From a virus: a stretch of 43,291 nt of DNA. Positions within the stretch are counted from its first letter, which is position 1. Every line of letters starts with the position of its first letter. This document shows positions 1 to 43,291 of this stretch, piece by piece. The translations under genes and the position numbers were made by a program. Under the pieces are notes generated by a model. It had not been told where the DNA came from. It saw only the letters and a list, made by a program, of their open reading frames with translations, and made no database searches. The DNA lies in IMG/VR virus record IMGVR_UViG_3300028571_000001. One strand, 5' to 3'.

Positions 1-127
1 AAGGGTGCGTGTTCTTGCCAGCGATACTTTCAAATTCGATGCAGCAGTTCAAGGAGTTCAAGCTGTTGCGGCTGCTTTTGCAGGGGTGCAAGGAGCAATT
101 GCTTTGTTTGGTGCAGAAAGTGAAGAA
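1..127. repeat. Terminal direct repeat, copy 1 (identical to 43165-43291)
   Basis: Bases 1-127 (aagggtgcgtgttcttgcc...gcagaaagtgaagaa) recur exactly as the last 127 bases of the window. Both copies lie inside one continuous reading frame. Confidence 0.95.
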
Positions 128-1957
128 GTAAATAAGGCTTTATTAAAAGTTCAAGCATCATTAGCACTTGTTGCGGCGGCGCAGGAGTTTGCAAATTTGG
201 TGACGGGAAAAGGAGCATTAAAGTTGGCTATTGCTTCGGCAGCGAATGAATTTTTTGCAGTAACTTTAAGTGGAAGTTCAAGGGCTTTAAAATTATTTAG
301 CAATGCATTAGCTGTAACAGGAATTGGAATACTAATTATTGGCATAGGAGCGGCAATATCAATTTTAAAGGATTTCTTTGATGCCACAGAAAAATCAAGT
401 GCAGGGCTTCGTGCATTACAAGCACAGAATACTGAGTTTACTAAAAAGATAATTGAAGCGCAAGATAATTTAGATTTAGCACTTGGTAAAATTACTCAAA
501 GGCAAGCCGATAGAAGGGCGGCTGAAAGAAAGTTTGCTGAAGAATTTACAAACCTTCAAATTGCTAATGCTAAAAAGTTAAAAGATAATGAAGAGGCATT
601 AAAAAAAGCTAAAGAGTTGGGATTTTTAGCCACTGCAACAGGCGGCTTATTAGCAAATCTAGCGGTTGACCAACAAGTAAAACTAGAGGTTGAAAGATTG
701 AAGATAATTAAAGAGGCTCAAACAAGTGAAGAATTAGCGCGCAAGGAATTTAGGTTACAAAGAACAGCAGCAGAAATTGAGGCTAATAAGCAGGAGCAAA
801 AAAGAATTTTAGATGCGAATAAAAAAGAAATTGAAGATACTAAGAAAAAAGAAATTCAAAAAATACAGATTGAAAGCACTTACCAAACAATAAGAGGTGA
901 ACTTATTGTTGCTCAATCAAACAAAAGATTTGCTGATGTTGCTGTATTGGAAGCAGAATTGGATGTTTTACGTAATAAAGATTCAATTGAGGCGCAAAAA
1001 AATCTTATAAAAGCTAAATTAAAGGCTGATTTACTAGGTTATGAATTAGAATTTGACGCGGCAAAGCAAGCGAATGTTGATTTGGAGGCGGCAAAGGCTA
1101 CATATTTAGTAAATATAAAATTAGCCGAAGAAAAAGCCTCGCAAGATACAATTGCATTAACCCAAGAGACTAATAAAAAGATTTTAAAATCTGATGAAGA
1201 ATTAACTATAAGCCAAATCGGATTAATTGAATTAAGAAGACGCGCAAGGGAAAAGGAAGCAAATGCCGCACTAGATATTTCTAAACAAATAGTAACAGAA
1301 TTGTTTGAATTTGGCGCACAGCTAAATGCGAATTCTATTGCTGATTTAGAGGCAAGTAAAGAAAAGGAGTTGCAGGCTGCTGGAGATAATGCAGCCAAAA
1401 GAAAAGAGATTGAAGAAAAATATTTAATTGAAGTAAGGAAACTACAGCGTAAACAAGCGATTTCCGATAAAGCGCAGGCATTGTTTAACATCGCAATAAA
1501 TACGGCAACGGCAATATCTAAGGCAATCCCCAACCCCGCATTAGTTGCATTAGCTATTACATTAGGTGCTATCCAAGCAGCGACAGTTGCAGCGCGTCCA
1601 ATTCCAAAATTTGAAAAAGGTGGATTGGTTAAAGGTGCGCGTCACTCACAAGGTGGTGTATTGGCTGAATTAGAAGGCGAAGAATACATTACAAACAGAA
1701 ACGCAACAAGAAAAAACCGCGCACTACTTGAAGCAATTAATACAGGCAAAGAAAAAGAATTTATTTACAAACGTTTTCAAGTCCCAATCATTCAAGCCTC
1801 ACAATCTGCATCAATAAATCAAAAGTTGAACGCTAAGTTAGATTCATCAAGAATGGAGCGCGAACTGCAAACAAGTAGAAAAGCTGAAAAGCAAAACACT
1901 AAAGAAATGATAAAAGCTATTGCAAACAACAAATCATTAAGAAGTACTTGGAACTAA
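2..1957 (+). CDS. Tail tape measure protein, C-terminal part (5' part is at 42617-43291 across the circular junction)
   Basis: The frame is open from base 2 and matches the stop-less ORF that starts at ATG 42617. The joined product is about 834 aa. It is Ala/Lys/Glu-rich and coiled-coil-like, with one hydrophobic stretch (VTGIGILIIGIGAAISIL). It follows a frameshifted chaperone pair and precedes tail genes. Confidence 0.8.
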   Translation, partial: RVRVLASDTFKFDAAVQGVQAVAAAFAGVQGAIALFGAESEEVNKALLKVQASLALVAAAQEFANLVTGKGALKLAIASAANEFFAVTLSGSSRALKLFSNALAVTGIGILIIGIGAAISILKDFFDATEKSSAGLRALQAQNTEFTKKIIEAQDNLDLALGKITQRQADRRAAERKFAEEFTNLQIANAKKLKDNEEALKKAKELGFLATATGGLLANLAVDQQVKLEVERLKIIKEAQTSEELARKEFRLQRTAAEIEANKQEQKRILDANKKEIEDTKKKEIQKIQIESTYQTIRGELIVAQSNKRFADVAVLEAELDVLRNKDSIEAQKNLIKAKLKADLLGYELEFDAAKQANVDLEAAKATYLVNIKLAEEKASQDTIALTQETNKKILKSDEELTISQIGLIELRRRAREKEANAALDISKQIVTELFEFGAQLNANSIADLEASKEKELQAAGDNAAKRKEIEEKYLIEVRKLQRKQAISDKAQALFNIAINTATAISKAIPNPALVALAITLGAIQAATVAARPIPKFEKGGLVKGARHSQGGVLAELEGEEYITNRNATRKNRALLEAINTGKEKEFIYKRFQVPIIQASQSASINQKLNAKLDSSRMERELQTSRKAEKQNTKEMIKAIANNKSLRSTWN

Positions 1958-4011
1958 TGCCTATTCAATTTTTCATTAACGGACAAGAGTATGAAGACCC
2001 ATTAAATTGGAGGGATTTTACTATTAAGTTACAGCTTGATAAGCAAATTAATGCTGTTGTTACAACTTATGATATTGATTTAGAAATGGGAGGCGATGCT
2101 TACCAATACTTAACAAATATAAGAGTTAATGGGAGTTATTGTGAGCCAATTCCAGTGCTTATAAAGTACAGTTGTAATGGAATAGGCTACATAAATTTGG
2201 TTGAAGGGAATATTTTTATTACCGAATGCAAATTTAATTTAAGTCGGTGTACAGTTGCAACACGGGTATTTGATAAGACTTTTTCAAGTTACATTAACAC
2301 AAATAAGAACGTAAAATACATTTCAGACGCGCTATTTACAAAGGACTTAGTGCCAATGATTGCCCCACCAATAAGTATTGTTGAAATGTTTATTCCGAGT
2401 AACGGTGCAACTTCTGCTAATATTATTTTTGGAATAAAAGTATTTGATTATTTTACAAAAATTATTGAGTTTATTTCTAATGGAACAGTAAATTTTGTTT
2501 CAAATTTTTTTCAGAATGATGCAATTGGAAAAGAACACATAATTACCTCTGGACTTGCTTTGCGCAATAACGTTTCAACACCTTTCACATCTTCATTTGC
2601 TGATATGTTTGAGGTGTTTAGAAGTAAGTATAATTTAGGGATGGCTTTTTCTACAATCAACGGACAACCAACATTGCAAATTGAAAAAGTATCTGACTTG
2701 AATCAAGACCAGCTCTCAACAATTATAAATGAAGTTGACCCTGTATTTTTAAATTATGAGATACCTCAACTTTTTAACAGAATTGCACTTGGCAATAGAA
2801 GTATTTTAGAACAATTCCAATCAAGCAATCCAAATGTCTATTTACAATTTCCTCAGTCAAGGTTTAGAGGATTTAGAGAAGAATCATTTTTTGTTGTTGG
2901 CCAATGTAACATTGATAATGCTTACGATGCCTTTAACGAAACTGAAGTTATTGTTTGCCCAAATGTTATTGAAGATACATTTATAAACAATAACACTTCT
3001 TACGACCTTAATCCAATTATAATTCAGACCGAAGATATTGACACGGCTCCAAAAGCAAAAAGAACAGACCCTTATTTTATAAATCAAACTGTTTATAATG
3101 GTGGCTTAACAAATGCAATATCTTCATTAAATGCAATTGGAGGTGTTCCAAATAGTGTGATTTCAACCAATGATGGTTATCCTGATACGGACTTGGAATT
3201 TTTCACAGACATGAACGTTCCGCCGCCGTTTAACACGCCTTGCAGTGAATCAGACCCACCTGTGGATGCTTTTCCTATGCTTATGCCTGCTGGAGTTGGA
3301 TTAATTGAGTTTGGTAACGATGCTTTTTACACGGAAATTACAGGGCAAAATATACCATTTGGCGATGTTGTAACTGATGTTGGATTAAACTATGACCCAA
3401 TATTGTTTAGATGGAAGGCTCCAGATGTTTGTAATATTGTTTTTAGGGTAAGATTGAACGTTTTAAAAGACCCTTGTGCAATTGCTTTTCAAATAATTGT
3501 AATAAAAATTTGTTTAAGAATTTACGATGCTGGAGGTAATATTGTTTTTACCATAATTGGAGGTCCTGTATTTTACACACCATTATTAGCTCCTTTGAAC
3601 TTTCAGCTAGAACAATTTTTCCCTTTAGTACCTTTAGAGGGTGGTTTTTCAGTAGGAGTTGATGTATTGGCAAATAAAGCATTCGATGATGATGCGGCTT
3701 TGTATTTTCAACCTACAATTGATGATTTTGGGGTAGAATTTTTTAGCGACTTTACATCTGCAATTTATATTGCAGTATCTCCAAATGATTTACCTTTGTA
3801 CGACCCTGCAACTAGAAAAACACTTTCTTATGGATTTGAACAGCCTATTTCTTTTGAGCAGGTGCAACTATTAATCAATAACCCTTCAAAAAGAGTAGAT
3901 TTCACCTATGGATTCATTCAACTTATTAAAGGCTCTGGCTATATCGACACGGTACAAATTAATAACCTCGATAGCTTTGAAACTAATTTTAAACTTCTTA
4001 CTAATCAGTAA
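1957..4011 (+). CDS. Tail tip / distal tail protein candidate (function from position only)
   Basis: Long ORF. ATG 1957 overlaps the tape-measure stop (TAATG); the track start at 1948 is a TTG extension. It lies immediately downstream of the tape measure. No motif recognised. Confidence 0.55.
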   Translation: MPIQFFINGQEYEDPLNWRDFTIKLQLDKQINAVVTTYDIDLEMGGDAYQYLTNIRVNGSYCEPIPVLIKYSCNGIGYINLVEGNIFITECKFNLSRCTVATRVFDKTFSSYINTNKNVKYISDALFTKDLVPMIAPPISIVEMFIPSNGATSANIIFGIKVFDYFTKIIEFISNGTVNFVSNFFQNDAIGKEHIITSGLALRNNVSTPFTSSFADMFEVFRSKYNLGMAFSTINGQPTLQIEKVSDLNQDQLSTIINEVDPVFLNYEIPQLFNRIALGNRSILEQFQSSNPNVYLQFPQSRFRGFREESFFVVGQCNIDNAYDAFNETEVIVCPNVIEDTFINNNTSYDLNPIIIQTEDIDTAPKAKRTDPYFINQTVYNGGLTNAISSLNAIGGVPNSVISTNDGYPDTDLEFFTDMNVPPPFNTPCSESDPPVDAFPMLMPAGVGLIEFGNDAFYTEITGQNIPFGDVVTDVGLNYDPILFRWKAPDVCNIVFRVRLNVLKDPCAIAFQIIVIKICLRIYDAGGNIVFTIIGGPVFYTPLLAPLNFQLEQFFPLVPLEGGFSVGVDVLANKAFDDDAALYFQPTIDDFGVEFFSDFTSAIYIAVSPNDLPLYDPATRKTLSYGFEQPISFEQVQLLINNPSKRVDFTYGFIQLIKGSGYIDTVQINNLDSFETNFKLLTNQ

Positions 4012-4015
4012 CGCA

Positions 4016-5665
4016 ATGGCATTCACTCCAATAAAAAATCAGCCTTTCATTTTTAATCAAGTTATACCTTGTTATGTTGACCAGCAGCCATACAAGTATG
4101 AAGTCTTAAACAATGATACTAATCAAATTAGTTTTGAGTTAACACCATGCGAAGGGGTAGAGCCAAACTTATTTAATACAATTTCTGCGGGTGAAGGATG
4201 GACAGTTGATGACCAAATTTACACTTCATCAGGTGGTACGGGAACAATAACTTTAACATTTGATGCTAACCTAAACAGTGAATTACTTTGGAAGATAACA
4301 TTTAAGGTTGAGGAATTAACCGCAGGAAGTTTATTATTCAGCGTAAGTGGTTGGGGTTCTTACACAATTACAAGTAATGGGATATTTGAGTTTTATATTA
4401 CCACGGCAACAAGCACAACAAACATAAATATCACATCACAAGGTTTTGTAGGTAACATTTTACTTGAAAACTCTGGTACAATTAACCCATTGATTCAGCC
4501 CGTTAATACCTCAAACCTTGTTCATTTATTGGATAATGAAGATAATATTATTGACACTATTCCAACTACCATTTACGGCAACCTTGCACTTTATAATATT
4601 AATTGGAACGATTATGCAGCAGGATGCTACAAACTTGCTTACATTGATGGATGCACAGACTTTGCAGGAAGGTTTACGGGGATTTGTAATGGGATTCCAA
4701 CAGATGACTTAACGTGTTGGACAAATAATGGCATTGGCGGTTGGAGCGAGGACGATTCTTTCTTTTTTGAAGCTGATGGAGAAACGGGGGGGGTTGCTGT
4801 GCTTTCAAACGGTACAATTTTAGAAGCTGGCTACACTTACCAAGTGTCATTTGATTTATTTTCTATGAGCGCTGCGCAGTTTTATGTTACTTATTTAAGA
4901 GTAAATGAGACGGTTCAAGTTTTAGTTGGTCCATATTCAACGTTTGATTTGGGTGACCATTCATTTACATTTACACCTACTCAAAATGGCGTAATTCAAT
5001 TACAATTTGTTGCACCTTCTACAAGTTCTAAAGGTAAGATTAAAGATGTAGTTGTTGCCTTAACAGGACCATTCGATTATGATGGAATTACCCCTTGCAT
5101 TTGTATTGGAGGAGCGACTTGTAGCACATTAGAATTTAGCGGGTGTTTTGCTGACACGTTTGTTATGGAAGGGGTGATACTTGACAATCATTATCAACCG
5201 TCATTGAGATTAAATGCTTTGAATGGTTATCCGATTGCACGTTTATTTAAAAAGCAATACCTAACCGAGCAAATAAAATACAGAAGTTCATTAGGTAAGA
5301 ATCAACTTAACTTTTTTGATGTTCAAAACACTTACATTTTAAGAATTGAGCAGCAGCCAGAATTTATATTTGATTTCATTTTTAAGACTTGGGCAGGATT
5401 TGATAATATGCTTATTAACGGCTTGCCTTACCGTTTAAACTCTGACCAATTCCCAGTAATTGAATGGAGCGATAAAACAGGACTTGGAAGCGTAGATATT
5501 GAAGTCTTGCCGTTCCAAGAGCGCACAAGAAAAGTTTTATGCGGATTTAGAAATCAACTTTGTGAACCTTTAACACCTACCAATTTAAGCGGAATGCTTT
5601 ATGAGGATGGAGTAGGTAGATTGCTCGAAGATGGTGAAGGTATGGTTTATAATTTGGGGGAATAG
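4016..5665 (+). CDS. Tail tip / receptor-binding protein candidate (function from position only)
   Basis: ATG 4016 lies 5 nt after the previous stop; the track start at 3908 overlaps the upstream gene. 549 aa, beta-rich and Thr/Asn/Gly-rich, in the tail module. No motif recognised. Confidence 0.5.
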   Translation: MAFTPIKNQPFIFNQVIPCYVDQQPYKYEVLNNDTNQISFELTPCEGVEPNLFNTISAGEGWTVDDQIYTSSGGTGTITLTFDANLNSELLWKITFKVEELTAGSLLFSVSGWGSYTITSNGIFEFYITTATSTTNINITSQGFVGNILLENSGTINPLIQPVNTSNLVHLLDNEDNIIDTIPTTIYGNLALYNINWNDYAAGCYKLAYIDGCTDFAGRFTGICNGIPTDDLTCWTNNGIGGWSEDDSFFFEADGETGGVAVLSNGTILEAGYTYQVSFDLFSMSAAQFYVTYLRVNETVQVLVGPYSTFDLGDHSFTFTPTQNGVIQLQFVAPSTSSKGKIKDVVVALTGPFDYDGITPCICIGGATCSTLEFSGCFADTFVMEGVILDNHYQPSLRLNALNGYPIARLFKKQYLTEQIKYRSSLGKNQLNFFDVQNTYILRIEQQPEFIFDFIFKTWAGFDNMLINGLPYRLNSDQFPVIEWSDKTGLGSVDIEVLPFQERTRKVLCGFRNQLCEPLTPTNLSGMLYEDGVGRLLEDGEGMVYNLGE

Positions 5666-5729
5666 TTTACAATAAACAAACAACGCTCGCTTAAAAAACG
5701 TGCGCTTGCTATTGTATAATTATTTTCCT

Positions 5730-5737
5730 TATATTTG
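5730..5737 (+). promoter_or_regulatory. Bacteroidota-type -7 promoter motif TATATTTG
   Basis: TAnnTTTG match 70 nt upstream of ATG 5808. The downstream leader resembles the leader of the capsid gene (12069-12111). Confidence 0.55.
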
Positions 5738-5807
5738 CCCGTCCGATATTTGGTGCCGATTCTTCACAGCAAAAAAGAGAAGTTCAAAATTTTAATATTT
5801 TTTCAAA

Positions 5808-6356
5808 ATGGGAAATTGCGTAAGCTATTGCTCTTCTGAATTATTAGAACATGAATTAATTAATTGTGAAGCATACGTTGAAGGCGCATCTTCTGCAATT
5901 GTAATCGGTTCATGTGCTTCGGATTTAGTTGACCCTTCAGATGGGACGGCAGTGTTAGCAGAAATTGCGGCAGGTCGTGCAAGATTGATAAACAATGTAC
6001 GTGTTGACATTCCGCTTCCAAGCGCAGTGTTAGCAGATTCGCCTGTTGGCGGAGGCGCACAGATTCCTACAACTTATGACCGTACAATTAATTTATTTGA
6101 TGCAAATGTTACCACCGAAAACGTTGACTTTTACAATCAGGTAAAAAATGATCGTATTGGATATATAATTGTAAAAGAATTTGGTGCAAATCGTGTAACA
6201 TTTATTTCTCCTACAAATGGATTAGGAATTAAATTTAGCGGTGGTCGTATTATTCCTGCAACAAAGACTGAATTCCAAAGATTCGAGTTGATTGGTGCTT
6301 GGAGTGAAAAAGACGATGCGGGAATTTTTCCAACACCTGCGGGAGTATTTAGTTAG
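5808..6356 (+). CDS. Hypothetical virion protein; candidate major tail (tube) protein
   Basis: 182-aa ORF bracketed by its own promoter motif and a strong hairpin terminator, the same architecture as the capsid gene. No family recognised, so the tail-tube idea is inference only. Confidence 0.3.
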   Translation: MGNCVSYCSSELLEHELINCEAYVEGASSAIVIGSCASDLVDPSDGTAVLAEIAAGRARLINNVRVDIPLPSAVLADSPVGGGAQIPTTYDRTINLFDANVTTENVDFYNQVKNDRIGYIIVKEFGANRVTFISPTNGLGIKFSGGRIIPATKTEFQRFELIGAWSEKDDAGIFPTPAGVFS

Positions 6357-6360
6357 TATT

Positions 6361-6388
6361 GGGGGTGTTGAACCCCCTCTTTATTTTT
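6361..6388 (+). terminator. Rho-independent terminator
   Basis: GGGGGT (6361-6366) pairs with ACCCCC (6372-6377) around a 5-nt loop, followed by tctttattttt. Confidence 0.75.
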
Positions 6389-6410
6389 ATTGCCGCGAAT
6401 TATTTTTATT

Positions 6411-7301
6411 ATGACTACATCAATTATCTTAATGGCATTTGGGAAAAACGGCTACTACTTTGCGGCCTATAACCTTGCATTTTCCATTAAAGAACAAGGT
6501 TGTACAACCCCAATACATTTGATTACCGATTCTTATGAGAAATTGGCTAAGAATATTGGTGAGCGCATTAATGTTTTTGATTTGATTGTTGAAATTGAAC
6601 CGCAACACTTCAAAGTTGGTGAACCAGCATTTGCAAAATTAAACTTACATCATTACATTACAACTGACCGCGCGCTCTATTTAGATGTTGACGCGGTTGC
6701 AGTTAAAGACATTTCTCCTTTAATTAAATTGTTAGAGGACGCAAACAAGCCGTATATTTCGCATACAGTAGGGTATCACACAATTGATAAAGGTAACGAT
6801 ATTCCATCAATGCAATGGGCTTGGGCTAATGACATTTGGAATCAATATGCGCTTCCAACAGATGCTGTGCTTCCCGCAATAAACTCTTCGCTTGTATTTA
6901 TCAACAGAGTTGGAGCAGAACCAATCTATAAAAAAGCATTGGAATTATACGCAAATCCAATACCTGTTAAAAAATTACGCATGCCGTGGGGAGGTTCTCA
7001 GCCTGATGAACTATACATGAACATTGCCTTGTCGATTTGTAATATTGACCCATCACTTGACGGCAAAGGAAACGATGATAAGACGGGAGTAATTCATTTT
7101 GCAATGAAGCGCACGTTAACCACGGTTGAGGTAAGAGAACGTTTTTATTTACAATCATATTACGGCGGCATTGGATTTACCAATTCATTTTACACAAATT
7201 GGTGCGATAAGATATTGCGTGATTTACACTCAGCAAAAGGATTAAAACATGACTTTACAATGAATCATATTTTAAAAGATAAACACGCAAATAAGAAATA
7301 A
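6411..7301 (+). CDS. Glycosyltransferase, GT-A fold, GT8-like
   Basis: N-terminal Rossmann-like start (TSIILMAFGKNGYYFAAYNLAFSI). DxD motif in the typical GT8 context (ALYLDVDAVAVKDISPL). ATG 6411 is preferred over the TTG 6390 track start. Confidence 0.6.
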   Translation: MTTSIILMAFGKNGYYFAAYNLAFSIKEQGCTTPIHLITDSYEKLAKNIGERINVFDLIVEIEPQHFKVGEPAFAKLNLHHYITTDRALYLDVDAVAVKDISPLIKLLEDANKPYISHTVGYHTIDKGNDIPSMQWAWANDIWNQYALPTDAVLPAINSSLVFINRVGAEPIYKKALELYANPIPVKKLRMPWGGSQPDELYMNIALSICNIDPSLDGKGNDDKTGVIHFAMKRTLTTVEVRERFYLQSYYGGIGFTNSFYTNWCDKILRDLHSAKGLKHDFTMNHILKDKHANKK

Positions 7302-7309
7302 AATAACGA

Positions 7310-7867
7310 ATGGAACTAAGCAGCGAACAGGTTAAGGCAATGGCAAAAGAAGTTGAGGGGGGCGAGCGCCACTTATGGAATAGCGAACCCGAAGTTTGTG
7401 AGTTTATAGGGGCTTTAGTTGCTATGATTAAACCTAAACGTGCGCTTGAAATTGGTGTTTTTCAAGGTGAAACAAGTGTAAAAATCATTGAAAATATGCC
7501 GAAAGATTCATATTTTGCAGGCGTTGACATTGAAGATTTTCGCACTCATAATTGGGCGGGCACTCAACATAGAGGTAGTGCATTTGATTTTATAAAAGGT
7601 AGTTCATCCGATTCCTCCACCTACAAAGGATTTAGCGATAAATTTGATTTTATATTTGTAGACTCAATGCACCATTGGCAGCACATTTTACCTGAATGGA
7701 AGATTGTTGAAAAGTGGCTTGCACCTGCGGGTGTAATTGTATACCATGACACTCATCATATTGAAGACGTTGCAAGGTTAATGGAATATATTGAAAATTA
7801 CGGATACAACATAATTAAACTACAAACACCCTATAATAGAGGATTAACTTTAATAACAAAAGCATAG
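7310..7867 (+). CDS. Class I SAM-dependent methyltransferase (O-methyltransferase-like)
   Basis: Motif I ALEIGVFQGETS. An acidic FIFVDSMHHW segment and GVIVYHD match the small O-methyltransferase / Methyltransf_24-like pattern. Confidence 0.6.
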   Translation: MELSSEQVKAMAKEVEGGERHLWNSEPEVCEFIGALVAMIKPKRALEIGVFQGETSVKIIENMPKDSYFAGVDIEDFRTHNWAGTQHRGSAFDFIKGSSSDSSTYKGFSDKFDFIFVDSMHHWQHILPEWKIVEKWLAPAGVIVYHDTHHIEDVARLMEYIENYGYNIIKLQTPYNRGLTLITKA

Positions 7868-7869
7868 AT

Positions 7870-8025
7870 ATGTCAACTAAAAAGAAACCTAAACGCCCAA
7901 GAGGCAATTACAAAGCACCAATAAACCGTTTATTTTACAACTGTGGCGGCAAAAAAGGCGGCTGCAATTGGGCTGGTGCTACTGAAAGCAAGACGCAAAT
8001 AAAAGTAATTGCTAAATTAAAGTAA
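7870..8025 (+). CDS. Small basic protein (51 aa), hypothetical
   Basis: ATG 7870 lies 3 nt after the previous stop and the stop at 8023-8025 abuts the next ATG (8027). Translation is MSTKKKPKRPRGNYK... It is below the length cutoff of the supplied track. Confidence 0.4.
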   Translation: MSTKKKPKRPRGNYKAPINRLFYNCGGKKGGCNWAGATESKTQIKVIAKLK

Positions 8026-8026
8026 A

Positions 8027-9913
8027 ATGCTAACAACAGAGGAAATAACAGCCATAGTTGACCGCTATGTTGAGCATACAAAAGATTGGGCGCAGGCGCA
8101 AGCACAAAAGCAGTACGGCGGTATGATTAAATCCCTTAATGCTTTGTTCCCGTCAAGCGATGCAGTTAATACTAACACCATTCCTAATCAATTACCTGAG
8201 TATTGGGTTGGTTACAATTATGTAGTTCAGCAAATGCAATCAATTGAGCCGCATACAAGACGCGCGTTATTTCCCGAAAGACTTTTTAATTTACGCACTC
8301 CAAATCAAACTACTGAAGAATTAGAATACATAAAACAAACTTTTAAAAGTGTTACACTACCAGTTTGGCAAGATTTTATAAGCACATTATCACGAGGGGC
8401 GAACCGTTCAAATTACTCATTAAGATTTGAAGGTGATGAAGCAAAAGTAAAAGACTTTGAAGATTATTTAGAGTATTACTTACCAATTTACAATTCATTT
8501 TATAATTGGATACTGCAATACGAAATCCCACTTGCTCAAAAAGATGCAAACGGATATATTGCCGTAATGCCTTACGAAATACCTACAACAACAAATGAGG
8601 CGGGCGATATTGTGATGTCTGATGAAATGGTAAAGCCATTACCTTATTATTTTTCATGTAAAAACACTATTGGAAAAGGTGAGCATTACTATTTGTTTTT
8701 ATCACCAAATGAATATTCAGTAGTGCTTGAAAATGATAAGCCTAAAAGAATAGGGCAAGTGCTTTACTTGTTTGATGACACTTACATTTACCGAATTGAA
8801 CAAACGGGCAAACGTGTTGATTTTAAATTTAGTGAGCAAGTTATTTACTTTGAGCATTTATGCGGTGAAGTTCCTGTTCAACAGTTGGGAGGTGTTCCAA
8901 ATTATGTGAATGATAAAGTTGTTTTTGATAGCGCATTTAGCTTTGTTTCTGACATTTTAGATTTGGTATTACTTGACCAAAATAATTTAAACATTGCAAA
9001 GACTAAATGCATTTATCCATACCGAATAATGCTTGGTTCAATTTGTGATTTTGAAATTGACGGAGCAAAGTGTGATAATGGTTATATATTAAGCGAAACA
9101 GGAACTAAAAACACATGTCCAGCTTGTAAAGGGCGAGGAAGTGTACCTCGCATATCTCCTCTTGGTGAATTGCTAATAAACCCTGAAGATGTTTTTGGAA
9201 ATGGAGATAAATTAACAACAGCGCCAATTCAGTATGTCAGCCCATCCACAGAAACGGTTGAATTCTTGAAAAAAGAAATTGCGGACAATGAAATTAGAGC
9301 GCGCAAAATTGTACACTTAAACGATAGTGATGCAAAAGTTGCAGGAAATGAAAGCACAACCGCAACGGGGTCTTTAAATAAATTACGCTCAACATACGCA
9401 TTTATTAAGCCTATCAACAGCCAAACATTTAAAGTTGCATTTAAGGTTTTAGATTACATTTCCATCCAAAGAACGGGAGGTGCGGTTAATGTTTACGGTA
9501 CAGAGCCGACAAGTTTTGATATTAATACACCATCTGACTATTTAGATGCAATTAATGAAGCTAAATTAAGCGGAGTTGCACCTTTTATAATGTATCAACT
9601 TTATTCTGCTTACTTGATGTCAATTTCAAAGACAGATCCGTTACAAGCATCAGCTTACGATTTATTACTTAATACAGATTTGTTACTTGGAAACACACAA
9701 GAAGAAATTGCACTTAGAATTGCAAGCGGAACTGCTGAAAAATGGATGGATATTGTGCATAATTCTGGACTTGTTTTAATTTATCAATTGCATGACGCAA
9801 ATGAAAGGTTCTTTAATTTAAGTATGGAGGAGCAAAAAACGCAATTGGTTGATTTAGCTAAAAAACTTGTTGAAACGCCTCCGACAAATATGCGCGCTGA
9901 TGTTATTGTGTAG
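8027..9913 (+). CDS. Portal protein candidate
   Basis: 628 aa, directly upstream of a MuF-like head morphogenesis gene, then scaffold and capsid. Called from size and synteny only. Contains a four-Cys cluster (CDFEIDGAKC ... CPACKGRG). Confidence 0.5.
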   Translation: MLTTEEITAIVDRYVEHTKDWAQAQAQKQYGGMIKSLNALFPSSDAVNTNTIPNQLPEYWVGYNYVVQQMQSIEPHTRRALFPERLFNLRTPNQTTEELEYIKQTFKSVTLPVWQDFISTLSRGANRSNYSLRFEGDEAKVKDFEDYLEYYLPIYNSFYNWILQYEIPLAQKDANGYIAVMPYEIPTTTNEAGDIVMSDEMVKPLPYYFSCKNTIGKGEHYYLFLSPNEYSVVLENDKPKRIGQVLYLFDDTYIYRIEQTGKRVDFKFSEQVIYFEHLCGEVPVQQLGGVPNYVNDKVVFDSAFSFVSDILDLVLLDQNNLNIAKTKCIYPYRIMLGSICDFEIDGAKCDNGYILSETGTKNTCPACKGRGSVPRISPLGELLINPEDVFGNGDKLTTAPIQYVSPSTETVEFLKKEIADNEIRARKIVHLNDSDAKVAGNESTTATGSLNKLRSTYAFIKPINSQTFKVAFKVLDYISIQRTGGAVNVYGTEPTSFDINTPSDYLDAINEAKLSGVAPFIMYQLYSAYLMSISKTDPLQASAYDLLLNTDLLLGNTQEEIALRIASGTAEKWMDIVHNSGLVLIYQLHDANERFFNLSMEEQKTQLVDLAKKLVETPPTNMRADVIV

Positions 9914-9915
9914 TA

Positions 9916-10788
9916 ATGACTATTGACGAACTAATAAAAAAAAAGATTGAAATACTGGAGAATGAGCCTGAGAAATTGGGCGAAGCTGCGGTAAAATCAC
10001 AACTTTATATTTGGGAGCAAGTACAAGAGCAAATTGATAAATTTGAAACTGTTGATGGTAAAATTGTAGTTAATAACAAAAATATCCGCATACTTTACAA
10101 AGTAATTGACACGCTAAAAGAATCTATTAACAATACCGATTTTCAAAAAGCAATGAAAGCGTTTGTTAATTCATTTGATGAGGCGACCACAATATCAGAT
10201 AGGCTTGCAAAAGAAATTGAGAAAGGGTTTAAGCCGAATAAAGCACAAAAAGATTTAGTTCAATTAGCAAAAGATAACGCAGTTTCAACATTGATTGGTG
10301 AAGGATTGGCCGCACGATTAACCCAGCCGTTTGTTGAATTATTAGCGGCAAATGTAAGTGCAGGAAATAGCTTACTTGAAACGCGTAAACAGTTAAAAAA
10401 GTTTGTTCTTGGAACAAAAGATTCGGATGGAAGGTTACTTGCAAATGTGCGGACAAATTCAGCCACAGCTTTAGCCGTTGCGGATGCTTCATATTCAGCC
10501 GCAGTTGCCGAACAAGTTGGTGCGGTTTGGTTTAGATATGCAGGAAGCGTTATTGACACAACAAGACCATTCTGCAAAGAACGCGCGGGTAAATATTACC
10601 ACAAAAAAGAGATTGAATCATGGGCTAATGGCGATTGGAAAGGGGAAATCGCAGGCACTACTTCGCGTACAATTTTTAGTTTTAGAGGCGGGTGGAATTG
10701 CAGACACTCAATAAATATGTTAAATATTCGAGTAGTTCCACAGTCAGTTATACAAAGAAATATTGATAATGGTAATTATAAACAATAA
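9916..10788 (+). CDS. Head morphogenesis protein, Mu F / SPP1 gp7-like
   Basis: C-terminal signature WFRYAGSVIDTTRPFCKERAGKYY ... GGWNCRHS is typical of the Phage_Mu_F domain. Confidence 0.75.
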   Translation: MTIDELIKKKIEILENEPEKLGEAAVKSQLYIWEQVQEQIDKFETVDGKIVVNNKNIRILYKVIDTLKESINNTDFQKAMKAFVNSFDEATTISDRLAKEIEKGFKPNKAQKDLVQLAKDNAVSTLIGEGLAARLTQPFVELLAANVSAGNSLLETRKQLKKFVLGTKDSDGRLLANVRTNSATALAVADASYSAAVAEQVGAVWFRYAGSVIDTTRPFCKERAGKYYHKKEIESWANGDWKGEIAGTTSRTIFSFRGGWNCRHSINMLNIRVVPQSVIQRNIDNGNYKQ

Positions 10789-10792
10789 TTTG

Positions 10793-10800
10793 TATATTTG
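10793..10800 (+). promoter_or_regulatory. -7 promoter motif TATATTTG
   Basis: TAnnTTTG match 41 nt upstream of ATG 10842. Confidence 0.4.
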
Positions 10801-10841
10801 TATCCAATTAATGTCAAACTAAACCATAAAAACTATGTAAA

Positions 10842-11132
10842 ATGCCAGAAAAAATGATATTATGTATCCGTTATGCGGATGGAATGCAAAGGGAATTTCC
10901 CGAACATCTTGTAAAAAAAACAGGCTATCTTTCAAGAATGGGTTGGTCTGTTTTGGAGGAGTTTGAAATGCCACCTGTAAATGAACTGAAAAAAGTAGTT
11001 GAAGAAAAACCAAAACAAACCAAAGCGCGCAAAGTTGCAAGTCCTGCTGCTGAAGCTATTTTGAATGAAGATGAATTTCAGCCCTTACCTGAAGATGAAG
11101 AAAACGAAACCGACAAATTAAACAATCTATAA
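10842..11132 (+). CDS. Hypothetical acidic protein
   Basis: 96-aa ORF tightly packed between the MuF and scaffold genes. Acidic C-terminus (EDEFQPLPEDEENETD). Confidence 0.5.
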   Translation: MPEKMILCIRYADGMQREFPEHLVKKTGYLSRMGWSVLEEFEMPPVNELKKVVEEKPKQTKARKVASPAAEAILNEDEFQPLPEDEENETDKLNNL

Positions 11133-11135
11133 ACC

Positions 11136-11978
11136 ATGCCAATAAAACCAGAAGAAGCAATTGAAATATTGCAATTTATCGGGATTGACCCCGAAAAAAC
11201 AGAAACGATTGACGCTGCCAAAGATAAATTTGGAGCCGATTTTATTTTAAAAAGTGAAGCGATAAAGGATGATGTAATTGCAAGCAAGATAGTTGGCTCA
11301 CGTATGGGCGCACTTGAAACAGAAGCAAAGCGCACATTTAAAGAAATCGGTGTTGAATTTGAAGGTGAAGAAATTAAGGGTAAAAAGTTAGAGGATATCT
11401 TAAAACTTGGAGCCACAAAAGTAAAAGAACAATTTGAGCAAATTAAAAAGCTAAACACGGGCGGAGATGATGCTTCAAAAGAATGGGAAAAGAAATACAC
11501 AGCCCAACAAAAAAAGTTAGCCGACACTCAAGAACTTGCTAAAAGTCTACAAGAACAGTACACATCACTTGAAGGTACTTACAAAACCGAAAAGAAACAA
11601 GCTAAACTTACTGACTATAAAAAGTCACAGATTGCGGATATAAAATTTAAATCTGACATTAATACTTTAATGCTTGATGGCTTTCATGCAAACATTGAAA
11701 AGAAATACGGAATTGATTTTGATGAAAAAGACGAACCATTTGTAATTGATAGGTCAACAAATAGCCGCATTCAATCAAAGAAAAATGCGGGTAAATTTGC
11801 GGATTTTGGAGAAATTTTTGAACTTGAAGCCGCGGCAAATAAACTTATTGCAGAATCGCCGCACGGAGGTAAACCTGTATTCACACCTAAGCCCGCAGGA
11901 AATCCGCCCGCAGGAAATCCGCCCGCAACAAATCAAAATGTATCTTCAAGAGCTTTGAGAGCCGCAGGGAAGTTTTAA
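11136..11978 (+). CDS. Scaffolding protein candidate
   Basis: 280 aa, Lys/Glu-rich and coiled-coil-like. Lies immediately upstream of the capsid gene. The C-terminus carries a PAGNP tandem repeat. Confidence 0.55.
   Translation: MPIKPEEAIEILQFIGIDPEKTETIDAAKDKFGADFILKSEAIKDDVIASKIVGSRMGALETEAKRTFKEIGVEFEGEEIKGKKLEDILKLGATKVKEQFEQIKKLNTGGDDASKEWEKKYTAQQKKLADTQELAKSLQEQYTSLEGTYKTEKKQAKLTDYKKSQIADIKFKSDINTLMLDGFHANIEKKYGIDFDEKDEPFVIDRSTNSRIQSKKNAGKFADFGEIFELEAAANKLIAESPHGGKPVFTPKPAGNPPAGNPPATNQNVSSRALRAAGKF
11891..11930 (+). repeat. 15-bp in-frame tandem repeat (gcccgcaggaaatcc x2.6)
   Basis: Encodes PAGNPPAGNPPATN near the C-terminus of the scaffold candidate. Confidence 0.9.
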
Positions 11979-12010
11979 AATAAAGCAACAATTACCTTTT
12001 GACGCTTTAA

Positions 12011-12051
12011 AGTGCAATCGAACTCTAATTCTGTTGCACTTTTTTTATTTT
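12011..12051 (+). terminator. Rho-independent terminator
   Basis: AGTGCAA (12011-12017) pairs with TTGCACT (12034-12040), followed by ttttttatttt. Confidence 0.65.
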
Positions 12052-12068
12052 GTAATTAATATTTTTTC

Positions 12069-12076
12069 TATATTTG
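12069..12076 (+). promoter_or_regulatory. -7 promoter motif TATATTTG (capsid gene promoter)
   Basis: TAnnTTTG match 98 nt upstream of ATG 12175. The leader shares GAyATT..GTGCC..GCAAAAA with the 5730 unit. Confidence 0.55.
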
Positions 12077-12174
12077 CAGTATTGGACATTGTGCCTACAT
12101 CGGCAAAAATGATGTAAATCGTGGTGAATCGCCCCGCCATTAATTGGAGCGCAAATTCATAAAATTTACATATC

Positions 12175-13245
12175 ATGTCTGCATTAAATCAGATTTATTC
12201 AGAATGCCCTGCGATTCAGGCAGGTATCAATGATGCTTTTGGCTTTCAAATGGCTCAAGAAGCATTGCCTCAGTTAGAGTTTGTTAACTCCGAATTAAAT
12301 ACACGTAACATTAAACAATTAGTTTCTCCAGGCGGCGCAAAAAAGCGCAAGGTTAAACTTTCATTTTTCCCACGTTTACCTGAATCACAAGCTGTTGAAG
12401 GTGCTGCTGTTTGCGGTCCTTTCGATCCAATTGGCGATAACACGGCAGAATATGAAATCACTGCAAACCCTGTTACTTCAGGAGAATCTTTTACACCAGA
12501 AGATTTAGCAGAATATTGCAGCGGAAATTCAAGCATATTAAATGAGAAATTAGCACTTCACTTAGATGTAATTGATAGAGCTATTGCAACAAGACTTGCT
12601 GAAGAAACCTTTGCTTTAGTTGGTGGATATTCTCAAGATGCAAAAGATTACTATGTTGCCCCAAATCCAGACGGTATAATTACCAATTTGGAAGTATTGG
12701 AAATGCCTACAAGAATTGCATCTTCTCAAGAGCAATCTGGATGGTTAGAAACATTGCAACAAGCTTTAATGATGACAGGTTACACAGGTGGAGTTGTTGG
12801 ATTTGGTGGTGCCGCAATTAACACAGCCTTTAGACGCGCCCTTGCAGGATGCTGCACAAATTCTGGTCTTAATATGCAAGAATTGTTAAGACTTTACGGT
12901 ATTTCATTTGCTTACGACAAGCGCGTTGCGGCTGCTTTTGGTGGTCAAAACGAGGCTTTTTCAACTGTGCCTGGTGCAATTCAATTGCTTTCTTATCAGT
13001 TAGCTGGTTGGAAAGATGGTTTTCCTCCTGCTGCTCAAATGGGTTCTAATTACGTTCGTTTAAGCGCTTCCACTCGCGCTGGTGTTCCTGTTGATATTAT
13101 TTTCAAAGACGAGTGTCCAGGCAATTTGCAAATATCTGTAACGGCAGATGTTCAAACAATTGCACTACCTTCTAATATGTTCTACGAAGGGGATAATTTC
13201 TTTGGAGTTAATTACATTAATCATTTCCGCGCAAAAAACTCATAG
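12175..13245 (+). CDS. Major capsid protein candidate
   Basis: 356 aa, directly after the scaffold candidate. Has its own promoter motif and a long leader and is followed by a hairpin. Small-residue-rich composition. Called from position and expression architecture. Confidence 0.6.
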   Translation: MSALNQIYSECPAIQAGINDAFGFQMAQEALPQLEFVNSELNTRNIKQLVSPGGAKKRKVKLSFFPRLPESQAVEGAAVCGPFDPIGDNTAEYEITANPVTSGESFTPEDLAEYCSGNSSILNEKLALHLDVIDRAIATRLAEETFALVGGYSQDAKDYYVAPNPDGIITNLEVLEMPTRIASSQEQSGWLETLQQALMMTGYTGGVVGFGGAAINTAFRRALAGCCTNSGLNMQELLRLYGISFAYDKRVAAAFGGQNEAFSTVPGAIQLLSYQLAGWKDGFPPAAQMGSNYVRLSASTRAGVPVDIIFKDECPGNLQISVTADVQTIALPSNMFYEGDNFFGVNYINHFRAKNS

Positions 13246-13384
13246 CCCCGATTGAGTATATTGGCAAGCTGTTTGAAAGTGGAGCGGGCTTTTTATACGA
13301 ATCGGGCGAAGGGTACGAATTTAACGCATAGAAACGCATAATTTAATTCATAGTAAATTAAATTTCATAGTTTGATTGGTTTGA

Positions 13385-13409
13385 GGGGGTTTGTCGTGTA
13401 CTTACCCCC
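13385..13409 (+). terminator. Hairpin downstream of capsid gene (weak terminator candidate)
   Basis: GGGGGT (13385-13390) pairs with ACCCCC (13404-13409) around a 13-nt loop. There is no immediate T-run. Confidence 0.3.
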
Positions 13410-13439
13410 AACCATTCAAATTTTTAAAACACAAACACC

Positions 13440-14438
13440 ATGTCAAATTGCTTTTCAAAAATAATAGGAATAAAAGAGGCGTGTTCGCAAGACTACGTAC
13501 CTAAATTATTCATCAATCAAATTGGAATGAATTTGGCATTGTTAGACCAATATGCAGGGAGTAATTATTCAAGCGGCTTGGATTTATTTAATGATAAGTT
13601 GGAATTCGCAGGGGAAGCAATGGCAAGTGAAATGCTTGCTCAATTATCAAAAAGAATAAAAGGAACTACCATTATTGCAAATATTGCAATTGGTTACATT
13701 CCAAATCAAAGCGGTAACAATACTGCTTTAGGTGATGGTAATTGGGTTGGAATTAGAATTAGACAAGATTCGCCTTCATTTATTGCGCTCACTTTAAAAG
13801 ATATTAAATTGAATATTGATACTACGGGAAATATTCCCCTTAAAATATTCGATTACAGAACAAAAAAAATAATTAAGGACATAACAGTTACGGCGAATGA
13901 TTGGAGCCAACTTAATGAAGTTATTCAATCTTTAGGGCGTGACATCGACATAGTAATTGGTTATGAATCACTTTTTACCTCAACGCGCACGCTCGTTAAC
14001 AGAAATGTTTGCACAAATGGTTGCCCGCCTTCATTTATTAGCTGTTCAGACTATACAGATGTTGTTGGGGTTAGGTTTGTTTTAAGTGGTGCAGATTTAG
14101 GGACTTTAAGTAACGTTGGAAACACTTACGGTATGCAATTAAATTACAATATCACATGTAATTATCAATCATGGCTTTGCTCCCTTTCACAAGTTACAGC
14201 CCTACCATTACTTTATAAAGTTGCGGCTGACATAACAGAATACGCAATTCACTTTGCGCCAAATGAGAGAGTAAATAATAGTGTTGATAATAAAGAAAAT
14301 TTAAAATCTCAATATCAGTTTTTTACTCAGAAATATAATGAGGCGTTAAACACGTTGCTTACTAATATGCGATTGCCTGCGGGTGACGATTGTTTTTATT
14401 GTAAGGAAAATTTACGTTATACTATTTCATTACCATAA
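13440..14438 (+). CDS. Hypothetical virion protein
   Basis: 332-aa ORF in the head/neck region. No motif recognised. Confidence 0.5.
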   Translation: MSNCFSKIIGIKEACSQDYVPKLFINQIGMNLALLDQYAGSNYSSGLDLFNDKLEFAGEAMASEMLAQLSKRIKGTTIIANIAIGYIPNQSGNNTALGDGNWVGIRIRQDSPSFIALTLKDIKLNIDTTGNIPLKIFDYRTKKIIKDITVTANDWSQLNEVIQSLGRDIDIVIGYESLFTSTRTLVNRNVCTNGCPPSFISCSDYTDVVGVRFVLSGADLGTLSNVGNTYGMQLNYNITCNYQSWLCSLSQVTALPLLYKVAADITEYAIHFAPNERVNNSVDNKENLKSQYQFFTQKYNEALNTLLTNMRLPAGDDCFYCKENLRYTISLP

Positions 14439-15001
14439 TGACGCGGGATATGGCACAGACAATAGAACAATTAAATAAAAGATTATTAGAATTAACAGAA
14501 TCGCAGAAATTTAATGATGCGTTGACGGAGGCGGCTTTAACTGTGCAAGATGAAATGAGTAATAGAATATTTATTGAATTAGAAAATATTGCAGGAAACA
14601 AAGCGTCAAGTGCAGATTATTCAACTAAAGAAATTTGGGTTGAACCGTTGACATTACCACGCAATGCAGGCAGCGCAATTGGTAAAAGAGGCAAACCAAT
14701 TCAAACAAGATATTTTGCTGGAGGTTGGGCTGATGTTAAATCGCAAGTTGGTCGCCCAAATTATGAATTAAACGGAGTATTGTTTCGTGATTTCAATTCT
14801 GCTTTAGTTTCATTTGGAAGTAATTTACGTGTTGCGTTAACCTTAAAAAATCCTGAAAACTTTGGAAAGGTAAAAGGACTTAATAAAAAATACGGACGTA
14901 CTTTTGGCGTAAATGATAAAGAGCGCGAACTGTTTGGGTTAGTGCTTGGTGATTTAGTTACAAAACAAATTAATGAAGACATAAATACTACAACTACATA
15001 G
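14438..15001 (+). CDS. Hypothetical protein, possible head-tail adaptor
   Basis: 187 aa. Its start overlaps the previous stop (ATAATG). Position between capsid and fibre suggests a neck protein. Weak resemblance only. Confidence 0.35.
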   Translation: MTRDMAQTIEQLNKRLLELTESQKFNDALTEAALTVQDEMSNRIFIELENIAGNKASSADYSTKEIWVEPLTLPRNAGSAIGKRGKPIQTRYFAGGWADVKSQVGRPNYELNGVLFRDFNSALVSFGSNLRVALTLKNPENFGKVKGLNKKYGRTFGVNDKERELFGLVLGDLVTKQINEDINTTTT

Positions 15002-15008
15002 TGTGTAA

Positions 15009-15545
15009 ATGGACATCCTGACCCAAATAATTACTTACGGAAATAGCAAGATTGCTACAAGCGGCCTAATTGAGCGCGCGTTTAATTTAGCTGTTTTGCA
15101 AAGTGGCAATTATTCTGTTTACGAAAGGGATGGACAAATGATATTGGTAAACAATATTGATAATTACCGAGGTCAATCATTTTGGTTATTGCGAACATTA
15201 AGCGTAGTTGCTGAAGATGATGATTTAAAAGGTGGCGGCGAACTTTACACGCATACTTTTAACTTTGACTTAATTGTTTCAAAGCGAAAAAATGAACTTG
15301 CTTGTGATAGTTTTGGAGCCGACTTTGAAATTTACCAACGTATTTTAAAGTCACTTGTTGAAAATGGAAGCGATGAAGCGTTGCGATTGGTAACAACAAG
15401 CAGACAAGCAACAATGCGCGTGCGTGGGTATGGAGCTGCGCCGAAAGAGGTCGCCCAAAAAATAGACTACTCAACAATCGCAATAAAGATTGAAGTAATT
15501 TTAAAAGCAAATATTAACTGCATAGCTAATCTATGCGCAAATTAA
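15009..15545 (+). CDS. Hypothetical virion protein
   Basis: 178-aa ORF packed in the late operon. No motif recognised. Confidence 0.5.
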   Translation: MDILTQIITYGNSKIATSGLIERAFNLAVLQSGNYSVYERDGQMILVNNIDNYRGQSFWLLRTLSVVAEDDDLKGGGELYTHTFNFDLIVSKRKNELACDSFGADFEIYQRILKSLVENGSDEALRLVTTSRQATMRVRGYGAAPKEVAQKIDYSTIAIKIEVILKANINCIANLCAN

Positions 15546-15552
15546 ATAAGAT

Positions 15553-17739
15553 ATGGCAACTCCTTCAGAATTTAAAAAATTAACAGACCCAACAATTCCT
15601 TTTCAAAGCGGAACCGTTGCGCTAAATGATTTAGCACATATAGTTGATGTAAGTGATACTTCAGGAGGTGCGGCGGGGACTTCTAAAAGAACGCCTGTGC
15701 AGAAGATATTTGATGCAATTCTTGCTGCATTTTCTGATTCTTCAACTACAGTAAAAGGCATAACTAAATTATCAGTTGCTCCAGTTTCACCTACAGATCC
15801 AATTGCGGTAGGAGATAATGACCCGCGAAATTCAAACGCAAGAACACCAACGGCTCACGCCTCAACTCATACAAACGGAACGGACGATATTCAGAGTGCA
15901 AACGGTTCTCAAAAGGGTGTATTAACGGCTGCAGATTGGACGGCGTTTAATGGCAAAGCGGTTGTTATTAGCACAGATAAAGCAACAATATCTGCGGGTA
16001 TTTTGGCGGCAACATTAAACCCAAATGCAAGATATATAATTCAAGATGCCTCTGCGGGTGCGATTAGTGTTTTTGCAACTGGAACGGGAAGCATAACAAC
16101 GGCAGCAATATTAAACGGTAATTGGGATGGAACAACATTTACTTTTGGAACTTTTGGAAGATATTCATTAAGCGAAGATTGGTTTATCCCAATGAGTAAT
16201 CAGTATGCAGCCGCGCCAACTAATGATGAAGATTTTGATAAGGGTTACGTTGTAAATGATATTTGGATTGATACAACAACGAGTATAACTTATAAATGCA
16301 TTGATGTAACAACAGGCGCAGCGGTTTGGCAGGCGCAAAGTTTTAATATAATTTCAATCACCTATTCAGATTTAGTTACGGCAATATCAAATTCAACATT
16401 AGTAAAATTAGGGTGGTATTTGCTAACAGACTTTGAATTAACACATGAAATACCTAATAGTGAAGGGGCTACTTGGACATCTCCTGTTGAGCCGATTTTA
16501 ATCCAAGCTATTGACGTTAATAAATTAGCTGATTACGGCCACTCTCAAACATGGTTAGGCGAGGTTGTTTATTATACAACTGATAATAATCAATCTGCGG
16601 TGTTAGGGTGTACAAAAGGTTATGTAAGAAGGAGGGTAAATAATAGATGGAAACTTGATTTTGGAACTGATTACAGAAATAATAGATATAGGAGGTTTGC
16701 GGTTAATGTTACAAATACTTATGATGGTGCAACTATTTACGCTCAATATGCTGTGGTTGAAGATGGTAGCGGGGTTGTGTATGGAAGTTTGCAAGCTGGA
16801 AATTTAGGAAATGCTTTGACCGACGAATTGTTTTGGGTTAATTTAGGATATAATAACGGTGAATATTGGGGGGTAACTGGCACAACTTGGAATATTGGAA
16901 ATTATACCATTGACACCGATGCTGCTGATTTTGAAGATAGACCTATGTTAGACCCAACTGATTTAGATAGTGGAAATTACTTTAACGGAACAATTGAACA
17001 AAGCGCAGATGAAACAGGGTTTAATTTTGGGTTAAATCAATTAAACAATATTGTTGTTAAACTCTACAGCACCATGTACGGCTTCACATTGAGCAACAGC
17101 AGCATGTACGCCTTCACAATGAGCTACAGCAGCCTGTACGGCTTCACATTGAGTAGCAACAGCATCCTGTACGACTTCACAATGAGCGGCAGTAGCCTGT
17201 ACGCCTTCACAATGAGTAGCAACAGCATCCTGTACGACTTCACAATGAGCGGCAGTAGCCTGTACGACTTCACAATGAGCTACAGTAGCCTGTACGGCTT
17301 CACATTGAGTGGCTACAGCACCATGTACGGCTTCACATTGAGTGGCTACAGCACCATGTACGACTTCACATTGAGCAACAGCAGCCTGTACGGCTTCACA
17401 TTGAGCGACAGCAGCCTGTACGTCTTCACAATGAGCTACAGTAGCCTGTTAGGCTTCACAATGAGCTACAGTAGCCTGTACGGCTTCACATTGAGTGGCA
17501 ACACCAGCCTGTACGGCTTCACATTGAGCGACAGCAGCCTGTACGGCTTCACAATGTCTTCACAAACAATTCGAAAATTCTCAATGGAGGGCGTAACGGT
17601 AAATACCCTCGACACCACAATAGCAACAATAATTTTCGGAAATTACTCTAAAACAATAACGTCAAGGATAGATGGAGCACCAAGAATTAGTTACATAGAT
17701 AATTCGGACGCATTACAAATTGTAGATATAAACATATAA
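15553..17739 (+). CDS. Tail fibre protein with C-terminal decapeptide repeat array
   Basis: N-terminal region has fibre-typical motifs (TVKGITKLSVAP..., AHASTHTNGTDDI, KGVLTAADWTAFNGK). The C-terminal third contains 16 tandem 10-11 aa units. Confidence 0.7.
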   Translation: MATPSEFKKLTDPTIPFQSGTVALNDLAHIVDVSDTSGGAAGTSKRTPVQKIFDAILAAFSDSSTTVKGITKLSVAPVSPTDPIAVGDNDPRNSNARTPTAHASTHTNGTDDIQSANGSQKGVLTAADWTAFNGKAVVISTDKATISAGILAATLNPNARYIIQDASAGAISVFATGTGSITTAAILNGNWDGTTFTFGTFGRYSLSEDWFIPMSNQYAAAPTNDEDFDKGYVVNDIWIDTTTSITYKCIDVTTGAAVWQAQSFNIISITYSDLVTAISNSTLVKLGWYLLTDFELTHEIPNSEGATWTSPVEPILIQAIDVNKLADYGHSQTWLGEVVYYTTDNNQSAVLGCTKGYVRRRVNNRWKLDFGTDYRNNRYRRFAVNVTNTYDGATIYAQYAVVEDGSGVVYGSLQAGNLGNALTDELFWVNLGYNNGEYWGVTGTTWNIGNYTIDTDAADFEDRPMLDPTDLDSGNYFNGTIEQSADETGFNFGLNQLNNIVVKLYSTMYGFTLSNSSMYAFTMSYSSLYGFTLSSNSILYDFTMSGSSLYAFTMSSNSILYDFTMSGSSLYDFTMSYSSLYGFTLSGYSTMYGFTLSGYSTMYDFTLSNSSLYGFTLSDSSLYVFTMSYSSLLGFTMSYSSLYGFTLSGNTSLYGFTLSDSSLYGFTMSSQTIRKFSMEGVTVNTLDTTIATIIFGNYSKTITSRIDGAPRISYIDNSDALQIVDINI
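17065..17559 (+). repeat. Tandem 30/33-bp coding repeat, 16 units (consensus xSSLYGFT[LM]S)
   Basis: Units read directly: YSTMYGFTLS, NSSMYAFTMS, YSSLYGFTLS, SNSILYDFTMS ... DSSLYGFTMS. The DNA is much more GC-rich than its flanks (agcagcctgtacggcttcacattgagc). Confidence 0.95.
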
Positions 17740-17770
17740 CAATGAACATAGCAAAGACAATAATAAACAA

Positions 17771-17989
17771 ATGGCATCAATGGAACAAAATACAGACAGT
17801 AATAACGGAATACTTGGATGGGCAATATTCGCAGTAAGTTTTATCGGTTCGTTTTTAGAACCGCTAACTGATGGATTAAAATTTATAGCTGCGTTTACCG
17901 CCGCACTTATTGGTGTTGTAAAGGTTGTTCAATGGATAAGAGTTGAATTAAACAAAAGAAAAAAGGCGCAACAAAAAGGCGGTATTTAA
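17771..17989 (+). CDS. Small membrane protein, holin-like
   Basis: 72 aa with two hydrophobic helices (GWAIFAVSFIGSFL, FIAAFTAALIGVVKVV) and a basic tail (NKRKKAQQKGG). Last gene of the late operon. Confidence 0.4.
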   Translation: MASMEQNTDSNNGILGWAIFAVSFIGSFLEPLTDGLKFIAAFTAALIGVVKVVQWIRVELNKRKKAQQKGGI

Positions 17990-18697
17990 CTACCGTATCA
18001 ACCTACCCGCCAAATCGTATCTAAGCGTATCAATTACAACCCGCACCGATTCAAAATAAACGGGATTGCTTATTGTCATTTCACCGTTGTAATCGTGTTC
18101 TAAGATTTGCAAATAATAAACCCCCAAATAATTAAAAGGCACACGTAAATAATAATTCTGCTGCGTTGAGGTGTTGCCGAATGCATTTTTACTGCCAATT
18201 CGCTGCCAACTAATCATATCACTTGACACCATAATATCAAAATAATTCGCGTTTGTTTCTGACATTGTTTGCCAGTTAATCACCAAGTATCCATTGTTTT
18301 GATATCCTTGTATTGCTCCGAAATTCACAGCCAAAGCTACGTAAGGAATGAAATATGGGCAAAAATTATCTATGTATGAATTAGTGATTGTAAAGCAAAT
18401 GTTCAGCGTGTCGTTGCCTAATTGTACATAGTTGCCTTGTTGAATTAGTGTTGCGTTTTGGTATTGGTTTATTTCGCTAATATTTAAACTACCATTTTGC
18501 GGTGAAGAATAAGCCACGTAAATATATCCTTCTGCGCCGTTTGTATTAAGGTCAAAGCAAAGTGTAGTGTCTCCTATAATTAATTGCTCAAAGCAAAATG
18601 AAGCATTGTAGATTTGGATGAAACTTGGAACAGTGGGAGTGGTAAAAATTTGGCAAGTAACAAGCAATGGCGCAAGTAATAGTAGCAAAGTTTTCAT
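17990..18697 (-). CDS. Secreted protein with a Bacteroidota-type C-terminal beta-sandwich region
   Basis: The start chosen is MKTLLLLLAPLLVTCQ (signal peptide), which overlaps the upstream stop as ATGA. The C-terminal segment WQTMSETNANYFDIMVSSDMISWQRIGSKNAFGNTSTQQNYY...YYLQILEHDYNGE resembles a domain common in secreted Bacteroidota proteins. Confidence 0.5.
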   Translation of the reverse strand: MKTLLLLLAPLLVTCQIFTTPTVPSFIQIYNASFCFEQLIIGDTTLCFDLNTNGAEGYIYVAYSSPQNGSLNISEINQYQNATLIQQGNYVQLGNDTLNICFTITNSYIDNFCPYFIPYVALAVNFGAIQGYQNNGYLVINWQTMSETNANYFDIMVSSDMISWQRIGSKNAFGNTSTQQNYYLRVPFNYLGVYYLQILEHDYNGEMTISNPVYFESVRVVIDTLRYDLAGRLIR

Positions 18698-19203
18698 CTT
18701 ACCAACGTCACCCTCCCCAAATCTCTTAATTTCAAACCCGTAATTGTAGTGTAGTCGCAAGTGTAAACGTACACGCCGCCCATAAATTCACCACCATCCC
18801 ATTCACTCACACCTTCAAATATTACTTGCCCTTCCCGTGTAAAAATCCTTATCATATCTATTGTAATATTTTCTCCAACGGGAATCCAAGTTTTATTCGT
18901 CCCGTCTGGCACAAATGCATTCGGGGCGTAGTAAGTCCACTCTTTGCAATTGTCGACAAATAGAATACGTTTATCAATTGATGTGCATCCGTATTCATTT
19001 GTAATCTCCAACTCCACAATAAAACTACCTTCACGATTAACTACTAATGTTGCATCTTGTTCGGTACTTATAAATCCATCTACATTCCAATTGTACCCGT
19101 ATGCAGTTTGAGTAGTAAGATTTATTATTATATCCTTGTCGCAGTAGTTAATCTGTGCAATAATTGAGTAACATAAAAATAGCAGCACAAGGGTGAATCT
19201 CAT
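18694..19203 (-). CDS. Secreted protein with T9SS type B sorting domain (gliding-motility-associated C-terminal domain, CHU_C-like)
   Basis: Signal peptide MRFTLVLLFLCYSIIAQ. The C-terminus YAPNAFVPDGTNKTWIPVG...IRIFTREGQVIFEG..WDGG...GVYVYTCDY...GRVTLVR follows the PNAFTPNGDG..N..F / IFNRWG..VF / WDG / GVYFY / G.VTLIR pattern. Confidence 0.75.
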   Translation of the reverse strand: MRFTLVLLFLCYSIIAQINYCDKDIIINLTTQTAYGYNWNVDGFISTEQDATLVVNREGSFIVELEITNEYGCTSIDKRILFVDNCKEWTYYAPNAFVPDGTNKTWIPVGENITIDMIRIFTREGQVIFEGVSEWDGGEFMGGVYVYTCDYTTITGLKLRDLGRVTLVR

Positions 19204-19207
19204 GCTG

Positions 19208-19215
19208 CAAAATTA
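19208..19215 (-). promoter_or_regulatory. -7 promoter motif TAATTTTG, 4 nt before ATG 19203
   Basis: Minus strand reads TAATTTTGcagcATG. Spacing implies a leaderless or near-leaderless transcript. Confidence 0.45.
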
Positions 19216-19243
19216 AACAAAATGTGTTATACATAATGTTAAG

Positions 19244-20446
19244 TTATCTGCAATAGATTGACATACTACTTATCATACCGTATTTTTTATTTAAAAAGTT
19301 TAGCCCCTGTTGCCTTTCTTCGGGTGTCGCTCTTATTGATTGTGCATAAGCATTAAATCCAATTAAGCTACCATTTACAAAACAGTCCTTTGTTGCTTGC
19401 CAACGCTGATGATAATGACCCATAAAATTGTAGTCTGCAACAGTTTCTTTATTCATATCTCCAATTGCTTTTCTAAGAGGAATTGTAAGACCTCCAACAC
19501 CACCGCTATACTTTATATAATCACCATGAAAGAAACGATTTACATAGCCCATTATGTTTAAATAAACATAAATCCCATCACCAATTACAAACTCTATCTT
19601 TTTATTATTTGAAAAGTAATCGGCTAAATCATGATACATCATCCACTCGTATGAGTTTCTGTAACCTGTTGCTATAAACTTTTCCTTTTCAGTCCTTCCA
19701 TGATTTCCAAAATTGCAAGGAATAATTATCTTTTCAAATTTTCCATGTTGAAGATAAAAATTGATTGCAGTAATAATTTTTTCTTTTGCAAATCGTATTG
19801 CTTGTGTTGGTGAAAGGTAATTGCTTTCTCTTAATTCTTGATGAATATTACCACTTATAAAATCGCCACCAAGCCAAATAACAACTTGCTTTATTTCAGA
19901 ATTATTCCTTTCATGGTAAATCATTTTTAAACTGTTTTGAATTAGCATACTCCAACTTGACGCAGCAATTTCTAAATTATATTTATTCGCACCATTAATT
20001 GTTGAAGGTTCTACCCTTTCGTCAAAATGAGTGTCACTTAATTGTATAATAGGAACGGTTTCGCTTTTACTTTCTGAAACAATAGGCTCAATATTTACAA
20101 TTTCTACGGGCTGTTTAATATTTATGAGCGCATCGAAGCGTTTTTCAGAATCTTCGTAAGCTTTTAATAAATGATTATACTTTGCATTTAACTCCTTTAC
20201 CTTTGCAGATTCAGCGCGTTTTCCGAAATCAAATGCAATAAGTTCGGACGTTGTCTTTGGCGGTTGTTGATCTTTTAATATCTTTTCTTTTGGAGGTTTA
20301 GCTTTCTTTTGCATCTCCCGTCTGAATGCAGTCCTTAATGAACTATGACCTTTTGCTCCGTATTTTATTCCTAATGATTCTGCTATCTCCTTACACGTTT
20401 TAAATCCTTCTGCAATCTTTTGTCGAACAATTTCAGCGTAATTCAT
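19244..20446 (-). CDS. Metallophosphoesterase (calcineurin-like) with N-terminal HTH-like region
   Basis: Motifs in order: QLSDTHFD, WLGGDFISGN, NFGNHGR, GHYH. The N-terminus IAEGFKTCKEIAESLGIKYG looks HTH-like and is followed by a Lys-rich linker. Confidence 0.65.
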   Translation of the reverse strand: MNYAEIVRQKIAEGFKTCKEIAESLGIKYGAKGHSSLRTAFRREMQKKAKPPKEKILKDQQPPKTTSELIAFDFGKRAESAKVKELNAKYNHLLKAYEDSEKRFDALINIKQPVEIVNIEPIVSESKSETVPIIQLSDTHFDERVEPSTINGANKYNLEIAASSWSMLIQNSLKMIYHERNNSEIKQVVIWLGGDFISGNIHQELRESNYLSPTQAIRFAKEKIITAINFYLQHGKFEKIIIPCNFGNHGRTEKEKFIATGYRNSYEWMMYHDLADYFSNNKKIEFVIGDGIYVYLNIMGYVNRFFHGDYIKYSGGVGGLTIPLRKAIGDMNKETVADYNFMGHYHQRWQATKDCFVNGSLIGFNAYAQSIRATPEERQQGLNFLNKKYGMISSMSIYCR

Positions 20447-20470
20447 AGGTTAGGAATATGGATTAGGCTG

Positions 20471-20478
20471 CAAATATA
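20471..20478 (-). promoter_or_regulatory. -7 promoter motif TATATTTG
   Basis: The reverse complement of caaatata lies 24 nt upstream of ATG 20446. Confidence 0.5.
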
Positions 20479-20491
20479 TGTAAAAAATTGA

Positions 20492-20713
20492 TTATTCGAT
20501 GCTTATGTTATTTTCAATAAGCTCCAAGTGTATTTTATCTCTTATTGCTTGATAAGCATTAACCGTATGAACATTCAAGTTGTCATTAAACTTTACTTCA
20601 TTGCGTAAAAATTGGTCTAAATCCCAAATAAGTGACTTGTACTTTCCTGCATTGCAAGCGGTTTCAAATTCTTTTTGGTCATCTCGCAAATCAAATTCTA
20701 ATATTCCTTTCAT
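20492..20713 (-). CDS. Hypothetical protein (73 aa)
   Basis: ORF packed in the leftward operon with a 4-nt overlap on its upstream neighbour. No motif. Confidence 0.45.
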   Translation of the reverse strand: MKGILEFDLRDDQKEFETACNAGKYKSLIWDLDQFLRNEVKFNDNLNVHTVNAYQAIRDKIHLELIENNISIE

Positions 20714-20937
20714 TTTGTGTGAGTTTTATCATTTATTCGTTGGAAAATATGGTTAATCCTCTCTTTCAATTCATCATCAATATTATTATGCAAAATACCT
20801 TTTAAAGCTCCAATAGCTTCGCCCAAATGCTTTGCATTTTCAATATTGCGCTTTTGAATTTCAAGTATTAAACTTTCATTTTCAGCTATGCGATTTTCTA
20901 ATTCTTCGATGTAGTTCATAGTCCATTTAATATTCAT
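20710..20937 (-). CDS. Hypothetical coiled-coil protein (75 aa)
   Basis: Start chosen at MNIKWTMNYIEELE, which overlaps the upstream stop as ATGA. The track start at 20994 would overlap the neighbouring gene. Confidence 0.4.
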   Translation of the reverse strand: MNIKWTMNYIEELENRIAENESLILEIQKRNIENAKHLGEAIGALKGILHNNIDDELKERINHIFQRINDKTHTK

Positions 20938-21200
20938 GTTGCCATCGCCACAACACACCCAATAACACCAACTGCCAAACCGATTACAAACCAAGTAAAG
21001 CTGAAGTATGATTTTTGTAAGGGTGGGATGTCTTTTTCATTTTTAATAGCACGTTTACGAGCCTCAATTGTTTCGTTTATAGTAAACTGATATGTTTTTA
21101 CTTCTCCATTTGGGTGCTTCAAGTACACCGTTGAATACTCTGTTGCCGCACCAAACTCGTGATGCTTGTTCTCGATTGTTTTTAATTCGCCTTGTTTCAT
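20934..21200 (-). CDS. Hypothetical membrane-anchored protein (88 aa)
   Basis: C-terminal hydrophobic helix FSFTWFVIGLAVGVIGCVVAMA. Confidence 0.45.
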   Translation of the reverse strand: MKQGELKTIENKHHEFGAATEYSTVYLKHPNGEVKTYQFTINETIEARKRAIKNEKDIPPLQKSYFSFTWFVIGLAVGVIGCVVAMAT

Positions 21201-21219
21201 TTTATATAAATTTAGTTAT

Positions 21220-22689
21220 TTAAAAGCCTATAATACCTGCGAGTATCCCCCCACTAACATTTACAATCTGAACCCTACTTGTCGTTTCACAATCACAAAT
21301 CCTTTCCAAAGTAACTGAATGATTTTCGTTTGGCAAGTTAACCGTTACATTTTGCCCCACAACCGAACCAAAACTTCCCGACCATCTATACGTGCAAGGT
21401 TCAAAACAAGCCCGAGCAACTGCAAACAAATTAGCCGAACCGCAACTACTCACATAGCTAAATGGTTGCATTTGTGGACGCGTATATGGCATTGAAATAT
21501 TTTGCAGACCAAACATAGTGTTTCCGTTTGCAATTGCAGCGTTGAAAACAAAATTACAACCTACTCCTGGGGTTAATGGATTGTTGATTCGTGCAATGTC
21601 TGTATTGTTTCCGCGTGAAATGTAAATGCGTCCGTCGTCTGCATACCAACCTGTTCCAAGACTCGCAACAGTCTGAGGCGTTGAACCAACTTGTGTTATT
21701 GTTCCTGTACAAACATTAATTTGCCTTACTGCTCCATTGTTTGAAAAGGTGTAAAGTAAGTTCTCAGCAAACTTTGAATCGTAAACACCATTTATAGTAT
21801 AGTTATTTTGAAATGTTACTACTCCCGTTGACTTGTTAAAGCCGTAAGTTTCAATTTGATTTACTCCATAGTAACAAACTGCGAATCTATTGCCGTCTAA
21901 ATGAAAACCAAGTGTACCTTGTGATCCGTTTGCGCCTCCATTTAGTCCTGCACTACTTATGATTGCTGGGCCTAATCCGCCTGCTGTTAATGGGTAAGCG
22001 TAGAAATTAGTTGATTGAAAACGCTTAGTTACAATCCATGTCGTGTCGCCGCCGCAAGTAGTTACAGCACTTACCGATTCGCGCATATTAAAAGCCGCAT
22101 TTAAAGCAACGTTTTTTACTGCTGTAACGGCCCCTAAACCTCCATTAAGTGTCATGTCAATTACGCTGTATGCCAAAGGTGCTAATCCCATTTGACCAAG
22201 TGTAAATAAATACAAAATATTTGGCGTGTTTGGTTGAGCAACTATTAAAGCTGTTTGCGTTGTGGAATTGCTGCCCGTTAAAAAGTTTCCATTTGGCATT
22301 GCGTTATTGTTCCTATCGTATGCCGTTAGACCATCGCTGTAAGCAAGTATTTGACCTGCGGCATTTGATAGGCAACTTGCACCCTCAATGGTATTAATTG
22401 CGCCAAATTGAAATGCTGCGGGAGGGTTGAGCCTTACGTTACGCCCAAATGTCCAGTTTTGGTTTTGGGCGGTGCAGAATAAGGGCAATAAAAACAGCAC
22501 TAGAAATAATTTAGATTGAAGCCATTTAACAGTTCTTAAATACCTTCTTAATTGCTTAAATCCTTTGCTACTTACTTTAAATTCAGCGTTACTATTAAAA
22601 GCTGGATAATAAAATGAAGCATAACCAAAATTATAAACTTCAACTTTAAAACCATCAACTTCTATTTCTCTTATGTTAATGTTTGCCAT
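21220..22689 (-). CDS. Secreted or membrane-anchored repeat protein (possible beta-propeller), hypothetical
   Basis: 489 aa. A signal-peptide-like segment LFLVLFLLPLFCTAQ sits about 60 aa after the only in-frame ATG. The body is Gly/Asn/Thr-rich and repetitive. Preceded by conserved element R2. Confidence 0.5.
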   Translation of the reverse strand: MANINIREIEVDGFKVEVYNFGYASFYYPAFNSNAEFKVSSKGFKQLRRYLRTVKWLQSKLFLVLFLLPLFCTAQNQNWTFGRNVRLNPPAAFQFGAINTIEGASCLSNAAGQILAYSDGLTAYDRNNNAMPNGNFLTGSNSTTQTALIVAQPNTPNILYLFTLGQMGLAPLAYSVIDMTLNGGLGAVTAVKNVALNAAFNMRESVSAVTTCGGDTTWIVTKRFQSTNFYAYPLTAGGLGPAIISSAGLNGGANGSQGTLGFHLDGNRFAVCYYGVNQIETYGFNKSTGVVTFQNNYTINGVYDSKFAENLLYTFSNNGAVRQINVCTGTITQVGSTPQTVASLGTGWYADDGRIYISRGNNTDIARINNPLTPGVGCNFVFNAAIANGNTMFGLQNISMPYTRPQMQPFSYVSSCGSANLFAVARACFEPCTYRWSGSFGSVVGQNVTVNLPNENHSVTLERICDCETTSRVQIVNVSGGILAGIIGF

Positions 22690-22750
22690 TCTGATTAGTT
22701 TTTAGTGTTGGTTTTGGGGGTTATTAATTGTACATTTTATTTACAAAACT

Positions 22751-22810
22751 TTCGGTTTATTTGCTTATTTGGAGTGATTGGCGAAGGTTTGTTGCGGGTA
22801 GCGGGTAGTT
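22751..22810 (-). repeat. Conserved intergenic element R2 (homologous to 29013-29072)
   Basis: Shares cgaaggtttgttgcgggtagcgggtagtt exactly with R1, plus ttcggtttat...cttattt. On the coding strand it contains the tandem TACCCGC TACCCGC. Confidence 0.9.
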
Positions 22811-22820
22811 GTGTGCAATA

Positions 22821-23849
22821 CTACTGAACTGCATCAAACAAACTTACCGACTTAACAGCACTCATAACTCGTTTTTTCGCATCTTTTATATTTAATGCCA
22901 TTTGTTTAAAATAGCTATCTTTTAGCTCAATTCCTATTGCCTTACGACCTAAACTAACAGGGCTGTAAACTTCGCTACCAACACCAGCAAAAGGGGTTAA
23001 AACAACTTCATTTGGATTTGAGTATAATTCAACAATCCTATCAATTACATCTAATTGCAAAGGGTGTACGTGTTTCTCATCATCATCTTCTTTGCTATCT
23101 TTAAAAGGCAGTACATTATCAATTCTAATATCATCCCATACACTCGAAGCATATCTTTGCCAAATGTAATGGCTCAATTTATTGTTAGGGTTTTCACTAT
23201 CGTAAAAGCTATTATTTAAGTGCTCCCATAATTGTTCCTCATTTAGTTTTGTGTTGTTGGCATTATTCCAAGCAGTTAAAATATTGCTTACTATTGGAGT
23301 TGCACCAAAGTAATTTTTCAATCCTTGCGAATGTGTTACAGGTACTAAATTATCACCTTCTTTGGTAAATATCAATACATAATCAGGCATAGCAGTAAAG
23401 CATTTTGTGCTATCTTCTACAATAAATTTGTGCATTAAACTTTGTACCATTGTTCTCATTCTAACCTTTAAAGGCTCTTTCCAAATAGTAATTCTATTGC
23501 GATAATGAAATCCATACTTTTGATGTATTTTTATTATTTCAGCAGGGAAATCCCATAGGAAACATCTATTATCGTGTACATCGGTACAATGCACAGCGTT
23601 AATTCTACCAGCTTTTGTAACTCTTGCCATTTGATGAACTAAAAACTCGTATTGCTCCAAAAATTGTTCTTTACTTTCGCAATTACTAAAGTCATTTTCT
23701 GAACTTGAATAATTATACAATCCTGCAAATGGTGGAGAGTACACAACTAAATCAACACTTTCATCTTCTAATGTTGGTAATACTAACATACAATCTGAAT
23801 TGTATATGGCGTAATTTTCTGTAATTACTTGGTCTTTTACTTTGCTCAT
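22821..23849 (-). CDS. DNA methyltransferase, N6-adenine/N4-cytosine type (beta class)
   Basis: Catalytic motif DLVVYSPPF comes before the SAM motif VVLTPFAGVGSE and LGRKAIGIEL. Confidence 0.8.
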   Translation of the reverse strand: MSKVKDQVITENYAIYNSDCMLVLPTLEDESVDLVVYSPPFAGLYNYSSSENDFSNCESKEQFLEQYEFLVHQMARVTKAGRINAVHCTDVHDNRCFLWDFPAEIIKIHQKYGFHYRNRITIWKEPLKVRMRTMVQSLMHKFIVEDSTKCFTAMPDYVLIFTKEGDNLVPVTHSQGLKNYFGATPIVSNILTAWNNANNTKLNEEQLWEHLNNSFYDSENPNNKLSHYIWQRYASSVWDDIRIDNVLPFKDSKEDDDEKHVHPLQLDVIDRIVELYSNPNEVVLTPFAGVGSEVYSPVSLGRKAIGIELKDSYFKQMALNIKDAKKRVMSAVKSVSLFDAVQ

Positions 23850-23860
23850 TTTGTTTAATT

Positions 23861-25273
23861 TTAAAATTTTGGTTTAATTATGTCTTTTGTAAATTCTTTC
23901 TTTTGTATTTCGTAAATGCTGTTTACATTTTCAGATAGTTTTGTAAACATATCATTTGCCTTTTCTTTTTTGATTTGTAGGCTTTCCATTATTCGAGTTT
24001 GTCCATCACTTAAAACCAAATCAACATAAACATCATTTTTTTGTCCGAACCTCCAAAACCTTCTTATCGCTTGGTAATATTGCTCATAGGAATAAGTTGG
24101 AAAATATGTTGTATGATTACAATGTTGCCAGTTCAATCCAAATGCAGTTATTGAAGTTTTAGTAATTAGCTTTTTAATTTCACCTTTTGAAAATGATAAC
24201 AATATTTCTTCTTTTTTATCAATATCCATATTTCCTTTTACTTCAACACAATTATCTAATTGATTAATCAATTTTGCTTCATCATTCAAATTAACCCAGT
24301 ACACACTTGTTTCGTGTGCATTAGCCAACGATACAGCCTTTTCACATCTTTGTTCTAAAGTGTTTCTTGTTTCGGCTTTTATTTCAAAGAAATTAACAGC
24401 AGGAAAATTAAATAATGATGTTTGTCCATTAATAGCCAGAGGGCTTTCATTTCTTACTTGATGTTGGTTTTCAATAAGTTTTGGCAATTTGTATTTTTCA
24501 TCACTAAAACCTAAATCACTTGGCTTTCGTATTGAAATTGCCCATTGTGAAACCCATTGCCAAAAATCCTTTTCAGCGTGTGGTTTAATATAATATTCAC
24601 TACCTGCATTCCTTACCTCAATACTCCCTTTGTTGTTCTTAAAAAACCGTGTAAGCATATCTGTATATCCTAAATATCCAAGTGCTTCGCTACTTGTACC
24701 CAATTCAATATAATCATTGGGGCTTGGGGTTGCAGTTGAGCAAAAACGATAAGGAACTTTTTTAATAAATGAAGTAATTTTATTTTTAATTGCTCCATCA
24801 AAGTTTTTTAAAATACTGCTTTCATCCAGTATCACTCCAATAAAATCTTTTTCATTAAAGTATTGCAACCTTTCGTAATTACATACTACTATTTTTTTAG
24901 TATGAACTCCATTTTTTGAGTATTCAATATCATCAATACCTAATTTTTCAGCTTCAAAAATAAATTGAAATGCAACCGCCAAAGGTGTTAATATCAATAC
25001 TTTTTTATTTGTATGTTGTATAATGTTTTTTGCAATTGATAACTGAATTAAAGTTTTACCTAATCCAGTATCAGCAAAAACGGCAATACGACCTTTCATA
25101 ATTGACTTTTCAATAATTGCTTTTTGGAAGTCAAAAGCTATTTCAGGAATGTAATTTGGTTTAAATCCAAAGTCGCCAATTGAGTGCCTTTTCTTATCCA
25201 AAAAATCCAAATAACTACCCGTACTGCACACAACATCGGTTTGGCAAAATGGGGGCTTTAGTGCTTCTGTCAT
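23861..25273 (-). CDS. SF2 helicase, SNF2/DEAD-like
   Basis: Motif I FADTGLGKT, motif II ILDESS, motif III STATPSPN, motif VI QAIRRFWRFGQ. Confidence 0.75.
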   Translation of the reverse strand: MTEALKPPFCQTDVVCSTGSYLDFLDKKRHSIGDFGFKPNYIPEIAFDFQKAIIEKSIMKGRIAVFADTGLGKTLIQLSIAKNIIQHTNKKVLILTPLAVAFQFIFEAEKLGIDDIEYSKNGVHTKKIVVCNYERLQYFNEKDFIGVILDESSILKNFDGAIKNKITSFIKKVPYRFCSTATPSPNDYIELGTSSEALGYLGYTDMLTRFFKNNKGSIEVRNAGSEYYIKPHAEKDFWQWVSQWAISIRKPSDLGFSDEKYKLPKLIENQHQVRNESPLAINGQTSLFNFPAVNFFEIKAETRNTLEQRCEKAVSLANAHETSVYWVNLNDEAKLINQLDNCVEVKGNMDIDKKEEILLSFSKGEIKKLITKTSITAFGLNWQHCNHTTYFPTYSYEQYYQAIRRFWRFGQKNDVYVDLVLSDGQTRIMESLQIKKEKANDMFTKLSENVNSIYEIQKKEFTKDIIKPKF

Positions 25274-25353
25274 ATTTTTATTTTTTATTAAACATTAGTA
25301 ATTCTATTGGGCATTTGTGGGTATAATTCCCCCACTTCGCCAAGCCGTAGGCG

Positions 25354-26445
25354 TTAGCGGAAATGCCAATCGACAGCCTCCAACGATTTGAAAATTTCGT
25401 AAGCGACTTGTGGAACGATAGCGTTTCCAAATGCTTTTATGCTTTCTGTTCTCCACTTTGAAAAGGTAATTCCGTCCAATTCGGGGGGAAGCCCATCATC
25501 TCCGCCACAAATCGGGGATTGAGTTGGGAAGTTTTGGAAGTTGTTAAATCCATCTCTGCTATCTGATCCGTTAAATTTCCCTTCCCTCGTTTGTCCGATG
25601 TATTCCCTCTGCTTGCTTGTGCCGTTGGTGTGCATAGTAGCCTCGTTAAAGTCATTGAGTGCATTGAACCCTCTTTTACTTGTGTGCTTTTCATTGTTGC
25701 CGTTGCACTGGTCGCATCCATTGCAGTCGGTGTTGGTATCATTCCCTTGTAAATCGCAAAGTCCACTATTGAAAATTGCCTGGCGTTCCCTCCTTTGTCC
25801 CTTCGTGTGTAAAGTGGTAAGTTCGCTTCCTTCATCATTTGTGCAACTTCCGGCCTTCCTCTTTGAATTGTGTCGGGAGTAGGCCACAAACCAAACTCTA
25901 TCCCGTCTGTGGGGGGCGTTGATGGCACAAGCTGGAAGTACATACGGCCATACTTCGTACCCCTCAGCTTCCAAGTCAGCTTGCACTTCGTTGAATACCA
26001 TTCCCCCGTTCCAATTAATAAGTCCGAAAACATTTTCACCCACAACGTAGGGCGGTTGAATTTCTCTAATTGCTCTAAGCATTTCTGGCCATAAATGGCG
26101 TTCATCTTCTTTCCCTTTTCGCTTTCCTGCAAGTGAGTAAGGTTGGCAGGGAAATCCTCCTGTGAGTATATCAATCTTGTTTGCATATTTTTTAAAATCT
26201 GTTTTTGTTATATCTCCAAATCCTTCTGCATTTGGAAAGTGATGTTTTAAAATTCTTTGCCCAAATTCATTCCATTCGCACCAAGCTAATGTTTTCCATC
26301 CCATCCATCTTGCAGCTAATGAAAAGCCTCCAATACCCTCAAATAAGCCAAGATGCGTAAAGGCACTTCCGCTAACATCGGTTTGGCAAAAGCTGGGCTT
26401 CTGTGGTTCAATCAAGTTCTGTAATTCTATTGAGCTTCTGTTCAT
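25354..26445 (-). CDS. DNA (cytosine-5) methyltransferase (frame A)
   Basis: Motifs I FEGIGGF, IV GGFPCQPYS, VI VVGENV, VIII PHRRDRVWFVA and X FGNAIVPQV. The middle 140 codons are polar and low-complexity, and a second long frame overlaps them (see findings). Confidence 0.7.
   Translation of the reverse strand: MNRSSIELQNLIEPQKPSFCQTDVSGSAFTHLGLFEGIGGFSLAARWMGWKTLAWCEWNEFGQRILKHHFPNAEGFGDITKTDFKKYANKIDILTGGFPCQPYSLAGKRKGKEDERHLWPEMLRAIREIQPPYVVGENVFGLINWNGGMVFNEVQADLEAEGYEVWPYVLPACAINAPHRRDRVWFVAYSRHNSKRKAGSCTNDEGSELTTLHTKGQRRERQAIFNSGLCDLQGNDTNTDCNGCDQCNGNNEKHTSKRGFNALNDFNEATMHTNGTSKQREYIGQTREGKFNGSDSRDGFNNFQNFPTQSPICGGDDGLPPELDGITFSKWRTESIKAFGNAIVPQVAYEIFKSLEAVDWHFR
25437..26186 (-). CDS. 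Nested +1-frame ORF (249 codons) inside the C5-MTase gene, with PTP repeats and an MGFPxxWT motif
   Basis: Stop-free for 750 nt on the same strand. Encodes LWPTPDT, IPTPTAMD, CTPTAQAS and LNPRFVAEMMGFPPNWTELP. Whether it is expressed is unknown. Confidence 0.35.
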   Translation of the reverse strand: MQTRLIYSQEDFPANLTHLQESEKGKKMNAIYGQKCLEQLEKFNRPTLWVKMFSDLLIGTGEWYSTKCKLTWKLRGTKYGRMYFQLVPSTPPTDGIEFGLWPTPDTIQRGRPEVAQMMKEANLPLYTRRDKGGNARQFSIVDFAIYKGMIPTPTAMDATSATATMKSTQVKEGSMHSMTLTRLLCTPTAQASRGNTSDKRGKGNLTDQIAEMDLTTSKTSQLNPRFVAEMMGFPPNWTELPFQSGEQKA

Positions 26446-26612
26446 AATTTAAACTAACATCCCTGTGTACGGGTTGTGGTCTGATGATTTCAACATCAAT
26501 TCTACTATTTGATTAGTTTGTGTATTATCCATTATTGTTGTTTTTAGTAAGTTGACAAATTTGAGTTTTTAGCCCCGTCCGAACGCAAAGCCCGATACCG
26601 TTAGGTGCCATT

Positions 26613-26951
26613 TTATACACCTTCATTTACACCTTCATTTACACCTTCACTTGACAAAACATATCTCGGCATTGGTTCGCCTTGATGCTGTTCAATACCT
26701 TTAAATACCAGCGTTTTATTTTCAATCAAAGGACGTATTACTTCGTGCCTAACAAGGCAATTAGCATACATAAACATTCCACGTTCAGGTAAAAACCAAA
26801 CACTATGAAACATTCCTAGTGGTTTGTAAAATTCATCTTCTAACGATAGTTCGTGTTCAATCGCTTCAATTATTTTACGTTGGCTAAGTTGCGTTTGATA
26901 TTCATTTTGAGCATCAACAGCATAAGGCGGAGTTGAATTTAATTTATCCAT
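26613..26951 (-). CDS. Hypothetical protein (112 aa)
   Basis: ORF flanked by ATTTGTCAAGTTA-type repeats. The C-terminus EGVNEGVNEGV comes from a 12-bp tandem repeat at about 26616-26650. Confidence 0.5.
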   Translation of the reverse strand: MDKLNSTPPYAVDAQNEYQTQLSQRKIIEAIEHELSLEDEFYKPLGMFHSVWFLPERGMFMYANCLVRHEVIRPLIENKTLVFKGIEQHQGEPMPRYVLSSEGVNEGVNEGV

Positions 26952-26997
26952 TTGTCAAGTTATATGTTTACTTTTTTAATCAATTTGTCAAGTTATA
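26950..26997. promoter_or_regulatory. Two perfect 15-bp direct repeats ATTTGTCAAGTTATA (operator-like)
   Basis: Copies at 26950-26964 (abutting ATG 26951 of the minus-strand gene) and 26983-26997, 33 bp apart. An inverted near-copy lies at 26548-26560. Confidence 0.5.
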
Positions 26998-27024
26998 GGC
27001 TGACGAAAAACGGCAGCTAACACT

Positions 27025-27131
27025 GCATACCCGCAAGTGGGGCATCAGTGCTTATACCAAGTTTTGTGCTATTATCAATCATTTGTTATAATTTGAAAGT
27101 TTGTACTATTAATCCCCACCTGCGGGTATGC
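27025..27131. repeat. 18-bp long-range inverted repeat enclosing 71 nt
   Basis: GCATACCCGCAAGTGGGG (27025-27042) versus CCCCACCTGCGGGTATGC (27114-27131). There is one mismatch, which would be a G-U pair in RNA. Confidence 0.85.
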
Positions 27132-27145
27132 TTTTACGTTACTCC

Positions 27146-27712
27146 CTAAAATCCAATCACAGAACCATTAGGAGAAGGCAAACCAACAACAATATCACTT
27201 ACCGAACCACTACAACCATTCGCGCCTGCCGTTGTATATGTGATTGTTTGACCAATCATAGCGGGTGTAATTTGCGTTACTACGTTACCAAGCGCATCGG
27301 TATAAATCCCACCACTAGGCGTTCCAACTCCAATTGGAATACCAGCCGCATTACTAAAGCAAATATCTGTTAAATTCAAAGTCGGCGGAGTTGGTAAAAT
27401 AACATCAATACAAAAGTTTATTGTAGTATCGCATCCTGAAGCAATATTAGTTACAACATACGACCCCGTAAAATTGCCAGCAGTTGCGCTGATAACTGCC
27501 CAAGTAATTGTATTAGTTCCTTGACCAACAAAAGCATTTGGAACTGTACTCTGCCAAGTTATAGTGTGAGTAGTAGCATCGAAAGGTAAATTGGTAGCAA
27601 GGTTCTGAGCGGTAAATCCTCCACCGTCGTTTACGCATTTTTGAAGGCATGGTTGTGAAAATGCTGCCAATGAGAAGGCTGCTAAAATGATTGTTAATAG
27701 TTGTTTTTTCAT
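27146..27712 (-). CDS. Secreted protein, Ig-like/beta-rich, hypothetical
   Basis: Signal peptide MKKQLLTIILAAFSLAAFSQ. The mature part is Thr/Gly/Asn-rich with paired Cys residues. Confidence 0.55.
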   Translation of the reverse strand: MKKQLLTIILAAFSLAAFSQPCLQKCVNDGGGFTAQNLATNLPFDATTHTITWQSTVPNAFVGQGTNTITWAVISATAGNFTGSYVVTNIASGCDTTINFCIDVILPTPPTLNLTDICFSNAAGIPIGVGTPSGGIYTDALGNVVTQITPAMIGQTITYTTAGANGCSGSVSDIVVGLPSPNGSVIGF

Positions 27713-27724
27713 GGGGTTATTTGT

Positions 27725-27955
27725 TTATTTAAGGGTTAAAAAATTAATTGATTTCATTGGTTCAGTTGAGTAGTCTCCAAGAGAATTAAAAAAATATTCT
27801 TTAGTTCCTGCGGGTGGAATTGGTGGCGGATTTTTAGGAATATTTTTAGTCCACTTGTTTGGAGTAAAATCAATTCCATGATTACTGTGCATCATTAACG
27901 GAAGTAAACCCATCATTAACATTGCATTTGATTTTTTTAGTCCCATTTTTTTCAA
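27725..27955 (-). CDS. Small Pro-rich exported protein (76 aa), hypothetical
   Basis: N-terminus MKKMGLKKSNAMLMMGLLPLMM and PKNPPPIPPAG. 4-nt overlap with the lysin gene. Confidence 0.4.
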   Translation of the reverse strand: MKKMGLKKSNAMLMMGLLPLMMHSNHGIDFTPNKWTKNIPKNPPPIPPAGTKEYFFNSLGDYSTEPMKSINFLTLK

Positions 27956-28653
27956 TTTTCAATTAACCTTATAACCTTACTTACCTGCCACAATTCTCTT
28001 ACTCGTATGAATACGCCCCATCCATCCCGTCCTCCCGAGGGATTTGTATTCCCCTCGATTGTGATAAGGTTGCCCTTTTCGGTAACTCCAAGTACAACGA
28101 AGATATGTGCGTCACGGCCAAGATTAGAAAAGTAAATAGTACACTGGTCTCCCCTTCTGACCTCTGACGGCAAAATGGTACGCTTTGCTTGGACTTTATC
28201 CCATACGACCTTTTCTTTCCAAACACCACGGCTCCAATTAGGAACAAAACCGCTAATAGGGTAAGGAATACAACTATTACGATTAGCAATACCCGTGAAG
28301 CCAGCGCACCAAGCAGCCTCAAAATAAATACCAACACTTGCAAGCATATTCTTAATATCTTCGCCCCAATTGCTACCTTTGGGCTGTTCGGTTGTTCCGA
28401 GATAGAGCAAGCATTGTTGGATAAATTCTTCGGTAAGTACATCGTTTGTTCTAAATTCGGGGTAAGTGTTTGCTGTTGTGTATTTGATTTGTAGCGGCTT
28501 TAACTTTTCCTTGCTTTGACTTAACTTAGAATCAGACTGTGCGCTAAGAATATTGCTGCTAAGATTCCATAAAAGTAAGTGCGCCAAGTAGAAGTAAATT
28601 CGGGAATATTGAAGTAAGAACCTTTTGGTACGGGTGTTGTGTAATTTATCCAT
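27952..28653 (-). CDS. Peptidoglycan hydrolase (endolysin), CHAP / NlpC-P60-like
   Basis: Candidate Cys nucleophile AAWCAGFTG, His in RDAHIFVVLG, and ITIEGNTN. The N-terminus is signal-like (..NLSSNILSAQ). The start is uncertain because 28653 overlaps the upstream gene by 133 nt. Confidence 0.55.
   Translation of the reverse strand: MDKLHNTRTKRFLLQYSRIYFYLAHLLLWNLSSNILSAQSDSKLSQSKEKLKPLQIKYTTANTYPEFRTNDVLTEEFIQQCLLYLGTTEQPKGSNWGEDIKNMLASVGIYFEAAWCAGFTGIANRNSCIPYPISGFVPNWSRGVWKEKVVWDKVQAKRTILPSEVRRGDQCTIYFSNLGRDAHIFVVLGVTEKGNLITIEGNTNPSGGRDGWGVFIRVRELWQVSKVIRLIEN
27999..28442 (-). CDS. Nested +1-frame ORF inside the lysin gene with predicted TM helices (holin-like candidate)
   Basis: 147 stop-free codons. 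Contains ILRICLQVLVFILRLLGALASRVLLIVIVVFLTLLAVLFLIGAVVFG followed by the basic stretch KKRSYGIKSK. This could be an off-frame artefact. Confidence 0.2.
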   Translation of the reverse strand: MYLPKNLSNNACSISEQPNSPKVAIGAKILRICLQVLVFILRLLGALASRVLLIVIVVFLTLLAVLFLIGAVVFGKKRSYGIKSKQSVPFCRQRSEGETSVLFTFLILAVTHISSLYLELPKRATLSQSRGIQIPREDGMDGAYSYE

Positions 28654-28997
28654 AAATCCCTCCTATTATATTTTATCGCAGCATAAGCCGCAGCATTTGC
28701 CAAAAATACGTAAATCATTGCAACAAGCATAATTTCAAGTGCTTTTAAGCCTCTGTTGGGTTCAGATGGATTATCGTGGAAGAATTGGAATAGTGCGTTG
28801 ATACCCGTTATATCCATTAAAATTGGGTAAATACAAAGCATTATAACTCCAATCGGCAAAGTAATTATCTCTGGAAAGTTCTTTGCTGAGATAATTAGCC
28901 AATTGAATAATTGCTTAAATCCCGTTGGAAGCCATTTGAAAAATTCGAGGGTGGCAACGTACATTGCTAAAATGGGAATTGATAGTTTGCGTTTCAT
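28521..28997 (-). CDS. Polytopic membrane protein (about 4 TM), holin candidate
   Basis: 158 aa with several hydrophobic helices, immediately upstream of the lysin. Preceded by conserved element R1. Confidence 0.45.
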   Translation of the reverse strand: MKRKLSIPILAMYVATLEFFKWLPTGFKQLFNWLIISAKNFPEIITLPIGVIMLCIYPILMDITGINALFQFFHDNPSEPNRGLKALEIMLVAMIYVFLANAAAYAAIKYNRRDLWINYTTPVPKGSYFNIPEFTSTWRTYFYGILAAIFLAHSLILS

Positions 28998-29012
28998 AGG
29001 TTAGTTATTTAT

Positions 29013-29072
29013 TTCGGTTTATATCTTATTTTGGCACGCTTGCCGAAGGTTTGTTGCGGGTAGCGGGTAGTT
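29013..29072 (-). repeat. Conserved intergenic element R1 (homologous to 22751-22810)
   Basis: Same core as R2. Ends 15 nt before ATG 28997. Confidence 0.9.
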
Positions 29073-29121
29073 AGCAGTAATGCCAGCCGACCCACAAGCC
29101 GACTGACATACCACCATAATT

Positions 29122-29898
29122 TTAGTATCTAAGATTAACCTTTTCACGTCTGCGAAAATTAAAAATATCCTCTAATAAAAACTTGTATTGCGTTACATTA
29201 GCACAATGAGTTAAGGCGGAGGGATTGTTTGCCAATTTGCTAATCATATCAGCGTGAACATAATTTTCATTTTTAAATAATGTTATTAATGTTCTTACAA
29301 AAGTTGAACGGTTGTAACCATCGTAATAAGGTTTAAACATCAACACTTTTTCAGCAGTTTCATAAGCCTTTGACAAATCAGGAATATTTAATTCTCCATT
29401 TTGAAAGCCCATCATTCTCATAGTTACTTTATCAACTACCAATTGTTTGTTTTCGCCATTAACATTATCGGTCAAAATCATTTCAGCAATTGCAACTCCA
29501 AAGTCAGGAAAATCTAACATAAATTGTCGCATTTGAAGATAAGGCTCAAGACCTAAATCGCAATATGCTTTTAAATAATCTTCTTTTTTCCAATTTGCTG
29601 AGTTTGTGTTCAAAATCTGAACTTCTTCTAATCCGTAACCTTCAACTACTAAATAGTTAATTGGAAAATTTAATTCTTTAGCAGAAAGAAAACGATGTTG
29701 TCCGTCTATAATTTGCATTTTTTCATTTACAAGAATAGGACTAAATAAATACCTTTCTTTAAATGAACTAATCAGCCTTTTAATGTGTAATTCATTCGGC
29801 TTTCTGTTTCCAATCAAAGTTTTAAACTTCGCATAATCACTACTTGTTTGCACTTGGTTACTATACTTCGCCATTGGTGCATTTTTTAATTTATTCAT
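29122..29898 (-). CDS. ParB N-terminal (ParB/Srx-like) domain protein
   Basis: PILVNEKMQIIDGQHRFLSAKELNFPINYLVV matches the ParB-like nuclease/NTPase domain core. Confidence 0.65.
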   Translation of the reverse strand: MNKLKNAPMAKYSNQVQTSSDYAKFKTLIGNRKPNELHIKRLISSFKERYLFSPILVNEKMQIIDGQHRFLSAKELNFPINYLVVEGYGLEEVQILNTNSANWKKEDYLKAYCDLGLEPYLQMRQFMLDFPDFGVAIAEMILTDNVNGENKQLVVDKVTMRMMGFQNGELNIPDLSKAYETAEKVLMFKPYYDGYNRSTFVRTLITLFKNENYVHADMISKLANNPSALTHCANVTQYKFLLEDIFNFRRREKVNLRY

Positions 29899-29946
29899 TT
29901 GCTTATATTGGGTTTTATAACTCCGCCCAGAAGTTTTATTTTAATT

Positions 29947-30033
29947 CTAGAAAGGCACTACTGCTAACAAGGTATTGCCAAAAGCAGGGCTGACTTGCAT
30001 CATTTCATCGTATGTAATTCTATTTAGCTTCAT
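29947..30033 (-). pseudogene. 28-codon ORF homologous to the 5' end of the C5-MTase gene (relic or upstream leader ORF)
   Basis: About 74 nt (29951-30024) align with 26359-26431. The translation MKLNRITYDEMMQVSPAFGNTLLAVVPF stops where MTase motif I would begin. Confidence 0.35.
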
Positions 30034-30099
30034 TACTTTATTCAACTTTTGTTTTTCAAATTCCCAACCATCGCCAATGCTTCAATTTTAGGCGTAATG

Positions 30100-30357
30100 C
30101 TACAACACATACTGCTCTGTTGAACTTTGAATGTCATCGTAAGCACTTTGTAAATTTGAAACGGCATCGTCTAAACAAGAAATTGCATTTTCCATTTGAC
30201 TATATCTTTCACCGCCTTGTAAATTTTCAGGCATATTGTCAAGTTTATCTTGTTCTTCATCTATAATAAACTCAACTTGTTCTTGTAGTTTTGTGATTTT
30301 ATACAGCAACTCTTCTAACTGTTTTCTTTTACTTTTATACATTTTAGTTATTATCAA
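30100..30357 (-). CDS. Hypothetical coiled-coil protein (85 aa)
   Basis: ORF in the leftward early operon that overlaps its upstream neighbour by 14 nt. Confidence 0.45.
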   Translation of the reverse strand: MIITKMYKSKRKQLEELLYKITKLQEQVEFIIDEEQDKLDNMPENLQGGERYSQMENAISCLDDAVSNLQSAYDDIQSSTEQYVL

Positions 30358-30583
30358 AAGGGTTAATCGGTTCTACTTCGCCTGTGCCGTCACAATGTTT
30401 ACACTCTTTAGTGTTTTCTCTAAAACATTCCCCAGCGCAGCCTTCACAAAGGCTATCTGTTTCTTCGCTTGTTTTAAAGCACATTAATTCAAGTAATTGA
30501 ACACGGCCAACACCATCGCAAGTTTTGCAATAGCTTAAAGGCAATTGATGAAAATCATCAGGCAATAATAAATTTGATGTCAT
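30344..30583 (-). CDS. Small Cys-rich protein with DnaJ-type CxxCxGxG zinc-finger motifs
   Basis: CKTCDGVGRV, CEGCAGEC and CKHCDGTGEV within 79 aa. First gene after the leftward promoter. Confidence 0.55.
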   Translation of the reverse strand: MTSNLLLPDDFHQLPLSYCKTCDGVGRVQLLELMCFKTSEETDSLCEGCAGECFRENTKECKHCDGTGEVEPINPFDNN

Positions 30584-30613
30584 TTTGATTGGTTTTTGAT
30601 TGGTTTTGATTCA

Positions 30614-30621
30614 GCAAATAT
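30614..30621 (-). promoter_or_regulatory. -7 promoter motif TATATTTG (leftward)
   Basis: The reverse complement of caaatata lies 30 nt upstream of ATG 30583. Confidence 0.55.
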
Positions 30622-30633
30622 AAATACTTTTTA

Positions 30634-30641
30634 TATATTTG
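30634..30641 (+). promoter_or_regulatory. -7 promoter motif TATATTTG (rightward)
   Basis: Lies within tttttatatatttgc, 19 nt upstream of ATG 30661. The same 15-mer recurs at 31213-31227. Confidence 0.55.
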
Positions 30642-30660
30642 CAAACAAATAATTAAAATA

Positions 30661-31191
30661 ATGAAAAATAATTTTAGAAACGTGGCCATTGCTTTAGTGC
30701 TTATTGTGTTTGCTGGATGCATTACCGAACGCAAACGCGCAAAAATTTGCTCAACCTGCCCCCAAAAAGAAGTGCGAACGGACAGCACAATTTATAAAGA
30801 GTATTGGAGCTTTAGAGATTCTGTGCTTAATGTGCCGCCCGATTCAGCACATATTGAATATGTTGTTAGCCCGTGTCCAGATGGAACAATTCCTACAATT
30901 AAAGAAACATATAAAAGGGATGGAAGGAAAACAAAGTTGAAAGGAACTGTAAAAAACGGCAAAATAAATATTGGCGCTGAAGTTGGCACCGAACAATTAA
31001 AGTTTGAAATTAGGGAGCGTGATCGGATTATTGAGAAAATAAAAAGTAGTGTTCAAGTTTTACCTTGTCCAAAAAGATGGGGCGCAGACTTTTTTTATTA
31101 TAGTGGGATTGGGGCGTATGTGCTTTCGTTTCTTGCCCTTGTTTTGGCTGTAATTTATCGGTCAATAAAGCATGGAAATAAAAATAATTAA
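30661..31191 (+). CDS. Lipoprotein with C-terminal TM helix
   Basis: Lipobox ALVLIVFAGC. C-terminal helix GIGAYVLSFLALVLAVIY. Confidence 0.6.
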   Translation: MKNNFRNVAIALVLIVFAGCITERKRAKICSTCPQKEVRTDSTIYKEYWSFRDSVLNVPPDSAHIEYVVSPCPDGTIPTIKETYKRDGRKTKLKGTVKNGKINIGAEVGTEQLKFEIRERDRIIEKIKSSVQVLPCPKRWGADFFYYSGIGAYVLSFLALVLAVIYRSIKHGNKNN

Positions 31192-31219
31192 TTATTTGTT
31201 TGCAATTAATAAATTTTTA

Positions 31220-31227
31220 TATATTTG
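31220..31227 (+). promoter_or_regulatory. -7 promoter motif TATATTTG
   Basis: tttttatatatttgc lies 18 nt upstream of ATG 31246. Confidence 0.5.
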
Positions 31228-31245
31228 CCAAACTAATTACAAGAC

Positions 31246-31389
31246 ATGAACGAAGATAAAAAACGCGGTCGTCCTCACGGAACTAAAAAAGAGCCGACAA
31301 AAATATACGCTAGGCGAATTAAGCAATCTAAATTCGATCAAATTGCGCCTAAGTTGGATGAGATAATACAGCGTGCTAACGAAGTTTAA
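31246..31389 (+). CDS. Small basic protein with AT-hook-like KRGRP motif (47 aa)
   Basis: MNEDKKRGRPHGTKKEPTKIYARR... Below the track cutoff. The antisense track ORF 31237-31422 is considered spurious. Confidence 0.45.
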   Translation: MNEDKKRGRPHGTKKEPTKIYARRIKQSKFDQIAPKLDEIIQRANEV

Positions 31390-31409
31390 ACCAATCAAAT
31401 AAATAAACC

Positions 31410-31637
31410 ATGCAAAAACCAATCAACCCCCAGCCTATTATTAACAACGTACCTAATCTTATGGCACGTTTACTAAAATTGCAGCATCTACACTTAGAGG
31501 CGCAAATTATTAAGCAAGAATTCATTTGCCACTACTTTTACAATCGTATGGACCATGATGAGTTTAATGAGAAAATGGCAGAATCTGAAAAAGAAATTGA
31601 AGGGCTGCAAGTGTCAATTCAAGCAATACTTAATTAG
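31410..31637 (+). CDS. Hypothetical protein (75 aa)
   Basis: ORF packed in the rightward early operon. Confidence 0.45.
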   Translation: MQKPINPQPIINNVPNLMARLLKLQHLHLEAQIIKQEFICHYFYNRMDHDEFNEKMAESEKEIEGLQVSIQAILN

Positions 31638-31639
31638 CA

Positions 31640-31852
31640 ATGAAGTATCATAACATGTCTGACCTAAAGAAAATAAACATCGATAGGTGGTTTAGAATTG
31701 GCTATTGCATTACAGAATTTTGCGGCAGTGGAAAACGCCGCGACTTGCTTCCAAAAATACTTGCAAAACATCATATTTCAATGGACTTATTTGAAATAGG
31801 TTACAATGAGTATATTGGTGCATTTGATAGAAATTATTACGAAAATTACTAA
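31640..31852 (+). CDS. Hypothetical protein (70 aa)
   Basis: ORF packed in the rightward early operon. Confidence 0.45.
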   Translation: MKYHNMSDLKKINIDRWFRIGYCITEFCGSGKRRDLLPKILAKHHISMDLFEIGYNEYIGAFDRNYYENY

Positions 31853-31862
31853 ACTTTAAACT

Positions 31863-32513
31863 ATGTCAAAAGAAAAACCAAAATTCTCAGAGTTTATTTC
31901 TGAGATACAAAACCGTCGACTTACAATGTCAGAATCGGAATTTAAAAAATCAATCACATTAAAGGAATTAGACACTTTTAATGAGTTTTTGAACAAAAGC
32001 CCGAATCCTAAATGGATAAAAGAAAACAATGGAATGTTTTACTTACCAATTGATAAGGTTGAATGGATGCTTACTTATTTCTTCCAGAATTGGAGGCGTG
32101 AAATATTGCGCGAATCTGTAATGTTTAATGCAATTTCTGCAACAGTTAGATTGCACGTACAACATCCAATTACAGGTGAATGGACTTTTCACGATGGTGG
32201 TGGCGCTGTCAATGTTCAAGTTGCAAAAGATAAATCAGCTTCAGACTTATCTGCAATTAAACACAACGCTGTGCAACTTGCATACCCTTCTGCAATATCA
32301 TACGCTCTTAGTAATGCAGCAGGACAATTTGGGAAGGTATTTGGTCGAGATTTAGGGCGAAAAGGTACTTTAGAATTCAGCGGCGCTCATACCAAAGAAG
32401 AAGCGCAAGAACCGACAATTACGCAAAGGTTGCAAACGGCGCAACAAACACCGCAATACGAAGTAAATTTTGTAGCACAATCACCAGAAGAATCAATTTT
32501 AAATAACTTATAA
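31863..32513 (+). CDS. Single-strand annealing protein candidate (Rad52/Sak-like)
   Basis: The pattern FYLPIDKVEWML..W..EI...VRLHV.HPITGEW.FHDGGGA...AISYALSNAAGQFGKVFGRDLGR resembles Rad52-fold annealases. Lies near a PD-(D/E)XK nuclease gene. Confidence 0.4.
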   Translation: MSKEKPKFSEFISEIQNRRLTMSESEFKKSITLKELDTFNEFLNKSPNPKWIKENNGMFYLPIDKVEWMLTYFFQNWRREILRESVMFNAISATVRLHVQHPITGEWTFHDGGGAVNVQVAKDKSASDLSAIKHNAVQLAYPSAISYALSNAAGQFGKVFGRDLGRKGTLEFSGAHTKEEAQEPTITQRLQTAQQTPQYEVNFVAQSPEESILNNL

Positions 32514-32515
32514 CC

Positions 32516-33625
32516 ATGTCCACAACAAATCAACTACAAACAATCGAAAGCCAAGCACTTGCAAAAATCGAAACGCAATCTTTTCAACCCACACCCGAAC
32601 AGATGAACGCATGGTCGGTAATGGTCCGCAAGAAAAATGAATTAACTCAAACCCTCACCACCGCAGAATTAGAACTCCAGGGTATTTTATTGTCCGTAAA
32701 TGTGCAAGACCACAAAGCAATTGATGAGGCACTTGCAACTTATCGTAAAAAACACGGTGAATTAAAAGAAAATCGTTTAACTTTTACTAGGCTTATTGAA
32801 GAAAAGTTGTTTGCTCCGCTTATGGCGTTTGAAAAACGCGCGGAGCCAAAAACAAATGAGCAGTATTTAAAATTAGATACCACATCACTTGAACTTAGAA
32901 AAGCAGCAAACGAAGCTGCCGCAAAAAAGCAAGCCTATGAAAATGAAAAAGCGCGATTTTTAGCACATTGCGCTAATGAGTTTATGAGGTTGGAGGCGCA
33001 GTATATAAACGAACTGAATAATCAGATTGATACCGCTTATTCAGCATTTTTAACAGCAGGAATTAACCCACCACCCATAAGCAACGTTGAGGTAAATATG
33101 GGAGCCGTAAAAGTTGGTGCAATGTATAAGTTTGATGCTTCATTAATTAACAAAGAAGAAATGCAATCATTATATTTAACACTTACGCCACCTAATTACG
33201 ATCAGTTATTAGCCGATAAAATTGAAATGTTGCCGCAAGTGTTCGCAAATTATGAAATTGATTTGGCAAATGCAGTAGCAGCAATTGAAAGGCGTGAACT
33301 AGATGCAAAAATACAGGCTCAAAAGGTTGCTGAAAAAATAGAGGCTGAAGCGAGTGTTAATAATTTAATTGCAACAGCATCCGCACCGCAAATTGTAACG
33401 GCAAGAATTAAAAAGGAATTGAAAATTGAGCCTATTAATTCTCAAGCATGGGCACAGTTAATTATGACACAATTTATTGCTAATTTGCCAACTCTTGTTT
33501 CATATTTACGTGTTAAGACTTGGGCGAACGTTTCAATTCATCAAATGGCAGATGCAATGGCAAAACACGCTACTGATACAGGTGAAACTTTTAAGGGGAT
33601 TGTTTATACTGAAATTTTAAAATGA
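32516..33625 (+). CDS. Hypothetical protein (369 aa), helical
   Basis: ORF between the annealase candidate and the nuclease. No motif recognised. Confidence 0.5.
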   Translation: MSTTNQLQTIESQALAKIETQSFQPTPEQMNAWSVMVRKKNELTQTLTTAELELQGILLSVNVQDHKAIDEALATYRKKHGELKENRLTFTRLIEEKLFAPLMAFEKRAEPKTNEQYLKLDTTSLELRKAANEAAAKKQAYENEKARFLAHCANEFMRLEAQYINELNNQIDTAYSAFLTAGINPPPISNVEVNMGAVKVGAMYKFDASLINKEEMQSLYLTLTPPNYDQLLADKIEMLPQVFANYEIDLANAVAAIERRELDAKIQAQKVAEKIEAEASVNNLIATASAPQIVTARIKKELKIEPINSQAWAQLIMTQFIANLPTLVSYLRVKTWANVSIHQMADAMAKHATDTGETFKGIVYTEILK

Positions 33626-34200
33626 TACGTGTTAGCAATTTAAAATACTACTCCGATTTAGATTTTGATGAATACCTCGATATTAAGGGGTATTCATTCT
33701 CAGGAATTAAAATGTTGGAATCTGGAATAGCAATCGTACCATCCGAAGGAATGAAACTTGGAACCCGCGTTCACAACTTTTTACTTGAGCCTCATAAATA
33801 TGACCAAGTAGATTATTCAATTGTTACTAAAATTGGAGGTGAATTGAAGAAGTTTCTAGGACCCGCAATTAAATTTCTTGAAAAAGAAGTTGCGTTTACT
33901 TGTAAAATGGAATGTAACGGTATGCAAATGCAGTACAAAGGCCGCGCTGATTTACTTTATAAAGGCAAACTGATAATTGACTTAAAAGTTTTGGCTGGAA
34001 CATTAAAGCCAGCCGTTGAGCGATTTGGATACGAAAGGCAGTTAAGCGGTTACGCAATTGCAACATCAATCAACAATATATTACTACTTTCTTACAATAA
34101 ATCACTAAAGAAAGATAATATTGAACATCAAATGTTTTCACCTAATAAAGATTGGTGGAAGTATGTAATAACTAAGTATGGGGCACCATGCGTACAATAA
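33622..34200 (+). CDS. PD-(D/E)XK nuclease (RecB/Cas4-like exonuclease) candidate
   Basis: GTRVHNFLLEP plus YKGRADLLYKGKLIIDLKV fits the D ... (D/E)xK core. Confidence 0.5.
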   Translation: MIRVSNLKYYSDLDFDEYLDIKGYSFSGIKMLESGIAIVPSEGMKLGTRVHNFLLEPHKYDQVDYSIVTKIGGELKKFLGPAIKFLEKEVAFTCKMECNGMQMQYKGRADLLYKGKLIIDLKVLAGTLKPAVERFGYERQLSGYAIATSINNILLLSYNKSLKKDNIEHQMFSPNKDWWKYVITKYGAPCVQ

Positions 34201-34229
34201 TTAATATAAACCAATAAAATAAAAATAAA

Positions 34230-34550
34230 ATGGCACTATTCGCAAATGTATCAATTGAATTAAGTAAGTTAAGGGAAGTATTTAAAGAAAACCCTAATCA
34301 CTCTGCTTTTACAGTTCATGCAAACAAAAAAACTTATGTTAATCTTACAATTTGGAGCAATGATGATGTCGACCAATATGGCAACAATGTCTCTCTTCAA
34401 TTGAATTCAAAAAAGGATTTTAGAGAATTAGAAGGTAAAGTGTATATTGGAAATGGTAAACGTGCAGGAACGCAGTCGCAAGCCGCAGCCCCTAGCAAAA
34501 ATTACCAAGCACCAACAGCCGCAAATGTGGAGGATGATTTACCTTTTTAA
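34230..34550 (+). CDS. SSB-like protein with acidic C-terminal tip
   Basis: 106 aa ending in a Gln/Ala/Pro-rich linker and VEDDLPF, like the DDDIPF tip of bacterial SSB. The OB fold is not verified. Confidence 0.45.
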   Translation: MALFANVSIELSKLREVFKENPNHSAFTVHANKKTYVNLTIWSNDDVDQYGNNVSLQLNSKKDFRELEGKVYIGNGKRAGTQSQAAAPSKNYQAPTAANVEDDLPF

Positions 34551-34560
34551 TTAAAAAAAC

Positions 34561-34667
34561 AAAGTGGTTCAATCTCATATAGGTAGAATGAGAGGGCAGA
34601 TATAGCCCGTGCGGAAGCATATCGAAACGCATCCGTTAGAATGTAGGTTCAAATCCTGCCCACTTTG
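34561..34667 (+). ncRNA. tRNA-like structured element (non-canonical, about 107 nt)
   Basis: 7-bp closing stem AAAGTGG/CCACTTT. T-arm GTAGG-TTCAAAT-CCTGC directly 5' of the closing strand. Three further hairpins. Too long and lacks U33, so it is not a standard tRNA. Confidence 0.35.
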
Positions 34668-34686
34668 CTAAAAAAAACCAATCACA

Positions 34687-36249
34687 TTGAAAAAACAACT
34701 ATACGATTATCAGCTTTATCTTGTAAATGAAGCGATAAGAGCAACTCTGTATTACGATAAAATACTTATTCAAGCGGCAACTGCTGCAGGTAAGACAGTA
34801 ATGTTTAGTGCAATTGCTTATCGGTTTATTCAAAAGTCAAATGCAGATGTAATCATTTATGTTGATTCTGAAGATTTAGCAAAACAAACTAGAAACACTT
34901 TATTTGAATGGTATGGTATTTCTGCTCAATTTATTTTTGCAGGAATGAAGCGTGTACCAAAAGCGCGCGTTTATGTTGCAATGATAAATAGTGTTGGTAA
35001 ACGTATGCCATCCAATATAGGACTTGGAATAATTGATGAATGTCATATTGCAACTTTGCATAAGGCTCATACATTTACTCAAGGGGTAAAATTACTTGGA
35101 TTTACAGCCACACCATTATCGGCAAATAAGAAACAACCTTTAAAAGATATTTATCAGCATATTATTGTTGGTCCTCAGATAAAAGAACTTATTGAAAAAA
35201 AAGCACTTTGCCAAAATATTACTATTGCACCTAAAGACATTGTTGATAGAAATGAATTAGCAACAAAGGGAGGTGAATTTAATGATAGGTTAATGGGTAA
35301 TGAGTTTTCAAAAGCAAAACACGTTAAGTCAACTTTAAAGTATTATGAGAAATTTTTAAAACACAAAAAGACTTTAGTATTTAATTGTAATGTTTCGCAT
35401 TCGATTGAAGTCTGCAGACATTTTAAAGCAGCAGGTTATAATTGCAAGCACGTTGATGCTGTAAGCGTAAGTAAAACAGAATATGAAAAAATACTTGAAT
35501 GGTTAAAGCACACACCTGATGCGATACTTTGCAGCGTCGGTAAAATGACAAAAGGCTTCGATGAAAAAACGGTTATGGGGCTTATTGTTAATCGCTCCAT
35601 AATGTCATTATCTCTTTGGCTGCAGATAATGGGTAGAGGTGGAAGAGTTTGCGAAGGTAAAAATGAGTTTATTGCAATTGACATGGGAGCCAACGCCGTA
35701 AACTTAGGTGATTGGTCGGACGATAGAGATTGGATAGATATTTTTGAAAATCCTCCTACGGCACGTAAAACAGTGGGGGTTGCACCTTGTAAATCTTGCC
35801 CACAATGTGAAGCAATTATTTCATCACAATCAAATGATTGTAAATATTGCGGGTATCACTACCCTGCAAAAAAAGTTGCTGAAGAAGTATTGGTAAGTGA
35901 AGAATATAGGGTGCTTACAAAAGGAATTGATGTATCGCGCCTTATTACCTCAGCAAATAATAAAGGATATAAAGAATATGCAAGTTTTTATGAAATTGGT
36001 AAGCGGTTAATTAAGAATGCGCCGAAAGGTACTAGCCAAAGTACAATTGAACAAACTTATGTTTTGGAAGCCCGTAAATGGTGCGAAGCGAAAGGTAAAA
36101 AGTATAACCCATTTCACAAAAAACTTATAAAGGAATTTATTGAAGCAGAAATTAGTAAATTGCAAGCCACACCGCCAACCCAAAATTTACAACCACAACT
36201 AACTACACTCCAACCAATCACTAATATACTCCCGACATGGCTGCAATGA
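34687..36249 (+). CDS. SF2 DNA helicase (DEAD/DEAH, res-subunit-like) with C-terminal zinc ribbon
   Basis: Motif I QAATAAGKT, motif II IIDECH, later MGRGGR, and CKSCPQCEA...CKYCGY. Appears to use a TTG start, since there is no in-frame ATG nearby. Confidence 0.75.
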   Translation: MKKQLYDYQLYLVNEAIRATLYYDKILIQAATAAGKTVMFSAIAYRFIQKSNADVIIYVDSEDLAKQTRNTLFEWYGISAQFIFAGMKRVPKARVYVAMINSVGKRMPSNIGLGIIDECHIATLHKAHTFTQGVKLLGFTATPLSANKKQPLKDIYQHIIVGPQIKELIEKKALCQNITIAPKDIVDRNELATKGGEFNDRLMGNEFSKAKHVKSTLKYYEKFLKHKKTLVFNCNVSHSIEVCRHFKAAGYNCKHVDAVSVSKTEYEKILEWLKHTPDAILCSVGKMTKGFDEKTVMGLIVNRSIMSLSLWLQIMGRGGRVCEGKNEFIAIDMGANAVNLGDWSDDRDWIDIFENPPTARKTVGVAPCKSCPQCEAIISSQSNDCKYCGYHYPAKKVAEEVLVSEEYRVLTKGIDVSRLITSANNKGYKEYASFYEIGKRLIKNAPKGTSQSTIEQTYVLEARKWCEAKGKKYNPFHKKLIKEFIEAEISKLQATPPTQNLQPQLTTLQPITNILPTWLQ

Positions 36250-38423
36250 TTTCGATTTATAATGGAGCAAAAGACACCAAGTCAACAGAAACTATTGCAA
36301 TTGATTTATTTTTAGAATCAGTTAAAAATGGACGCTGGCAAGATATTGTGTTGCCAATTAGAGCAATTGGAGATAAGGAAATTAGGAACGAAGCTAAAAA
36401 GAAAGCGATAGCGGTTACAATTAGCGGGGCATTTAAAGAGCGAAAAGACGAGGCAATTGAAAAACACAGTGGTTACATTGGAATTGATATTGATGAAATT
36501 ACTAATTTTAATGCTCAGCGCAGAATTTTGCAATCTGACAAATATGTTTACGCGCTTTTTGCTTCAATTTCTGGACGTGGCCTTTGTGCAATATTTAAGA
36601 TTGCCCCTGCAAAACATCGAGATTCTTTTAACGGAATTTCTGAATATTTATTTAAGAATTACAATATCATAATTGACCCTACATCGGTTAATCAATCTAG
36701 GGCGCGTTTTGTTTCTTACGACCCTGAACTTTACATTAACCCTTATGCAGAAAAGTTTACTCAATATCCAACTGCAAAGCCGCCGCGAAAGATTGAAAAT
36801 GTTGTTTTTCTTGATGATGATTTTAAATCTATACTATCACAGATAACCGCCAACCGCATTAACCTTTGCGATAATTACCATGAATGGTTAAGGATAGGAT
36901 TTTCATTTGTACATCAATTTAATGAAAGCGGGCGCGAATACTTCCACTTAGTTTCTCAATACTCAATAAAGTATGATTCTGCAATTTGCGATAAGCAGTA
37001 CGATGCAATGATTCGCCACCGCGCTTCAAACATTGTTACAATTGCAACATTTTACTATTACGCTAAGTCGGCGGGAATTGAAATACACTCGCCCCGCACA
37101 AGAAAAATTATTCAAGCTGCGAAGCAAGGTAAAGCCGCCGCCCTTTCTCCATCACAAATCGCAACCAACCTCAAAAAGTTTGAAGATATTGACATTGATG
37201 CAGAAAAAATTGAGGCAATAAATAAATCTTCGGCAAACCCATCGGATCAGCTTGATATTGTTTCGCAAATGGAAATGTTCATACGTGGTAACTACGATTT
37301 AAAACGTAATTACATCACCCAATATATTGAGGATAGCGGCAAAAAGCAGGAAGCAATACAAGTAAACAGTATATTTTTGAAAATGAAAAAGGTAATTCAA
37401 AAGGCCGAAGAAAGGCTTTTTAAGTTGCTTTTAAATTCAGATTTTATCCAGGAGTACAATCCGCTTTTAGATTTTTTTGAACAAAACAAACATCATAATT
37501 CAACAGGTCACATTAAAAAACTAATTTCTTCAATTAAAACAATTGATAGTGCACACGCGGAATATTTCTTTACTAAATGGATTGTAGGTGTAATAGCTTC
37601 AATTCATGGGCATCATTCGCCTTTCATTGTAATTCTTTATTCTAAGCAAGTAACAGGTAAAACAGAGTTTTGGAGGCGGCTATGGACTAAAGAATTAAAA
37701 TCATATTACGCTGAGGTGTCATCGGGAATGAAAGACACAGATTTTGAAATTTTGATGAGTCAAAAAATTGTTGTAATGGACGATGAGTGCGGCAACAAAT
37801 CAAAAAAAGATGTTGAGCACCAAAAGTCAATATCTTCAAAAGAGGAGTTTACATTGCGTAAGCCTTACGGAGAAGGAAATGTTACATTACCTCGCCTTGC
37901 AATGCTTTGTGGAACTACTAACGAGGACGATATTTTAAAAGATTTGACAGGTAATAGCCGCTACATTATAATTGATTTTCAAGGTTACGATTGGGAAATT
38001 TACAATAGTGTTGATAAAACGGCGCTACTTATGGAGGCTTACAATTTATATAAAAGCGGATTTGAATATGAAAGAAAATCAAGCGAACTGGATTACCTAA
38101 ATAAGTATGATTATCTGTACATGGCTCCAACCTCAGCATGTGAATTACTTCAAAAGTATTTTGCCCCAACAACAGAGGAAAAAGGCACACCAATGACCGC
38201 GACTGATTTTGCAGTCTATTTTGAGGCTGAAACAAGGCAGAAAATCAATACAAAAATTCTTGGAATGGAATTGAAGCGGTTAGGATACAAGCAGGTAAAG
38301 GATAAAAAAGGCAGTAGAGTTTATTATTGTTACCCTCTTTCAACATCTCAAACAACATCACAATTATTAGTTGGAATTGAGCCGAAACATTTTCCAGACT
38401 TAAGCGAAGATTTGCCATTTTAA
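36237..38423 (+). CDS. Primase-helicase (VirE / primase-polymerase N-domain plus P-loop NTPase)
   Basis: N-terminus GYIGIDIDE...SGRGLCAIFKI...SRARFVSYDP. C-terminal Walker A SKQVTGKT and Walker B VVMDDE. Ends in SEDLPF. Confidence 0.7.
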   Translation: MAAMISIYNGAKDTKSTETIAIDLFLESVKNGRWQDIVLPIRAIGDKEIRNEAKKKAIAVTISGAFKERKDEAIEKHSGYIGIDIDEITNFNAQRRILQSDKYVYALFASISGRGLCAIFKIAPAKHRDSFNGISEYLFKNYNIIIDPTSVNQSRARFVSYDPELYINPYAEKFTQYPTAKPPRKIENVVFLDDDFKSILSQITANRINLCDNYHEWLRIGFSFVHQFNESGREYFHLVSQYSIKYDSAICDKQYDAMIRHRASNIVTIATFYYYAKSAGIEIHSPRTRKIIQAAKQGKAAALSPSQIATNLKKFEDIDIDAEKIEAINKSSANPSDQLDIVSQMEMFIRGNYDLKRNYITQYIEDSGKKQEAIQVNSIFLKMKKVIQKAEERLFKLLLNSDFIQEYNPLLDFFEQNKHHNSTGHIKKLISSIKTIDSAHAEYFFTKWIVGVIASIHGHHSPFIVILYSKQVTGKTEFWRRLWTKELKSYYAEVSSGMKDTDFEILMSQKIVVMDDECGNKSKKDVEHQKSISSKEEFTLRKPYGEGNVTLPRLAMLCGTTNEDDILKDLTGNSRYIIIDFQGYDWEIYNSVDKTALLMEAYNLYKSGFEYERKSSELDYLNKYDYLYMAPTSACELLQKYFAPTTEEKGTPMTATDFAVYFEAETRQKINTKILGMELKRLGYKQVKDKKGSRVYYCYPLSTSQTTSQLLVGIEPKHFPDLSEDLPF

Positions 38424-38449
38424 TATTAAACACCCGACCATTAAAACAA

Positions 38450-38480
38450 ACCTGCATACTTTTGCGGGTTTTTTATTTTT
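38450..38480 (+). terminator. Rho-independent terminator
   Basis: ACCTGCA (38450-38456) pairs with TGCGGGT (38463-38469), followed by a T-run. Confidence 0.65.
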
Positions 38481-38855
38481 ACAATGTTTGTACGTACAAA
38501 CAATTTGAATTTTTAAAAATTGCCATCAATCTTTACTTAAACGTGCTTTATATCTAAATTAGTAAACAATATTACATCTTGGCAGATTTGACAGATAAAA
38601 AAAATCTGTCAAAAGCTGAACGCCTACTATAAGTAAGGATATAGTAGTACTTTTGACAGATGACAGATTTTTTTATAAAAAAGTATATAGAAAAATATAT
38701 TTATTTATAGCCCTATTTTTACAATGTTATTTCTATATAACAGAGTCAAAATGCAAATTATCTGTCATCTGTCAAAAAATCGGCTAAAAACGTTGATGCT
38801 CTAAGAAGATAGCTTTTGACAGATAAAAATACATCTGTCCTATCTGACAAAAAAT
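38474..38855. promoter_or_regulatory. Origin-like / operator-rich region with TTTTGACAGAT iterons
   Basis: At least 8 copies or near-copies of GACAGAT in both orientations, an 18-bp palindrome (38485-38502), a 15-bp direct repeat (38474-38488 and 38714-38728) and AT-rich spacers. Confidence 0.55.
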
Positions 38856-38895
38856 TAAAAACTATTATTATTTGTTTTCAATTAAATAATATTTT

Positions 38896-38903
38896 TATAT
38901 TTG
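38896..38903 (+). promoter_or_regulatory. -7 promoter motif TATATTTG, 3 nt before ATG 38907
   Basis: Reads TATATTTGcccATG. The track TTG start at 38901 lies inside the motif. Confidence 0.45.
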
Positions 38904-38906
38904 CCC

Positions 38907-39257
38907 ATGAACTTATCCGAAGACCGATTACAATCCGATTGCTTCCAATGGTTTCATAATACTTATCCTGATTTGCGAGGGTTATTGTGGCACGTTCCGA
39001 ACGGTGGGAATAGAAACGCACATGAGGCAAATAAACTTAAAGCAATGGGAGTTGTTGCAGGGGTTGCTGATTTGCATTTTTATTATAATGGCAACCTACA
39101 CCTATTTGAACTTAAAACAGAAATTGGTAGGTTGTCACCTGCTCAAGAATTGTGGTTAGCAAAAATGGAGTATCAAGGTGCAAAAGTCAACATCGTGCGT
39201 GATTTCGCTACTTTTCAATATATTATTAATAATTTAATATCAAATGGCAGCAACTAA
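38907..39257 (+). CDS. VRR-NUC domain nuclease
   Basis: GVADLHFYYNGNLHLFELKTEIGRLSPAQELWLAKMEYQGAKVNIV matches the VRR-NUC PD-(D/E)XK core. Confidence 0.7.
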   Translation: MNLSEDRLQSDCFQWFHNTYPDLRGLLWHVPNGGNRNAHEANKLKAMGVVAGVADLHFYYNGNLHLFELKTEIGRLSPAQELWLAKMEYQGAKVNIVRDFATFQYIINNLISNGSN

Positions 39258-39474
39258 TCAACGCCCCCACAAACTACCAACCAAGCCCTACAAACCATTA
39301 TCTGAGCAAATAAGTATGTTGGGTATGGAATCAGCTTATTTTTCGCACGGTGGCAAAAATTTTGAAATTTTGGCAACAAATGTTAAACCGCATATTCATA
39401 CGATTAAGAATTGTGAGACGGGTTCCACGATTGAAATGCTTCATAGTAGATTGATTGCTTTGTCGCAGTCTTAA
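39244..39474 (+). CDS. Hypothetical protein (76 aa)
   Basis: ORF overlapping the VRR-NUC stop by 14 nt. No motif. Confidence 0.4.
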   Translation: MAATNQRPHKLPTKPYKPLSEQISMLGMESAYFSHGGKNFEILATNVKPHIHTIKNCETGSTIEMLHSRLIALSQS

Positions 39475-39552
39475 TTGTTGTTTTGTATGGTAACTATTGA
39501 ATCTTATTGTTTTTTATTATTATCTTTGCCTCATAGTTGAGGTTTAAATTAA

Positions 39553-39591
39553 ATGCGCAGTTTCGTGATTGGTTCTGCGCATTATTTTTTT
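39553..39591 (+). terminator. Rho-independent terminator
   Basis: ATGCGCAG (39553-39560) pairs with CTGCGCAT (39575-39582), followed by tattttttt. Confidence 0.75.
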
Positions 39592-39594
39592 ATG

Positions 39595-39602
39595 TAAATT
39601 TG
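39595..39602 (+). promoter_or_regulatory. -7 promoter motif TAAATTTG, 4 nt before ATG 39607
   Basis: Reads TAAATTTGcggtATG. Would start the packaging/late operon on a near-leaderless mRNA. Confidence 0.45.
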
Positions 39603-39606
39603 CGGT

Positions 39607-40068
39607 ATGTCAGCACCTAAAGGAAATGAATTTTGGAAGAATAGGTCAAAGCATGGAAGAGATAAGATTTTCTCTTCTCCAGAAATATTATTGGAAGAAT
39701 CTTTAAAATACTTTCAATGGTGCATTGATAATCCATTTATTGAAGTTGATTTTAGAGGTAAAGATGCTAAAGAAGTTTATATTCCAAAGATGCGACCTTT
39801 TACTTGGGATGGTCTTGAATTATTTCTAGGAGTTGAAAGTTTAAGAGAGTATAAAAAAAACCCTGATTACAAAGAATTTTCCCAAGTCATAGCACGTATT
39901 GGCAAAATCATCTACGAACAAAAATTTTCTGGAGCCGCTGCTGGCTTTTTAAATCCAAATATTATCGCTCGCGATTTAGGACTAAAAGAGCAGTCCGATG
40001 TAACAAGTGGAGGCGAAAAAATTAACCAAGTAATAAATTGGGGAGACAAGCAAATACCAATTTCATAA
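39607..40068 (+). CDS. terS: Terminase small subunit
   Basis: The N-terminus SAPKGNEFWKNRSKHGRDKIFSSPEILLEESLKYFQWC is a pattern seen in small terminase / DNA packaging proteins. Lies immediately upstream of TerL. Confidence 0.6.
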   Translation: MSAPKGNEFWKNRSKHGRDKIFSSPEILLEESLKYFQWCIDNPFIEVDFRGKDAKEVYIPKMRPFTWDGLELFLGVESLREYKKNPDYKEFSQVIARIGKIIYEQKFSGAAAGFLNPNIIARDLGLKEQSDVTSGGEKINQVINWGDKQIPIS

Positions 40069-41330
40069 CTCTTTCACCAAAGCAGTGTGAAGCGATGGAT
40101 GCTATTGCTTCAGAAAAATACACCTTTATTTTATTTGGTGGGGCAATGGGTGGTGGTAAGACTTTTTGGGGACTAACTGCACTGCTTATAATGTGTAAGT
40201 TATTTCCTAAATCAAGATGGTGCGTTGTGAGGGAAGATATGGAAAAGATTAGATCAACCACAATTCCATCATTTAGAAAGTTGAATCCGCCAGGGCGATT
40301 ATTTGAAAGCCCGTTTCATTATGTTCATACAAATGGCAGTGAAATACTTTTTAAGGGTGAAAATTACAACAACGATAAAGAACTGAATTGGTTGAAAGGT
40401 TTAGAGGTTTCTGGATTCTTGTTTGAGGAAATAAACGAATGCAATCTTGATACTTTACAAATTTCATTTGGTAGGATTGGTAGATGGGAATCGAATCCAC
40501 GGCCAAAGCCAATAATTATGGCAACATGCAACCCATCAAAGAATTGGGTTAAAAAGGAAGTTTACGATAAATATATTAATGGAACGCTTCCTAATAAATG
40601 GCTTTACATTCCTTCAAAGATTACTGACAATCCTTATGTAACTGAGGACTATTTGGAATCACTTAAAAATATGCCGCCGCATAAATACCAGCAGTTTGTT
40701 GAAGGTGATTGGAATGTTGATGTTCCCGTTGACAATCCATTTTTAGATGATTTCGACGAGCAAAAGCACGTTGCACCATTGCCTTTAAAGTATAATGTAC
40801 ACTTACCATTAATTATATCAATTGACTTTAACTTAAACCCATTTTGTGCAATATTAGCGCAAGAACACGTAAGAAATGCTTGGATATTAGAAGAAGTAAG
40901 TATTGAAAATGGAAACATTGGTAAGATGTGCGAAACAATTAGAAAGATATTGGAGCGCGAAGGAATTACTAAAGCAAAGTTAAGAATAACAGGTGATGCG
41001 ATGGGTAATAGGGGTGAAATTAGCCAGCGCGATAATGCATCTCTTTACATTCAGATTATGCGCGAACTGGGACTAAGTAAAACACAATTTGAGGTAAAAG
41101 CAAATCCGAAACATTCAAACTCTCGCGCAGATTGCAATCAAATACTTCGCAAGTTAAATGTACTAATAAGCCCAACATGCAAGGGGTTTATAACAGATTG
41201 TTTAAAGGTTGCTTGTGGTCCTGATGGAGAAATTATAAAGAGTAATAGAAAAATAATTGAGCAAAGAGCCGATTTCTTAGATTGCTTTCGTTACTTTTGC
41301 AATACATTTTTAAAAAAATATATTCAATGA
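40038..41330 (+). CDS. terL: Terminase large subunit
   Basis: ITLSPKQCEAM, then Walker A FGGAMGGGKT, Walker B-like GFLFEEINE, and a C-terminal nuclease-like region. Start assumed at TTG 40038; the next ATG (40095) would cut conserved N-terminal residues. Confidence 0.8.
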   Translation: MGRQANTNFITLSPKQCEAMDAIASEKYTFILFGGAMGGGKTFWGLTALLIMCKLFPKSRWCVVREDMEKIRSTTIPSFRKLNPPGRLFESPFHYVHTNGSEILFKGENYNNDKELNWLKGLEVSGFLFEEINECNLDTLQISFGRIGRWESNPRPKPIIMATCNPSKNWVKKEVYDKYINGTLPNKWLYIPSKITDNPYVTEDYLESLKNMPPHKYQQFVEGDWNVDVPVDNPFLDDFDEQKHVAPLPLKYNVHLPLIISIDFNLNPFCAILAQEHVRNAWILEEVSIENGNIGKMCETIRKILEREGITKAKLRITGDAMGNRGEISQRDNASLYIQIMRELGLSKTQFEVKANPKHSNSRADCNQILRKLNVLISPTCKGFITDCLKVACGPDGEIIKSNRKIIEQRADFLDCFRYFCNTFLKKYIQ

Positions 41331-41662
41331 GTTGTTGCCCAACAGAATGTTACAGAATTAAAGTTGCTGATTCCTGCATAAGCGAGGATAATGTTTTGAT
41401 TTTCGGAACGATTGAAGAAATTAACACGCAAGTAACATTTCAACAGTTAAACCAAGCAAGCGGAAGGATTGACCAATTCTTGTTAACTTCTGATGTGACG
41501 GGTGAATTAATGTATGCGCCAGAAACGCCGCAATACTTTTCGAAGCGCACACCTTTTAGATTTATATTTTACATTTACACTGATGGTTATCCTGAGCAAG
41601 TGCCAGTAACAATTGATGGAGTTCTGTACGATTGTGTTGAGGTAACATTTGGAGTGATATGA
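41327..41662 (+). CDS. Hypothetical virion-module protein (111 aa)
   Basis: ATG 41327 overlaps the TerL stop (ATGA). No motif. Confidence 0.45.
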   Translation: MSCCPTECYRIKVADSCISEDNVLIFGTIEEINTQVTFQQLNQASGRIDQFLLTSDVTGELMYAPETPQYFSKRTPFRFIFYIYTDGYPEQVPVTIDGVLYDCVEVTFGVI

Positions 41663-41856
41663 GCCTACTTAACATACCAAAAGGATTTTATCTAATGGCA
41701 ACAAACAACAAAGATACGATTGCTATACGTGATGAGCGTTTAAAAATTTGCGGTGAATGCCCAAAGGCTAAAGCAGGATTCTGCAAAGAATGCGGCTGTA
41801 TGTTGGCGGCAAAGACAAGAGTTAAATCAGAAAAATGCCCGTTGGGTAAATGGTGA
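41659..41856 (+). CDS. Small Cys-rich protein (65 aa)
   Basis: CGECPKAKAGFCKECGC...EKCPLGKW suggests zinc binding. 4-nt overlap with the upstream ORF. Confidence 0.4.
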   Translation: MSLLNIPKGFYLMATNNKDTIAIRDERLKICGECPKAKAGFCKECGCMLAAKTRVKSEKCPLGKW

Positions 41857-41884
41857 CATATACCAAGCAAACCAAACCAAAATT

Positions 41885-42481
41885 ATGTTAAAACTATTAA
41901 GAAATTTCCGCGCCAATAAAGCGCAAAAAGAATATAAAGGCAAATTGAAATATTTGTTTACTGCAAGTAACGGTGAAATGTTTTACACATTCCCTTCTGA
42001 CTTAGCACAGCCTTTAAATAGATTTGCAAAGGTTCAGTATTTACTTGAAAGATTAAATTCTGGACTAAGCGGTGAAGAGTTAGAAAAGATTACCACAATA
42101 ATGAAAGCGGCTATTCATGGAGGATTAAAAGACCCAAAAAACAGCGCACAGATTGCTGCGTGTGTAAGCCTTATTGAAATGCGAAAAGGTGATGTGATAC
42201 ATAAGGATATTTTACTCAACATTGCCGCAATGTTAATCATTGGAGAAAAAGAAGATTCAATGATAATTAGCGATGACTACCATCAACACAAACTTGACAT
42301 CTTCAGCAAAGAAATTGAAACGACATCGCCGCACTCTTTTTTTTTGCGAACTTCCTTACATCCGCTACTAGGGTTAACACGTATTTCAGAACAAGAATTG
42401 CAAATGTTGTGGGAGGAAAATCTGAACAAACAGAAGCAGTTGAAACAGATGCTAGACAATTGGATGTTAATGTTCGAATAA
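41885..42481 (+). CDS. Tail assembly chaperone (gpG-like), zero-frame product
   Basis: 198 aa from ATG 41885; the track start at 41753 overlaps the previous gene. Lies directly upstream of the tape measure and contains a slippery T9 run. Confidence 0.55.
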   Translation: MLKLLRNFRANKAQKEYKGKLKYLFTASNGEMFYTFPSDLAQPLNRFAKVQYLLERLNSGLSGEELEKITTIMKAAIHGGLKDPKNSAQIAACVSLIEMRKGDVIHKDILLNIAAMLIIGEKEDSMIISDDYHQHKLDIFSKEIETTSPHSFFLRTSLHPLLGLTRISEQELQMLWEENLNKQKQLKQMLDNWMLMFE

Positions 42482-42627
42482 GCCAGCAGGACAAACAGTT
42501 TAAAGAGCATCTATTTGACATTGGTATGTTTGCAGAAAAGACACTCGATGAAATGCTAAGCACTTCTGTTGAAGAATATTTAATTATATTTGCGAAATAC
42601 TTTAATTTCAAAAAAAATGGCAGATGA
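41885..42627 (+). CDS. Tail assembly chaperone frameshift product (gpGT-like), about 247 aa
   Basis: 153 zero-frame codons plus 94 codons in the -1 frame. Ends 11 nt inside the tape-measure gene. Matches the conserved G/GT arrangement of long-tailed phages. Confidence 0.45.
42337..42345 (+). promoter_or_regulatory. Slippery T9 run (T TTT TTT in zero-frame register), candidate -1 frameshift site
   Basis: Zero-frame codons are tct ttt ttt ttg. The -1 frame is open from 42319 to the stop at 42625-42627. Confidence 0.5.
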
Positions 42628-43291
42628 AGTACTTGTAGTCTTTGCGGCTGAAGTTGACGGTTACAACGCGCAGATTAAGTCAGCCATTGGAGCAAATGAT
42701 AAGTTGGAGCAATCGGCAAATGAAACGTCTGCACAAATAAGTAAAGACTTTGCTCAAAGCGGCAAAGCAATTCAACAAGCATTTGCAGGGAAAGAGGTTT
42801 CTAAGTCATTAGACCAAACAAAAAAGTCAGCAACCGAACTAAAGGCTCAGATTAAGGCACTTTACGATGAGGAAGTTCGATTACTTATGATTTCAAAGAA
42901 TGTTGCAACAGGTGGAGTTGGAGCGGTAAGAAAAGAGGCGGCTTTGTTAAGGTCGCAGTTGGGAGGGCTAAGTGGTGAATTAAACAAGACAGGAAGCGAA
43001 ATAGAAAAGGCGGCAAAAAAAGGTCAAACATTAACTGGCCAACTTCGTAATTTAGAGAATGAAATTTCACTACTTGAAGCAAGCGGTCAAGGTGGTTCAA
43101 AAGCATTCACAGACTTAACAATAAAAGCCGCGCGATTAGAAACCCAAATTGCAGATACAAGGGAAAGGGTGCGTGTTCTTGCCAGCGATACTTTCAAATT
43201 CGATGCAGCAGTTCAAGGAGTTCAAGCTGTTGCGGCTGCTTTTGCAGGGGTGCAAGGAGCAATTGCTTTGTTTGGTGCAGAAAGTGAAGAA
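42617..43291 (+). CDS. Tail tape measure protein, N-terminal part (continues at base 128 after the duplicated junction)
   Basis: ATG 42617 with no stop to the end of the window. The frame is continuous with 2-1957 through the 127-bp repeat. Confidence 0.8.
   Translation, partial: MADEVLVVFAAEVDGYNAQIKSAIGANDKLEQSANETSAQISKDFAQSGKAIQQAFAGKEVSKSLDQTKKSATELKAQIKALYDEEVRLLMISKNVATGGVGAVRKEAALLRSQLGGLSGELNKTGSEIEKAAKKGQTLTGQLRNLENEISLLEASGQGGSKAFTDLTIKAARLETQIADTRERVRVLASDTFKFDAAVQGVQAVAAAFAGVQGAIALFGAESEE
43165..43291. repeat. Terminal direct repeat, copy 2 (identical to 1-127)
   Basis: Exact 127-bp match to the start of the window. Confidence 0.95.

Follow-up and report, generated by a model that had tools for sequence, protein, structure and literature searches.

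A small secreted protein of a Bacteroidota phage with a divergent, predicted type B sorting domain for type IX secretion

The gene pair and its transcription signals

The window analysed here, a stretch of 43,291 nucleotides (IMG/VR record IMGVR_UViG_3300028571_000001), is a 43-kb phage contig with a 127-nt terminal overlap and with genes for terminase, primase, exonuclease and an endolysin-like protein. No integrase was present in the window ORFs scanned, and the 8 kb surrounding the locus had no megablast match among 50,697 GenBank phages. Bacteroidota as the host phylum, which the preliminary description of this DNA had deduced from a sorting domain, is also indicated by independent signals that agree with each other, namely no use of Shine-Dalgarno sequences, Q-rule signal peptides, a BT4734-like primase domain and relatives in Bacteroidota MAGs. 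The features of the locus are as follows.

17771-17989, plus strand: 72-aa holin-like gene, convergent, with two predicted transmembrane segments and a basic C-terminus
17980-17995, minus strand: weak terminator-like hairpin with a T-run, overlapping the gene B stop codon
17990-18697, minus strand: gene B, 235 aa, signal peptide (TC before Q) and two beta-sandwiches
17993-18019, minus strand: C-terminal tail of gene B, YDLAGRLIR, 9 residues, invariant (YDLxGR)
18694-19203, minus strand: gene A, 169 aa, in which a signal peptide is followed by a single Ig domain of PKD-like type and a predicted, divergent T9SS type B C-terminal domain
18697-18942, minus strand: putative type B sorting domain of gene A, residues 88-169, 78-82 residues in length and reaching the last residue
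18943-19155, minus strand: passenger of gene A, residues 17-87, a single PKD-like beta-sandwich
19156-19203, minus strand: signal peptide of gene A, residues 1-16, with a predicted SPase I cut between A16 and Q17 (by inspection and conservation)
19182-19208, minus strand: 10-bp hairpin around the start codon of gene A, with a U-rich tract behind it; a terminator-like site
19208-19215, minus strand: TAATTTTG promoter box, a -7 box of Bacteroidota sigma-A type, 4 nt upstream of the gene A ATG
21220-22689, minus strand: w489, secreted, beta-propeller-like and PKD-like, ending ...SGGILAGIIGF; ORF start uncertain
27146-27712, minus strand: w188, secreted, Ig-like, ending ...NGSVIGF

Both the coordinates and the N-termini bear out the earlier view of two tandem minus-strand genes that are joined by an ATGA overlap and that both begin with signal peptides. 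The TGA stop of gene A overlaps the ATG of gene B, the identical 4-nt overlap is retained in the relative L001, and translation of gene B is predicted to be coupled to that of gene A via this ATGA. The start of gene B was set at the ATG at 18697 and not at the TTG at 18760 given by the ORF finder, because all homologues start with MKTLL. At each of the two N-termini, a basic n-region precedes 11-13 hydrophobic residues in a row, and positions -3 and -1 are occupied by small residues (MRFTLVLLFLCYSIIA and MKTLLLLLAPLLVTC, each followed by Gln). The +1 Gln of gene A (Q17) is invariant in 30 of 30 homologues, and the corresponding Gln is nearly invariant in the homologues of gene B. Genes A and B are assigned Sec signal peptides with predicted cleavage before Gln, as described by the Q-rule of Bacteroidetes (PMC5837995). 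A lipoprotein was ruled out for gene A by the Leu at -1 of Cys11 and by the fact that Cys11 is not conserved.

The promoter motif that had been noticed 4 nt before the first ATG is indeed present, and its position is conserved in diverged loci. In 8 of 9 such loci, the gene A ATG is preceded at 4-5 nt by TAnnTTTG, and the box is kept in L001, L003, L004, L007, L013, L015 and L017 despite differing flanks. Since the spacing matches the position of the sigma-A box in F. psychrophilum and Flavobacterium (-12 to -5; PMC9723704), transcription is predicted to start at the A of the ATG, that is, gene A probably has its own leaderless-type promoter. As TANNTTTG is not enriched in the window as a whole (84 observed, 74 +/- 8.6 expected), a single copy by itself means little; in the 60-nt regions upstream of 50 genes it occurs 7 times against 2.9 expected. 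Inspection by eye revealed no canonical -33 TTG element with suitable spacing.

The hairpin at the start of gene A has a folding energy of -14.3 kcal/mol (z -5.05, with none of 200 shuffles as good), and an equivalent hairpin with different arm sequences was found in 8 of 9 related loci. RNAalifold on the MAFFT alignment of the start regions gave no consensus pairs, as indels shift the 3' arms out of register; the conservation is that of per-sequence folds with shuffles, a weaker kind of evidence than an alignment consensus. We infer that this hairpin is a candidate terminator or translational block against read-through from the upstream operon, and the cassette's own transcript would be free of it because the 5' arm is upstream of the predicted start site. 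The hairpin at the gene B stop is only suggestive, with 2 terminator-like sites observed against 1.7 in shuffles.

The suggestion that the pair behaves as a moron is upheld in part: in its favour are the putative promoter of its own, the flanking hairpins (the downstream one weak) and its absence from distant relatives; phages with an exonuclease of 54-58% identity lack the A cassette downstream of that gene. The cassette also occurs in phages of different backbone. On the other hand, its GC content is ordinary (0.38 against about 0.36), the composition is not foreign, and the synteny is stable within its own lineage.

The C-terminal domain and the passenger of gene A

The motifs that had pointed to a type B sorting domain (PNAFVPDG, IFTREGQVIFEG, WDGG, GVYVY and GRVTLVR) are all located within the last 78 residues of gene A. 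With the type B models, the outcome of HMM searches differs between the protein of the window and its family. Gene A alone matches weakly, reaching 17.0 bits on PF13585 CHU_C (curated cut-off 27) and 15.2 bits on TIGR04131 (curated cut-off 35), with E values of 0.0066 and 0.018, and is thus below both cut-offs. At the family level the matches are far beyond chance: CHU_C is matched by 27 of the 30 members and TIGR04131 by 19, the best members reaching E values of 7e-6 and 1.2e-6 on these models. The family profile retrieves 47,764 proteins, at the top of which are giant multi-PKD proteins aligned at their last residues, and the C-termini of those proteins score 48-63 bits on TIGR04131. A domain-only HMM made from the 30 phage homologues also finds the C-termini of giant cellular adhesins, with E down to 6.5e-12 in a library of 1.8e9 proteins. 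In hhalign, the domain of the gene A family aligns with the type B domain over 82 of 82 columns (99.3% probability, E 4e-20), and a 205-aa homologue of gene A from the syntenic cluster of L019 exceeds the TIGR04131 cut-off with 49.9 bits. At the level of sequence we regard the C-terminal domain of gene A as a real but divergent T9SS type B sorting domain, the family-level evidence being decisive. Because the curated cut-offs miss this family, the use of T9SS by viruses may be under-counted.

The domain ends exactly at the C-terminus of the protein (..GRVTLVR and stop) in 30 of 30 members and retains 15 of the 17 conserved positions of the type B consensus. One of the two changes is conservative (F to W); the other replaces W by E, so that RWG becomes REG. 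This Trp is near-universal, and the Glu that stands there in 30 of 30 family members occurs in no cellular sequence examined. The domain is also about 9 residues shorter than the canonical one, three loops being shortened. In SprB, each of the five type B motifs (A-E) is needed for secretion (PMC12618676), so the altered RWG motif might prevent recognition or modify it. The domain is the most conserved part of gene A, as its mean pairwise identity of 83% compares with 64% for the passenger.

The protein has four invariant cysteines, and Cys21, Cys73 and Cys86 are in the passenger. The family matches PKD, PKD_4 and ChitinaseA_N; in the PDB sequence search, gene A matched PKD domains, including those of ColH, and the Aureispira grappling-hook protein GhpA, while the search gave no solved type B domain of sufficient similarity to be useful. 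The AF2 model is poor (pLDDT 61), and its Foldseek matches are generic tandem Ig proteins with TM below 0.3, taken only to mean two beta-sandwiches. Members of the family are proteins of about 170 aa that were found only on phage-sized contigs, with homologues in IMG/VR contigs. The nearest cellular relatives are in Bacteroidota MAGs, and the best cellular matches (about 30% identity) span the last PKD repeat and the sorting domain of larger proteins. Neither a close copy nor a prophage copy of gene A was detected in 185,579 reference genomes, and tblastn with a canonical type B domain matched only 3 records among 50,697 of GenBank phages, with no cultured phage among the three.

Gene B and the co-travelling genes

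The beta-sandwich segment that had been assigned to the second gene is visible in its AF2 model, which shows two beta-sandwiches (pLDDT 72). Foldseek matched them to N-terminal sandwiches of GH2 enzymes at TM of about 0.3, a value that supports the fold class only. Matches to F5_F8_type_C were obtained for 9 of 20 members of the gene B family (best E 8.5e-6), and the F5/8 type C models did not match the gene B protein of the window itself. Gene B looks like a lectin-like secreted protein with a galactose-binding/discoidin-like and an Ig/FN3-like beta-sandwich. Its N-terminal sandwich resembles the F5/8 type C (discoidin) and NedA-like galactose-binding domains and is also GH2-like by fold; gene B differs from these in having no catalytic domain and in having the unique invariant YDLxGR stub. 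We also considered gene B as a PorP/SprF shuttle (PF11751) and rejected this, as none of 20 family members matches and the model consists of two beta-sandwiches, not a barrel.

With regard to the idea that both genes are T9SS cargo, it holds for gene A, judged by profiles, but not for gene B, in which no recognisable T9SS signal was found: the phage proteins of the gene B family have no match to the type A sorting domain, or Por secretion tail (TIGR04183 / PF18962), at E <= 10, and among the relatives only the cellular P0241 carries this domain. The YDLAGRLIR tail aligns with the (Y/F)DxxG(R/K) strand (FDKTGKEI) near the start of the full type A domain of P0241, and looks like a vestigial sorting-domain stub.

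The stop codon of the 72-aa holin-like gene abuts that of gene B, and this gene is the constant neighbour of gene A at all related loci. Its product, which has no match in Pfam or PHROG, may be a holin, a proposal taken from topology only. Gene A co-travels with w489, w188 and the holin-like gene across phages of differing backbones, and it lies on the replication strand, opposite the structural module. None of A, B, the 72-aa protein, w188 and w489 has a PHROGs family; the related protein clusters are all named 'hypothetical protein'. A PorP_SprF shuttle was not matched by gene B or by 32 other window ORFs (about 16 short ORFs were left out).

Possible roles and comparison with known systems

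We lean, with somewhat better than even confidence, towards gene A as a minimal substrate for type IX secretion by the host, through which the phage probably places a protein of its own on the surface of the infected cell. Its product would be exported by Sec, cut before Gln17, folded with disulfides in the periplasm and passed via the SprA/Sov translocon. PorP/SprF-like shuttles are required by type B substrates, which remain attached to them, and some substrates are orphans that use a shuttle in common (PMC12618676, PMC9143113). Since no such shuttle was found among the phage ORFs scanned, one of the host would have to take up the protein and hold it at the cell surface or the gliding track. 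There is almost nothing in the passenger and the sorting domain is best conserved, so gene A may act through this domain, which would occupy or compete for the host type B shuttle and thereby alter adhesin display. Mutations in T9SS and gliding genes lead to phage resistance, with SprB and RemA as the supposed receptors (PMC9804748). As T9SS-delivered adhesins are thought to be flavophage receptors, a changed display could lead to superinfection exclusion or keep progeny from adsorbing to infected cells. This purpose is tentative, a possibility that we would not bet on; surface remodelling or exclusion is nevertheless our best guess for the function. The links of the gene A neighbourhood to lysis genes point to a role other than shuttle competition.

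Those links are the basis of another reading, in which A, B, w188 and w489 are envelope proteins for lysis or egress that disrupt or cross the outer membrane in phages without recognisable spanins. Gene A is always convergent with the small holin-like gene with its two predicted transmembrane segments; in L003 and L004 it shares one block with w188, w489, a membrane protein and the endolysin-like gene, and distant B-like genes are flanked by a lysozyme or CHAP endolysin, which they immediately follow, and by small membrane proteins after them. However, accessory genes are classically inserted in the flanks of lysis genes, none of the proteins is spanin- or disruptin-like or has a lipobox or membrane anchor, and the predicted promoter of gene A is constitutive and of host type and is located where the early/replication strand ends, outside the late operon. 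A surface-anchoring sorting domain would also be unneeded for lysis, and we think this reading improbable. The domain could instead be the captured 3' end of a host adhesin, dead as a T9SS signal, in a protein that is periplasmic or released at lysis and acts via its Ig fold. This would fit the scores under the curated thresholds, REG in place of RWG, the shortened loops and the coincidence of the best cellular matches with exactly the last PKD repeat plus the sorting domain. Against it, the domain is the best conserved part, keeps nearly all consensus positions and is C-terminal in every member, a pattern expected under selection for recognition by a conserved machinery; we consider such a dead end unlikely.

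The co-travelling genes raise a further idea, that of a surface module of several phage proteins with gene A as the T9SS anchor subunit, on which w489, w188 and perhaps B dock; together they would rebuild, from separate small proteins, an SprB-like series of domains that the sorting domain of A brings to the surface. The proposed route of docking is the GGILGF-type C-terminal tails common to w489 and w188: both end in the same motif (...GG[IL]LGF), and their L019 counterparts both end in ...I[YF]TN. Moreover, the window has no genes in common with L005, a phage with a different capsid module, other than w188, w489, A and the holin-like gene; these are contiguous in L003, L004 and L019, and all proteins of the supposed module have Q-rule signal peptides. 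Yet transport of hetero-oligomers by T9SS is not established, gene A is present without gene B in many phages, and the 188-aa protein of L019 has no detectable homology to w188, so that we give such an anchor subunit little credence. Carried to its end, this idea yields a portable secretome module (w188, w489, A and sometimes B) in which A would hijack the host PorP/SprF shuttle and the others would dock by their co-varying tails; the cell would then display a T9SS-exported adhesin-like structure, or have its gliding track blocked by it, while the terminator hairpin would insulate the module and the leaderless promoter bypass that block. We regard this wider scheme as a long shot as well. A place for gene A on the virion, as an Ig-like decoration or structural protein of the sort known from many phage capsids and tails, seems very improbable: Ig-like and PKD domains are common on virions and the weak Foldseek matches include tail-tip proteins, but those matches are non-specific (TM <0.3), and the cleavable signal peptide, the invariant cysteines and the replication-strand location all argue against it.

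Returning to gene A as a putative T9SS substrate, small exported phage proteins are well known as morons or lysogenic-conversion envelope proteins, e.g., Bor and Lom of lambda, Llp of T5 and Cor, which often block the receptor of their own phage. Gene A is similar to them in being small and exported, with its own predicted promoter, at a module junction near lysis/tail genes. It differs in that they are lipoproteins or are inserted by BAM whereas gene A would depend on T9SS and a host shuttle, and in that its composition is not foreign and no integrase was found among the window ORFs scanned. In P. gingivalis, prophage proteins with Q-rule signal peptides have been proposed to modify the host outer membrane (PMC10367356). 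Like gene A, they are Bacteroidota phage proteins whose signal peptide exposes an N-terminal Gln; unlike gene A, they are reported without any T9SS sorting domain (PMC10367356).

Among cellular type B substrates, SprB, Fjoh_3952 and the orphans Fjoh_1123/1720/4934 of F. johnsoniae and PG1035 of P. gingivalis share with gene A a Sec signal peptide, Ig/PKD repeats and a domain of about 80-90 residues at the extreme C-terminus, with the common blocks PNAF-P-D-N, I-x-x-R-x-G, WDG, GVYVY and G-x-V-T-L-[IV]-R. Like gene A, the three orphans of F. johnsoniae lack an adjacent shuttle gene (PMC12618676). These substrates are hundreds to more than 6,000 aa long, whereas gene A is phage-encoded and has 169 aa with a single passenger domain; its domain is about 9 residues shorter, has Glu for the RWG Trp and scores below the HMM cut-offs, and it would require a host shuttle. 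Type B is the less understood branch of T9SS, in which the specific PorP/SprF shuttle, by staying bound, decides the destination of the adhesin (PMC12618676). The gene A family, a natural 169-aa protein with little besides a signal peptide and a putative type B domain, kept by phages, would be a ready-made probe for domain recognition and a candidate viral tool for taking over or blocking the type B pathway. Flavobacterial phage resistance maps largely to T9SS and gliding genes (PMC9804748), and a phage product entering the T9SS pathway would connect infection, exclusion and motility.

Finally, T9SS cargo of type A has been reported in phages, namely in 'Cryophage' (PMC7468147) and in ORFs of crAss-like contigs (PMC6949934), for which hijacking of host secretion was proposed and the function was untested; the earlier statement that phage-borne T9SS cargo has no described function is in line with these reports. 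They resemble our case in that metagenomic Bacteroidota phages encode proteins with T9SS sorting domains. Their domains are of type A, use the PorV shuttle, are cleaved with attachment to A-LPS, and are found on enzymes or BACON-repeat proteins, whereas gene A has a predicted type B domain that would use a specific PorP/SprF shuttle and stay bound, on a near-empty passenger. Thus, type A cargo of phages has been noted before, and a type B mini-cargo has not.

Type B sorting domain of gene A

The pair consists of two tandem genes.

18694-19203, minus strand: gene A, 169 aa
17990-18697, minus strand: gene B, 235 aa, ATG at 18697

The two genes overlap as ATGA, as the preliminary description had stated, and this overlap is retained in the related locus L001. 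The signal peptides claimed for both products are of the classic SPase I type, with cleavage before a Gln that is invariant in the homologues of gene A and near-invariant in those of gene B. The 30 homologues of gene A (167-176 aa, 62-85% identity) are located on contigs of up to 63 kb. Outside the sorting domain, gene A encodes one PKD-like domain, and the family has four invariant cysteines, which fits the expectation for an extracytoplasmic protein.

The C-terminal motifs quoted for a type B sorting domain of the T9SS (type IX secretion system) are all present. In the proposed HMM search, gene A alone stayed below the cut-offs of both type B models, CHU_C (PF13585; E 0.0066, 17 bits, cut-off 27) and TIGR04131 (E 0.018, 15 bits, cut-off 35). 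Since these single-sequence scores are borderline between a significant hit and none, on which the preliminary description had staked its claim, homology was examined at the family level, where it held. CHU_C was matched by 27 of the 30 homologues and TIGR04131 by 19 (best E 7e-6 and 1e-6, respectively). The family profile gave 47,764 matches among 1.84 billion representative proteins, the best being multi-PKD giants of 1,000-7,400 aa, to whose very last residues profile positions 88-173 were aligned. Isolated C-termini of seven such cellular giants scored 48-63 bits on TIGR04131. Moreover, an HMM built from the phage domains alone recognised 91 of the 147 C-termini from cellular proteins, with E as low as 6.5e-12 at full library size, and hhalign between phage and cellular domains gave 99.3% probability (E 4e-20) over all 82 columns.

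Column by column, gene A retains 15 of the 17 positions well conserved among the cellular domains; of the other two, one has W for F and the other Glu for the Trp in RWG. This Glu occurs in all phage members and in none of the cellular sequences examined. Three loops are shorter, leaving 78 residues instead of about 87. The domain thus follows the type B motifs at most conserved positions, as had been claimed, but not in RWG or in loop length. Sequence comparison establishes homology to type B sorting domains, but the phage domains form a distinct, shortened subfamily missed by the curated cut-offs.

Start region of gene A, and gene B

Two elements lie in the start region of gene A, of which the hairpin was not in the preliminary description.

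19208-19215, minus strand: TAATTTTG promoter box, 4 nt before the gene A ATG
19182-19208, minus strand: hairpin around the gene A start codon, then a U-rich run

The box had been described as a near-leaderless promoter of the pair's own, which its conservation supports: TAnnTTTG lies 4-5 nt from the gene A ATG in the window and in L001, L003, L004, L007, L013, L015 and L017, while the sequence further upstream diverges among the loci. L005 carries TATTTTTA at this position. The sigma-A box of F. psychrophilum, TAnnTTTG, is located at -12 to -5, and leaderless messages account for 5.5% of the mRNAs in that species (PMC9723704). The distance of 4 nt puts the predicted transcription start at the A of the ATG, so that the gene A transcript would be leaderless. 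The same geometry (TAAATTTG, 4 nt, ATG at 39595-39607, plus strand) precedes a terminase-small-like gene of 153 aa upstream of the large terminase (40038-41330), so that this phage may have further leaderless starts.

The hairpin in the window has 10 bp (-14.3 kcal/mol, z -5.05). Equivalent hairpins are found in L001, L003-L005, L007, L013 and L015, with different arm sequences at the related loci (GCAGC/GCTGC, TTGCAA/TTGCAA, ACAGCCA/TGGCTGT and GTAAAAT/ATTTTAC). The z-scores are negative in 8 of 9 loci (-1.3 to -5.5), one locus having no hairpin; RNAalifold gave no consensus structure for the start regions in an unrefined alignment. The promoter box is just 5' of the hairpin, and only read-through transcripts would contain the full stem. 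With the 5' arm upstream of the start predicted here, we infer that the hairpin terminates or translationally blocks read-through from the exonuclease operon (phrog_284 exonuclease, 19244-20446), while sparing the leaderless transcript of the cassette itself. In Flavobacterium, translation responds sensitively to structure in the mRNA (PMC6847099).

With regard to gene B, an upstream TTG proposed as the start by the ORF lister was ruled out, because MKTLL opens every homologue. The family comprises 12 close homologues, together with about 50 that are distant and measure 250-260 aa. The AF2 model (pLDDT 72) contains two beta-sandwiches, for which Foldseek found nothing more specific than GH2 N-terminal sandwiches. 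Of 20 family members, 9 matched galactose-binding models of the NedA-like or F5/8 type C kind; the window protein itself did not. A shuttle gene usually follows the type B substrate gene (PMC12618676); gene B as a PorP/SprF shuttle was ruled out, since none of the family members examined matched PorP_SprF. At the C-terminus, the family members share an invariant YDLxGR (17993-18019, minus strand), which is probably functional, considering its conservation down to 27% identity. It aligns with the FDKTGKEI strand at the start of the full type A sorting domain of P0241, the only cellular relative with such a domain, and gene B appears to keep a 9-25-residue stub of such a domain. Type A sorting-domain models gave no match for gene B. 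The beta-sandwich common in secreted Bacteroidota proteins was a reasonable description, but gene B cannot be called T9SS cargo.

Genome, host and neighbourhood

An identical 127 nt at 1-127 and 43165-43291 shows the window to be a complete genome, assembled as a circle of 43,164 bp. It encodes a primase/VapE protein with a BT4734-like N-domain, two SNF2/DEAD helicases, three DNA methyltransferases, a Mu-F-like head protein and an endolysin-like protein; no tRNA genes were found in the window, and the ORFs scanned included no integrase. Structural genes on the plus strand (about 1-17989) run towards a long block of minus-strand genes (17990 to about 30788), and the gene A/B pair sits exactly where they meet. 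The structural module also contains a weak glycosyltransferase-8-like gene (6390-7301, plus strand) and a clear O-methyltransferase (Methyltransf_24, CmcI-like; 7310-7867, plus strand), which may modify host or virion glycans. A tail-fibre-like protein of 728 aa (15553-17739, plus strand), without Pfam or PHROG match, has near its C-terminus a tandem array in which a unit of roughly 10 residues, S-S-L-Y-G-F-T-[LM]-S-x, is repeated about 20 times.

Several sequence signals point to a Bacteroidota host, in agreement with the preliminary description. Shine-Dalgarno-like 4-mers precede only 2 of 50 genes (random expectation 3.6), upstream regions are A-rich and G-poor, TAnnTTTG is enriched just upstream of genes (7 versus 2.9 expected), and the secreted proteins obey the Q-rule of Bacteroidetes (PMC5837995). 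Gene A has its closest cellular relatives (about 30% identity) in Crocinitomix, Putridiphycobacter and other Bacteroidia MAGs.

Two further secreted proteins of the window travel with gene A across different phage backbones (L003, L004, L005, L007 and L019).

27146-27712, minus strand: w188, Q-rule secreted protein
21220-22689, minus strand: w489, Q-rule secreted protein, propeller-like plus PKD-like

Both end in ...GG[IL]LGF, and their counterparts in the distant contig L019 both end in ...I[YF]TN, a shared and co-varying tail. The w489 ORF has a 53-residue N-terminal extension (22530-22689, minus strand) ahead of a signal-peptide-like segment, beside which there is no canonical in-frame start codon; homologues are without the extension. 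The start given for w489 is therefore tentative, and a fusion or an assembly error may also be involved.

In every related locus examined, gene A closes the leftward block or is its penultimate gene, and it converges on a holin-like gene of 64-72 aa, with two transmembrane segments predicted in the product. Downstream of an exonuclease only 54-58% identical to that of the window, phages do not carry gene A. Gene B follows gene A only in the closest lineage of the window and in L019, where a 205-aa protein homologous to gene A (HMM E 6e-20), passing TIGR04131 at 49.9 bits, precedes a 260-aa B-like gene. Distant B-like genes (27-40% identity) directly follow a lysozyme or CHAP endolysin in apparent lysis cassettes.

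L020, 5001-5765: distant B-like gene
L021, 5001-5762: distant B-like gene
L022, 4001-4762: distant B-like gene
L024, 4001-4762: distant B-like gene

Next in these cassettes come a small protein predicted to have two transmembrane segments and a C-tail-anchored protein of 163-173 aa. L003 and L004 have the order membrane protein, endolysin-like, w188, w489, gene A. Over 12.5 kb, L005, with a different capsid module (Phage_cap_E, HDPD, ClpP), shares only w188, w489, gene A and the holin-like gene with the window. From these arrangements, gene A is a member of a portable secreted-protein set accompanying lysis genes.

Possible role and known phage cargo

The observations of the preliminary description are confirmed and its interpretation is supported, with caveats on the single-sequence scores, the RWG motif, gene B, the label 'moron' and earlier reports of type A cargo. 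Beyond the domain architecture, homology, phage origin and conserved promoter geometry demonstrated for gene A, its product would be exported by Sec, cleaved at A16|Q17, translocated by T9SS and captured by a PorP/SprF-like shuttle of the host, a secretion route that we consider somewhat probable. Type B domains remain attached to shuttles of this kind, which set the destination (PMC9143113, PMC12618676).

Gene A might instead anchor a multi-protein surface module or act in lysis or egress, readings to be set beside its secreted companions and the nearby lysis genes. The product might also be a virion protein, or its sorting domain a decayed, non-functional signal; mean pairwise identity in the family is 83% in this domain versus 64% in the passenger. 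We prefer a role in occupying the type B pathway, given a minimal passenger and a sorting domain on which the constraint falls. Such occupation would alter which adhesins are displayed, leading to exclusion or protecting progeny from adsorbing to infected cells, though we hold this purpose to be tentative and rather doubtful. T9SS and gliding mutations confer resistance to flavophages, with SprB and RemA thought to be receptors (PMC9804748).

Our literature search found no phage protein described as carrying a type B domain. By tblastn with a canonical domain of this type, only 3 of the 50,697 phage entries in GenBank gave a match, one of them a fragment and the other two huge uncultured phages. 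Among GenBank phages, the sizeable records that contain type B-like ORFs are limited to LR745206.1 (27427-27963 and three more places) and LR756502.1, from uncultured phages of 635-642 kb. Q-rule secreted proteins were noted in P. gingivalis phages (PMC10367356). Phage cargo for T9SS is known from metagenomes in 'Cryophage', where it was called a unique occurrence (PMC7468147), and in ORFs of crAss-like contigs (PMC6949934). These carry type A domains, whereas gene A, judged by its sequence, would be a phage-maintained, shortened, orphan type B mini-cargo, which bears on T9SS recognition and flavophage biology.

Follow-up and report, generated by a model that had tools for sequence, protein, structure and literature searches.

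A phage cytosine-5 methyltransferase gene probably translated in two overlapping frames, with motif IX in the nested frame

In a viral DNA of 43,291 nucleotides (IMG/VR record IMGVR_UViG_3300028571_000001; this whole stretch is called the window below), two long reading frames of the same strand share 750 nucleotides of what looks like a cytosine methylase gene, and the motifs expected of such an enzyme are divided between them. The question is whether one of the frames is open by accident, whether an ordinary methylase has been broken here or is rejoined during translation, or whether the locus encodes two proteins. We think that its product is most likely a heterodimeric DNA (cytosine-5) methyltransferase like M.EcoHK31I, with two polypeptides read from two frames of one DNA. 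A sequence-only reading of the window had given the extents and relative phase of the two frames, here frame A (alpha) and frame B (beta), and the list of open reading frames agrees with both; the peptides that it quoted from A and from B, including LNPRFVAEMMGFPPNWTELP in B, all occur in the translations. The features, from the 5′ end of the gene onwards, are as follows.

26445..25354, minus strand: alpha gene (frame A), 363 aa, from the ORF list
26323..26343, minus strand: motif I (FEGIGGF), alpha residues 35–41, in the 5′ part covered by alpha alone, ahead of the beta start
26186..25437, minus strand: beta gene (frame B, +1 relative to alpha), 249 aa, wholly inside alpha, from the ORF list
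26184..26186, minus strand: predicted ATG start of beta, read in frame B, with the P of PCQ 11 codons further on
25890..26186, minus strand: dual-coding region 1, alpha motifs IV–VIII over beta residues 1–99 (the N-terminal region)
26134–26160, 26029–26046 and 25882–25914, minus strand: alpha motifs IV (GGFPCQPYS), VI (VVGENV) and VIII (PHRRDRVWFVA)
25530..25889, minus strand: beta variable region, residues 100–219, with the PTP modules; presumed target-recognition part
25869–25886, 25716–25739 and 25611–25634, minus strand: PTP modules WPTPDT, IPTPTAMD and CTPTAQAS
about 25531–25866, minus strand: alpha polar passenger linker, the beta variable-region DNA read in frame A
25461..25529, minus strand: beta motif IX (SQLNPRFVAEMMGFPPNWTELPF), residues 220–242, overlapping FPTQSPICGGDDGLPPELDGITF of alpha
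25405..25431, minus strand: motif X (FGNAIVPQV), alpha residues 339–347, downstream of the beta stop and coded by alpha only

The translation of frame A contains the C5-methylase core motifs I–VIII, among them the catalytic PCQ and ENV, followed by a polar linker and then motif X. It matches Pfam PF00145 over residues 31–355 (7e-47; 160.8 bits, cut-off 22), TIGR00675 (dcm; 135.8 bits, above the cut-off of 100.65) and also phrog_363. The best match in sequence and structure alike is M.HhaI, with 31–33% identity over approximately 170 residues, and it aligns with alpha over residues 30–190 only. The methylase of E. coli prophage CP-933R (PDB ID: 3g7u) was considered as a solved member of the family, and turned out to be a distant single-chain relative (39 bits). 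The middle of A had been described as polar and of low complexity, which the translation confirms, with a hydrophobic fraction of 0.22 in the linker compared to 0.41 in the core; the sequence NSKRKAGSCTNDEGSELTTLHTK lies inside this linker. The GC content of the gene is 0.44, compared to 0.36 for the window. Two antisense ORFs reported earlier (25541–25882 and 25870–26094) are present in the ORF list, and we take them to be putative by-products of the higher GC content and of stop avoidance in two sense frames.

Frame B is open from stop to stop for 256 codons, and residues 4–243 of its product match phrog_1008 (7e-27). No Pfam or NCBIfam model matches beta, and a beta profile compared with PDB sequences gave no match. 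The database contains 1,872 homologues, which are stand-alone proteins without Pfam domains, and the family comprises 17,506 cluster representatives, many of which align their residue 1 at the same profile position. The number of PTP modules differs among these homologues, and in motif IX the invariant columns are L222, F226, E229–P234 and W237. The AlphaFold model of B alone, built from a 46-sequence alignment, has a pLDDT of 54, too low for fold comparison. In a colinear A-B-A chimera the core was modelled with confidence, but the B-derived block stayed below a pLDDT of 55 and came from a mixed alignment that placed B N-terminal residues on A catalytic columns; Foldseek with this chimera recovered the M.HhaI-like core only. 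The models thus give no structural support for the fold of beta or for the way in which it would fit alpha. A further design, consisting of the A core, the whole of B and the A tail, was dropped because MAFFT drew A-type rows into the B block. A single-frame, fused ancestor was also sought: the nine B-like proteins of greatest length all lack a PF00145 methylase domain. One database protein, P0112, was considered for this role, and is a frameshifted call that starts in frame A and runs on in frame B.

Open stretches of this length are exceptional in the window. In each of its 38 open frames that reach 150 codons, we took the longest open stretch in another frame of the same strand: the median is 40 codons, and the maximum is the 256 codons within the methylase. 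The earlier statement that almost no other off-frame ORF exceeds 80 codons is nearly right, the exception being a second same-strand nested frame of 166 codons (27999–28499). When synonymous codons of A are permuted, roughly 4.1 stops are expected in B between the B start and motif VIII, and permutation with the B protein fixed leads to an expectation of roughly 6.2 stops in A. No stop was observed in either off-frame across 77 distinct loci, for which the probability of remaining open has a median of 0.005 or less per locus. The 249 open codons are thus not due to chance, as had been argued from the sequence, and the opposite case considered at that time, a frame B with no homologues and with stops in close relatives, is not what we find.

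The same layout is seen however the loci are collected. When selected by similarity to B, 83 of 84 sources have an A ORF (containing PCQ, ENV and GN[AS]) that encloses a +1 ORF, never shorter than 184 codons. In a sample picked solely by the A N-terminus upstream of B, approximately 73 of 79 loci have a +1 ORF of 165–316 codons with the MGFP motif, intact B is missing in approximately six, and the +2 frame is open for some 30–60 codons at most. About 150 independent metagenomic contigs share the two-frame layout, as do isolated, finished phage genomes, and the overlap is neither chance, sequencing error nor decay.

Along the gene, purifying selection changes from frame A to frame B and back to frame A, in the same order as the motifs. 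The region of motif I has the normal pattern of a single frame, with differences of 0.25, 0.20 and 0.52 at codon positions 1, 2 and 3. Over motifs IV–VIII, dN/dS is 0.21 in A and 0.90 in B; over the variable middle it is 1.47 in A and 0.30 in B; and over motif IX it is 0.49 in A and 0.26 in B. In the region of motif X, substitutions are again of the single-frame A type (0.51 at the third position). Within dual region 1, frame-B identity is 0.52, compared to 0.33 after permutation and 0.39–0.40 in non-overlap controls, and the third-position variability of A is damped (0.42 vs 0.52). Constraint on the amino acids of the N-terminal segment of beta is weak, the apparent dN/dS being 0.90, and it is the avoidance of stops together with the modest excess of conservation that argues for its translation. 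In the variable region the frame-B third positions differ by 0.62, and the identity of A (0.317, vs 0.258 permuted) equals background; the middle of alpha is a polar linker with a sequence that is not constrained. The most conserved segment of all is motif IX, where B identity is 0.83–0.84, compared to 0.32–0.33 when permuted with the A protein fixed.

The segment of B that had been said to resemble motif IX is a real motif IX, and alpha is without one. Joined to the A tail, the C-terminal segment of beta matches positions 252–322 of PF00145 with 29.1 bits, while the C-terminal 171 aa of alpha itself do not match this model. The A-B-A chimera scores 170.3 bits against PF00145, compared to 160.8 for alpha alone. 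The canonical order of motifs I-IV-VI-VIII, variable region and IX, and finally X thus follows A, then B, then A, and the proposal that it can be read only in this way is confirmed quantitatively, since the selected frame switches in the same order.

Candidate start codons for beta are conserved in position. A frame-B ATG lies upstream of PCQ in all of 75 loci, at −21/−22 in 45 of them and at −11 in 27 (the type found in the window), and none of the 75 has a frame-B stop fewer than 18 codons upstream of PCQ. Internal Shine-Dalgarno sequences are found in loci whose hosts make use of such signals, namely in P. polymyxa (AAAGGAGG, 9 nt ahead of a TTG), phage BN12 (GGGAGGTG, 10 nt ahead of ATG) and phage K1ind1 (GGAG, 6 nt ahead of ATG), and the alpha amino acids specified by these nucleotides are different in the three. 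Such sequences are strong in some loci only; those of the B. thuringiensis plasmid, Lc-Nu and R9.1 are weak, and initiation in Bacteroidota does not depend on them.

The nested pair is conserved across phyla, being present in phages of Bacteroidota, Firmicutes, Proteobacteria and Actinobacteria. For instance, the same pair occurs in the same register in Paenibacillus phage BN12, where both ORFs are annotated, in Bacteroides phage BS-TP4 and in Lactobacillus phage Lc-Nu. It is also found in Lacticaseibacillus phage R9.1, E. coli phage K1ind1 and mycobacteriophage Che9d, and in plasmid records of Paenibacillus polymyxa and Bacillus thuringiensis. The GenBank entries “DNA-cytosine methyltransferase” gp62/gp63 of Paenibacillus larvae phages are homologues of alpha and beta with the same +1 nesting, as is the “Mte8-like protein” of E. 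coli Kagunavirus phages (K1ind1 ORF28). Most other records and annotation pipelines call alpha only. Papers on the Paenibacillus phages list genes of the gp62/gp63 type and leave the nesting unexplained, Mte8 appears only as a name in the literature that we found, and the literature searched gave no account of the breadth of the family.

A methylase encoded in two frames has been known since 1995, and what is new here is its conservation across a large phage family in which the second protein is mostly unannotated. The known example, M.EcoHK31I from E. coli HK31, which recognises YGGCCR, was described by Lee, Kam and Shaw in 1995; according to the passages on it in PMC2836561 and PMC3404938, beta is encoded entirely within alpha in another frame, both polypeptides are required, and alpha contains motifs I–VIII and X while beta contains motif IX. 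Methylation is lost when the start codons of beta are removed through changes that leave the alpha protein unaltered, and returns on co-expression of beta; beta shortened at the N-terminus associates less strongly with alpha (PMC2836561; PMC3404938). The products also work as separate proteins expressed from separate plasmids (PMC2836561). This experimentally characterised precedent had gone unrecognised in the sequence-only reading. Compared through the published descriptions, the pair studied here has the same layout, with a nested, same-strand beta in the other frame, motifs I–VIII and X in alpha, motif IX in beta, and an N-terminal extension ahead of it. Small members of the family (A of 247–313 aa and B of 163–203 aa) are near to M.EcoHK31I in the sizes of alpha and beta, which in the 1995 paper are reportedly 309 and 176 aa. 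M.EcoHK31I belongs to a restriction-modification system, whereas the gene of the window lies in a phage replication and modification module; neither this gene nor that of Lc-Nu had a blastn match in 5,426 E. coli genomes.

A further difference concerns the location of a domain and not the architecture. The target-recognition domain of M.EcoHK31I was assigned to alpha, itself a prediction (PMC2836561; PMC3404938), whereas here the variable region is selected in beta (0.30), where the PTP modules are conserved, and the corresponding alpha segment is a passenger (1.47). M.AquI of Agmenellum quadruplicatum is likewise a naturally split C5 methylase with subunits that must assemble and with motif IX in the small one, but the split is colinear, and motifs IX and X together with the remainder of the variable region make up its beta (PMC3404938); the gene studied here keeps motif X in alpha and has beta nested inside alpha in another frame. 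The single-chain enzymes M.HhaI and M.HaeIII (PF00145) have the same catalytic core and, if the locus is read A, B, A, the same order of motifs, but here the variable region and motif IX are in the other frame and most likely in another polypeptide.

The likeliest rival reading is programmed recoding, as the sequence-only reading had suggested, in which a +1 shift just after motif VIII and a −1 shift just after motif IX would give one colinear methylase, leaving the middle of A and the N-terminus of B unused. The higher PF00145 score of the chimera, its canonical-looking spacing between motif IX and GNA, the A, B, A order of the selected frame and the weak amino-acid constraint on the N-terminal segment of beta would all fit such a protein. 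However, recoding needs neither A to be open in the variable region nor B to be open over motifs IV–VIII, and both are open in 77 of 77 loci, with the off-frames open in the A-selected sample as well. That both off-frames remain open makes two separate polypeptides far likelier. Additionally, two shifts in one gene would be required. Inspection of the window sequence revealed no long homopolymer, no stop-codon-stimulated +1 site around the first junction and, in frame B around the second, no X XXY YYZ heptamer. Homologues vary at the first junction (RVWFVAY, RVFILGH, RTFIVAH, RVFFIAH), and the two M.EcoHK31I products function when expressed as separate proteins (PMC2836561). We thus consider recoding unlikely.

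Frame B could instead be untranslated, with its openness a side effect of nucleotide-level constraint or of strong conservation of A, and with alpha alone as the enzyme. Some invariant B residues are indeed forced by A, such as G33 by the invariant W-P (TGG CCN), most pipelines call A alone, and B lacks a Pfam or NCBIfam model. We give this very little weight, as the variable region is selected in B and not in A, permuted B identities of 0.32–0.33 fall well short of the observed 0.52 and 0.83, and a motif IX of the C5-methylase fold can be read only in B; alpha alone, matching M.HhaI over its residues 30–190 only, would have neither recognition domain nor motif IX. Most improbable of all is that paired indels at homopolymers, whether sequencing errors or true mutations, split an ordinary single-frame methylase, leaving a pseudogene or a misassembly. 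C6/G6 runs do lie close to the two frame junctions (the G6 run given as 25482–25487 reads as 25483–25488), and P0112 passes from A into B, but in either frame the C6 runs code for Pro-Pro, the layout is identical in the independent contigs and in finished phages from four bacterial phyla, and purifying selection acts on both frames in complementary regions. With both frames open in 83/84 and approximately 73/79 loci, from independent assemblies and isolates, paired indels and a decaying methylase are both refuted, and the suggestion of a genuine overprinted gene is supported.

Under the two-subunit model, alpha (26445 to 25354) would provide the AdoMet-binding and catalytic core (motifs I–VIII) and motif X, joined by a polar linker of about 110 residues whose sequence is unselected but would have to remain free of stops for motif X to be reached. 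Beta would be translated independently, initiating at the internal ATG at 26186, 11 codons ahead of PCQ. By analogy with M.EcoHK31I beta, its N-terminal 100 or so residues, overprinted on motifs IV–VIII, may dock it onto alpha; its variable region of PTPxAxD modules is the likely target-recognition part, with motif IX next to it, and the two chains would assemble into the usual two-domain enzyme. Regarding origin, a colinear single-frame methylase probably underwent two compensating frameshifts, after which beta would have acquired a start further upstream and been extended at its N-terminus. We recognised no endonuclease near the gene, the neighbourhood being the phage replication and modification module, and since no restriction gene is nearby, the likely role is that of an orphan methylase acting on phage DNA.

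Standard gene callers, which allow one gene per stretch of strand, report alpha as an ordinary single-chain methylase or beta as a “hypothetical protein”, and a large family is thereby described as half an enzyme. It also forms a large natural dataset of long same-strand overlap with A-dominated, B-dominated and truly dual zones, on which methods for detecting overprinted genes could usefully be tested. Tools for targeted methylation have already been built from naturally split C5 methylases (PMC2836561), and the many beta variants would offer more starting points for these. We lean, by a modest margin, towards the view that the specificity part resides in beta as a separate, modular subunit overprinted on the catalytic gene, the alpha “variable region” being a mere read-through linker. 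If beta carries the recognition modules, specificity prediction from alpha alone examines the wrong protein, and the assignment of the M.EcoHK31I recognition domain to alpha would need to be revisited. The overlap, of approximately 180–400 codons, would also be among the longest same-strand overlaps found broadly in tailed phages, in at least four host phyla, and beta, which would set the specificity, would be a swappable subunit, loosely like HsdS of Type I systems.

Both open frames of the cytosine-methylase gene have the coordinates and phase described in the sequence-only reading, and their translations contain all the motif peptides quoted there:

26445..25354, minus strand: frame A (alpha), ORF of 363 aa with a PF00145 match
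26186..25437, minus strand: frame B (beta), ORF of 249 aa, +1 relative to A, with a PHROG 1008 match

When the two translations were searched separately, as had been proposed, A matched Pfam PF00145 with 160.8 bits over residues 31-355, and B, which has no match in Pfam or NCBIfam, matched PHROG family 1008, 'DNA methyltransferase' (7e-27, residues 4-243). The suspicion that so long an off-frame is unlikely to be chance was well founded: when the longest open stretch in an off-frame of the same strand is taken for each of the window's 38 long open frames, the median is 40 codons, and the 256 codons in the methylase gene are the maximum. Two antisense ORFs opposite the dual-coding region, 25541-25882 and 25870-26094 (plus strand; 113 and 74 aa), are probably by-products of raised GC content (0.44 versus 0.36) and of the avoidance of stops in two frames of the sense strand.

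The canonical methylase domain is divided between the chains. A aligns with M.HhaI over residues 30-190 alone, corresponding to motifs I-VIII, and its last 171 residues have no match to PF00145. Residues 100-242 of B together with the A tail score 29.1 bits against PF00145 positions 252-322, and by these scores the C-terminal segment of B (LNPRFVAEMMGFPPNWT) is motif IX, as its resemblance had suggested. A colinear A-B-A chimera scores 170.3 bits compared to 160.8 for A alone, which agrees with the proposal that the motif order can be read as A, then B, then A. The middle of B consists of PTPxAxD modules, the number of which varies between homologues, as would presumably be expected of a target-recognition region. 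None of the nine longest B-like proteins contains a methylase domain, and B is thus a stand-alone family; structure prediction for beta was uninformative. One database match to B (P0112), a called protein of 304 aa, has its start in frame A (motif I: MAVTHGSLFSGIGGF...) and its remainder in frame B; it is a variant with a frameshift, an error of sequencing or an artefact of gene calling.

Homologues of B, the lack of which had been named as grounds for doubt, are abundant. Paenibacillus phage BN12 (with a CDS annotated for each ORF), Bacteroides phage BS-TP4 and Lactobacillus phage Lc-Nu share the nested pair and its register, and in each of these the first PTP motif of B is overlapped by the motif VIII strand of A. 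Scanning viral contigs with B yielded 556 relatives. The B-selected sample comprised 80 loci plus the three phages and the window, 84 sources altogether; in 83 of them, an A ORF containing PCQ, ENV and GN[AS] encloses a +1 ORF that is 184 codons or longer. Because this sample had been picked by B, we drew a second, for which the query was limited to the 87 A residues upstream of the B start; in about 73 of its 79 loci a +1 ORF with the MGFP motif spans 165-316 codons, and the +2 frame reaches at most some 30-60 codons. The sole locus with a long +2 frame (contig L095) has both +1 (251 codons) and +2 (250 codons) open inside alpha. Five alpha relatives among these A-selected contigs (L104, L105, L109, L118 and L134) lack an intact nested beta, with +1 ORFs of just 101-182 codons that do not match the MGFP pattern, and could be losses, cases of divergent motif IX, or cases with the beta gene elsewhere. 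Two contigs (L028 and L032) each carry two separate nested pairs spaced by about 2 kb, one with an A of 459 and a B of 406 codons, the other with an A of 325 and a B of 230. Further members are Lacticaseibacillus phage R9.1, plasmid records of Paenibacillus polymyxa and Bacillus thuringiensis, E. coli phage K1ind1, whose nested ORF bears the annotation 'Mte8-like protein', and mycobacteriophage Che9d gp80. More generally, a generic B query matched 180 phage records, 45 of them from Escherichia phages and 12 from Mycobacterium phages, and a B profile matched 17,506 cluster representatives among 1.84 billion (E <= 1e-3), with lengths of 220-450 aa in nearly all of the 150 matches listed. Among bacterial genomes, the window's subtype is found chiefly in Bacteroidota.

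Selection acts on both frames, in regions that complement each other. We permuted synonymous codons with the protein and codon usage of one frame held fixed, which gives 4.1 expected stops in B given A (B start to motif VIII) and 6.2 in A given B (variable region, between motifs VIII and IX); none is observed in any of 77 distinct loci. Per locus, a frame would be open with a median probability of <=0.005, though these values cannot simply be multiplied because the loci are phylogenetically related. Codon-position variability, which the sequence-only reading had suggested examining in relatives, identifies the selected frame in each region, and this changes from A to B and back to A:

Codon-position variability by region (p3, third-position difference)
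Upstream of B: A-type, p3 0.52
Motifs IV-VIII: A-type, damped, p3 0.42
Variable region: B-type, p3 0.62
Motif IX: B-type, every position low, p3 0.25
Motif X: A-type, p3 0.51

Nei-Gojobori dN/dS over 539 pairs, valid solely as a comparison of A with B since the synonymous sites of one frame are non-synonymous sites of the other, is 0.21 for A and 0.90 for B in motifs IV-VIII, 1.47 and 0.30 in the variable middle, and 0.49 and 0.26 in motif IX. Frame-B identity in motifs IV-VIII is 0.52, compared to 0.33 in permuted sequences and 0.39-0.40 in non-overlapping control regions, so the N-terminal segment of B is kept open and modestly conserved where A is dominant. The middle segment of A is conserved no more than background (identity 0.317 versus 0.258), ranges from 38 to 212 residues across loci and is polar (hydrophobic fraction 0.22 versus 0.41 in the core).

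The gene is therefore a real, strongly conserved dual-coding gene, and of the explanations originally offered it is genuine overprinting that is borne out. Paired indels and a decaying methylase are refuted, because the same nested pair is conserved across many loci, phages and plasmid records. Ribosomal recoding that shifts from A into B and later returns, giving one chain, accounts for the motif order, but leaves unexplained the absence of stops from A over 110-220 codons of variable region and from B over some 100 codons of motifs IV-VIII; moreover, the first junction varies between homologues and we saw neither a slippery heptamer nor a stop-stimulated site for a shift in the window sequence, making it unlikely. 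An independent start of B is the prediction favoured by the positions of its ATG codons, by stop spacing and by some Shine-Dalgarno sequences. All loci contain an ATG in frame B upstream of PCQ, clustering at -21/-22 or -11 codons, and the nearest upstream frame-B stop is at least 18 codons from PCQ in all loci. Some members from SD-using hosts have good Shine-Dalgarno sequences inside the alpha CDS, made from different alpha amino acids, namely AAAGGAGG 9 nt before TTG in P. polymyxa, GGGAGGTG 10 nt before ATG in BN12 and GGAG 6 nt before ATG in K1ind1; in other members they are weak.

On the minus strand the methylase gene is followed by a helicase and then a second methylase, and we recognised no restriction endonuclease nearby. 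The neighbours are:

23861-25273, minus strand: DEAD/SNF2-like helicase
22821-23849, minus strand: second DNA methylase, N6/N4 type
21220-22689, minus strand: DUF6923-repeat protein
29122-29898, minus strand: weak GmrSD_N-like ORF

The methylase-then-helicase order recurs in E. coli phages K1ind1 and fKuEco01, and in E. coli Kagunavirus phages the helicase lies directly 3' of the nested pair; the locus resembles an orphan phage methylase within a module for replication and modification. An exact 18-nt repeat (TTTTGCCAAACCGATGTT; 25232-25249 and 26374-26391, minus strand; two matches versus 0.18 expected in the window) lies near the 5' ends of the adjacent helicase-like ORF (25273..23861) and alpha, encoding P-x-FCQTDV in both proteins; a close alpha homologue (P0259) has a similar N-terminal peptide, PPFCQADVSGS. 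The window holds another same-strand +1 nested frame, 27999-28499 (minus strand, 166 open codons), inside ORF 27952-28653 (minus strand; 233 aa, weak PHROG endolysin matches):

28442..27999, minus strand: nested ATG ORF of 147 aa, within the 166 open codons

Translated, this frame has a long hydrophobic stretch of transmembrane-like character (ILRICLQVLVFILRLLGALASRVLLIVIVVFLTLLAVLFLIGAVVFG); a lysis gene of holin or spanin kind may be embedded here.

The locus is best explained, with good confidence, as an alpha/beta C5 methylase of the M.EcoHK31I type, judged from a shared architecture that we compared via the published description of the E. coli enzyme: beta is nested in alpha, alpha has motifs I-VIII as well as motif X, and motif IX is in beta. 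In M.EcoHK31I, removing the beta start codons by alpha-silent changes abolished methylation, supplying beta from a second plasmid restored it, and N-terminal deletions of beta weakened association with alpha (PMC2836561, PMC3404938). By analogy, the overprinted N-terminal segment of beta might function here in association with alpha. The systems differ in one respect: the literature places the predicted recognition domain of M.EcoHK31I in alpha, but at the present locus it is in beta that the variable region is under selection. Some GenBank records already carry an annotation of the nested ORF (Paenibacillus phage gp62/gp63, 'Mte8-like protein'), and the publications consulted only list it. 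The literature searched gave no description of the breadth of the nested-methylase family; its wide spread and under-annotation may be new, as may the apparent assignment to beta of the variable, presumably specificity-determining region.
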